Of a stretch of 64,000 nucleotides of DNA, positions 1-64,000 are shown piece after piece (position 1 is the stretch's first letter; each line of letters starts with the position of its first letter). Below the pieces are notes generated by a model, which worked only from the letters and a program-made list of their open reading frames with translations, was not told the origin of the DNA and did not search any database. The DNA comes from Epiperipatus broadwayi (Eukaryota > Animalia > Onychophora), in the NCBI GenBank assembly GCA_028023455.1, contig JAQFVV010000004.1:11966001-12030000 (forward strand). The letters run 5' to 3'. Made by a program: the position numbers and the translations under genes.

Positions 1-354
1 GGAGAAAGATTGATTTAATAACTAAATCTTTATTATTTGAAACTACCACTATTTAAAACTCTTGAGAAATATTCATTGAATTAAAATTGACTCCAATTTA
101 AACTTTGATTTTAATAATTTATACTAAAAACAAAATAAGTATAATAAAATATAAATAAAAGACAAAAAGTTAAAATTAAAATTGAAATATGATAAAATAA
201 GTATACAAAGGGCATTAATTAAATTAAAAATTAATTAATATAGATAAGCTTTACTGACTTGTGATAACTAAAGTCTTTTATGTTTATGAAATTGTTATTT
301 TTCACAATAAGTAAAATTCACATGATCACCATCTCTTATGCTAGCACATAACTG

Positions 355-487
355 TTATTAAACAGGCAAAGCTCTCCATACAGTAGTGCCACCCTGTTCC
401 AAACAAAGCAAGCCTTCTGGCATCCATTGATTACTCTGGTTGGCACAGGGTGGCACTACTGTATGGAGAGTTTTGCCTGTTTAATAA
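355..487. mobile_element. Short fold-back fragment of HHR family A (3' part only, no ribozyme core)
   Basis: Arms ttattaaacaggcaaagctctccatacagtagtgccaccctgt / acagggtggcactactgtatggagagttttgcctgtttaataa. The interior caagccttctggcatccattgattac recurs at ~28007-28032. Confidence 0.75.
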
Positions 488-1483
488 GTAAAATTGTTAT
501 CTTAAGTCATAGAAATTTTTTTCTTAAATATGAAGCAAAGATTAAATATGAACATGTATGTTTACCTTTGAATAGATGTAGAAGAGTTCTTTATCATTCA
601 CTAGTGAAAGATATTGTTGATGCTTTTCCAAATATTTCATCATAATGGGATATTAACATTCATGGTAGAGTTTGCATCAAACATAGTTAATTTACACTAT
701 TGAGAAGTATGTCTGCTGTAGCTGTAATGTTATGCATGTATTGTTGGTTGACACAATGTTGGATTAGTTCAGCACAAACATTTAGACATTCTGGTTATGG
801 ATATCTATACTGAGGAAATTCTTTTGTGACTTTAGCCATTCATGGTAATTATCTCAATGACTAGATGTGTGTGCTTATGATAAGGATCTTGATAAATGGC
901 TTGAAAAGAGACAATATGCAAAGACTAAAGATCAAAATTTATTTCCAGAGTTGATTATTTATACTCCTTCCTCTTTTTGCCAAACATATTTTTTTAATAT
1001 AATTAAAACAAGCCAGTAATTATTTTTAATTACCCACATTTATGAAACTCCTTACATTAAAAAAAAAAAACAAGTTTACTTGAATAACAACTAGTTGTTA
1101 CCTTAATCTCTAAAGATATGTTCAATTGAAATACTACTGTGATAAACTATTTTATATCAAAATTTTATTAATTAATTCAACATTACTTTAAATAATTTTC
1201 TTTCTATAGTTTAATTAAACAAGTTTAATTAGCTGAAATACATTAGATTTAGTGTTTTTTAAGCTAAGTCAGAATAAATAAATAAACCAAACTCCACTTT
1301 TTATTTTGAATGCACATATCTTTACCTATGTATATGTGTGCCTATAATAAATAGAAATCTAACTTTAGTGCTAATATCTGAATTTAATTTATAAAATATG
1401 ACTCCAACTCATATTGCAAACAACTTTTATTTTCTTAATTATACATTGAGATAGGTAATCTATCTCAATATGATTAATATATA

Positions 1484-2931
1484 CAGTGGAGCCATAAACT
1501 ACACACAATATCTGACTTCAATTTTAAGCTATCCCATATAAATGCAAATAAACAAAAAAAAATGAAAACAAATATGAATTTTGTTACAGTGGGCAGCCAT
1601 TTTTCCCCTCACTAAATATCACATTTTCAAATGTGAATTTACATGGTCAAATTTTCTTCTTAATTTAAAATTATTAAAAGTAAGTATACCAATTTTTTTT
1701 CTTCAAAATTTTTTATTTTGTATAGTATATCTTAAATAAAAGATTATAATATTTTTGAATCATGAGTGATAATTCAAAAAACATATCATAAAGTACCTTC
1801 ATTAAAGGTAGATTTACCTACATAATTAAGAAAATAGGTTCAGAGATAAGAGAGTCCCTCTTATCTTTATAAAGTCGAATCTTGCATTATGATTTGTAGA
1901 GGTCTCTCTTGTTAAAATTAAGCACTCAAGGTGCATGTACTAAGGTTTTAGCCTTATATAAGTATAAAGAAGAAAATAAAAATTATTTGATTTAGTAGTA
2001 GTTTTACTCAAAAGTGGGCTGTATGTATTAAAAAATGAATATTCTATTAGAGAGAGAAATAGATTAATGCTACTGGTTACTTGTAAAACAAAGTAAGGAA
2101 CAACCTTTTGGTCAAAATTTGATAAAACCATAAATTTATGACAGAATGACCTGAATCATAAAAACATTCTGGAAACAATCCTGTATTGCACCAGAAAGCA
2201 TTATGTGTTTATCTAAATTTAGCAATAATTTGGATCACGTAATGACAATCAATTCACTGCAAGAAAAAGAATAGCAGTATTAACTCTAATCAATACAATT
2301 ATAATTATAATATATGGAAAATGATCCCATGATGAATATTAGCATTATTCTTAAATGGAAAATCACTGAAATATTAAAATCATTAGAAGATGAGTATGAT
2401 AACTTAAGTAGGAAAAGAAAACAACTTTCCATCACAATGTTTTTTTAAAAAATATCAAAGCAAAATGATTATCCATCAACTTCTCATTCTACAGTCACGT
2501 GTGCTCCAGAAATTTCAAGATCTTTTGATCAACAGATTCAGAAGATTAATAATCCAATACTTCCATTGTTCATTTTAGAAAAAAATAATAATAAAGTAAA
2601 TTTAATTATATTATTATTTTTTAATGAATTTATTGAAAACATACACACAGTTATGTAAATATACTTTCTCAATATCTTATTAATAACTAAGTTACTATAT
2701 TATTTTTTAAAATCTTGTTTGTAATTTTAATTTCTATATACACACTAAGCACACAAAGTATCAGTTTAATATGCATAAGCAAATTACTGTATTGTGCACT
2801 TACAGTGTAGTAAATAATATGCATTCTATTCTAATAATTGTTTGTCAACAAAAGGCTAGCTATTATACACTATTTTTTTTGTATGCGGGAAGAGCGTGTG
2901 TCAAAATATAGTGTAGTTACCAGCCCCACTG
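1484..2931 (+). mobile_element. Degenerate Tigger/pogo-like DNA transposon relic
   Basis: TA|cagtggagcc..aactacac at left and its imperfect inverse gtgtagttaccagccccactg|TA at right. Broken + frame reads ..IIKTFWKQSCI.. and ..KRKQLSITMFF(fs)KISKQNDYPSTS, resembling Tigger C-termini. Confidence 0.4.
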
Positions 2932-3444
2932 TAATTAAATCTATTTTCTGTCAAAGACCAATAAGTATCCATGTATCATTTGCTACTATATTGAATTACA
3001 TTGTATTTATACCAAATACAAATATAATGAAATTAAATTATATTTAATATAAAAGTACATTTTATTACTTATATCAAAATGCATTCATTGACTAAGATAA
3101 ACAAACATAATTTTGTGAGATCTTAACATACAAAATCAATAATTCTAGAAGTGATTTAAAACGATGCCTAATTAAGAATAATAAATTTAATTAAGCTAAG
3201 ATTAAGAATAGCCAATTAATAAAAGAAAAAAATGGCTAAAACAAAACTAGTATAATAAAATACAAATTGCATTGCTTTCAGAAATAGAGAACAAATTTGC
3301 TCATCATTTTATTTCTTTGTAATTCAAACCTAACTCGAAAACTTTGCGTGCGAAAATATATTTGTAAAATAATATAATATAGGCGCTATTGCATCTGACC
3401 GCAAAGCTACTTTTTACTTAAAAACAAAATAAAATTATATTACT

Positions 3445-3690
3445 CTGCAAGCGCTTTCAAGAGATGTGCTCCCATCTTCATAGCTCTAAGTGAAGTAATT
3501 ATATGCAAATTATGCAAAGTTCAAAGGTTAATTGCTCCATTTCTTTGAGATCGCGAAGCATGTGTCCTTGCGGATGATGGCGTTGCAATCCATCGCAATG
3601 AAGCAGGCCTCCTTAACTTTTCTTTTTACATCGTGCCTTTCTTTGCAGACCAGGTTGACATCTTGAGGTTCACACTTGATATTATACATC
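3445..3690 (-). mobile_element. Penelope-like element 3' remnant (GIY-YIG C-terminus plus HHR-like motif)
   Basis: Minus frame reads MYNIKCEPQDVNLVCKERHDVKRKVKEACFIAMDCNAIIRKDTCFAISKKWSN*, like the PLE endonuclease tail. It is followed by gct-ATGAAGA-T-GGGAG cacat CTCTT-GAAAGCGCTT at ~3445-3487. Confidence 0.7.
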
Positions 3691-4719
3691 ACTTATATTA
3701 ATAATAAAGTTAGATGATAATTCACACTACCTAATATTTATTCTTTCTTTTATATTATGCATATAAATATATGTGTGTGTATGTAAACATGTACTTAGGA
3801 TTCATCCAGATTTACATTTTTTACTGTTGTTATTAGCATTTATACTGAAATTTTGACTGGATATCAACAATCATAATCCAAGTAAAGAAATCAGTGAGAG
3901 AGGTTACTCACAGCATTTTGAAGATTTGATATTACTTTAATTTGTTTTGTATTATTTACAATGCTAGTGTTTGTTTAATACATATGTATATATGAGAGAA
4001 ATAGCTTTTAATTAATAAATACACCAGTTGAATCAAATAAAAAAAAGTTTGTTATTACGTTTAAATAAAATGTTAACCTTGAATTTAATAATAATAAAAA
4101 AAACTAATAATTTTTTTTATCTAAATCACCTCTCTATTTTTGCATTTCTTTTAATAAAGTCATATTTACGTAGAGTTTTAGAAATATATTTTTTAACAAA
4201 AATATCCCCCGAATCTATCAACTATATGAATACCATAAAATAATAAATTTAAATTAACGTTTTAAGTAATATTTCATTTTCAAAAAATTCTTTAGAGGTT
4301 TTAAAAAAGATAGTGGGATAAAATATAAGAATTAAAAGATTTAATTCAATGTCAATAAATTTCAAAGAATTATTGTTCAGTCATGTGAAAATCTTTGCTT
4401 GAAATATTAGTATTGGTTCAAATAAACGGTATAACCTTATTACTAAAATTATAGATGTGCTTTGACAAGAAAAAATTAAAAAAGATGTTTTAAATGATAA
4501 ATATACCTTAATTTGAAAAAAAAAAAATCATTTCATGGAAATTATAAATTCACTCAATAAAAATTATTATATAAAGTTTCAGAATAATCTTCGAATATTG
4601 GTCATTCATGGCTTTGAAGATCTTTGGTAGGAATGATCTGGAGTTTTTTCACTAATATAAATATAATATATTCTTAACTATGTGAAACTTTAACGATATT
4701 ATAATATGAACTTACATCC

Positions 4720-5130
4720 TTGAGGACAGTTTTAGCTTCAACATCAACAACTTATTACTTATAAATTGTTATTTAATAACTCAAGATATACTTTCTCTTC
4801 ACACCCAACCTTCACCCATTTGGATATTAGACTAAAAATCCATAATCAAATAATTATACTGTAAATAAATAGAATTCTTATGATGTTTCAAAAACAAATT
4901 TCTCAGATCCAACTAGTAAAGCCAGCAGTATTATATATTCCTAGACATAACTGAAGCCTCATCAACCAATTTAGAATAAACCATGGTAATTGATCTATGT
5001 AAATGTGGACAAAAGCAAACTATAAATCACATAGGTAACGACTGCTGAAATAATAGCTACAGTGGAAGAATTAAGGAACTTTATAAAGCTATTATCAATT
5101 CTATCTCCTGGTTGAAATCTCTAATGGTTC
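4720..5130 (+). mobile_element. Degenerate 3' end of an Ingi/Vingi- or RTE-X-like LINE
   Basis: Broken frames read DPTSK..LINQFRINHG..DLCKCGQKQTINHIGNDC..ISWLKSL, matching the 'DPT..LNRFRTGHG..CxCG..QT.xHI..C..WL' C-terminal knuckle pattern. Boundaries approximate. Confidence 0.5.
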
Positions 5131-5487
5131 TCTTATGATATTTTATTAATAGTTAAACTGGCAAAAAAATTATATACTAAATAAATCATTGTTATTTACA
5201 AAACTATTTTTCAATACCAAGTTAGTTCTTAAAATTTAATTAATTAATTTTAATAATAATGTACAGTTAGTTTTTTGCTTATTAAATCTTTAAGTGCTTA
5301 TCATGCAAAAAAAAATGCTAACCTGGTAGAAGTTATGTTTCCAAGGTCAATCCAGTTCACAATTTTATTATTAAGATTTTAGATTTAAATGTTATTATTA
5401 AACGTGATTTCAGAATTACATATAAATCAGAAAAAAATTACAATTACAGATGAATAGAAAAAATATTACATTGTGGGTAGATAATAT

Positions 5488-6509
5488 ATGCAATTTATCC
5501 ACTCTACTTTGAACACTTTTTAGAAAAAAAAACCTTTTATTGTACATATAATGTGTGCACAATCTTATGTTTCGACTGTCCTGCAGTCTTCTTCAGAGCT
5601 ATAATATAATGAACAAAATAAAATACATAACTATATAAGTAATGCCATAAAAATGTAAACAGTAAAATTAATAAAATAATAAAAAAAGACATAAAATATA
5701 ACAAAACATAATAAAAGTGAAATAAATATAATCAAACCCAAATAAAATAATCCAATTAATATAAAATAAAATATACAATGTAAATATAAAATGCATATAA
5801 ATTATACATGTATATTCCTGACTTATATACATACATATTCATGAACAACTATTAATTTAAGTATATTATTCATTTTTATTATTTTTAATAATCTCCTAAT
5901 TACTTCTATTCCTTATAAACTTAAATTTTAGTTTTATTAGCTGCACCTTAATAAAATACTTAATAATTTTATTTTCATATAATTATCAGTTCAACCTTAA
6001 CTCATTTATTAATATTCTTTTAGATTTTCATATCATATAATATCTATTTTTTTTTTATTCATTCTTCTGTTAAAACTAAAGTTTAAGTTTATAAGAAATA
6101 GACGTAATTAGATTATTAAAAATAATAAAAAATGAATAATATACTTAAATTAATAGTTGTTCATGAATATGTATAGATACAGTCAGGAATATACATGTAT
6201 AATTTATATGTATTTTATATTTATATTGTATATTTCATTTTATATTAACTGGGTTATTTTATTTTGGTTTGTTTATATTTATTTAAGTTTTATTATGTTT
6301 TGTTATATTTTATATTTTTTTTTTATTATTTTAATTAATGTTACTGTTTACATTTTTATGATATTATTTATATAGTTATGTATTTTATTTTGTTCATTAT
6401 ATCATAGCTCCGAAGAAGACTGCAGGACAGCCAAAACATGATTGTATATACATATATGTACAATAAAAGATGTTTTGTTTAAAAAGTATTCTGAGTGGAT
6501 AAATTGCAT
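5488..6509. mobile_element. ~1 kb fold-back element (arms ~5488-5936 and ~6071-6509) with an outward-pointing HHR core
   Basis: The arms are reverse complements. Minus strand 5569-5596 reads CTGAAGA-A-GACTG cagga CAGTC-GAAAC; the right arm has the decayed copy ccgaagaagactgcaggacagccaaaac. Confidence 0.8.
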
Positions 6510-8386
6510 TTATAAAAGATATTATAACAAAATAAAGTGGTGAATTTGATAATATTTCTAGATAATTTATGAAACTCAATCATGATATGGCAGTATTATT
6601 ATTCTAGTGATAAAATAAAATGTGACTACATAGAAATCATCTTTTTTTATTTGATAAATAGATTGGTATTGATACAAGAAAGTGGGCATTTTTGTCAGGT
6701 TATTTTAAGTGATTCTTTGCCCATATTTTAATTTTTGGTTGCAAAATATTGTGAAAGTCCAACACAAAATTGGAAACTTACTTAAAACATTGTGATGATG
6801 TGTCTAAAATTAAACATATGTATGCTCTCAAATACAATGTTAAATATCCCAATAGTCTTATATTGCCCTATTTTTTTTTACTTTTCTAATACAAAATGAT
6901 AAAAAAAATATTAGCGACAATTTATTACTTACATATGTACACAACTATATTATTGATCCCAAACTTAGAATCTTCTCAATGATTTTAAAAGACTCTCTGA
7001 CAGGCAACTTTATAATTAGGATTATTATGATTTTTTTTATATTGTTGAATATTAAAAACATTATGTAGGACTTTTTTTTCTAAATATCACCTTCCAATAA
7101 TGTTTGTGTATTTAATGAGTAGCTCAAGACACATTTTCCTTTTTCCAATGTGTCTCAGAGATGCCCAAAGATTGAACACCCCTGATTTAGAAATACTAAA
7201 TTGTACTTAAACTTTCTTCTACATAGCTAGTAAATAAAAAATAATGCTTTTATTCACATATATGATCTAAGAAGTAAAAAAAGGCAATATAAAAAAATAT
7301 TACAATAATGTAGAACTAATTTAAATTGGTGTAGTTTTAAATATTGTACTATTAAAACGGTGTAAAATACCAGTAAACTACCACTGACCACGATTAAATG
7401 TGTTATCGCTAAATTGTAGTACTCTATTGAGAAGTTATATCAATATGATTCCGACAAAAAGCATACATATAACAAGTAAATTAGTAAAAGTTTTTTTTTT
7501 TTTTGTAAACACCAATATATAGATATTAATGAAAATCATAAAACAATTATTAAAAGAGAAAATGCAAATTAGACAAAATTAAAAAATAAACTTTAACATT
7601 TTAATCTTATTAATTTTAAAATAAATTTTTTATTATTAATTTGTTTTTGCATTCAAAGAAAAAGATATTAAAAATAAACAAAGTTATTGTGTAAATATTT
7701 AAAATGCTTTGTGTTATTTTAAACTTATTCTTTTCATTAAAACCTTTTCACTGCAATAAATAAAACATGCAATAAACAAAAAACATTTTACAATTTAAAT
7801 TTAAAAAAAAAATCCTTTATTCAGAAGAATATGTTTAATGGAACAGAATACATATTTTATTAGTATCACTATAATTTATAATACTTTACACTTTGTATGA
7901 CTCAAATATGATGCAAGCATTCTATCTTTCACAACGTTTAATTAATTTATTCTAATATTTTTATGTTTTGTGAACTAATTATGTTTGTCTCTCAATACAT
8001 TTGAACTATTCCATTTAGTTATAAAACAGAAGAATAAATATAGTTAAAAAATTAGTTTACTAACAAATTTGCACACATACACACACATATATAGTATTAT
8101 TGGCTCAAACTAATTCTAACATCTTACAGAGTAATCAAAAATTGAATTTCCTGAGAAATGAACAGTGTCTATCTTTATTTATTGCTAACGAAGAAAAACT
8201 AACACGTATAGTGTATGCATATAGAAGTAAACAAGCCTTAATAATTACAGGAGAGCAAAGCTTTTCCAAATTCTGGTCAAAACAATAGTACAAGAGGAGG
8301 AAAATACTCATTAGAATATGCATGGATCAAAATTTTAAAAGTTTTTTTTTTTTACATAATTTTATCCTCTAGATTAATACTAAGTT

Positions 8387-8734
8387 TTTTTTTTTTTTTC
8401 AAAATCAAAAAGAATACAATGACAAATCAATCTTTGGACTTGAGTTTTCTGCTAATGAGATTTCTACCAGATGGCCTGATGCCAGTAACTGAAGATCTTG
8501 GGTTGCAAATTCTTACTAGACAAGGTCTATGCTAGCCCAGGATTCAATGTGTAGCCAGTCTGGTGCAAGAAGCCGGTCTTTATCATGAATACTTCTTAAT
8601 AGTTTTATGAAGGTGTCACTGACATTGTTATTTGTCTGTCCAAAGATGTACTTGCAACTGTTGAGCCAGACTGCAAAAGTGAGGAAAATGGATGTTCTGA
8701 TGGTTGAAAATATGCCAGTCTTGATGGCGTTTTG
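8387..8734 (-). mobile_element. 5'-truncated non-LTR retrotransposon 3' end (L1/Tx1-like) with poly(A) and 16-bp TSD
   Basis: TSD agattaatactaagtt at 8371-8386 and 8735-8750, with a T-run at the left end. Open minus frame reads QNAIKTGIFSTIRTSIFLTFAVWLNSCKYIFGQ..WASIDLV*. Clade assignment is tentative. Confidence 0.75.
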
Positions 8735-10068
8735 AGATTAATACTAAGTTACCAACAAATAATTAGAAAATTACAAATAAATTATCCATATTATCTGAAA
8801 GAAAAATTCTACTATTAATTAAGAACCTTAGAGATTTGGGGGAAAAATCCCAAATTTCACCTGGATTTAAATCTGAAATTTAAATAACCCTATACATAGA
8901 AAAAATCAAACAGATGGCACTGTAAAATGTGATTGCCAATATATAGTCAATATCATGTAAATGTGTTAATGCACTTATTGCAAATTAAAACAAAAATCCA
9001 TAGGGGAAAAAAATTGTGTAATTTAATATCAAAAAGATTAATTAATAATGACTATAGTTATTGTATCACTTGTGGCATGAATCTTGCTACACATTTATAT
9101 GTAAATTACATGAGCATATAGATAAAATAAAAATGGTAGCATGTTTGTTGATATTATATGCTAATATTATTAGGTTTCTGCATACCTGGTATATATTTAA
9201 AAGATATAATTTGAATAAAAATATGAATTTGTAATAAACAAATATGTTTAATTCAAATATGTATTTAAATAATTCATATCTGATTTTTACAAATTTTATT
9301 ATACTCTTGAAAAAAGAAAGAGGTTTTGGTTTCACATTAAATAATTGTATATGACTAAAACTTTCTACAAGTGAAAATAAAATTACATTTTTCTCACATA
9401 TCTATTTATAAAAAAAAACAATGGTTGTACAATTATTGCTCACTACACTTTTAAACTTTAAATAAATCTTGAATATTAACATTGCTCTGGCAGTAAAATA
9501 AAAGCATTGTGACATACTGAAAATAAAATCATTTACAAAGAGTAACAAACAACATTTTTATTTATAAATAAAAAATGCTAATTTAATATTTACAATTATT
9601 AACTTCAGTTTAATATTTGAACAAGGTCATTAAAAGTGAGATCCTATCTCCATCCTTGTATAATTGATTATTAATTTAATAATTATTTTCACCTTGCTGA
9701 TATATTGAATTCAATCTGTATTGGTGGATCCATTCTATTATTGACCCTTCATCAACTGAGTGTTATTTATTCATAGCTTAAGGAGAGAGTGATTTACTCC
9801 ATTAATAACATATACATTGAGCTACCCTACTTTAATTTTGTAAATAAATAAATAAAAAATTCACATTTTTTTCAGAAAGTAAAATATTCAACTATAATAT
9901 ATCTAAAATGTTTAAAAAATAGTTTGATTATACATTGTTTAATTTTTAAAATCTGGGAATAAAAATTTAGCTATTTAATAATAATTTAATATAAATAATA
10001 CATACAACACATATATTAAAAAAAGCTTGTTTAATATTTCAAAATAAAAATGTTAAATACATCGCATG

Positions 10069-10173
10069 AGTCTTGCATTGGTGGTCGAGAGGTCAGCGCG
10101 ACTGCCTTGCACTTGCAGGCAGTTGCCCGGGTTGCGGGTTCACGTCCCGGCCGATGCTATGACACTTAAAAAA
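10069..10173 (+). mobile_element. Young tRNA-derived mini-SINE / tRNA retrocopy
   Basis: TSD aaatacatcgcatg (10055-10068 and 10174-10187) and an A-tail. Body 10075-10157 has acceptor stem GCATTGG/CCGATGC, A-box-like TGGTCGAGAGG and B-box-like GGTTCACGTCC. Ends match invertebrate tRNA-Gly(GCC); many intact CpGs. Confidence 0.85.
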
Positions 10174-10799
10174 AAATACATCGCATGCTTTCAATTAATT
10201 AGTAGTCATACTCATAGCAATAAAATCAAAACTCCACAATTAATGACAATTATTTTAAAAGAAATCATCTATTACCACATACTCAGAAGATCTCCTGGAA
10301 TAAACTATCTGCTCCAAGTAACATGATAGCTTGTATTAGAAACACACTTGCAAATACTAAAGTTATTTTTACCATTTTTATTTTAAAAATATATCTTTAT
10401 CTTGGAAGCATTCTTTACCATTGTTACAGAACTGAAGTTTACGTAAGAAAAGTGAAAATTTCAGAGAAGATAGTACTTGTATCTAGTAATTTCCTTCATA
10501 TTTTTATCAACAACACCCGAATGACCTTTTGTGGTAGTGGCATAATTTAATTCAGATATTCAAAAAGATTGAATATAAATTGATATTAATCACAGTTTTC
10601 TAGTTTGTATTCAGAATATAATTTTTAATAATATGTAATCTATATTTTAAGATAATTTTTGTATAATATATTATATGCAACAACAAATAATCATAGTATG
10701 CAATTAAAACATTGTAACTGCTATCTCCCAATGAGCTGTGTAAACATCAATCCATTACGAAAATATAGAACGATACCAAACTATCCTTTAGCTTTGTTA

Positions 10800-10950
10800 G
10801 TATTTACTGATGATTGCTGGTTTAGCATAAAATACATATATTGGTGATTATTTATTTTTTCGACATATATGTTTTCAGGTGTATCAGTGATATGAGATAG
10901 AGTGGAGAGTGGTGGGTTGGGTGAAAGTCTGTGCTCATATACCCTATATA
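10800..10950 (+). mobile_element. Family B HHR element, 5'-truncated, core decayed
   Basis: ctgatgattgctggtttagcataaaatacatatattggtg...gtgaaagtctgtgctcatataccctat aligns with the 24.4-25.0 kb unit. GAAA has mutated to AAAA. Confidence 0.85.
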
Positions 10951-12582
10951 GTAAAGAAAAAATTTAAATACAAAATTTATTATCAGATTTATTTACTGAT
11001 CAAAAATTATTTTTATTATTTTTATATTTGATATTTATCAGTGATATTCAATCTCAATTATTTTTTAAAGAAAAAGAACCGACAACGATTTATATACTCT
11101 TTTCTATTCATCAAGAATTGAAAAAATAACCATTTTACTTGTGAATTATTTATTTTTATATTTAATCAGCATTATGCATTTTTTAAACTATAAAATTCAT
11201 CAAAATAATATAACAATTATATATATCAAATATAAGTAGATAACTCAAAATAACTATATAATTTATTAATATTGTAATCCTTTATGACTTACATAAATTT
11301 GTAATTTAAAATGTTTTGGTTTAAATAAATATATATTTAGAACAATTTTTTTTTTAATATCATCAGCAAATAAACATTAGTATTTACTAATTTTAATGAG
11401 ATGGTGATATAATTTTATAGGTTCATATATTATTAACATGACCACTGTCGGCAAACAAGTGAATCTTTTTTCAGTTTTAATATAAAAAAATCACTTTAAA
11501 GCATTATTATCATATTTGAAAATCCAATTTAAAATTCCTATATTACTATGAAGCTCATATTCATTTTCCTATGGAACCAAGCACAAAATAGTACTTCTTT
11601 TTAACAAAGTCAGTTCCTCAAAACACACAGACAAATCAACAAATATAATCATTCATTCAGAAAAGCACAAACACATTGTAACTATGCAATATTTTAAAAT
11701 GAAAAAATGAACTATGCAATATTTTCTCCTGGAAGTTAGATCACATTAAGAAATTAGAAATATGTGATCTTATTCAAGATGGAGCAAAAAATCTCTTGAA
11801 AATTAATATTACCATGAATATTACAATATTTTCCAGAAATATGAAGGTAATTAATATATACAAATAATTATTATACATAATTATTAAAATTAGAAATGTG
11901 TCAGTCTAATCAAAAAGATAAAAAAATAAAAATAATAAAACTTTTGAAAAATGCATCATCAAATAGGTATATTATAATATACAAATAGAAACTGAATTTC
12001 ATAAAGATAATAATTATATATAAATGTTTTTGAACAAATCTTTATTGCTCTTTATTCATTCATTTAAACACAGGTCAAAATATATTTACACAAATGCAAA
12101 TGTCATTCTTCTCCTATTAAGCCCTAATTGAGCTTTGATGAAGAAGAAAATTTTCATAACATATTTACATTTTCAATTTTAAACACAATACAGAACATCT
12201 TAATAATAATAATTCAATTCAATTCAATTCATTTATTTACCGTACAAAACTACAGCATAAAGCCAATTACAGTATTGCACCATAACAAATATATAAATAC
12301 ATAAATGAGTTTAAATGACAAATTATTAATATAATTATGTGCCATATTTCAATAAAAGATAATTAACACATTTAAAAATCTAAAGTAAAATTAAATATCA
12401 GCATATAAACAATTATTATTAAGACATTAATAGTAACAAATAAATAAAAGGGATAAATATAAAGCACATAACAAAATAAAACAAAACAAAACAACAATTT
12501 AATATATATATATAAACAAAATGAAGTTAAACCGATCAAATCTGACATTTAAATTTAATAACATTACAAAACTGATTATAAT

Positions 12583-15250
12583 CTAAATTGAAGTAATTAA
12601 TATTGATACAAATCTGATTATATAAAGATGGTAGCTAAACAAAGGAGAAAATCTAAGAACATTGGAATGACAAGTTTTAATGTAACAAACAGAAGCAGAC
12701 CGAGTATCATGCACATGAGATCTAATTATAACAGTAGAAATTGTATTAGATAAAAGAACTATTTTATTAACAAGTTTATAAAGATATTTAATATCTCTAT
12801 ATTGTCTTCTAGAAGAAAGATGAACAACAGTTTTATTTCCCAAAGAAACATATTTAGAAAACTTATTATACACTGATTGTAATAAATTACATCCCTGTTT
12901 AGAGCTAGGATTCCAAATGACTGACAATATTCAATGATGGGAAGAATCAATGATAAAAATAATTTAAATTTTGTATCCCCACTGAAATGATAACCAAACC
13001 TTAGAATAGTACCTATAATTTTTAAAGCCTTACCAATAATCATTTCCAAATGAGGAAGAAAGGATCCATTACTAGAAAATATAACTCCCAAATCTTTTTG
13101 GGATTCAACAGAAATAATTTTGTGAGAATTAATAAAATAAGAAAAATGCAAAACTTCAGATTTTTTAGAATAAAAGACTAAGGAACATTTACTGAAATTA
13201 ACAGTCATATTATTTAGATCATTTTGAAGAAGAGTGCAATCAAACACAGATGTGATTCTTCTAAAGATTTTACAGTCATCTGCATAGCACAAAAGATAAG
13301 ATTTTAAGCAATCCCTAAGGTCATTCATATAAATGTTAAAAAGCATAGGTGCTAAAATACTACCCTGAGGAACCCCCAAATTACATTTAAAATTAGATGA
13401 AATAGTATTATTAAATTTAATGTATGCAGTACGACCATGAAGAAAGGATTGAAACCAATAAACAAGCTTAGTAGAAAAACCCATTTGATATAATTTGTGA
13501 AGAAGAATACTGTGGTCTACTTTATCAAAAGCTCTTGATAAATCAAAATAAACAACATCAAGTCTTTGCTGGTCTTCAATTGCATGAGCTATATGATCAT
13601 AAATTGTTAACAAATTAGTTTCTACAGATCTATTAGGTATAAAACCATGCTGTGAAGAAGAAATGAGTTTACTAACATCTAAAATAATTTTATTATAAAC
13701 ACACCTCTCAAAAATTCTAGCAATAGTATGTAAAACAGAAATAGGTCTACAGTTATTAATACAATCACATGATCCATTCTTAAAAATTGGGACCATTTTG
13801 GCACACTTAAGCACATTAGGAAAAACACAAGAGTTAAGTGATAAATTAAAAATAAATGCAAGAGGTACTGCAATAAATTCAGCTAGCCTTTTGTAAATAA
13901 ATGAAGGAATATTATCATTTCCCAAACTAGAATGAATTTTAAGTCGCTTAATAGCCATAACAACATCATCCTTAGAAATATGATTAATCATACAATGAAC
14001 AGTTGAAGAATTACAAAATAATGCAATATTTGAAGATATTGTATCATGTGATGAATATACATCAGCAAAATGTTTTGAAAAGTCATTTGCACTTAAAGTG
14101 AAACCATGAGTAGCTTGAACCCTTTTCTTACCCAAACCAGACTTATTAATGAAATCCCAAAATTCTTTAGGGTTAGAAGAAATATTAACCTCAATTTTTT
14201 TAATATAATTCTGCAAATCTCTTTTATAAACATGCTTCACCAATCTTCTGAAATTAACAAAATTATTTTCTGTATTTTAAAATAAAGTCTACGATGATAA
14301 GACTTCCTTTTAATAATTTTAATAAGATCGCATGAAAACCAAGGAGGAAAACCCTTATAAAAAGGCCACTTATTGGGAATATACAAATCAATAAAACTAT
14401 TAAGAATCTTTAAAAACCCATCCAAGCAATGATTTACACCATTAAAAGAATACAAAAAATTCCAATTAACCTTAGAAAAGTTACTACAAAAATCAACATA
14501 ATTACCCTTCCCATAATCCTTTCTTGAAATATTAGAAAAATTAATCTTTGAGTGACAAACATTAATATAAAACTCAAAAGGTGGATGATGAGCATCAATA
14601 GGAAAATTAACAGAAACAACTTGAAAATTACTAACTACTGTTGAATTACATAAAATATAATCCAAAGTACGATGATAGGAATTAACAAATGGGTTATATT
14701 GCTTAAGTCCTAAAAATTTACAGAACTTTAACATTCTAGAAGCCTTAGAAGACAAAACAGAAAAGTGTGTAGCAATTCTACCCTGATATAAATCCGGAAT
14801 ATTTAAATCACCAGTAATAATAATATTATCATAGCCAATCAGAAAATCTTCAAGAGATGTCAAAAAATAATCAAACTCCAACAACGACAAAGTGGGTTTG
14901 AGGTAAACATTACCTAAAATAAATTTAAAATTGTGATTTAAAGTAATTTCACACCATGTAGATTCACAAAAAGAAGAAGAAAAATAAAGTTCTTTATAAA
15001 AAACATCTTTATGAAGAGCAATCAGAGTACCACCACCTCGAGAAATATTATCCATAGATCTGTCAGTTCGCAAAATACTGAATCTATCATCAAGAAAAGA
15101 ACAATCAGGAAATTGTTGATTTAACCAAGTTTCTGTAAGTAAAATAAGATCAAAATGTTCTGTTTCAAAAAATTGCTTAATTTGAACACATTTAGTCCTC
15201 ATACCTCTGACATTCATGTAAAAACAAGAAAGGCCTACCATGTTACCCAC
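12583..15250 (-). pseudogene. LINE ORF2 (APE endonuclease + reverse transcriptase), two single-base frameshifts
   Basis: APE motifs YMNVRG, LTETWL, GGGTL, TGDLN, TLDY, DAHHP. RT motifs RPIS, QHGF, YFDLSRAFD, GVPQGS, YADD, DLGV. ORFs 14237-15250, 12759-14243 and 12583-12927 join by frameshifts near 14280 and 12930. Confidence 0.93.
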
Positions 15251-15358
15251 AAAGATAATGGAAACAACATAAATAAAAACAAAAAGAGAAAAAGAAAGAG
15301 ATAAAGAAAAAAATAAAAATAAAATAGATAGTAAAACAAAATAAATTCTCTTAAAACC

Positions 15359-16822
15359 TTAGAGAACTGGCCAGAGATCCATAAAAAAAAAAATAGAAGC
15401 ACCGCAAGGCCATAAATTAGGGGATATTATATCATTATGTTTATGTGCAGAAACAGAAATATAAAAACAAGAAGACTTAGAATTATTCATATTAACTTTA
15501 TGACAAACAATACTAGTTTGTAAATTATTTTCAAGAAATACTGTAATATCTTTTGAACTGAGATCTACTGGCATATTAGAAAGAAAATATCTATTATAAG
15601 TTATATTAGTATTAGAATAAACATTAGCAAAATTAGATTTATTAAATCCATCAGATATATTAATATTTTTAGTTCTTGAAAAGTCATTTTTACTAGAAGA
15701 TAAAGAGGAGTATCCAGAATGATTTAACTGATAATTGCTATTTGAATGAAAGTCAAGTGAATGTGATCTATAAGCTGGAATGAATTTGGGAACATTATCT
15801 GGATAATTAAGAATTTTACGTCTAACAGACTTAGAATAAACATTAGCAAAATGATATTTATTAAATCCATCAGAAATATTAATTTTTTTAGTTCTTAAAA
15901 AGTCATTTTTACTAGAAGATAAAGAGGAGTATCCAGAATGATTTATCCGATAGTTACTATTTGAATGAAAGTTAAGTGAATGTGATCTATAAGCTGGAAT
16001 AAAGTTGGGAGCAGTATCTGGATAATTAAGAATTTTATGACTAATAGACTTTAGAGAAGATAAATTAACAGGAATACCTCCATTATATCTTTTGTCCATA
16101 AAAGAATCACTCTGTAAATTATGAGCTGGAATGACCTTAGGAACTGCAGCCGGATAATTTAGTATTTTAGATTTCACAGACTTTAAAGAAGATAAAGTAA
16201 CAGGAAAACCTCTTTTCCCCATAAAAAAAATAATTGTGATTTAAATTTACCATGAGAAAAAAAAACAGAATCAGAAAAGCAATCATTAATGGAATTTACC
16301 TCAAGCCAGGATGAGTTATAAAAACATCTACTTTTAAATTTGGAATGAGGCAAATTCCTAAATACATTATTATTATTATTATTATTATTATAATTAATTT
16401 CATCACTAACTAAATTAACTTCAGGAACACAATCATCCAATTTGATATTTTCACCAAGATCTTCAGGGCAATAGGCTGAAGATGAACATACAATGCTACC
16501 ATCTTCAATAGCAGAAGAATGATCCCTAGAAATAGAAGAACTAAAAATTTGATCAGGATATTTGCATTGAGTGCCAATATCATTAGCATTAACATTTTTA
16601 CCAAGATTTTCAAGGCAATTGGATGAAGATGAACATACAATGTTACCACCTTCAATAGCAGAGAAATAATCTCCAGGAATAGAACCAAAAATTTGATCAG
16701 AATATTCAGAAGATGACAAAATGCCTTGAGTGCCAATATCATTAGTATTAACATTTTTACCAAGATCTTCAAGGCAATTGGATGAAGATGAACATACAAT
16801 GTTACTACCACCTTCAATAGCA
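15359..16822 (-). pseudogene. LINE ORF1, C-terminal half with internal tandem repeats
   Basis: ORFs 15359-16222 and 16183-16719 join at an A/T homopolymer. A 219-bp unit occurs twice (starts 15612 and 15831) and a ~145-bp unit occurs ~2.5 times (16490-16822). Confidence 0.8.
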
Positions 16823-18086
16823 GATTATGCTGCTGTCTCTTGTAGAAGTAGGGTGTGTTTTTTCTTTCTCTTAAAACCATTGGAATTTTTTTTTTTACAA
16901 AAGCCTTTCGTTATTTTTTTGGATATCATACTGTTTTTTCCTATGTTATTACATGAACAGAGGGCTTATCTCAACGTTATTCTTATGGCTGACATTGTTT
17001 AATTTGGTACTATGTTTTTAAGATTTTTACATTTTATAAGTCTCTATTCAAAGATTGATATGTGCATATTTTTTGTGAAATTAATTGGATCAAAATATGT
17101 TTTTTTTATTATTGATATTCAATTTTTCTATTGCTCTAATATAATTGATCTTAACTGCTGACATTCTTTGACGTCAAAATTAATTACTTGAAGTACCTTC
17201 TTTTAATGGATATTTTAAATGGTTTTTTTTGAATGGATTGTTTACGCCTTGGGGATTTTACAAATAAATGTTTTTTTTTTTTTGAGTGATCTTCAGTTGG
17301 AACTAATAAGCCTAGAGGATTTTATTAATAAAGCATATAAGACTCTATTTTTGGATCTATTGACTATTATATCGATTTATACAAAAATCTACTATATTTT
17401 GGATCTATTGACTATTATATCGATTTATAAAAAAATCTACTATAAAGTTTTAATTTAACATTTTTTTTTTTTTTAGTTTTAATTATTTTTTTCAGTTTGG
17501 ATAAGATTGATAACTTATTGCTTTTAATTACTTAGTGATTTCTTATCTTCGTTCAATCTAGAGTGTTCCAAATTACTTCACCTTAGGATATTTATCTTTT
17601 TTTTAAACTTGTTTGTGTGTTTATATGTAAATTTGCTTATGGATATGAAGAGCATTATAGATATATTGTATACAATTGGATATTCTATTTACATATATAT
17701 TACTTCACTTTTATAATATATAACAAGATTTGGGATCATTTTTTATTGCTTGTCCTTTGACTTTATGCAATGTTTATGGAAGACAAAACATTTATAAGAG
17801 ATTCTTTGTTAATAGAAATAACAAATTTTATTTATTATATTGTTTTGGAGAAAGACTGTCTGATTTATTTTCAATTGATATAAAATGTTATTTCATAAAT
17901 AATTAAGACATAGTGATTTTGATATTTTTAATAATTTTATTTTGGACATTATTTGTTTTTATATATATAGTACCAGTGAATATGTTTTTTTTTTTTCAAT
18001 TTTGTTAATTTTTTTTGTTAAGTAACAGATATTGTTATTGTTTATTTTATACTTAAATTATTTTACTATAATGTATTTATTTACTT

Positions 18087-19485
18087 GGTACTTGTGTATA
18101 ATTCAACCGATGACGTTTTTGACTTACCGATTTCCCTTCTGGTAGACATCAACGTTTTTTGCATGACAACGTTGTCATGGTAACCAAGTGACTGGCGTAA
18201 TTAATCCATCAGAGAGTCAATTTTTTTTTTTTCATCCGCGAGATTTAAAATTCGTAGAGAGGTTTGGGAAATTTTTTGATTTTTCTGTCTATTGTGATTT
18301 TGCTATCCACGGCATCACAGTTACTTTTTTGAGCTGTTAATTCGGGTAAAGTGTTTTATTTATCTGTTTATTTTGAATTTACAAATATTTTTTGGTAATA
18401 TTTCTACAATTGAATTATGTTTTAATTTCATTTTTAATTTCTGAATTGTATCATACAGAAAATTATTTTTCGTAATTTATTCCGGTAAACTGTTTTTTAT
18501 TTATCTGTTTATTTTAAATTTACAAAATCTTTTTGTTAATATTTCTACAATTCTCAAATTATTTTTTGTAAATTCATCGTCAATTATAAAAACTTTTTGT
18601 TAATATTTCTACAATTCTCAAATTATTTTTCGTAAATTCATTGGCAATTATAAAAATTACAGGGTGCGACGACATTAATACCAGATTTGCATTAAATGAT
18701 GCCATTAATACCAGATTTGCATTAAATCGCGTCTTTTTAATTTAGCTGTTTATTTAAAATTTACAAAAATTTTTTGTTAATATTTCTACAATTGAATTAC
18801 GTTTTAATTTAATTTTTAATTTCTGAATTGTATCATACAGAAAATTATTTTTCGTAAATTCATCGGCAATTTTTAATTTCTGAATTATATCATACAGAAA
18901 ATTATTTTTCGTAAATTCATGGGCAATTATAAAAATTACAGCTATGAAAGTAATACAAGATATAGGTGTATGCCAAGCCTAACGGCTTGTCAAAAACACA
19001 AAGGGCCCCCCCGCCAACTCCAGCGCTACACGCTGTTTTTTATAATTGAGCATAATATAGGGTGGTTTTGTAAATTAGAATATATTTTTTTCTAAATTAT
19101 TTTGACACATGCATGTACATTTTTATTTTATTTTTTTTTTACTATTTGCCTGACCTGCGTCAGATTTCTGCCTTTTTTTTTTTTTTATCATGTGACCTGC
19201 GTCACATTTTTTTTCTTTTTTTTATGTTTAATTTTTTTTAAAAATTTTATATTTTTGCCTTGTTTTTTTGTTTTTTCCCACGTGATCAACCAATGACGTA
19301 TTACCCTGAAGGCATATCGGTCTAATGTTGCGTTTTTTAACGTGCCATGTTCACGTGATCTGCAGACACATTTTAGTGACTAAATGTGTCTGCAGATCAC
19401 TTGGAGACATTATCTTAAAAATTGCAACTTTAGACCGATGTGCCTTCAGGGTAATATGTCATCGGTTGAATTATACACAAGTACC
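18087..19485. mobile_element. Non-autonomous TIR DNA transposon, Merlin-like
   Basis: Perfect 28-bp TIRs ggtacttgtgtataattcaaccgatgac (18087-18114 and 19458-19485). Termini GGTAC fit the Merlin GGNRM pattern. 8-bp flanks atttactt / atttacgg (6 of 8). CpG-rich, internal tandem repeats, no transposase ORF. Confidence 0.75.
18162..18184. promoter_or_regulatory. RFX X-box-like palindrome inside the TIR element
   Basis: catgacaacgttgtcatg is a perfect 18-bp palindrome and overlaps GTTGTCATGGTAAC (X-box consensus GTTRCCATGGYAAC). Confidence 0.4.
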
Positions 19486-19602
19486 ATTTACGGTACTTTA
19501 TAATTTTTAGTTGTAGGGATTTAATTGGGTACTTAGAAGGGATTTATTTATTATTCTGTATCCAATTTTTTTTTTTTTTTTGGTTTGTTAGTTTTATTTT
19601 AG

Positions 19603-21014
<1,412 letters not shown>

Positions 21015-23615
21015 TTACATTTCAATAATATATTAATTATATAATAAACATCTTGATTAAGTAATATTATACTATTCTATATACTAAGTTAATTTTTCAT
21101 CTTTCTCCCCTCTTTAATATAGTTAAGAGTGTTTTGACATATCGGAGTTTAGGTTTAAAAATTCGCATAATAAATCTGTCACTAAAAATAACTTTTTATA
21201 ATTCTAGAGTTGTATCTATTCTTCATTCCATTGCTAAAATAATAAAAAATAAGACTAATCATTTGAAGGTAATATCTGAAAAACAAGTGACTATACATAG
21301 TCCAATGTATTATGAGCATCAAATAAAAGATTAAATCAGTTCAAAGTAAAAACCTTTCCATCAAATCTATATCTCATTTTGATAAATTGTTATAAAGGCC
21401 AGTTATAAAAATGGAAATAAAATTTAGAGTTAATGAATGTCTGTTTAACATCAGTTTTGTTTCAAACACCTAACTTTCCAACACTACTATTAATAACAAT
21501 TCCTTTCATTCAGTCATGTACAAATCGTGAAATATGAATAAATTGGTAATTTCACATACTGCAATGAAATGTTTTGATCAAATTAATAAAATTGGTATAT
21601 ATGAATTTCCCCCCTTAAAATACTTTCCTTACATTTTTCAGAAACTCTATATTATATTTATAATGATAGTGCTCTAATTTATACAATCGTCACAAGACTT
21701 AAACATTAATAACACTCTGAGGGCTACTCTTTAACAACCAATGTGTTATATCTCAACTTATCAACTAATGGATTAGTCTAGATTCCATCTTATCTTGATT
21801 GGATTGAGCATTCAACACAACAGACCAATAGATATATGAATACATAAGATATATCACAAAGCAGGAAAAGGGCAATCAGAGATAATGCTCAATGAATGTG
21901 ATACATCTCATTAAGGATAGGAATCTGGCTACAAATAGGCAGTCCAGTTGGAGGTAGGGTTGGATTGCAACAAATTACTATCAGAGCTGAACGGCAGTAG
22001 CGCATGTCTACTATATGGCTAAAGCAGCAAGGTAAGTTGACCCTAGGACTGGAAGCTTCTACAAATTAACCAGACATGAGGCAAGCTGTCACAGAACAGT
22101 TGGAAATGTCACTGCATCTACACATGAGGCAAAGTACTACCGAAAGTGTTAGGTAAACTTAGAAGGACACCTGAAATCTTTTCCTTTAATACTTGCATTT
22201 ATAATTAAACGCTATACCGAGCCAACGGTATTATGCTTTCGGCATAGCAAACATTATTGTATATATTTGTAAATATATTGTGTCTATATACATAAATAAA
22301 ATATTTAATCGTATTTATAGCAGTCTGTATTTATGGTATTCATATATAAATACAACACAATTACAGATAAAAATTCTCCACGAGATCATTCTTGAAACTT
22401 AAAACTTTTCTCCATAAAAGTGGCTTAATGTAATTTTAATTACTGTTCAAATATTTTACATAATGTATATACATGCAATTCACTGTGTAAAAGCATAAAA
22501 GATGTCATATGTCTTTCCGTTATTTTGCCTAAAATTATAAAAATATACAGCATATAAAACAAACTTTTTGTTTTTAAAACTATTCATTTCTAACGTGATA
22601 TATAATATCCCGCTTTTATTAAATAACAATAGCAATGTAAAATTTCAACTAGATTTTTAGAGCTTTGTACCATTCAGAGGTTATCCGAACTACCTATAAT
22701 TCACTAAATCAAAGTCAGTTACGAAAGATATTTTTATCTGCTTTATGTAGTCAATTTACTGTAATAATATATCAATTTCTATGTGATTCCATAACAAAGG
22801 TCAATGTAAAGAGAGAGAAAAAAAGTTTGTAATCACTTTATATTCTATTTTTAAATGAATTTTTATTTTCTATTTGTCTAAACAATTCAAATGGCATATA
22901 TATATACTTTGAAAAATTAATGCAATTAAATAATAAATCTTAAAAACGGTGGCGCAGTTAATTAAATGTAAGACGGAGAGATAATAATTAATAATGCATA
23001 CATAAACTCTTTCTTAAGGCCACACAGTAATGAGATGAAATTTATTGCACAATTAAAAAAATATATATCTATAATTTATCATTCAAAAAAATAAATAAAA
23101 CAATGATTTAAATTTTAAAACATTATTATTAGATACGCTATAACAATGAATGCATTAATCTTCAGTTGGATGAGTATTTTTAAATACAAAATATAGACTG
23201 TATGTGTATAAATTAAAAATTAAACTCTTAAAGTTATATACTTAGGTAACAAAATCAACATTACTATTACATTTAATTAACATACTTGAAGTAAAATTTA
23301 TATATGTATTTTATTTTATTTTTTTTAAAAAAAACATTAACAAACAAAACGTTGTTAAAATTTATTATGAAGCAAAAAAAAACTACCTTCCCTTTGAGAA
23401 TTCAGCTAGAAGACTATTAACCCTAACACCTATTATTCACCAATTTTTATTATCCAAATAAAATTTCAAATCCGATCTTTAAAATTCTACAATAAATAAA
23501 TTATGCTGCATTGTATTTTATAGTTTTATGTTGCTATTAATGAAACAAATTTATACAATAATGTATACAACTGAAATACAGACTTATTATATACTTGTAT
23601 CAATATATGTAATAT

Positions 23616-23929
23616 CTCAATCTCAGGGTGGCGTTTGAGCGTTCCATCATTAAATTTTCAATTGGATGGACGGTTGAAGAGTTGGAGTGTGGAGTGGATT
23701 GAAGCCTGTCCATTAAAGTATGAAGATTGGCTATCTTAATATATATCTGAGCACTTATTGCATATATGTGTTGAGATGATAATGTGGAGCAACTGATGAT
23801 TGCTATTTAGCATGAAATACATATGTTGGTGATTATTTATCTTTTTGTCATAGATGGGTTCAAGTGTATCAGTGTTATGAGATAGTGTGGAGAGTGGTGG
23901 GTCATGTGAAAGCCTGTGTTCATATACCC
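23616..23929 (+). mobile_element. Family B HHR element, partial, with 12-bp TSD
   Basis: TSD tatatgtaatat at 23604-23615 and 23930-23941. HHR at ~23790-23829 has a G at the cleavage position (AUG), so it is probably inactive. Confidence 0.85.
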
Positions 23930-23936
23930 TATATGT

Positions 23937-24108
23937 AATATATAAACCATTATACAATTACAAATATCCAATAACGCCCTCTGTTTAATAGTCTATATCT
24001 CAATAATAGCGCTAGTCTATATCTCAATAATAGCGCTATTATTGAGATATAGACTATTAAACAGAGGGCGTTACTGGATATTTGTAGTTGTATAATGGTT
24101 TATATATT
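23937..24108. repeat. Spacerless palindrome with a 24-bp internal tandem duplication
   Basis: ~74-bp arms with 2 mismatches, centred on tagc|gcta. gctagtctatatctcaataatagc is duplicated. Confidence 0.92.
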
Positions 24109-24502
24109 TGTATGATTATTTTAGTGTTAATAGTAACTTTGTTTTCCTATATATAATGTATACAGAAATTATTTATATATACAAAGTAAAAGTAATGTTT
24201 ATTTACATTTTTAATCATTTGGATTCACAATGAGGAAAAAATCTTCTGCAATAACTAACTAAATTACATTGAACTGTTTATTAAATTGTCATATTATTAT
24301 TAATAAAATACATTTATATACTATATATATATAATATTTATTAAAATATGTTATAGATGAAATACACAGGCTTATATATATACCTGTGTCTATATATGTA
24401 ATAGACAGGGTATGAGCACAGACTTTCACATGACCCACTCTCCACACAATCTCATAACACTGATACACCTGAACACACATATGTCGAATAGATAAATAAT
24501 CA

Positions 24503-24543
24503 CCAATATACGTATTTCTGCTAAACCAGCAATCATCAGTTGG
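24503..24543 (-). ncRNA. Minimal type-I hammerhead ribozyme (family B)
   Basis: ccaa-CUGAUGA-U-UGCU gguuu AGCA-GAAA-U acgu AU-A-uugg: stem I ccaa/uugg, palindromic AUACGUAU stem III, AUA cleavage triplet. Confidence 0.8.
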
Positions 24544-24965
24544 TCCAGATTACCATCTCTACACATATATGCTACAAGTGCTCAGATATATATTAAGATA
24601 GCAAATCCTCCTACTTTAATGGACAGGCTTCTATGCACTCCACACTCCAACTCTTCAACCGTCCATCCAATTGAAAATCCGATGATGGAACGCTCAAAGG
24701 CCACCCTTAGGCTGAGATTGTTGTCACACCCATGTTGACCTAAAGGTCAATCTGTCCCCTCATGTACAGGACATAATCCATTATACAAAGGATAGGCAGA
24801 CATCTCTAATATGTAATAGATGAAATACACAGGCTTATATATATACCTGTGTCTATATATGTAATAGTCAGGGTATGAGCACAGACTTTCACATGACCCA
24901 CTCTCCACACCACCTTATAACACTGATACACCTGAACACACATATGTCAAAAAGATAAATAATCA

Positions 24966-25007
24966 CCAATATACGTATTTCATGCTAAACCAGCAATCAT
25001 CAGTTGG
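24966..25007 (-). ncRNA. Minimal type-I hammerhead ribozyme (family B)
   Basis: ccaa-CUGAUGA-UUGCU gguuu AGCAU-GAAA-U acgu AU-A-uugg. Confidence 0.8.
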
Positions 25008-25099
25008 TCCAGATTACCATCTCTACACATATATGCTACAAGTGTTCAGATATATATTAAGATAGTTATGTGATTTACTATACATATCTTTTAATGTAT

Positions 25100-26620
25100 A
25101 TATATATATCATGTTTTAAACATTTAAAAAGAAGAGGTTATTCAGCAGCAAACTCTTTAAAACTTGCTGAACATGCTTTTGACTGTTAAGGTCGGAATCA
25201 TAGCACTCGTAATCTGCAGGGTGCATTGCGAGATTTAAATAAAGTGGGCATAGTGTAAATTATTAATTTAAATACTCAACTTTTTGGACAATGGAATGCC
25301 ATTTTCTTTTTTTGTTGATAGCTTGGGAGTTGTTTGAGATGAACCATATCTTCTAAATATTTTGCATTTTACTGGGTCAAAAATGTGGCATACTCCTGCT
25401 TGGAAAAAAATTTGGCTTATGCTCAGGGTTATTCATAATGTGTTTATATAGGTATATATGTTGTGCAATTCTGGTAAAAATATTTGCATAAAACTCCCCA
25501 TAATATACTGACCTACCAAAAGAATTGCTGCATCCAATTTTATATACACTTTGGGGGTTTGATTCAAGGGCAACTTATCTTTAGTATTGTTCAGCAGTCT
25601 GTTTAAGTTGGGAGGAGTTCTCAAACTGATATTGTATGTCTTAGATCCTATATTTTTCATGAGAGTGAAAGTATGTAAAGCAGACTTATCCAAGATTTTA
25701 TGTCTGTGTGTTGTGAAGGTAACTATTTTATTTTCTTGTAAAATTTCTTTGCAGTATTAATTAAAGTATTATGGTTGTATTTTATTTTGCATAGATGTTT
25801 AATATAGGCATTGATATTGGGTTTTCAATCAGGGTATTTGCATAGATTTAGGTTTCTATTTAATAAACCTTTAATGCCAGCTAATTTATGTGTAGTTGGT
25901 ATGCGAGATTGAGGGTGAATTGCTCCCAAATTTCAAGAGGCTTTATGATCATCTTGTAATCCAAGTCGTCAATGTTTTATTAAAAATATTAATCCAAGAA
26001 TGTAAGACTTTATTAGGCATCTTGTTCAGTGGTCCATTTTAAAGGTTATTTGCACCAAATCTTGGATATCTGTAATGTGTTTCTCAGAAGCACATATTAG
26101 CATGTTGTCGAAGTACCATGCATAAATTGTGTTCAATGGTTAAATATTTAGGGGTGATCATCTCTTCAAATTTGGCTAATGTAATGCTAATGCCACTTAT
26201 TGTAAAGCCTATGGTCCAACCATAGTCCATCTTGTAATATTTGTTGCTAGATAAGGCAGTGTTATCTTTGTCAATCCATCTTAAAGCCTCCACAATGAAT
26301 TCACACTCATTAGGTTTATATTGTTGTTGTTGTTCTTTTGCAGCTATTTCCTGAATGTTTATTGATTGCATATTAGAAACCAATCTGTATAGCTCTGTGA
26401 TATTCAAAGATGTGAGTTTGTAATTTTGATTGATTTTATATATGTTAATGTGTTAAACAAATTCTAGATAGGTCTTAATTGTATATTTTTCAAAACCCAG
26501 ATGTGCTGTCAGTCATTCTGTGATAGTTTTAGCAGTTTTGTAATATTATGTCCTTCCAAAATTGATCATTAAATGCAGTGGGTGATTAAGTTTGTGTAGT
26601 TTAATATTTGTCGAGATTTG
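25100..26620 (-). mobile_element. Degenerate Penelope-like element (RT + GIY-YIG remnants)
   Basis: RT-like ..NKYYKMDYGWTIGFTIS.. and AWYFDNMLI; ..RLLNNTKDKLPLNQTPKVY.. precedes the GIY-YIG region; tail ..KENGIPLSKKLSI*. HHR relic gctATGATTCc gac cttaaca gtc aaaagc at ~25170-25205. Boundaries approximate. Confidence 0.75.
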
Positions 26621-27699
26621 CAGTGGAAGAACTGGAAGTATGCAAGATATTCATCACTAAAACAATCTGTGTCTTTTAAAAATATTATATAAAGGTTTGG
26701 TGACTCTCCTTTATTTCCAAAGCTGCAATACTGTACTTAAAAAGATTTACAATGTAGCCACAGGGATTATTTAATTCATGGATTCATTTTTACTTAAGTG
26801 AAATGGAATTCACTGCCACACAATCATCATTAAAAAAACACTTTTCTACGTATTAATGGATTTAAACACTTGTGTTGTAAATTACACATAAATAATAACC
26901 AGAAAAATATAGCAATATTTTTTTCTAAATGTAACATGTTAACTTTGGATTTTTTATTTGGTGTTTATAAATTATTGTACACACTAAAATAAATACGTTT
27001 TAATAGTAATATTTTCAGATATAATTTGTCCTTTTTATACCATCATTTTAAATAAATTTCTTAGATATGTTTAAAATGAATTACCTAATAATAAAATTTT
27101 ATGATCTAAATATTTGGATATGAATGTTTATCAGTTTTACCAGAACCCATCACCATAATAATCAAGCATACAACCTGAGAACAAAATATTCCTGAATTTT
27201 ATTTTAAATTTGGAAAATTTTTTAAGCTTTCTTAGCAATTGTAACATTTAATCAGTTACTGGAAAATTAGTGTTATTTCCCCCATACTCACATGGTAATA
27301 AATCTGTTTCTCATCATTATTCAATTAATGCATTATTTATTTTATTTGAATTATAAAAATCACTCATTATTGCTTCAACATTGACAAGTAATATATATGA
27401 CAAAAATCTATTAAAATGTTTTGAGCTTTTCCAAAACTTTTGATAAAATTTATGTATTATCAAAAGCATTATTTAATAAATTTTCTTTCATATGACATTC
27501 TATCTCAATTTTGCAAATAAGTATCACTTTCTTCTGACTTCTGTTCTAGTTAGTGTGGAAGAGATTTAATTATAAATCTTTTTTGTTAAACAGATTGTTA
27601 TTCATGATTGTAGTCTATTTTTTTCTTGTTTGATTTTTCATATAAATAGATACCCTGTGCCAATAAACATTACACAATCAGAATTTCTTATGCTTGTTT

Positions 27700-28075
27700 A
27701 TAACTGTTATTAAAACAGGCAAAACTCTCTATACGTATTACCACTCAATGCAAGCCAGAGTAATCAATCGATGCCAGAAGACTTGTGCATAAAATCCCCA
27801 TCTAGTACCTACTCATCCAATATCCCCAGACTAGTTTCTGATCATGTTGCCTTCATCAGTGAGAGAAATATCCTCAAACTAGTTTTTGGTTTGTTGCCTT
27901 CATCAGTGAGGGTTGCAGCTAATGCAACCCTCACTGATGAAAGCTACAAGCCAGAAACTAGTCAGAGGATATTGGACGAGTAGCACCAGATGGGGATTTT
28001 ATGCGCAAGCCTTCTGGCATCCATTGATTACTTTGGCTTGCACTGAGTGCCAATACATATAGAGATTTTTTTAGT
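27700..28075. mobile_element. Fold-back element of HHR family A, three HHR copies (two in tandem in the left arm)
   Basis: Centre cagtgagggttgca gctaa tgcaaccctcactg. The left arm has a 47-bp tandem duplication (catcagtgag at 27854 and 27901). Arms are homologous to 355-487. Confidence 0.85.
27929..27968 (+). ncRNA. Minimal type-I hammerhead ribozyme (family A, slightly decayed)
   Basis: cctca-CUGAUGA-aagc uacaa gcca-GAAAC-ua-GUC-agagg: palindromic ACUAGU stem III and GUC triplet. Consensus of the three copies gives GGC/GCC stem II and ccuca/ugagg stem I. Confidence 0.7.
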
Positions 28076-28479
28076 TATCTTGTGGTTGTTATATGCAATA
28101 TAATTCTCTGATTGCTAGTGATTGCACTATACCATCTGCCTTTTCAAACTCAATAACGATCTTTAGTCCTATTTAGCAAAAACAAAAATAATGTTTAATG
28201 TCTTCTTTAAATGATTAGCTTTAAGATGTTATCTAATAAAACAATGTTGATAAATTTAATTCTAAAATTGATTATTGTCTTATTTTAATTATTTTAAACT
28301 ATTTCAAATCTAACTTTTGTTTTGAGATCATGCAAAAATATTCTCCCAGTATTATTTCTTGGTTTTCAATTTAAGGTCTTGGATTACTTGTATCTCAGAG
28401 AACTTCTCAGTTCATAACACAATTTTGATATTTTATTAATATTTCAAATGAAGCATTTTCATTTATTCTATTTAAAACC

Positions 28480-28856
28480 AGATATAGTGGAATAAGACCA
28501 CTCAAAGAAGTATGGAGAGATGCATGTTGGGGGTAACAAAAAGAGATCGAAAATGCAATATATGGGTAAAAGAACAAACAGGTGTTACTGACCTCATTGA
28601 GAAAATTAAAAGACTGAAGTAGAGTTGGGATGGACATATTGCTAAAAAAGATGATAATAGATGGATAATTAAAATCTTAAACTGGATTCCAAGAGATTGT
28701 AAAAGACCCAGAAAGAGACCACATGTAAGATGGATGAATGAAATAAGAAAGTGTGCAGGGGTGATGTGGAAAAGAGATGTTAAAGATCAGAGAAGCTGGA
28801 TTGAACTTGTAGAGACCTTCATCCTGCAGTGAAATGATAATGGTTGATGATGATGA
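28480..28856 (+). mobile_element. 5'-truncated RTE-clade LINE 3' end
   Basis: Reads TTQRSMERCMLGVTKRDRKCNIWVKEQTGVTDLIEKIKRLK*SWDGHIAKKDDNRWIIKILNWIPRDCKRPRKRP..RW..WIELVETFILQ, the classic RTE C-terminus, followed by a (GAT)n tail. Confidence 0.9.
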
Positions 28857-29195
28857 AGCAAATTTTGTCTACCACTTTCGTATCTTTGTCAAATGTACAG
28901 ATACTGTCTGGTTTTTGTCCACTAGATGGAGCAGAGGACTCCAGTGAACACTGTTTTCTGGCTCCCTGTTTCATACCCTTTTTCCTAGTTTAGGGAATTC
29001 AATTTCTCTAAAACTATCACTATTAAAAAGAGGAGTTTCTTAGCTCTCTTTTCATATACAAGTTGTATCACATAAGTAAGAATAATTTCAACTTTTATAA
29101 AAATGCTATGTAAATATATGGCAGCCACTGGAATTACAAAAGATTTCTACAGAGATTTTACTTTTAGTAAAAATTTTCATTTCACTTAATTTTGT

Positions 29196-30224
29196 TGAAT
29201 GAATAAGAGAGTCCGGTTGTTGGGGAGACCCCCAGGGGCCCAAATGAGGGATAGGTCTGGGATGAGGACACTGTGGTGACCATTACCAATGTTGGTTTTT
29301 CTCATTCACAAGATAGAAAAAATAATGTTACTTATGATGATTCTTTAATGTTATCATCATGAATGATTTAATCCACATATTATTGCAAAATAAGTTGCAG
29401 TTTGGCCTCATGATTCTCATTGCAAGTGATTCACCTTATTTAATTTTATTATTTCCAATGTTGTTATTGATAGGGCTGGCTTTTTGCTGTTCAAGTGATT
29501 TTCATGATGGATTAGAATGGTTTTCAGCAGAGACATTTTGAAGCTTGGATTTTTTTTCTTGTTCTCCATAGTTTTTCCATAATTCTTCCAAAGTATTTGG
29601 GATTGCTCTCTTGTGAAGATATTCTAGGCCATTTGGAAAAACTAAGCAGTAGATTGATTTAAACCGTATTTTATGTTATCTCCAAGTGTTTTCCTATTTC
29701 TCAACTTATCTACCTCAAATTGGATTTCCCAATATTGTACTCCTAAAACACTATTCATATTTGATTTCTAGACTTTATAAATAATTCCTAATTGTACCTT
29801 CTAATTAAAATGTTCATTACAATCAACTTTGCTGATTGAATGAGAGAGTCTGTTTGTTGGGAGTGGCCCCAGAGACCTAAATCTTGGTTCTTTTGAGGGG
29901 AGGGCTAGAATGAGGGTGCTGTGGGAACTGTTGCCAATATTGATTTTCTCATTCACAAGGAGGAAAAAGATGTTATTCATAATGGTTTTAGCGTTATTGT
30001 TATAAACGATTTTATCCAAGTATTATTGCAAAGTAAACCGCAGTTTGGCCTAATGATTTTAATTGCAAGTGATTCACCTTATTTAAATTTATTATTTCCA
30101 ATGTTGTTATCTCCAAGTGTTTTCCTATTCTCAACTTATCCATCGCAAATTGGATTTCTCAATATTGTACTCCTAAAATGCTACTCATATTTAAACTCTA
30201 GACTTTCAAATAATTTCTAATTGT
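29196..30224. repeat. Diverged direct duplication (copy 1 ~29196-29796, copy 2 ~29837-30224)
   Basis: Collinear blocks such as gcagtttggcct.atgatt..attgcaagtgattcaccttattt. Copy 2 lacks ~210 bp between two atgtt(g/a)t microhomologies. Confidence 0.85.
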
Positions 30225-31500
30225 AACATTCATTTGTCTTTAATGGTTAATACACACCATTTCCACATCCCTTTTCATATGTATCCTTCCTCTTTCACCA
30301 TGTTGCTCCTGAATTTCATTTTTACCATTCTTTGTAAATCTCTTATTTAACGTATTTGTACCTTTTTTGATGAATAAACTTTCACCACAGAGAAAAAAAA
30401 ATAATTGTCTTATTCCATTTGGTCTTTATCAATTGATTTATGGCATTCATTTGAAATCACAATATGCTGCTTAGTTTCTTTTATTCTGTTTGATTGTGAA
30501 ATTCTTTATATAATAGACATTTTTCCTTCTACAACAAAAAATTTATCTTTTAAAAGTAACATAAATATATTATTTTTTGAATAAAATAATATATATATGT
30601 ATAACTCTGACTGTTCATTGAGTAATCAATATCTTCTTAATATATTTCAAAACCATACTTATCAGGTTTATTTCTCTCTAAAATATTGTAATATTTTATT
30701 ACTTTTATTTCAATTCTTTTCTTTCAATATAATTTCTCAAAATATATCTTTTAAATAACCGTTATTTTTTTTTAAAAAAAAAAACAATTTGAATTCCATT
30801 TATATTTTCATTAATAATAATTCGTTTCCATTCATTTTGTTCTAATTTTCTCTAATTCTAAGCTATATTCAGAACCTATTGCTTCTATATTATGACAATA
30901 TTTACTTTTCAAGTGCTTCTAATGTTTTACCTCTTCTTAATTGACCATGCTTAAAATTCACACAGAATCAAACTAATAGATAATCATAAATTCAGTTTTT
31001 TTATTCAATTCTAATTTCTTAGCTCATATAATTTTTGTCTAGGCATTTATTAAGAAAATTATATCCAGAATTTTATAGCACATTAAAAATATAATTATTC
31101 TATAATTACTTCATTAAAAACAATTTGAATGTAAATAACTTTCATTCAGATTATTTTCATGCTGAAAAAGTATCAGACTATTTAAATTTTCACAGTCCAC
31201 AATCAAATTCACTGATATATTACAATATTTTGCTTTAAAAATGCATTTGCCAAATGATGCATAAAAAAAAAATTGGAAGCAACTATTGCAGATGTAACCA
31301 ATAAAATATGTATAACCTTGAAAATGATTTTCAATTTTTTTTTTCATCATTCAATAATAAACCATAAACAACATTTCAATTGTCAGCTCATTTAAAATAC
31401 TCACCATTCACATACAATACAGAAATATGTAATTAAAATGTGCACTCATTTTACTATGGTTTTGATAAATTTTGAATTTATGTTATAGCTTTTACCAATT

Positions 31501-31514
31501 GTTGCCATAGAAAC
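31501..31514. promoter_or_regulatory. RFX X-box-like motif with adjacent CCAAT
   Basis: GTTGCCATAGAAAC, with ccaat at 31495-31499. It is not inside any repeat I recognise. Confidence 0.35.
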
Positions 31515-31764
31515 AATACACGCCTTAGTATTCATTATTTCAGGATTAGCATTTCTGGCCAAAATTTAATATTTTTTCTTGTTTATTAAAAAAAATAGCT
31601 ATAACTACAGAGCAGTTCTATTTAAAGTAATATATATTATATAAAATATTGTTGTACTGATCTGTTTTATTACTTTTTTACTCTAGATGGCAAGAAAATG
31701 CTTATAAGTTTTAACCCTCAATGCAGTTTTCTTGAAGGTTAGTAATGATAGTATTTTAGTTGTA

Positions 31765-32045
31765 TTTATATATTGAACTATTTAAATCATTTAATACTAA
31801 GTACTGAATGTCTTTAGAAAAATTAAACTTTATTTAAATTTTTCAACTATATTCAACTGTTAATAATAGCACACAGATTAGTATATGCACATCATTTCAA
31901 GAGGTATTATTCTTTATTCTCCTCTCTTATTCACGTGTTGCTAGCCTGTCTAGTGACAATACTAGCATGGGAATTGACCTTGGATCCTTAGATTATTTAA
32001 AATAGAATTGTAAGTTAGCAATCAAACCAACTGAGCCATCCTGCC
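31765..32045 (-). mobile_element. Old tRNA-headed SINE with AT-rich body (copy 1)
   Basis: Minus strand starts ggcaggatggctcagttgg (A-box) and has ggtcaattccc (decayed B-box). Aligns over ~280 bp with 32534-32810. Confidence 0.65.
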
Positions 32046-32079
32046 AAAGGTAACAGTGATTATACATAATGTATGGAAA

Positions 32080-32382
32080 TAATGTAATATATCAAGCACA
32101 CAATTCTTCTTTTCAAAATAGTTCATAAATATCCAATACAGAAATAAAACAAACTAACTCCTTCTTTTTAAAACTTGTTTATTATATGACTATAATCATG
32201 AAAAAAAAAAAAATCCAACGTTTTGACTATTTTATATAGTCTTTTTCTAGGAAAGGGGAGTGAGATAAGTGTGCCTCGAAAAAGACTATATAAAATAGTC
32301 GAAACGTTGGATTTTTTTTTTCATGATTATAGTCATATAAAAAACAAGTTTTAAAAAGAAGGAGTTAGTTTGTTTTATTTCT
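32080..32382. mobile_element. Fold-back insertion with HHR relic and 14-bp TSD
   Basis: TSD ataatgtatggaaa at 32066-32079 and 32383-32396. Arms ~32140-32252 and ~32274-32382. Relic cctcgaaaaa GACTAT ataaa ATAGTC GAAAC GTTGG. Confidence 0.8.
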
Positions 32383-32533
32383 ATAATGTATGGAAACCAT
32401 TAATCAATTTTTATTAATGGTTTCATAGTGTGACTATGGGAACCACTAATTAAATTTGCTCTCAGAAAAAAACAAAAAAATCAGGCAGAACCTCATAGAT
32501 AAGTATGAGACATTTCTACTGCCTGTTATCTTT

Positions 32534-32810
32534 AGCAGGATAGTTTAGTTGATTAAAATGTTACCTTAAAATTCAATATTCAAGAATCTAAGGGTCCAAA
32601 GTTTGATTTCCTTGCTAGTACTGTCACTATCTAGGCCATCAACAGCTAAAGAAGAAAGGAAAATAATATCTCTCAAAATATTGTGCATATAATAACCCAT
32701 GTTCTATTACTAACAGTTAAATGTAATTGAAAATTTTAAATAAAGTTTAATTTTTCTAAATATATTCAATACTTAATATTAGATGATAGAAATAGTTCAA
32801 TATATAAATT
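32534..32810 (+). mobile_element. Old tRNA-headed SINE (copy 2, inverted relative to copy 1)
   Basis: gcaggatagtttagttg...tgctagtactgtcact...ttttaaataaagtttaatttttctaaa is the reverse complement of copy 1, with substitutions. Confidence 0.65.
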
Positions 32811-33489
32811 CAATGCAGTTTTGTGTATTAAAATAGTTAATGCTGGTAATATAATATTATTTTCCACAAATAAGGGTTTGAAGGTTAAACCTTATGCAAG
32901 ATATTTTAAATCCACTGGAAATATACTTTTACACTTAACTTGAAGAATCTATACAAGATGTAAAATTTGGTGATTCAAAAAAGTGTTTTTTAAAAACAAG
33001 TATGCAGATTAAGAAAAAAATGAAAGATTTATACAACTACAGATTTAACACAAATAACTAAATACATTATTAGAAAATTACTAGATAATATAAGCATTAT
33101 TGCTGGAAATAATTACATCTTTTATTTATTTAATGAAGATGGCTATGGCCAATGTTTGTTATCATTTATATAAATTTGCAAATAAGCATATATAAAACTA
33201 AAAGCATGATAAATATCAATCTAAGTGATGATACATCACTAAAAAAAAAATTCTTAGTACAAGAATTCCTTTTGCAGTTCAGTATCAAAACCGATCAATA
33301 TAAAAATGTAGATAAATAAAAAAACGTAATGAGAACAAAATTAATATGATTTGTCCAGAATAATCTAGAAAAAATAAATACTTCTAAATATTAATTATTA
33401 ACAAAAAAATGTTAAAATAAATATTATTATAATATATTACAAATAAGGATATCAAGAAGATCGAGTCTCATTTTTGTTTTATTTAAATT

Positions 33490-33690
33490 TACTGATAAAC
33501 AATAAAAAGCTAACCATAATTAATATTATTTTTTCAAGGCTATCATCTACAAAATTATTAATCCTTGATTCCAAATGTAATGAAAATATATCATTTACAT
33601 ATATTAAAAACAAAATAGAACCATAGACCAAACCTTGAGGTGCACCATGATTAATTACTGTATAATAAGTTTGTAATACCAAAAATGTTT
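33490..33690 (-). mobile_element. LINE reverse transcriptase fragment
   Basis: HGAPQGLVYGSILFLIYVNDI...NNFVDD corresponds to the GVPQG / LFLIYIND / (F/Y)ADD motifs. Confidence 0.8.
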
Positions 33691-35930
33691 ATTGCCTGAT
33701 TACTAAAATAATTTTCAAGCCAAGGAATAAAAAATAAATAAATATGAAAACGCATAAATACAAATAATTTTCTTTACGAGATATAAAGTCAAAGGCCGTA
33801 GATTTAGTCTAAATAAATAGCAACAATTTTGAGATCACTATCCAGTAATGATGACAAATTGTTAATTATACTTATAAAATGCATCTAATGTATTTGTAAC
33901 ATCATCATCATCATTATTATTTAATTTTAACTTAAGTTAATTTTATTTAAAGTTCAAAATAATAATTAATAGTCAATTACAGAATGCACTTTTTTTATAA
34001 AAAAAAAAGACAAACAATTACAATTGACACAATGATAAAAAGGTGTGGAGAAAAGAAAGAAATGAAAGTTGTACATATTAATTAAATTCTAGATGATATT
34101 ATTAAGCATACAATCCCTGTTGTAATGGTTGATCATATAAAATATAGGACATAACCTGAAAGCATGAGATTGATAGGGAATTAGATTAAATGAATTATGA
34201 GCTAGTATAATATATAAAGATGAGAATATATATATATATGAAAGCAAATTTGACATAATTGTAAATTAAGAGGTAATATTATATAAAAAAGTAATGTTTC
34301 TGATTTTTCTTCTATGTTTCAAGAAAGAATTAAAATGTGCATTAAAGTGATTAATTATGTTTTGAGTATCTAGCAAATACAAATTTAATTTTTTGGATAT
34401 TTCTTTTAATATATGGATTCCAGATAACTAAAACAAATTCTAAGATGGGGAGAATTAAAGAAAGGAAAAGTTTATATTTAGTTGACTGATTAAATATTTT
34501 ATCTTGTTTAGGTGTGGTCCTGTAGTATTAATATGTAGAAGGAAGTAAACATCACTGGAAAAAGTAATTTCAAGATCTTTCTGATTATATTTAAAATGAT
34601 TTTAAAATCATAGACACAATAGGAAAATTAAAATTTTAGATTTCTTTTGGAGTAGAAGACAACATAGTATTTTTTATTAGTCAAAATTTTGTTGCCACTG
34701 CCCCATGTTATAAACAGATCTATAACATTTTATAGTAAAGAGCAATCAAAAAATGAATCAATGCATATGAAAATTTTGCAATTATCAGCATAAAAGAAAA
34801 GGTGAAAATATTTTAAACTACTCCTAAAATTATTAATATATTTATATGGAAATCAAATTTATTGTAAATGTGGCAAAGGAAGATTAATTTATAGTTCAAA
34901 TATCAAATTGTATTTTGGTAAGACAGCAGACCAAGTTAAATATAATAAAATAGATTACCTTTCAGAATTTTTATTTAAAACATTAGTAAATTAAAAAATA
35001 ATTTAAATACTGTCTAGATTTTAAATGAAATCCATGCAGGATATATTAGAAAATGAAAATTTTACATAAAATAATTTGGAGATCAGAAATAAAATTTGTA
35101 TTACATTTTTACATTATCAAAACTAATTACTCTGAAAATGATTTGATATCTTTAATCTGTAATTAAGCTTTGTTTTACATCTTATTCCTTTATTATAAAT
35201 TTTTATTTTATTTTAAAAATAGAAATTTCCAACAATAACTTTTCTTATAATTATGATAGAATTCTTTATAAAAAAAAACATTTTTAGTATAAATAGTATA
35301 TAACAGAAATCAATTGGTCTCTTTTTCTTCTCTGATTTTCTTGCACATCATATTAATTGTCAGTATAGATGTTACCATCAAAGTAATGTTCAATTAACAA
35401 AAACCTCCTCAAAGCACTAAGAAGCTATTCTTACAGTGTTAATTTGTACCTAGGAACTCCTTCCTCAGTGTACAGAACCAGTTATATTGAAACAGTCTCA
35501 GTGGCATCTAATTAATTATAATCCAATCAATCACTTGCCATATTTATAGAAACTTATATTAATAAACTAGTAATGATTTCAAATATGTGTGAAAAACTGA
35601 TGATGATAAACTGCATATTTTGAATATGTGTACAAAACCTGATATTGACAAAATGTATAAACTCAATATAGAAAAACCCAAGATCTGGCAACATCAATTT
35701 ATAACTACTGAATATCAAATAGTGCTTTTTTTTGTGAGTTTTCCTGTAAACCAAGACAACAGCCATATTTTTTGATAAATGTCCACTTTCAAAGACCTAT
35801 AATTTACTGAAGATGTGTTAATTGTTAAATTAAAACAAAATTAATAGATTGGTTATTAAAATTTAAAAAAATGAATGAATTTTGATAAATTTCATTAAGA
35901 AGCTTTATTTAATTTTTTTTTACTTATATT

Positions 35931-36453
35931 TATGCGGGGTTCGAACTCAGACTTTCACACAACCCACCACTCTCAGTGCCATCTCATATTGCTGACCCAC
36001 CTGATCACACACATGTTGAAAAGATAAATAATCACCAATATACGTATTTCATGCTAAACCAGCAATCATCAGTTGGTCTAGATTACTATCCTCACACACA
36101 CACATATATATAATCAGTACTCAGCTTTATATTAAGATAGCCAATCTTCATACTTTAATGGATAGGCTTCAAACTATTCCAACTCACAACTCTTTAGCCT
36201 TCCATTTCATTGAAAATCTGATGATGGAACGTTCAAAGCCCTTGATAGTGTCAAAGTTGTCATCCTACCCATGTTGACATATTAGTCATTCTGACCCCTC
36301 ATGTACAGGAGAATAACCCATTTATATATACATATGCGAGGGATGGGCAGACCTTTTACACACTATTTATATAAATTAATACATTGTACAGGCTTAAACC
36401 TGCATTTATATATGTAATATATGCGGGGTTCTTTAAGCCAGTACAATGTATTA
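35931..36453 (-). mobile_element. Family B HHR element, one full unit (period 489 bp), 13-bp TSD, fold-back 5' end
   Basis: TSD ttttacttatatt at 35918-35930 and 36454-36466; the empty site is visible in the 52.8 kb MITE copy. tatgcggggttc occurs at 35931 and 36420. 36435-36453 is the inverse of 36377-36395. Confidence 0.9.
36035..36076 (-). ncRNA. Minimal type-I hammerhead ribozyme (family B)
   Basis: Identical to the 24966-25007 motif. Confidence 0.8.
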
Positions 36454-39400
36454 TTTTACTTATATTATAAAGTGGGTGGTGATGAGATTCGTTTAACACT
36501 GTCTTACATTAGTGCAATTCATCATGCTTTTTTTTATCAGCAGTTTTTTTGGTAAATTGTCATAATAATAAAACAGAACGTGATGCAATGAATTATTTCC
36601 AAAGGTGTGGGATTCTACCCTCCTGAAAAGTGTGTGTTAATGGTCATTATATGATTACATGCAGCCAACATAAATAAAGTGTAAATATTGTTTTTTTTTT
36701 TCTTTTCATTTTTCTGTTAATAAGTTAATCTGAAAAAAAAAAAAGAAACTGTAAATATTGTAATTAATTTTTTCACAATGATTTTTTTAAAATAATAAAA
36801 AATAAAATGTTAACATTAATTACATTTCCTATGAGGTATTTCTTTGTAACTCCCCCCCCCCCCCCCGAAACTGTAGATTTATCAAAAAATATGGGCTGCC
36901 ATCTTAGTTTACAGGAAAACTCTTAATTACAAAAAAAAAAAAAAACTAGGTAAAGATGGACTTTGCTGACTGCTGAATAAAATAATAAGGTAAGGTAATT
37001 GTATCAAAGTCATTTTTAATGTATAACCATTTTACAACTTTATTTAAATTTTAAAGTGAACTTTCTTTTTGCCTAAAGTCTCATATTATTATTTATTTCT
37101 TCATCTAATTCTTGGTTAACATTTTTTTTATTATTATTCATTTTGAATTAACATTATTATGTAAATTATATTTAATGAATTCAATTCTATTATATTTTGA
37201 GATTTTGGAATGGCAAAGTGAGGTGTGTAAGAGCTAAACTTCACAGCTAATTGTTCATTTTAATGTGTTTAATAAGAATCAATAGTTTAGCAGCTATAAA
37301 TCCTCCTCCTTATGCTTAGTTAAATTATTAATGTTTGAAAGATAAGCTAATTTATACAAAACTGGACTAAAAATAAATTGGAATATACAAATCAATGGGA
37401 ATTATTATTCGAAATTGATATTTATGAATACTATCGGATTTTAAATATTTTATTAGAACCAATATTAAAAAGAAAAAGAAAACTAAGGGATTTAGCGATA
37501 GCCTGTTGAAACTAAAGCTGAAATGTGCTTTTGTTTTATTACTTTGAGTAGACTTGATTCATTAATTAAAAGTTTTGAAACTGATTCTAGTTATAGTACA
37601 ATATATATATGTTGTAGATTCATTTATATACATATAAGATATTGACGTTGTTATACAAAGTAATGTACGTTCAAATTTTATGTACCTTATTCTAACATAT
37701 ATTTTGAGCACACTTTCACTTTATTGATGATTCACTCTTCCAGTCTTTAGATTTTGAAATAAATTTTTATTAGATTTAGTAATAATATATGTTACTATAT
37801 CTTTTGAACGCATTTAATTATTGATTTTTACAACGATGCTCGTCTGGTTCCTTATGAATAGGTATTGTTAAGAATATTAAAAATGTGCAATATTCATAAA
37901 AGTGACTATTTTAAGCTTTCTTAATTAAAGTCTGTGCTAGCATTATTGCTAAATAATAAGTTCTGATATAATATATACATGTGTATACTTACCGATCTTA
38001 GTTTTAATATGCATAACTAATTAATTTTTTAAATAAAACGACTAATATTATGAATAGACTATTTCAATTTTGTCCATAATAACATCCAGATATATATATA
38101 TTATTTATGTGTATACATGACATAAAGTTATAGAATTTTAATTCCTTGACATAATTTTATTTTATAAAGATTAAATACATTTTAATTTATCCAAGTTGAT
38201 TTTAAAATAATAACTAAGAATATTTATGGTGAATATTATAATATTGCTTTAATAATGAATGAATTTATAATACATTTTTGATACTTGTTTGTTTTAATAT
38301 GATCTCTTTTTAGTAATCATTACTGTTACTGTACCATCATATGCTATGGCCAACTGAATATTTCAAGAAGTCTCTAGGATTTCCATAATCTATTGGACAT
38401 AGGTTAAATTGCTAGTAGTGATTGAAGGTTTTATATGAATCTATGGTTATATGTCACTCACCATTAAATTGTAATTTTCCTATATAAATATCAGTATTTA
38501 AACACCCAATGAAGGCTAAATATTAAATTTTACCTATCATAAATAGGAGTAAAAAATTCTAGATGGTAAATCTAATGGTATCATCTGATCATGGATGTTG
38601 GTCATAATCCTGCACAGGAAGCTATGCTGCCGCCCCCACCGCCATCACCACCACTATTATTATTATTATTATTTTTAACAAAAGCAGTTCAATAATGTAT
38701 GAATGATTTAAACTATTTAATGAAATAATTTGAAAGAACTAAAATAATTTTGCTAGAAGAATATTATGATCAGTTTTGTCAAAGGCTTTAAGTAAGTCAA
38801 AATAAGTGACATCATGCCTGCTCTAAAAATTTTTATGGCATGAACAATGTAATCAGAGAGGATAAAGAGATTGGTTTCAATTGAATTATTGGGTTAAAAA
38901 CATACTGATTTGCAAATTTACTAATATCTAAGATAATTTTTGTCACAAGTATTATCATTCAATTATTTTAGCAAATGTATGTAAGATTGAAATAGATCTA
39001 TAATTGCAAGTTAATTTTTTAAAGCCATTTTTATAACAAAAAAAATCTTTGCCATTTTCAGGATTGTAGAGAAGTTGGCATTTTTTTTATAAGATAATTA
39101 AAAATATGACATAGACAAGAGGCAATAAATTTGAATATTCTTCACATATGAAAGAAAAAATTTATCTGGACCTAAAATAGAATCTAATGTGAACTTTTTA
39201 ATGAAGATATGATATCAGATTCAAAAAGGGAACCAATGGTTATTTTTTATATAGAAGAAATATTGAAAATATTAGATGTGTAATGACATTGAATTAGATT
39301 GGTGATCTCAAAAAAATATTTAGCAAAATTATCTATCTTCAAAATAGGGTTAATATAATGCTGTATTTCCCTTTAAATTAATCCAAAGTCTTTAATTAGG

Positions 39401-41109
39401 TACCAGAATTTTTTGGAACTATATGAAATATTTAACTCCACGTTTTATATTATTTTTTTCATAATCTGCCTTGTAAAAGATTTTGGATAAAATCTTTTAA
39501 AATTAATAAAGTTATTATAAAAAAAACATTTTTTGTTCTGAGATATTGTCTAAAATGATATGTTTTTTTTTAATTCTAAAAGACTTACTGAGAACTGAAG
39601 ATGAAAATGATTGAGATAATTTTTGGCAGAATATAAGAATTGAATAGGTTATCAACTGCAAATATAATAAAATTTAATATCAAAATTAACACCAGAAAAA
39701 TTGTAGAGAAGATTCCAAACAAATCTCTACTTCTGTAATTCCTTCTAGTAAATCAAAAGGAAATAAACTTAGAGCAGTGAATTTTTACATGAAATTCAAT
39801 TCAGAGAATGATGGAGATCTTAGAAAAGAGTAAAAGAAAAAAGTTATAAAATTACAATTGCAAAAAAATGCAATCTAATGTTTGGTGTTTACAATTGGTA
39901 ATAGCATTATATTGTATGAGGTTTAATAAATTAATGAATTACAACATCCTAGAGGCTTTTAAGATTAGAACTGGAGAGATAGGGTTACCAAAATACAGAG
40001 TAAGAATATTAAAGTCACCAATAATAATGATGTGGAAGTCATGTGAAATTAAAAAAAATCATCAAAGGAATATAATAGTTCATTCAATTCAGACAGGAAA
40101 GATATTAAGTGTTATGTATGTACAGTCTAAAATAATTTTGTAGCTACTATTTAATATGACTTCTTACTAAGTAGATTTACATAAATGAGAAAGCACAGAG
40201 ATGGATTTACATGCCAAATTTTGTTTAATTGCTATAAGTGTATCATCACTTCTGGAACCAATTTATGTAAATCTATGACAATACAAACTTATAATTATTA
40301 TCCCCCCCCCCCTTTCACTGTTAATAAAACTTATAATTTATTATCTATCAATATTTGATTCTTTATATTATTGTAAGCCATGTTCCAGACATAAATATAA
40401 AATTCAAAATTTTCTGTTATTCATAATAGATTTTTTTAAAAAAAAGATTGAGATTACAAAAAAAAAACAAAAAAAACAGAAACTTAAACAAAAAAATAAA
40501 AAAGTATAGAGTGGAACAGGTATAATAAGAAGTGAAAAAAATGGAAGATATTAAACAAAAAAATAGTTAAAAAAGAAGCTAAAAAATATTATGCTGTTAG
40601 TCTTAATATATTGAATAAATCACCATTAAAAAGACAATTGATGTATCATGAGAAATTAAATCCCAATGTTGGATGAGGTATAAAAATGTAAAAAGGTGTA
40701 AGATTTGATGTTATTTTGTAACATATAACTGCTGTTTTTAAACTATTCACCAGACATTTTTTTTTAAGTCAAATGATTTAGTATTAGGAGGGTAATTGGA
40801 GACAAGTTATCTATTACCTTTGTTTCTAGTATTAAATAAAAGCAGACTATATTTAGGGGTCCTGCTGTAACTTGAAGGACTTTTAAAAGATTGAGAATGA
40901 ACATTTTTCTGAGATTTACTGAAATTAAAATTTTTATCTAAATATATCTGATTATACCAAGATAGGAGAATATCATAATGATTTTTGACACAGGTAGTAA
41001 TTAATATGATGATGTGATATAAAATCAGACTTATATCTAGTAAATAGTCAAAATAAGAGTCATAGATCAATTCATAGATCACATGACCCTATCTCTTAAG
41101 CTTGTAAGT

Positions 41110-41190
41110 TATAAACAGTGAGGATTGCCAATTCCTCTACAAGCTTTATCATAAAGCTTGTAGAGGAATTGGCAATCCTCACTGTTTATA
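41110..41190. repeat. Perfect palindrome, 40-bp arms and 1-nt spacer
   Basis: tataaacagtgaggattgccaattcctctacaagctttat c ataaagcttgtagaggaattggcaatcctcactgtttata. Confidence 0.95.
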
Positions 41191-43344
41191 TCTAGTAATT
41201 TTCTTATAGTTATGATTGGGTTTTATTAATCACTTATATATTGTGGTTTTGAAAAATTTAGAATGAATTTTATCACTATCATAATCTCTGGTGAAATCAA
41301 CCTTCACACAGTGAATGGATTTATTACTATTCTGATGGAACAAATGAGCATTTGGATTAGGGGTGGTATAATCATCCAAAAATGTATATATTTTTCTTCT
41401 GATGTATTTTCAAAATAAAAAATAGATTCCATTTTGAATGAGAATTTTCAGCAATACAAATTGGAATTACATTCTCTTAAATAATAAAGAGATAAGTACT
41501 ATGTATCAGTTATCTCATCAATGAGATAGTGAGGGGCAATAGGGTCATTATTTAAATATATGTAATGTGATAATTTATTAAATGTATCAACAAAAGCTTT
41601 ATTACATTCAGTTCCAAAGAGAATGAGAACATTATTTCTGATACAGTTAATATCTATCAAAATATTTTTTGAACACAATACAAGGTGGGATAATCAGTAT
41701 AAATATATTTATTGGGAATTAAAATGGTATATTGATTATCACAATCTTTGTATAAAACACTACTGTTATGTCTTTGTGAAAAATATAGAGCAAAGCATTT
41801 ACAGTGCTGAAACATTTCGATTAGTATTTTATGTAAATAAGTGAAAGGAATGGATTGTAGATTATCCAAAGTAAATTTAAAGGGATGTTGAACAAATGTT
41901 GTCAATAACAATATTTAATGTGCAGTAATTATTGTGACACAAAGAATTGCCTTTGGAAATAGTCAGTGTATTAAATAAAATTTAATCTACAAAGTGATGA
42001 ACATCAATAAGAAATTGAGAGTTATTAATTGATTGGTATTATCCAAACAGCAATTATGAAATATATTTTGTCCAACAAGAATTGAGATGTTATTACAGTT
42101 TATTACTACCCTACTGTGTGAAATATTTTAGCATCCATTTTATTTAGCTCCAAAGAAGAGAAATGATAATAACCTTAACAATTACCAGAACATTTGAAAC
42201 ATAATGTAATATTCACAATTTTGTAAAACAAGGATTAAATGAATTTGACTGTAATGATAATGATGATAATGATAACAAAGCAATGATAAGCATTAGTGTT
42301 ACTTGATTACAATTTTGAAATAATATCTTCTTTTATTTTCCTTATTGACCTAAGACTTTCTAGCAATTTTCACTAAAATCTGATGATAACAGCAAATATT
42401 TTTTATTCTTATTTAAAGATTTAAATGATAAGGAAGTATTGCAATTGATTTAGTTCGTCGTGCAGCAACAATTAATTAGGATTGAAGCTATGCGTTGTTT
42501 TTCAGTGCGTTAGTAAACTTACTTTTGGAATTATTGTAGAAACTTTAAAAGTATCATTCTAGTCAACAAAACCAATTGCGTTATAAATTCTACATAAAAA
42601 AATTGCATTAAGAATTGATAAATGAAGTGCCTTTGCCTTTACTATCATTCCAAGAAAGGGATTATAAAAAAATAAGTCCTATGTAAGTATTCACTTAATT
42701 GGCAGTTAATTTTAAATGAATATGATGTTCATCGTAATTACAGACAAAAAAAAATAATAGAATTAACGATAATCAGTCTGCGAATCATAAAAACATTTAC
42801 ATATATCATTTTCTGGTTTAATTATCTATTTATATGACATTTTAAATACTATCTATTAAATTCTTTTTGCGGCAAACTTTTAATTCTGATGGACTTCAAT
42901 ATTTTGTTATTAAATTGCATCTCTAAATTGTATTTTATCCTCAATATTATACCAATGAATGCAATAAATATTACATCATGAATATCAGATAATGTTTATA
43001 CTGCATAATCTATCCCACAAAATTCATATTTAAAATTATCACAATACTCTTTTATGAAGCTTGTTACATTTCATTTCTTTTATAAAATCCACATATAAAC
43101 CATTGATTAGATTCCAATATTAGTAAAGTAAAACACATATAGATTGATCTCATGATTTCATTTACTGTCTGATTAGTATCTTACAAAACATCATTAATAT
43201 TTAAATACAAGTATAGTGGATTTAAACTCAAAACTTTCAAGCTCCCTTCAGCTATAAATGACTGAAGAGTTAGAGGGTGGAATAGATTGAAACCTGTTCA
43301 TTAATGTTTAAAGATTTGCTACCTTAATATAAACAGATTTTTGA

Positions 43345-43515
43345 TTACACATGTGTGTGGGAGATGATCTGGACTAACTGATGAGTGCTGGTTCAGCACG
43401 AAATACGTATAGTGGAGATCATTTATCTTTTTCACATGTGTGGTTATGTGTATCAGTTGTATGAGATAGAATGGATAGCTAAAAAGAATTTGAAAATCTG
43501 TGTTCAAATCCCCTA
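43345..43515 (+). mobile_element. Family B HHR element, truncated; HHR at 43374-43415
   Basis: CUGAUGA-GUGCUG guu CAGCAC-GAAA-U acgu AU-A, with a canonical G-C closing pair of stem II. Stem I is weakened (cuaa/gugg). Confidence 0.85.
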
Positions 43516-44507
43516 TAAAAACATCATTAAATAAAAAAAAATTTTCAGTGCCATTATATTAAGTTGATTAAAATTTCATATCTTATTTCAATATACTAAA
43601 TTGAATAGCCGTAACAGCTTTATCCACAAATAATTCATTTGAAGCATTATGTCGATCATATATGTATATAAATTATAAAACAACATTATCATTTTCAAAA
43701 TAATTATTTTTTTTTGTTAAATAACTTTTAGCTAATTAAGCATTCTTTTTATTGCAATTTAATTAAAATTCAATATGTGCATAGTGTTGTGACAGCTCCC
43801 TATGGAAATATTCTTAATGTTTATGCAAATATTTATTTTTTAATAAAGTTTTTACTTGAACAAAACAAATTATTTTATGATTATTGACACTATTCAAATA
43901 TTATTGCAAGTTTTAAAAAATGCGGAAGTATAGAGACTTTCCATTATTTTGCAATAATTAATGAATATAATATCATAAAAATAGACCAAATATAATTATT
44001 TAAAAAATGAAAAGATCCACTCTTTAAAGATAAAACATTTATTGTACATATGTATATTCATAACATATTTATCATCAAAAGCCAGTAAAGAAGTATAGTC
44101 ATTGTAACTCAAAAAGAAGTCAATGAATAAGAGAGTTAAGGTGAATTTTGTCATCTCCATGATTCACCGGAAAGCAAAAAATACTATTCATATGTGACAT
44201 GATGGACTTTAATTAAGTGAAATTGTTGATACCTTAAAATACTGCCTTACTTTTTTTTGATACCTTGTTTAATAATATCTTTGTGTTATATTCTATTGTC
44301 ATTCATATGTTTCAAGGGAAAGCAGTCAATTTTATGTCAGATATCCAAATCTTCTACTATTTTTGTATATCTTCTATTAAATCTTAAAAAAAAAACAGCA
44401 CATTATAATGCACTTTTTTATAATGCTTTATTTAGTTTATATATACAAATTAAAAAGCGTATGCAACACTTGAACGAGAAGCTATACCGATTCCAAAAAT
44501 TATTATG

Positions 44508-44548
44508 CGCTAAGCGCTTTCGAGGCCATTTGCCTCATATTCATAGCG
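44508..44548 (-). ncRNA. Hammerhead-like motif with variant core AUGAAUA (A3-U8)
   Basis: cgcu-AUGAAUA-U-GAGGC aaaug GCCUC-GAAA-G cg CU-U-agcg: perfect stems I and II, palindromic AGCGCU stem III, CpGs intact. Confidence 0.65.
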
Positions 44549-45557
44549 GTAAATATCTTTAAATTTTTAAATGATGAAATTTATTAAGTGTATGCATAAT
44601 ATGTTTAAAATATTTATAAATAACGATAAAATATATATGTATGTATATAAGATATTAAATGTAACCATTTTATATTTACATAAAAGATAATTATAATACA
44701 ATTGTTTTTGCAGATCTGAAGATGATTGCTAACTTAGTTGAAACTGAGAGTGTTGGTTTCTAAAGATTTAAAAGTTACAGTCTTTGGAAAAATCTTAATA
44801 CAGTACTATAAATCAAGTATGTCTTTCTCACTAAAACAATGTGCAGGTGCAGAATAAAATATTAATGTGATTGTTTTGCATGCTTAACATTTTATGGGAT
44901 ATCTTTAAATGAAAACTTTCCATTGTATGTATATTATGATGATAAGAAGCTTCATGTAACACATCCATACATTAGATTTGGAAAAAAATAATCCAAATAC
45001 AATTAATCTACATAAAGTAATTATATTGTTATGATAAAATACTCTTTTAATTTCTTAAAATTCAGCACTATCACAGTGGATTCTGTTTTCATTTCAACAT
45101 CTGAATCTGCCATTTCTATGTAAAGAGCAATATACCAATATAAAAGCTGAAGCTTTTGATTTCATCACTGGTTTCTAGCTCTTAAGTATTAATTATGCAA
45201 TACTCTATAAATTTTACAAGCAACAAAAGTATCCTTACAGTTTTATCATCTTGTTTAAAATGGCACTGGTATGCAGGTTTGTTTACCTTCTATATAATTA
45301 AGTATTAATTATAAATATTAATAAATAAAACAGTTTTTGAAAGATTGAATTAAATCTAGAACCCAATAAAATGAAATTCTCATTTTTGATTTTAATAAGT
45401 TCAACTTAAAAATTCAATCAAAACATTATTACATCCAATGACTACCTCACAAACTACAAATTATTCCAAAGACAACTACCATAGAGGTGAAAGTACATAT
45501 TCCTGTTTAACTCAAATCCTCATTTCAAATGCATCACATTTTCTACCATGAATACAA

Positions 45558-45893
45558 GCACTTTCTTTCATTCTACCATATAGAAGATGTTTACCTTATA
45601 ATACAAAATCATCTATGCACTTTATTACTGTTACACAATGCTTTACAGTTTACAGTTTTGATTGCCTCAACAATCTTCTCCAGAACTTTTATGTCTCCTA
45701 ATTTTAACTGCTAAATTCAAATTCAAATTTAGCAGTTGAAGTTAGGAGATACAAAAGTTCTGAAGAAGATTGCTGGGGCAATCGAAACTGTAAACCATAA
45801 AAGAGGGTGGTAAATAAAGCATTGTGTAACAGTAGTAAAGTGAATGGATGATTTAATATTATATGGTATACATTTGGCAATACAATAAGAAAG
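45558..45893. mobile_element. Fold-back element with intact HHR core at 45757-45795
   Basis: Arms meet at ctgctaaatt caaattca aatttagcag. Right arm reads gtt-CTGAAGA-A-GATTGC tggg GCAATC-GAAAC-t-GTA-aac. Outer boundaries approximate. Confidence 0.8.
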
Positions 45894-46449
45894 AGTAGTT
45901 AATATACTTCTTGTAGATGTTTAACATGAGCAAACTTTATCTGGAAAATAAATTTCAATGAATATCAAACCTTTTCTATTATGTAAATTATATTCCTTGA
46001 CTAAATCTGTGAAACCAACTATATTATATATTTTATCACTACAATTTTCTTGCATTTATACATAAAAAGTTACCATAACTACAAGGCTTCTTGTTTCATC
46101 AAAATTACATTCAGTCTCAGGTCTGAAATTGACTAATTAGTATTTTATTCTAGATTATAATGATAACAAATATTTTCCAAAATAGTTATTGCAGAATTTT
46201 TTCTGTATTTTCTCTAAGATCTTTTTCTCATTCTATCTTCAATTTATTATATTATTTCACTATATTCAATAACATTTGCACAAGACCCAATTATAATAAT
46301 TCTTTCATTATCAATAATTTCCTTGTATTAATTTTAACTTGGGATTGTGTGTTTGTGTAACCATATTTCTAACCTTTAATTTCATGCTCAGCAATTCTGA
46401 ACTGAAATCTTATATATATATAAGCATTTATATTTAGAAAGTATTTATT

Positions 46450-46739
46450 TCACTAGATGAAGCTTACCAATAGCTCTGATCAAGCTTTATTTTATAAGTG
46501 CCAAAAGAGAAAGAATTCAAAATCTCTATCGTAAATCCCTATCTCCAGACCAATTGGTTTCAAGCTTGTGGCTTATCTCGGTGGAGCACTGGGACTCTAG
46601 CACTCCACTGAGGTGAGCCACAAGCTCGAAACCAATTGGTCTGGAGAAAGGGATTTACGATAGAGATTTTTAATTCTTTCTCTTTCGGCATGTATAAAAT
46701 AAAGCTTGATTAGAGCTATTGGCAAGCTCCATCTAGTGA
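46450..46739. mobile_element. Fold-back element with HHR-topology motif at 46603-46646
   Basis: ~135-bp arms with a ~16-nt spacer. ctcca-CTGAGGT-GAGC cacaa GCTC-GAAAC caattg GTC-tggag has stems I, II and III all perfect, but position 9 is U instead of A. Confidence 0.85.
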
Positions 46740-47249
46740 TCATAAAATGCAAGCTTAAAAGAAAGTTATGAAATTTATAACTTGTTTTAATTATTAAAGT
46801 ATTTATTTGTATATACATTTATATTGAGAAAGTACTTATCTGTATTAGCTTGACTAATATCAAGATCTCATTTAGCTTCTGAATTAAAATTCCAAAATTA
46901 CTACTTTCACTTTACATAGCTAACGTTCAAATGATTTTAGACATTGGTCTCTGTTGTAGTATAATTTATTCTCTAAAACGACATTGATTCAGATAACCAA
47001 TCACTCATGTATGTTTGAAAAAAATGTATTCATAGAAGTATTTTTAGTTCTAAAGTAAATTGTATTGGTTATACAGAATGAAGTATATTACATGTAATTG
47101 TAAATACAGATAATTGTTATATAAGTAATTTCAATACAATTCGAATATAAAATGAAAAAAAATAGAAAAAGTACATCGTATTTAAAATATAAAATATTTA
47201 GTGCTAAAATATTACTATTATATTTAATTAAACAAAAAAGAAAAAATGA

Positions 47250-47990
47250 TGATATATATTAGATAGATTGTATAACCAAAGAGCAACTAAAAAAGAATGG
47301 CATTAACCGTTAGATATCATGTCTGGCAAATAATCTGGGAGATCTTTACTGCATTGGTTTATTTACTTTACTTTGTACTATTATGTGCATGTTTAGATCA
47401 AAAACTAGAATGAGGTTGGTTGAACTGTTTGAGTTCTCTAAATATGCTTTGTGTTAGTAATAACCATAAGTTTTTGATGTATTATTATGCTCGCAATAAG
47501 AGTTCTTTGTTTTTTAATATGAAAAATGGAAGAGGGGGTTTCTTCTTGTAGTGCACTGTTTTTTGAAATTTTGTTAGATTTTCATCTTCTTGGAGCTTTT
47601 TTCTTTGTATCCATTTCTGTCAGGAAAGTTCTTTGCTTCTGAGACAATGGAGTAATGTTAGTGATATTTAGCCTTGGTTCAACTCTGTTTAATAGATGAA
47701 ATGTTTTCATTTGATTAGTATATATTTGTTTATCTAGTGGTGTGCATAAGATTTTTGAATATTTCTTGTTAAAAACATCATTTTGTTCTGAGTGACATTG
47801 TACTTTTTTTTTAACTGCCTCTGTCAGAAAATTTTTTCTTTTGCCTTTTTTTTTAAAATTTTTCTCTACTTTTTGGAAAAATTATTCTTCATCTGAAGTG
47901 GAAATATAATCTCCATGTACAATATCCATGGTACACCAGTTCTTATCCCAGTGTAAAGTTTCTAATGTATTTGTTGTACAATACTGGAGA
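47250..47990 (-). mobile_element. Possible degenerate Jockey/I-type LINE ORF1 remnant
   Basis: Broken minus frames read ..VHYKKKPPLPFFILKNKELLL.. and ..KDLPDYLPDMISNG, loosely like the PPPIF / VIKGLP pre-C2HC region. Confidence 0.3.
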
Positions 47991-48448
47991 AATTATTAAT
48001 TAATAGCTCTACCAATTATACTACTTCAAAGAAAATGAATTCATTTTAGGTTAAAGTAAGTTATCTCATATTGACCAACATGGATGGAAGGCTTGTAGAT
48101 ACCAAAGCTTTGGTGGAATCTTATTGTTCTACCTTATTATGCTGTTTGAGGCATCATTGGTGAGATCTAGTATATTTGACTCTGCATTGCTTACAGTATT
48201 GATCTGTCATATTTTAATAAAATGGTATCTAAATTTAAAAAAGCAGTAAAGAAAGATGTCTGCAAATATAAAGATGGGTGGAGGCAATCATAGAGAAAAA
48301 AGTGGATATATTCTAGAATTGGAATATTTATGTTAAAGATATCAAAGATTAGTAGTGGTGAATAGGACAGACACTATAACTTCCCTTTCTAGTAGACATG
48401 TGAAATAATTGTTTCTTCTATACCTAATATTGTTGCAAATCATAATTT

Positions 48449-49330
48449 GTGAAATTAATGTGTGTTCAATTTCTAGATCTTAAGATAACTAGAAACAGAG
48501 ATAAACTGGATTACTATATGACTATTATACTAACAGCAAAAAGAGGTTACATTTCATATAAATCAAGAGTACCGATGTCACATAAAATGGCAGGTTTGAA
48601 GTCCTTCTTGTTTAGAAATGATAATCTTTGTAAATATTCATCGGATAAAGGCAAAAATATTGAAATGTATTCTAATGAATTGTTAAATGTTGGATATAAT
48701 TATGATCATATTTATTATACTATTAAAAATTTTAATTTGAAATATAAAAATAAGATTAATAATGATGTTAATTCTTCTGATAATAAAATTTGGATGTCAA
48801 TACCATATATTTTGAATCAATAGGAAAATTTCATAAAGAAAATTTATAAAGATATATGTGACATTGCATTTTATGCACCACCTACATTAAATAAATTAAT
48901 AAATAACTGTAAAGATAAAACTTTATTTACAAATAAAAATGGTATCATTTATAAATGGATGTGTAGGTGTGGTAGTGGATATATAGGTGAGTTGAGATGC
49001 ACATTGGAGAAAAGAACAAAACAGCACTTGTTGTTATTAAAAAGAGTTCAAAATTCAAAACAAAATTCTAAAGATAATGATAATTTATCAGCTTCTGTTT
49101 TTTATGACCATAATAAATCATATATATATATATGGTTTTGATTTTAATTATAATAATGCAAAAATATTGCAAACTGAAAGAAATAATAAAAGAAAAATCA
49201 AGGAAGCTATGTTAATATATAAATACAAGCAAGACTTAATTAAACAATAGACAGGCAGCAAACATTAAAATCACAGAATTATGGGAAATTAACTGACAAA
49301 GATTACAAGGATAGTTGAAAGCACTCCTAA
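48449..49330 (+). mobile_element. Penelope-like element, 5'-truncated (RT thumb + GIY-YIG + HHR relic)
   Basis: FLDLKITR..YISYKSRVPMSHKMAGLKSFLFR (PLE RT C-terminus) and NGIIYKWMCRCGSGYIGELRCTLEKRTKQH (GIY-YIG). Relic CTGACAA-A-GATTA caagga TAGTT-GAAAGCACTC at 49293-49326. Confidence 0.88.
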
Positions 49331-50974
49331 ATGACATATATATTTTTTGTTCTTTTTAATAAATTATAATTATTGTATTTTCTAATAATTATTTATAAGT
49401 TTACATATATTATTTTGAAGAAATACAGACATTGATTTTTTAGCATATCAAGTTTGTATTTAAAAAGGCATATTTTTTAAAGATTTATTTTTGATAGTAA
49501 TATTAAATTCTAGAACTAAATATCAGTTATTAGGAGTGAGTTAATATATTACATAGTAATCGTTATGTTTTTTATCTATTATATAATGATAAAATTTTTC
49601 CATAGGAAATTTCATTAAAATGACATTTAAATCCATCACTGTTGGAATAAGAATTTTGCCATTTTTAAATTTCAGAAAGAATTTTACCAACAATTGATAT
49701 TGTTGAATTAAACTTGGTATTACTTATTTTTTTTTAGAAAAATATTCATTGAGTTCCATAATATCTTAATTGATGGTAATTAAATTGTCTGCTTTACTAA
49801 TATCAAAATTGTATGTAACTGATAGCAAAAACATTCTATAGTAGTTAGTTCAGTTTTTCTATATCATTTTTGAGATTTTTATCCATTTTTCTTTGATTTT
49901 TCTTGTTTTATTTGATTGTCTTCAATAAATGTTGGTAAAAAACAGAGTTATCACAATTCTTTCATGTTATCAATCATCTCTTTGTACTCACTGTGACAAG
50001 GGATTACATATTTGTGCAACTGTATTTCCATGCATTGATTAAACATTCAGAAATTTTGATTAAATTTTTATATGCAATTAAATATGAGTTTGCACATATG
50101 CAAATCCATTTGTAATAAAAAATAACTCCCTATATTATACTCTGGTATCAAGATCTTTATTTTCTATATTAAAATTCAAAGATTAATACATTCATTAAAT
50201 AGAATTCAAATAATTTTCATTGAATTATATATCATAATATAATTTATTTAGTCTGCAAGTTATTACTCAATATCAGCATTAAAATACTTTTTATTACCTT
50301 TACAGAAGAGGTTATATAATTTGTCTTCTTTTCTCTCCTTGAATAAGGATTACATAAATTAACATTTCTGAAAAAACTGAATTTATGAATGGAAAATATT
50401 TATAACAATTAATATTATTAGTAAAAATAGTCCAAATTGCTATGCAATATTAGTAACAAATTGTATGAATATCATCCTACTTATTCATAAAATTATTAAC
50501 ATAACATATTAGAGTTGTTTATGATTAGTTTCTTTTAGTATCATCATGCAATACTACTGATGTCCAATAAAAGATATTAGTAACAAGATTTAAAAAAAAA
50601 CAACTTAGTAGATATGAGCTTATAAGATGTATCAATCAATCACCCATAGAAATGGTGAATTTTTGAAGATTAATGAAAAAATAAATGTGTATATAATTGA
50701 AATTCCAAATAATTTATCTTGGCAGAAAAAACTGAAAAAAAAAAAACCTTTAAAATATTAAAAAAAAAAAAAGTTGGAAACTATACATCATCAAAATTTG
50801 GCTAGAATAATAAACACTATATTAATGTTTTGGTAATATTTCTATTTTATACCATCACAATAATTTACACATAATGTAGTCTTAGTTACCACAACAAGAA
50901 GTTAATAATAAATAATGGGTTTATAACTTTCTAGAGTTACGTAGTAAGTAAACAAACATTCTACCATTGGTTTT

Positions 50975-51245
50975 CATTGAAATAGTCAGTTGAATTGTTG
51001 GGAAGGGTGAGAATATTGAAGCCTGTCCATTAAAGTTTAAGGAATTATTATCTTGATATGAGCTGAGCGCTGATTGTATATATGCATGAGAAATTAGGAA
51101 CTGGCCCAACTGAATAGTTCTGGCTCTGCATGAAATATGTATATTGAGGATCATTTTCTTTTTCACATGTGTGGTCATGTGTGCTGTATTGAGATTGAGT
51201 GGAGGATGAATATAGACTGGAAATCCTAAGTTCAAATTCATCTAT
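50975..51245 (+). mobile_element. Family B element, old and decayed
   Basis: gaagcctgtccattaaagt...ggcccaactgaatagttctggctctgcatgaaatatgtatattg...cacatgtgtggtcatgtg aligns to the family consensus. The core is broken. Confidence 0.75.
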
Positions 51246-52782
51246 TTAATTATTTCTTAAAACTAATTAAAATGATTTTTTGGTGAAAATCTGTAATATG
51301 CTGTTAAACTTCTAATGTGCAAAAATAAAACAAAAGATTTTGGATGGATGACTGCTTATTTTAAAAAATTAAAATATAAAGATTGACCACAATTTTTCTT
51401 AAATCACTTTTTACTATATACATATTTACATAAATTTTTTTTTAAAAAATCACCATATTACACATAGCTAGTTGTTATTGTAGCACTTATGTTGTGAATA
51501 TTCTACTTGCTTTATTAATAAGACTATACACAAATTGGCATGTATATGATTATAAATATATTTGAATTACCCAGTATGAAAACTATTCAACCCCCAAATA
51601 TATGAGTATATTGGCAAAAAAAAACGAGATATTCTTAAGAATACGGTAATTTTAAATAAATAACAATTTTTATTCTTAACTTTGTAAAAAGGAAAATCCT
51701 TGTAAGTTATAATCCTACTTTATTGTGCTTAAAACCATCTGAGTGGTCAAGAAGCTTGGTTTATGTAATCACAAAAAAAGAATATGAGTAAGCAAAACAA
51801 AGTGGAATTATCAGCATATATTTAGGAAATATAACACACTCTTTTTCACAAATTGTTGAACATTGGTAAATTCATACTATCATATTTCTACTATATGAAA
51901 TCAAACATTGGTATGAACTTTATTTTTAATTATCCATTTAGAATATTAAAACAGTAATAACCTTTTCTACGCAATAGAGCCATCTAGTGAAAGCTATCAC
52001 AATCAACTGAAAACGTTATTGTTTTTAATTTGGTCTTAGAGTTAACTAAAAGAATAAAGAGTGAGTGCAGGAAGAGTGTGTTAGATTCAAAGCTCTAGGT
52101 GCATTGCTCCTAGATCTAAAGTTTCTTACTAATGAAAACCATAAGCTAGAAATTCGTCTGGCCATATTCAATGAGTATGTACTAGATAGGGATTAAAATG
52201 CACAACATTCTATCACCTATTGATTGTTATAGCTTGAATATTGTGTGGGAAAAACTTGGTACTGTTTTTACAGTTTAGGAAAGCAGATGGAAAGGTAATC
52301 TTGTGATATTTCATTAGAATATTCCTGAATAATTTTCAAGATTTAGTGTATAGTAAGTTTCTCTATTAGTTATACAAACATACTGTTTATTCACTATTCT
52401 CTATTACAAATATCAGGAATATTAATTAAAACATGTCTGTAACTTTACCCTACATATATAAATGGATAAATGCCCAGAACTGTATCTTAAAATAAAATTA
52501 AAAAAAAACCTTCCTTAATATGTTTTATGCATAATTTATATTTGCTTTAATAATTGTGTATTGTTTGATTAATATATATATATATATATAAACATTATCT
52601 AATACTAGACTAAGTAAAGAAAGGGTAAACAGTTTTAAATTGAGATTGAAAACTTTAAAAAAATTCTTCCACTGATGAATAGTTTAAGAAATAGGTCTGA
52701 TATTCTAAGTATAGTTGTTTTATCTTCTACACAATAGTTAATTGCTAATGAAAAAATGAATATATGAGGCAGTTAATAAGGG

Positions 52783-53456
52783 ACTTGTGAGTTTTCCTGT
52801 AAATCAAGATGGCAGCCTGTATTTTTGATAAATATACAGTTTCAAGGGCCTACAATCTACTAAAGATATGTTAGTTGTTAAATTAAAACAAAATTAATAA
52901 ATCTATTGTTAAATTTAAAAAAAAATGAATAAATTTCAATAATTTCATTAAAAAGCTTTATTTCAATTTTTTTTTACTTACATTATAATGTGGGAAGCGA
53001 TGAGACGCTCTTAACATTGCCGTACTTTGGTTCAATTTAGGATGTTTATTTTTGTCAGCAGTTTTTTCTTTTGGTAAATTGTCATAATAAAAAAAAATTG
53101 GGACTTTCCTGTCACAGAATGTGATGCAATAGACTATTTCCAATGGTACAGGATCCTACCCTTTTGAAAAGTGTGTGTGTTTATGGTCATTATATGATTG
53201 TGTGCTGCTGTTATGAATAAAGTATAAATATTGTATTTTTTTTTTTGCATTTTTCTGTTAATAAGTTAATCCAAAAAAATGTCAATAAACTATAAATATT
53301 GTAATTATTTTTTCCACAATGATTTCTTTTTTAAAAAATGATAGCAAATAAAAAATAAAATGTAAATATGACGTTTCCTAATAGGCATTTTTTGTAAACT
53401 GCACATTTATCAAAAATATGGGCTGCCATCTTGGTTTTTTTGGAAAACTCACAAGT
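52783..53456. mobile_element. MITE family C, uninterrupted copy (~674 bp)
   Basis: ~50-bp TIRs acttgtgagttttcc..caagatggcagcc..tttttgataaat. No ORF; TSD not resolved. Confidence 0.9.
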
Positions 53457-56400
53457 ACTATTAATAAATGGGTATATAATAATAAAAATATATTATCTTA
53501 AAGCTAATCTTTATATTTCATTATGTATATATATCCATTTTTTAATATTAAAGGATAACGAATTTTACATAAAATAGAAAAATAAAAGTTTTCTTTATTT
53601 TTCAATAATTATATGAACCTTCTTTTGAGGTCGTTTATAGATTTGCATGTAATCTTTAACATCTATTTTTATAAACAAACTCCAATTAAAATTATATATT
53701 TATATCCAATTAAATGTATATTTGATATATTATATTACGACTGCTCCTGCTACAGCTACTACTACTACTACTACTACTAATAATAATTTATTATATTATC
53801 ATAAAATACAAAATTAATATAACTCCAAACAATGAAATACTTATGTGAGGAGCTATATATATATATATATGTACATACAAAATAATATTAATAATAACAA
53901 TATAACAATTTATATATAATTACAAAATCCCAGTATAAACAATATAGTAAATTACAAAATATTAATCAAAATAACTACATAGAATATAACAAATAGTGCA
54001 AATATTTTTGAAACACAACAAGTGATATGTGGTCAATATATAATGAATAAGTAGAGACAAAAGAATTAAAGAACCTAACACCATTGTAACTGAATTGGCT
54101 GTGATTCATCTCTAGATTAAAACAGGCAATATCAATTGAAAGTTTTTAGCTAAACAAATATTTATTTTAAAAATTTTAGCACATAAAAGAGAATGATGAT
54201 GATATATATCAATAATTATTCTATATTTACACAACCATTACCATAGAAGTTCTGAATGGAAGTTGATTTAGACTTTCCAAAAATAATATACATAATGTAA
54301 TTTTGTAAAACATATAATGAAAGACAATATGCTTTTATAACAAGACTCATAAATAGTTAACAAAACAGATCTAAGCAAATATTTAACTAAATAATAAAGT
54401 AAATAATTAATCTTATGTAACCTAGAACACAAATACACAATATGACTTGACCAAGATAACCTAGAATCAATAAAAACTCCCAATTAACAATAACTGTGAA
54501 CAAAAATAATATTACAATAAGTGTAAATGTTATTTGTAATGAACTCTATATTGGCTACAAATAGAAATATTCAAGGAATAAGAAGCAAATTTATAAGAAA
54601 AAAGAATAGCTCTCATTTTATTAGAATTGACTGTCAATGAATTTAGCATAAGCCAATTACTAATTAAACTAAATCTTTAGTAATCATTTGCTCAAGAAGA
54701 CTATTTGAAATAGCAACAAAGGACAAAGCAATATCATCAGCAATATCATAAATCACTACATTCAAAGGCAAAGCAAAAATAGTAAATCAAAAATAACAGG
54801 GTCAAGTACAGAACCCTGTGGAAGTCCATAATTTATCTACTTGAAATCACGAATACCTTGAATTTTGTTTTCCTTTTTTTTCTGTCATTTAAATAACTTT
54901 TGTAATCGAAAAACAAAGTGACCTCGAAAGCCATATGAATATAAATCACTGAAGAAAAATTTTATGAACAGAGTCAAATGCTTTAAAAAGATCTAAATAT
55001 ATGGCTGCAGTCTTAAGACCATTATCTAACAAGGATGTCAAATTATACACCTGATTATTAAAAGCATCTAAAGTTCTTTTTATAAACCATACTGATGCAC
55101 AAATATCACTACAAGCTCACTTAAGACATCATTTTATCCTTGACTACTATCTCAAACAGTTTAGAAACATTTGAAATAGGTGTGTAGTTGCTGATAAGTA
55201 ATGGGTCATCATTTTTATAGATTGGTGTAATAATGTCAACCTTTAAATACTCAGGAAATAGACCAGCATTTAATGAAAGATTAAACAAATAAACCAAAAC
55301 CGGTAGAAATATAAGCTTATTATCTTTTAAAATTTTTTAACTTAAATTATCCATACCAGAAGATCTCACATTTTTTAAACAATCAATCAAATGAGATAAC
55401 TATACACCAGAAACTTAAGAACAGAAAAAAGATTCGGCAACAGAATCGAAAGTCAAATCATTAATATAAGCTTTCTCCCGTGGCTTTTGTAAAAAGAGAC
55501 AATTAAAAAGTTCAGCAACATATTTTTCATTACCTTTAGCTTTTAATAAGTGATTATTATTTTTAATAAAATCAATTCAATTAGAATATAATCAATGAAT
55601 TAATTTTTTTGCCACTTCAAATAAGTATTTTTGCCTCCGAGGAATTCAATGCAATTACACCCTTTTAATATCAGATTTAATTTTCCTTATTAATCTTTTT
55701 CACATCACCACTACAATGCTTAACATTCATTCTCAAATTAGTTTTTTCAATTAATGACCACTTTCTATTCTTACTAACCAATTTGATACGATCAGTCTCC
55801 TTAGCAACTAAAGAAGAACAATATTTTGTATTTGTGTAAAAGCTAAATCTACCTAAAAGTACAGAAATATTATCCCAAGTCCGATTAGACAATAGATTAG
55901 TTATTTTAGCACGTCATAGTTTATCAACATACAAATGAATATCTGATTTATTATGAGGGAAAATTTCACAATGATCCACAATGGCTACATCAGATAAACT
56001 TGATTCCTAATTAAAATATTTACTACGTCTAACAAATATATGATCAAAGATTTGCACATCTGTGTTACACATGTAGACAAAACAAATTAGCTTACTAAAA
56101 TTGTAACTATATAACAAATTCAAACATCTACCAGAATCATTTTTCTCTTTAATTAGCAAATCAATATTTAAATCACCAATAAATACTGCAGAAGATGAAT
56201 CCATCTTAAATAGAAAAGATTCAAATTCATTTATAAAAGATAGATTAGAGCTAGTACATGTTCTATACAAAGTAATTAAAAAAAAATTCCCATGAGGAAA
56301 AGTAGAAAAGTAGATGTAACCAATACAGATTCAACAGTATCAAATACTGGGATATAATATATATAACTCAAGCCAATTTTGAAAAAAATTTATTACACCT

Positions 56401-57054
56401 CCAGAACACGAGCAAGTCCATGGTGTGATAATACTAATATAACTTTCCAGTTTATATAAATGCTGTTCCTCAACTGAGATCCTTGATTCAGTCAAAATAA
56501 TGCCATAGAAACAAAATGGAAAATCACAAATAAATAATTAAATCATCAAAATGTGAAGTAAACTATGAATATTCAGCTGAAAAATATTAAAATCATTTTT
56601 ACAAATATGAAATAAATTAGACCATTCACATGGACATAAATTTCACAAAGACAATAAATCAGCTTCATTCTTAATTAAAATTCAGGGTAAATTGAAATCA
56701 TTTCTCATGTAAAAGAAACCATTGTAAATAAATGCTATTCCCTTCTGCTCCCATATTTTTTGCTGTTTTGTTAACTTCTAATGACAAAATATCAAATACA
56801 GATATAACAGTTTTTCTCTTAAGTCAAAATGATCTTGCCAAATTATAGGAAGCAAAATGAACAACTACAAGTCCTGGTTTTTCAGAATTACTTTTTGTAT
56901 GAATATTTTTTTCTATATCATTTCTAAAAAAATTTCCAACCTCAAGTTTTATTCCTATTTTGAAATAATTTTTGGCAAATCTTGGACTATCTTGTAATTT
57001 GATTTCATTATCCATTTGATGCCTTTCCGAAGTTTCAATACTATTCTTCAAACA

Positions 57055-59319
57055 TTAATAGACAGGCTTCAATCTATTCCAACCTCCAACTTTTCAGCCA
57101 TCCATATCATTGAAAATCTGATGATGAAAACCCAAATCTCATACTGATGCCATGTGGATAGATAGGAGGTGCTTGAGAATCTCTGAGTTCAAATCCCCTA
57201 TATTTACAATTAAGCTCCAGGTTTCTGAAGAGTGCCTGGTTTTCAAATATTTACACATCAAGCTTGTATCCTGCCCATCCCTCTTCTATGTATTTATATG
57301 GATAAGGTCCTATACATGAGGAGTTAGAATGACTTGAAGTCAACATGGGCATGGCAATAATATTGGCATCACCATGGGATTTGGATTTTCATCATCAGAT
57401 TTTAAATGATATGGATGGCTGAAAAGTTGGAAGTTGGAGTAGATTGAAGCCTGTCCATTAAAGTATGATTTGCTATCTTAATATATATATATATTGTACC
57501 ATTTATTTATATATATGGTACAAATTACTATTTAATATTGCGTATCATTTAAATAAAAAAAGAGAGAACCCGATCTTTAATTTTTTTTTGTAATATAATG
57601 TTGTTTTAAGAAAAACGTACAGTGAAAGTTTAATTTTTCTTTTTTAATATAAGTTAACTAAAATAAATTCAATGTTGGAAAGTGCATACTGAATAATTGA
57701 TTCAAATAGTGAAAGGAAATTTCAAAGGTAAAAGATTGCTATCAGAAACAACTTCCTGATAGTAATTAAAAATGGCAGAAATTCATAACGAGAAAAGAGA
57801 CTTTGTAATAAAAAATGAGGAATAATGTAGAAGTTTTGAATATGCGCAGAACTTCGAAAAAGAATCTGGGGATATAAAAGGGGCCGACAGGTTTCAAAGG
57901 TGTCTTTTTGTCTTATTGTTCTAGAGTATTGAGCAATTTGAAGTGCCACATATTTTTTTTATACAAAAAAAAAATATTAATAAAATGTGTCCACTTGGAT
58001 ACGAACTGAAATCGCTTGCCATGAGTGAGTAGAACTCTATCATTTGCCGACACTTTCTCTCGAGAAAAGTCACCTAGATCATCGTCTGTCTCTACCTAAA
58101 TTTGACCGGAGATTTGGAAGAAGTAAAATTAAAAAAAAAAACAGCTACTGCGGACTACCCACTGACTGAATTGGATGTCGGAGGATCAATGACCTACTTA
58201 AGTACCAACTTATCGGTAAGTTAATGGCCATAACTTTTACATAAAGCTTTATGAATAGATATTTGAATGAAATGTTATCCCTTAATTTTTTTTGATTGAA
58301 AGATTTGTGAACTGAGAAGTGAACGAAACTGTTACCATGGAAAAATAAGACACCAACTAGTTATTACTTCAATATTTGAATCAAATTATTAAATTCATAT
58401 GCGCAATACTTTCCAATATTATAATTTTGTCTTAATCATAAATATTAAATGTTTGATGGACTAGAATAAATCTTTATTATTAGCTTAACTTTCATTGTAC
58501 GTGTATAAAATTAATGTTATTATATTTAAGTTTTATATTTAGTTATTGAAATTCAAATTAGTATACAAATTACCTTTGCTAAATAGATTTATTTTTCTTA
58601 ATTAAGTCAAAGGGGAATATCTTCTACTTAATGGGAATTTTAATCCAGATCGTATAATTATTACTTTATGAGTTACAATATGTTTGATGCAGACTCAGTG
58701 GGTCTAACGACTCTGGCACCCTCATGTAGAAATTAAAAACTGATTCAGCTCACAATTATACTCGGGTAATAATTCTAGGCTGGGCTGATCAGGAAAGATA
58801 GTTATGTTTTTAGAATAATAATGAAACGTTCTTCTTTTTTTGAAATAAAATAAATAAACATTTATTTTCCTTTTACATAACTTGATCAACTCGCGCATTT
58901 ATAATGTGTATAGAGGCCTAGAAATACGGAAAACGTTACAATATATATATGGGAGATGATAATCTGGACCAACTGATGAGTGCTGGTGTAGCATGAAATA
59001 CACATATATTGGTGATTATTTATTTTTTGCTACATGTGTGTAGTCATGTGTATCAGTTGCATGAGATAGTGTGGATAGATGGAGGTACTTGAAAATCTGA
59101 GTTCAAATCCTTTATATTTACAATTAAGCTCTAGGTTTGTGAAGAGTGTCTGGTTTTCAAATATTTACATATCAAGCTTGTATCCTGCCCATCCCTCTTC
59201 TATGTATTTAAATGGATAAGTCCTACACATGAGGGATTAGAGTGACTTGAAGTCAACATGGGCATGGCAATAATATTGGCATTAGCATGGGGTTTGGGTT
59301 TTCATCAGATTTTCAATGA
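57055..59319 (+). mobile_element. Family B HHR element (~1.4 units plus inverted 5' piece) inserted in the LINE, 13-bp TSD; HHR at 58969-59012
   Basis: TSD tattcttcaaaca (57042-57054) / tattcttccaaca (59320-59332). 57055-57140 is the inverse of ~57372-57460. gtggataga occurs at 57154 and 59071, a period of 467 bp after removing the nested insert. Confidence 0.85.
57495..58940 (+). mobile_element. Probable solo LTR (1446 bp) inserted into the (TA)n of the family B element
   Basis: TGTA...TACA termini with atat on both sides. TATAAAAG at 57873, AATAAA near 58845-58857, CpG-rich interior. Family B sequence is continuous across it. Confidence 0.55.
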
Positions 59320-60199
59320 TATTCTTCCAACAAGAAATATCCCTTTCAAATGTATTAAAAACAACAGATATACATACAAGATCACAATTATTTCTGTCAA
59401 CATTTTGACATAAAATATCGATATCAGCCTGTAGTTTCATAATCGTTTGAGTAAGTTCTGATAAAGTATTATGAATTACAGGCAATAACTTGAACTTATC
59501 CGTAATTTCTTGCAAAGTTAAATTTGATGAATCATCCAAAACAGATGAATTTAAATCCATATGACTAAAAGGGTGACTGTTAGAATCTCTACAAAAAGAA
59601 CATCTCTACGCTTGGCTTTTTTCCCCAATAATATATGCCCATAAGTATTTTCTGATAATATTGAGCTCATGCAATGCATATAACTATTCCACCCACAGCA
59701 AAAAATAATATTGCAATTAGCAGTTAACAAATTATCAAAAATACTGCACGTAGCCATTAGAAGTTATGTCTTTAATCCAATGTAAGAAAATATAACTCAA
59801 TATAATAGATAGAAAATTATAAAAGAAAATATAACTCAATATAATAGATTAAAAATAATAAAAGTAATGATAAACTATTTAATAATAATAACAATAATAA
59901 TAATAACAACAACAGTTCAGTAGAAAGCTGTTCACCTGCATAGAACAGGTTTCTAGCTCTATTTGAAATAGTCTCAAAGTACTTTAAATACCAAGATGAC
60001 AAGGTAAAATTCTTATCTATATACAGTTATTATAATTTTTAATCAACCAATTACTTTTTTTTTTCATTTCTGCCAATTTTTTTATTAAAAATTTTATAAA
60101 AATTATTACATTTAATCGTTTAATCAAGGTCAAATATGGCAATGGATCTATTTCATGACCATATATCTCCTATTATATTATGAAATCTGAAGATCAAAG

Positions 60200-63100
60200 T
60201 CCAGATTTTAATTAAATATATCAGAACTTTATTAGCCACAATGTGGAAATTCTTCATAGCAACAAGGACATAATTTCTAATAAAATCAACAGCTTCAGAG
60301 AAAAAAATCCAAATTCTAAGCAAACATACAGAAATGTCATCAAGAGGAATGAACAAATTCTCCATGGTAACCAAAGTATAGATTCAGATAATATTACTCA
60401 AATTATAAATATTAATAATCCTCAAAATAACAAGGATATAATCTCAAATAATATCAATAGCTGAAGAAACCAAAGTCCAAATCCCAATCAAACAGATGGA
60501 AATATTAGCGGTGGTGCACAAATTTTCCAGGTCAATGAGGATATAGGTTCAAATGGTATTACTGGCTCCAAAGGTCAAAGTACAACTTCTAAAAAAACAT
60601 ATGCTAAAGTCATCAGCAGCAATGTACAAACATGCTAATGTCATCAGCAATAAAGTACAAACATTGCATAGTAACGACAATGTAATCCCAAGTACTCCAA
60701 GGTCACTTCCACATTTTCGCAAAATTACTCTCAGTGACATCACAGATTTGGATTTATATATACAACAGCTTCATCCCCCTTCCACCATTGACTGGACATT
60801 AGAAATACTAGCAAATATTAGTGACAGATTTCTTAGCACTATCTCCTGAGGTCTTTATAGAGCATTTAATAGATTTTTTCTGATGCTATCAGTCACTAAT
60901 ATGAATGTATCTCTATAAGTTCCCTTGGCAACTTCTCTAAGACACCATTACAATGCATGGGATGTGGGATTCAATCAGCAGATAGTTACTCATCCAAATT
61001 CTAGTTACCTAGTGATTGAATATTTTCAGGTTACCCAAAGGGAGCACTTCAAATGTCAAACAAAAACATTTGGAAACTGTGCTGATAACAGTTTATCCAA
61101 ATCAGAATAACTGCATTACTGGGGGGTTGAAGAATACTTACTTTGAATATCAATCACACAAGATTCCAATGGATGATGCAGCCCTATGATATCTTTTTTT
61201 AATCCAATTCTTTTCAACTATACAATTGTACTTAGTCCAGGCAACAGTTATGAATTCAAAATTTAAATGCATCCAGAGATTGGCTTCCAAATACAATCCC
61301 TACCCAAATTCTTGACCAAGAAGCAACTTTATGTTTATACATTCATGGTCTAAAGCCTCAACCCTATGCCTGTGGAGAGAGGGATCATCTTGCCAACTCA
61401 GTGCTTCAACCTACCAGCCCCACATTCATCAACAATTGTCCCTAAAACAAATTTGCAAACAACCAGTTATCAATTACAATATAGCTACTCTTCCACTGGG
61501 GCCTGTAACAACAACCAGTCTGATGGTTCAACAACCTCCTGGATAGCTCTGCATCCCACCCCAGATGGTGAATTCATGTTAATGGATTCCAGACTCATAC
61601 CAGAACAAATGCTTAAGTCTGACCACACTGTCTATGCACAGTCAACTTTACATTCAGAATCTAGTCAATATAATACCCACCCTGATGCAAAAAGAATGTA
61701 AGGCTATAGCACAAATGCCCAGCCTCCTCTTCAGATGGATCTACATCAAATCACAGCACAGAATCAACACATTATAGGAAATAAAATTCAATAAATATTA
61801 TGGAAACAATTGCACCATGTCTATCACCTTACCACTTCTTCCTCCACACCAACTCCTAATGAAAGCAAGCATGCCTAAGAAAAATCACCAACAAAAAAAA
61901 ACAAAAATTAAATGTTTCATACCACCTATCACTCATCAATGAGATTACTGACAACCCCTACAAGACCATGCAAACCACCACCTCATTGTACCACCATGAT
62001 AACTCACCTTCCTCACCCTCCAAACCAGAACCAACATGATCCCAACATGACCCTCTCTCCAAACAAACTGATCAATCACCCTCAGTAGAAATTGATCAAC
62101 AAACAATCGCACCCACTGATTCTCCACATTAGAACAACCAAATGCCATTTCACAGTTTTCAAAATACACCCTCTGTCATCATTAACTCTTTTTATACTCC
62201 ATGAAACTAAAAATAACAGGGCTCAATATCTGCAGCTTCAATTCACCATCAATGCAATTGGATTACTATCATTCAACCTCATCTCAGATTACTGAAAACC
62301 AAAGTATACAGAGGATCTCAAATTGACCCTGCTGACTACCTCAATAGACATGGCTTCTGTGCTTGCTCCAAAGAGACTTCATTGCCATCAGCAGACACTG
62401 GTATTCTCATCATCTTTGATTGCCCATTCAAGACATTTAAAATTTTATATATTGATGAACACTTATTAATTACCACTTTTCACCACCCTGCAGTAGTACT
62501 AAACATTGTATTCATCTATATTTCCCGTGACTTTACAGACACCACATATATCATCCAAATCATCAATTCAGTTCTTACAACTAACCCACACCCAACTATA
62601 TTAATGGATTATTTTAATCTGAATTGTCTAACTTTTATAAATAAATAGCTTCATCTCTTAAATGTCCCACTAATGAGTGCACATGGTTTTTTATCACCTA
62701 GTTCAATCACTTTTCACAACAACTGGCATGCCACACTCATCAACTTATATTTTTACTCTCCAATGTTGCATCACTTAATATAACCTAATCTTAAATCCAC
62801 TCCATTCAAGACCACTCTGCCCAAGCAGTCACACTTAATCATAATGAACTCCTTGCAACATCCATTCAATTATGTAAAGCAATGCACATGATTCTTTCCT
62901 CAACTATTGAGTTCATGTTTTCTGAATCCTATAACATGTTAAACAAGCTACTTTAAATAGCTTTAGACATAATTCAAAAGTATCTTGCCCTCACACACAT
63001 TATCATTTAATATACAACACTTAACACAACAGCCCCTTCTCACCGCTGCATCTTCTAACATTGGCCGATAAGTTTCATAAGGAAACAGACACTACTAAGT

Positions 63101-64000
63101 CATCCAACAAACACATCACAGTTACTCAGGCTTACTAAAATTTACCACCATGTCTGTAAACAGTTGAAGGATGATTGTGTAATCAAAAGAAAAATTTTCC
63201 TAACCCAGCAGCACACACATTAATCTAAGAGTATACATACACTGGGCATTTGATCATCAATCCTCATCATTCCTATGGCACTTCAAACTGACATGGACAT
63301 AATTTGATCCACCATATAACCCTGTACTTTAAAAATAAACATCAGACCCATGATGCATTCACTCTATCAGTACACTGTTCTGGATGACTGGAAACTACTA
63401 TGCATTTCCAAATCAGCCAATGTGCCACTAAACTTGCTACTATTGAAAACTCATAACTTTGATCCTCTTGGAATTCATGCATTCATATGAAGTTATCTTA
63501 ATTATTTCAATATACTATATATCCTGATCTGGCCAATATTCTATCCAAGGTTTGTATTCAATTGCCATTGAGACTTTCATTAAAGAACTTCAGGCACATC
63601 TGATCTAACCAACCTCTGGACTATCTCCATGAACCCACCAGCCATTAAAATACCTAAAAAAGTAATCAAAGACAAAATTGAGCCACACATCCATTATTAT
63701 CACATCTACAATTTGCCTAAAAAGGCTTTTCCACCAGGCAAGCAGTACTTCTTATATTTATGACAATTCTAAGCTAGTTCAAAAATAAAAACCAGTCCCA
63801 TCACAATCTAGCCTGATATACAAGCAGCGTTTATTTCTGTATCAAGTAACCTACTTATTCAAGTGATCACTATCACCACCATCTCATTGACTCTGTTATA
63901 CCAAGTCACTAAGTTCCTTCTGAATCACGAGTTGCATATTACTGTTAATGGTAGAAATTCTCCATCCTTCAATACCATGCAGTCAATCTCACAAGGTTTA
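60200..64000 (+). mobile_element. Highly degenerate LINE (zinc-knuckle ORF1, APE, RT), running off the window
   Basis: Knuckle relic YACGERDHLANS (~61360-61400); APE-like LHETK and TILMDYFNL; RT-like ILSKV (~63540) and VNGRNSPSFNTMQSISQG at the window end. Many stops. Confidence 0.6.

What the first reader, a model, noticed from the sequence alone, without database searches (positions are those of the whole stretch)
36377..36453. Fold-back 5' ends on family B copies link them to the palindromic elements
Seen: the 5' end of this copy (36435-36453) is an inverted copy of 36377-36395, and the 57 kb copy starts with an ~85-bp inversion of its own interior. The same head-to-head geometry, with the HHR or 3' end pointing outward, holds for the fold-backs at 355, 5488, 27700, 32080, 45558 and 46450. 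Known: PLE insertions often carry inverted terminal repeats. Inference: one enzyme system makes them all, perhaps by nascent cDNA folding back and self-priming.
Basis: partly seen in the sequence, partly recalled or inferred. Interest (0 to 1): 0.75.

Follow-up and report, generated by a model that had tools for sequence, protein, structure and literature searches.

The report
Penelope-type two-armed retroelement insertion
The small hairpin at one end of this repeat is a second, 22-letter inverted copy of the repeat's own tail, which is the already described way Penelope-like jumping genes and their ribozyme-carrying passengers insert, so the pattern is real but largely known.

Summary
Window 36432-36453 is the reverse complement of 36377-36398 (21 of 22 bases, 33-nt loop). 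It lies inside a 12-13-bp target-site duplication whose empty site survives at 52969-52984.

It is probably not a random fold-back. The 22 nt end exactly at the family's canonical "tail" terminus (T2), and the 501-nt main arm ends at the tail-less terminus (T1).

Across five hammerhead-bearing families here and the GIY-YIG (Penelope) ORF copies, I counted about 95 adjacent inverted pairs. All are head-to-head with 3' ends outward; none is tail-to-tail. Target-site duplications vary from 7 to 15 bp and flank the whole two-armed unit. In family B, 16 of 17 two-armed copies with two canonical ends carry exactly one tail.

This is the published Penelope-like element architecture: an inverted 5'-truncated copy plus a 30-40-bp tail at one end. 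Self-priming was already proposed for it in 2013. Cleavage and extension of both target strands from two adjacent start sites was shown in vitro in 2024.

Simple cDNA snap-back is geometrically impossible for 6 of 22 family B copies, though it fits some copies of other families.

Verdict: a new member of a known kind, of modest interest.

The parts
35918..35930 (.). Left copy of the target-site duplication TTTTACTTATAT(T)
   Evidence: Three-way alignment with the empty site at 52930-53020; BLAST of the flanks
35931..36431 (-). Main arm of the family B insertion (one 490-nt unit plus 12 nt). The sense strand is minus. The 3' end at 35931 is the tail-less terminus T1 (...GAGTTCGAACCCCGCATA).
   Evidence: The same T1 end recurs in loci L004, L015, L019, L022, L025.
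36432..36453 (+). Short inverted arm: unit positions 35-56, the last 22 nt of the tail. It ends at the canonical tail terminus T2 (...GTACAATGTATTA) directly against the TSD.
   Evidence: The T2 end recurs in about 25 arms of other loci.
36377..36398 (-). Internal copy of the same tail segment in the main arm, the partner of the apparent hairpin
36454..36466 (.). Right copy of the target-site duplication
36034..36077 (-). Type I hammerhead of family B: ACCAA-CUGAUGA-UUGCUGGUUUAGCAU-GAAA-UACGUAUA|UUGGU. It has a short helix III with a palindromic loop.
   Evidence: Descriptor scan. The core is conserved in 55 of 56 units of other loci. Rfam does not detect it.
35938..35948 (-). tRNA-like B-box motif GAGTTCGAACC just upstream of T1
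   Evidence: Read from the sequence. ARAGORN finds no tRNA.
52969..52984 (.). Empty (uninterrupted) paralogous target site
57048..57152 (-). Inverted arm of the 57-kb family B2 copy, the reverse complement of 57364-57468. The whole insertion is flanked by ATTCTTC(A/C)AAC at 57034-57044 and 59316-59326. Both of its termini are non-canonical.
57153..59319 (+). Main arm of the B2 copy, interrupted by a ~1.45-kb insertion at about 57490-58935
5484..6560 (.). Family P1 two-armed insertion. The left arm (minus sense) ends tail-less at 5484. The right arm (plus sense) carries the tail at 6514-6560. Hammerhead core at 5570-5596 (minus).
27683..28070 (.). Family C (P4) two-armed insertion. The left arm has the tail (27683-27720) and the right arm ends tail-less at 28070.
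319..485 (.). Family C (P6) two-armed insertion, both arms 5'-truncated, tail on the left arm only. TSD AAGTAAAATT at 309-318 and 486-495.
45587..45913 (.). Family P3 two-armed copy. Tail at 45874-45913 on the right arm only. Hammerhead core CUGAAGA...GAAA at 45760-45787 (plus).
46450..46789 (.). Family P2 two-armed copy. Tail at 46740-46789 on the right arm only. The hammerhead-like motif is non-canonical.

Best explanation
Window 35931-36453 is one retrotransposition event of a non-coding, hammerhead-bearing, tandem-unit element (family B, 490-nt unit, more than 3000 candidate copies). It was mobilised in trans by Penelope-like element (PLE) RT/GIY-YIG endonuclease. PLE insertions characteristically comprise two cDNAs whose 5' ends meet and whose 3' ends face the two ends of the target.

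Most likely each cut strand of the target primed reverse transcription at one of two adjacent start sites on the element RNA. These are T1 (...CCCCGCATA) and T2 (...ATGTATTA), 45 nt further 3'; the stretch between them is the 'tail'. In this copy the T1-primed cDNA ran 501 nt. The T2-primed cDNA stopped after 22 nt, still inside the tail. The two were joined head-to-head and filled in, leaving a 12-13-bp target duplication.

The hairpin appears only because the main arm, being just over one unit long, contains the same tail segment 33 nt from the junction.

Shown: the anatomy, the TSD and empty site, the canonical termini, the orientation bias, the one-tail rule, and abundant PLE ORFs in this genome. 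Inferred: that PLE proteins did it, and that the short arm is a second target-primed cDNA and not a snap-back.
For: 1. TSD and empty site bracket both arms.
2. In the genome, family B forms tandem units with constant 3' ends and variable 5' ends.
3. All 23 two-armed family B insertions are head-to-head.
4. TSDs flank the whole two-armed unit in L004, L011 and L014.
5. Of 17 two-armed copies with two canonical ends, 16 are T1+T2, 1 is T1+T1 and 0 are T2+T2. Single-armed copies are 13 T2 to 3 T1. If the two ends were independent, the chance of this is below 1e-6.
6. Six of 22 two-armed copies (L007, L008, L024, L025, C316, C282) have a T2 arm that reaches through a tail lying beyond the other arm's T1 end. 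Neither arm can be a copy of the other (coordinates).
7. Another copy (C22:8152289-8152883) has a 61-nt arm that is exactly the tail, next to a long T1 arm. Family C has a 38-nt tail-only arm (C6420).
8. In non-tandem families, short arms are anchored at the 3' terminus. P1 short arms cover query 45-111, 45-186, 53-234, 45-248 and 49-267. Family C short arms cover 4-41, 4-80, 4-82, 4-89 and 4-118.
9. All six two-armed insertions in the window carry exactly one tail.
10. There are more than 10,000 GIY-YIG candidates, with open frames up to 901 aa. Neighbouring pairs are 20 in (-,+) order against 0 in (+,-) order.
11. Literature: an inverted 5'-truncated copy and a 30-40-bp tail at one end (PMC8557442; PMC3846280). 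PLE protein cleaves and extends both strands, and RT starts at two adjacent sites that bound the tail (PMC11167929). PLE hammerheads have a short palindromic helix III and occur on opposite strands 100-700 bp apart (PMC4209133). Animal retrozymes are proposed to be non-autonomous PLE derivatives (bioRxiv 10.64898/2026.07.22.740005).
Against: 1. No autonomous PLE sharing family B's 3' end was found in the 20 GIY-YIG loci I could read, and I could fetch no more DNA.
2. For this copy alone the data do not separate the models. The geometry is also what a 33-nt-loop snap-back would give.
3. Three of the four shortest family B arms (window, C22, C12832) have apparent loops under 60 nt, against about 12% expected each if inner ends were independent.
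4. One family B copy is T1+T1 (C12832). Family C has several T2+T2 copies. Two of 18 P2 copies have tails on both sides. The one-tail rule is therefore not absolute.
5. The 57-kb copy has non-canonical termini on both arms.
6. Rfam does not recognise the hammerhead. The young subfamily has U.U at positions 10.1/11.1.
7. Each search scored only the 40 best candidates, so counts are samples, not a census.
Confidence: 0.6

Rival explanations
1. cDNA snap-back (the reader's model; self-priming was also proposed by Arkhipova et al. 2013). The first-strand cDNA, primed at T1, reached unit position 1. Its 3' end folded back over a 33-nt loop and copied 22 nt of itself. This end was then ligated to the upstream target end.
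For: The geometry fits: stem 22 nt, loop 33 nt. Short-loop internal fold-backs with outer ends that are not at canonical termini exist. In family B2 these are C6306 (stem 25-83, loop 18), C6:17235997 (stem 68-125, loop 60) and a loop-less palindrome at C3:19143434-19144179. Six of 40 tRNA-SINE copies also show it. Three of the four shortest family B arms have loops under 60 nt. The literature proposes self-priming from palindromes at PLE inverted junctions (PMC3846280).
Against: The fold-back would have to stop exactly at T2 here. In other copies it would have to stop at whichever terminus the main arm did not use (16 of 17 mixed). Six of 22 family B copies are geometrically impossible by copying one arm from the other. 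In P1 and family C the short arms are anchored at the 3' terminus, which would need loops of hundreds of nt. A fold-back running to the end of a target-linked cDNA should invert the flank and not leave a direct TSD, yet direct TSDs are seen.
Confidence: 0.22
2. L1-style twin priming by a LINE enzyme. The second target strand primes internally on the same RNA, upstream of the first cDNA, giving a 5' inversion.
For: The TSD is TPRT-like.
Against: Twin priming inverts the 5' part without duplicating sequence present in the direct part. Here the inverted arm duplicates 3'-terminal sequence and is anchored at a canonical 3' terminus. The elements have no poly(A) or LINE-like tail. Instead they have the PLE tail, tandem units, hammerheads and AT/(TA)n targets.
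Confidence: 0.04
3. DNA-level origin: terminal inverted repeats of a cut-and-paste or foldback transposon, replication-slippage inversions in a satellite, or assembly artefacts.
For: One family B junction in the assembly (L004) contains an Illumina adapter. P2 and P3 look like fixed palindromes when searched with the whole palindrome.
Against: TSDs vary from 7 to 15 bp. Inner junctions vary and single-armed copies predominate: 33 of 40 for P2 with a one-arm query, and most P1 and family C copies. The orientation bias is about 95 to 0. Termini are canonical. The window copy has an empty-site paralogue. P2 palindrome centres differ from copy to copy, and there are no fixed left-versus-right arm differences.
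Confidence: 0.04

Closest known systems
Penelope-like element (PLE) insertion architecture: pseudo-LTRs, an adjacent inverted 5'-truncated copy, and a one-sided 30-40-bp tail (Evgen'ev & Arkhipova 2005; Arkhipova et al. 2013, PMC3846280; Craig et al. 2021, PMC8557442)
   Same: Head-to-head inverted 5'-truncated arm. Partial tandems. A tail at one end only (about 45 nt here). Variable TSD around the whole unit. AT-rich or microsatellite targets. A hammerhead near the 3' end.
   Different: The elements here are short and non-coding (190-600 nt), not 3-4-kb ORF-bearing PLEs. No sequence link to a particular autonomous PLE was found.
In vitro PLE mechanism of Frangieh et al. 2024 (PMC11167929)
   Same: Two adjacent RT start sites bound the tail, matching T1 and T2. 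Both target strands are cleaved and extended. Targets are AT-rich.
   Different: That work did not follow completed insertions or inverted arms. The pairing of one T1 arm with one T2 arm per insertion is a genomic inference made here.
Animal non-LTR retrozymes, tandem type I hammerhead repeats (Cervera & de la Pena 2014, PMC4209133; Li, Clavereau & Pollet 2026, bioRxiv 10.64898/2026.07.22.740005)
   Same: A tandem 490-nt unit. A type I hammerhead with a short palindromic helix III. Proposed dependence on PLE machinery.
   Different: Circular RNA was not tested. The young family B hammerhead has a U.U mismatch at 10.1/11.1. A tRNA-like B box lies next to the 3' terminus.
L1 twin priming (5' inversion)
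   Same: The second target strand is used as a primer, and a head-to-head junction with microhomology results.
   Different: Twin priming starts internally and inverts upstream sequence. Here both arms start at defined 3'-terminal sites and duplicate the same sequence.

Membership tests
PLE-mobilised non-autonomous element (PLE-type insertion) | Inverted 5'-truncated copy adjacent to the 5' end, head-to-head | tested here: met
   Window copy. 23 of 23 family B junctions are head-to-head. The same holds for P1 (12), family C (21), B2 (12) and P2 (7), with none tail-to-tail.
PLE-mobilised non-autonomous element (PLE-type insertion) | [quoted passage not shown] | tested here: met
   T2 lies 45 nt beyond T1. 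16 of 17 two-armed family B copies carry one tail. All six two-armed insertions in the window carry one tail. Exceptions exist in family C and in 2 of 18 P2 copies.
PLE-mobilised non-autonomous element (PLE-type insertion) | Partial tandem (pseudo-LTR-like) organisation with 5' truncation | tested here: met
   490-nt units lie head-to-tail, with variable 5' starts and constant 3' ends.
PLE-mobilised non-autonomous element (PLE-type insertion) | Variable-length TSD around the whole unit; AT-rich or microsatellite target | tested here: met
   TSDs of 7-15 bp. P2 inserts in (TA)n tracts.
PLE-mobilised non-autonomous element (PLE-type insertion) | Autonomous PLEs (RT plus GIY-YIG) present in the same genome | tested here: met
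   PF01541 gives more than 10,000 candidates, 150 scored over the cut-off, with open frames up to 901 aa and the GIY-YIG domain C-terminal in L073. The RT domain was not scanned separately.
PLE-mobilised non-autonomous element (PLE-type insertion) | 3' end or pLTR sequence shared with an autonomous PLE | tested here: inconclusive
   BLAST of the families against 20 GIY-YIG loci gave only adjacent or nested copies, no shared 3' end. No further DNA could be fetched.
Hammerhead ribozyme, type I, PLE/metazoan kind | CUGANGA and GAAA cores, helices I and II, short helix III with a palindromic loop | tested here: met
   The descriptor scan finds 36034-36077 (minus), 24965-25008 (minus) and 58968-59013 (plus). 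The core is conserved in 55 of 56 units. These features match PMC4209133.
Hammerhead ribozyme, type I, PLE/metazoan kind | Recognition by Rfam hammerhead covariance models; G10.1-C11.1 pair | tested here: not met
   No Rfam hit for family B even at E 10 on 581 nt. Positions 10.1/11.1 are U.U in the young subfamily. Self-cleavage was not tested.
Non-LTR retrozyme | Circular RNA made by self-cleavage of tandem transcripts | not testable with these tools
   No RNA data are available.
L1-type twin priming | The inverted segment derives from RNA upstream of the junction, without duplication | tested here: not met
   The inverted arm duplicates 3'-terminal sequence that is also present in the direct arm.
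TIR DNA transposon / MITE / foldback element | Fixed-length TSD and constant terminal inverted repeats in all copies | tested here: not met
   TSDs of 7-15 bp. Most copies of P1, P2 and family C are single-armed. Inner junctions vary.

The most novel reading that the evidence does not exclude
The near-strict pairing of one tail-bearing (T2) arm with one tail-less (T1) arm in each two-armed insertion is the genomic footprint of a coupled reaction. A PLE protein dimer would use the two adjacent start sites of a single RNA (or RNA dimer) once each, one per cleaved target strand. A trailing T2-primed cDNA blocked by the T1-primed hybrid would then give arms that consist only of the tail, such as the 22-nt arm here. 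Short elements with a fixed RNA 5' end (P2, P3) would become near-perfect palindromes anew at each such insertion. Their centres would then map the 5' end of the RNA.
Probability: 0.3. Interest if true: 0.55.

Novelty: new member of a known kind. Interest (0 to 1): 0.3.

Why it matters
The finding rediscovers the signature architecture of Penelope-like element insertions, in short ribozyme-carrying passengers of a 5.6-Gb animal genome that teems with PLEs.

Its value is supportive. It gives insertion-level evidence (TSDs, tail, head-to-head arms) for the recent proposal that animal hammerhead repeats or 'retrozymes' ride on PLE enzymes.

It also gives a quantitative hint, one tail per two-armed insertion. 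This bears on the still unresolved question of how PLEs build inverted repeats: two coordinated target-primed cDNAs or self-priming.

For annotation, it means the many 'palindromic elements' here should be filed as PLE-type retroelements, not as MITEs or microRNA-like hairpins.

Tried and rejected
1. Rfam at gathering and at E-value thresholds gave no hammerhead except a weak HH9 hit. The many microRNA-precursor hits below gathering score simply reflect long hairpins and were discarded.
2. ARAGORN on the family B copy found no tRNA.
3. I looked for an autonomous partner by BLASTing the families against 20 GIY-YIG loci. This gave only neighbouring or nested copies.
5. I compared the two arms of one locus with arms of different loci. 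Family B gave 95.9% against 95.5% identity and 33% against 15% shared variants. P2 gave 91.2% against 88.8%. This shows a common source but cannot separate the models.
6. Folding the T1-T2 region as RNA gave a small hairpin in the tail but z = -1.3, not significant.
7. I first thought P2 and P3 were hard-wired palindromic elements. A one-arm query showed that most P2 copies are single-armed, so I rejected that.
8. I first computed folded loop sizes and read them as uniform (note). Recomputing them with direction showed both impossible cases (against snap-back) and an excess of short loops among the shortest arms (for it). Both are reported.

Full report
**What is there**

The window is AT-rich (about 25% GC). 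It comes from a 5.6-Gb animal assembly (G000:C4:11966001-12030000).

At the finding, 36432-36453 is the reverse complement of 36377-36398 (21 of 22 bases) across a 33-nt loop. The repeat finder extends the arms to 34 nt at 85%. Hairpins of this strength occur at 8 places in the window and never in 20 composition-matched simulations.

The flanks of the copy belong to another repeat. An uninterrupted paralogue of that repeat lies at 52854-53095. A three-way alignment shows a 12-13-bp duplication, TTTTACTTATAT(T), at 35918-35930 and 36454-36466. The insertion is therefore 35931-36453, and the short inverted arm is its last 22 nt, inside the TSD.

**Orientation and nature of family B**

The minus strand carries a type I hammerhead: ACCAA-CUGAUGA-helix II-GAAA-UACGUAUA|UUGGU (36034-36077). 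Its short helix III and palindromic loop are typical of metazoan and PLE hammerheads (PMC4209133). Rfam does not detect it. The young subfamily has U.U at positions 10.1/11.1.

In the genome the family has more than 3000 candidate copies. The best are 93-97% identical to the window copy. They form head-to-tail arrays of a 490-nt unit.

In sense orientation the 3' ends are constant and the 5' ends vary. This is the mark of target-primed reverse transcription.

**Two canonical 3' termini**

Arms end in one of two ways.
- T1 ends at ...GAGTTCGAACCCCGCATA, just after a tRNA-like B box.
- T2 ends 45 nt further, at ...GCCTGTACAATGTATTAAT.

Single-armed copies are 13 T2 and 3 T1, with TSDs directly abutting (for example L019, L022, L026, L028).

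The window's main arm ends at T1. Its 22-nt arm is unit positions 35-56 and ends exactly at T2. So the 'fold-back' is an extremely 5'-truncated inverted copy anchored at a canonical 3' terminus.

**Two-armed insertions are the rule**

I reconstructed 23 two-armed family B insertions.
- All 23 are head-to-head.
- TSDs flank the whole two-armed unit: L004 AAACATTTTTA, L011 CAACTCTGTT, L014 about 12 bp.
- Of the 17 with two canonical ends, 16 are T1+T2, one is T1+T1 and none is T2+T2. If the ends were independent, with T2 at about 0.8, the probability is below 1e-6.
- Junction microhomology is 0-7 nt.

| Family (window position) | Usual form | Two-armed copies | Tail pattern |
|---|---|---|---|
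| P1 (5484-6560) | ~600-nt unit, mostly single-armed | 12, all head-to-head; short arms anchored at the 3' end | At least 9 of 12 have one tail |
| C (P4 at 27683-28070; P6 at 319-485, TSD AAGTAAAATT) | ~180-nt unit, mostly single-armed | 21 head-to-head pairs; short arms anchored at the terminus, one just the 38-nt tail | Several T2+T2 copies |
| P2 (46450-46789) | ~190-nt unit that inserts in (TA)n with long TSDs | 7 of 40, each a full-length T1 arm plus a full-length T2 arm | One tail in 16 of 18 two-armed copies read in full |
| P3 (45587-45913) | Not determined; only the whole palindrome was used as query | All 40 scored hits, with a constant centre | One-sided ~40-nt tail |

P2 two-armed copies look like constant palindromes. 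Their centres nevertheless differ from copy to copy, and there are no fixed differences between left and right arms.

All six two-armed insertions in the window carry exactly one tail.

At about 32 kb the situation differs. Two tRNA-SINE copies lie head-to-head 466 nt apart around an unrelated palindrome, and no hammerhead is present.

One tail-to-tail pair exists at 23614-23947 and 24353-25065. The two copies are 400 nt apart and look like separate insertions.

**The enzyme system**

PF01541 (GIY-YIG) finds more than 10,000 candidates, with open frames up to 901 aa and the domain C-terminal. Neighbouring GIY-YIG matches are 20 in (-,+) order, none in (+,-) order, and 6 in tandem. The autonomous PLEs here therefore show the same head-to-head bias.

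The trans-mobilisation link is thus an inference from architecture.

**Comparison with the literature**

- Craig et al. [quoted passage not shown]
- Arkhipova et al. 2013 describe the same, with a 9-bp TSD around the whole insert. [quoted passage not shown]
- Frangieh et al. 2024 show in vitro that a PLE protein cleaves and extends both target strands. RT starts at two adjacent internal sites, and the tail is the sequence between them.
- A 2026 preprint argues that animal retrozymes are non-autonomous PLE derivatives.

What this window adds is another set of members.

**Which sub-mechanism**

Against simple snap-back:
- Six of 22 family B copies (L007, L008, L024, L025, C316, C282) have a T2 arm that extends through a tail beyond the other arm's T1 end. 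Neither arm can be a copy of the other.
- The terminus of the supposed fold-back arm is always the type that the main arm did not use.
- Short arms in P1 and family C would need loops of hundreds of nt.
- Direct TSDs are present.

For snap-back as a minor route:
- Family B2 has copies with internal, short-loop inverted pieces whose outer ends are not at canonical termini, and one loop-less palindrome.
- Six of 40 SINE copies have 5' inverted duplications of internal sequence.
- Three of the four shortest family B arms have apparent loops under 60 nt.
- The 57-kb copy has non-canonical termini on both arms.

Arm-to-arm identity does not discriminate between the models.

I therefore favour two coordinated target-primed cDNAs started at T1 and T2, at about 0.55-0.6 for this copy. 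Snap-back stands at about 0.2. PLE machinery overall stands at about 0.85.

**Caveats**

- Each genome search scored only the 40 best of thousands of candidates, so all counts are samples.
- Several pair counts were read from hit tables, not from sequence.
- The assembly has at least one adapter-containing palindrome centre (L004).

No contig looked human. The only consensus computed was a per-position majority of the non-coding 490-nt repeat, used to call variants.

Noticed in passing
L004:1311-1331 (G000:C12455, about 1096745): An Illumina TruSeq adapter (AGATCGGAAGAGCACACGTCTGA) sits exactly between two inverted family B arms. It is an assembly artefact at a palindrome centre and a warning for palindromic junctions in this assembly.
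   Followed up: partly
window 23614-25065: Family A copies (related to B) lie tail-to-tail: a plus copy ending near 23947 and a minus tandem ending near 24353, 400 nt apart. A 172-nt, 97% palindrome of another family (23937-24108) sits between them. This is the only pair seen that is not head-to-head, and it is probably two separate insertions.
   Followed up: partly
window 31760-32056 and 32523-32813; genome hits: This is a tRNA-derived SINE family. Six of 40 genome copies carry an inverted duplicate of an internal segment directly at a slightly truncated 5' end, with short loops. Three share the boundaries query 46/48-112/114. That is true snap-back geometry, or else an inherited subfamily structure.
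   Followed up: partly
G000:C3:19143434-19144179; C6306:3314885-3315324; C6:17235997-17236438: Family B2 (more than 8000 candidates) includes a loop-less palindrome and two short-loop internal fold-backs whose outer ends are not at T1 or T2.
   Followed up: no
L069, L075, L078, L082: In 4 of 20 GIY-YIG loci a hammerhead-bearing non-autonomous element lies 3'-end to 3'-end within about 0-1.3 kb of the GIY-YIG fragment. This is possibly insertion into PLE tails, which the PLE endonuclease is reported to recognise.
   Followed up: no
window 57490-58935: A ~1.45-kb insertion interrupts the B2 copy at its internal (TA)n tract. P2 copies likewise sit in (TA)n tracts, so (TA)n appears to be a preferred target.
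   Followed up: no
window 36047-36072 against 43378-43403 and 58973-58998: The young family B hammerhead has U.U at positions 10.1/11.1 in nearly all of the 56 units read. Older relatives keep a standard pair there (G-C at 43378, G-U at 58973). The recently amplified subfamily may therefore not self-cleave.
   Followed up: partly
window 41107-41193 and 19286-19469: Two further hairpins were left unclassified: an 87-nt palindrome at 98% complementarity and a 184-nt one at 82-83%.
   Followed up: no
genome-wide: There are more than 10,000 GIY-YIG candidates and several uninterrupted 870-901-aa frames, some in 3.1-kb tandem arrays (C12394:20942626-20950119). PLEs may still be active in this animal.
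   Followed up: no
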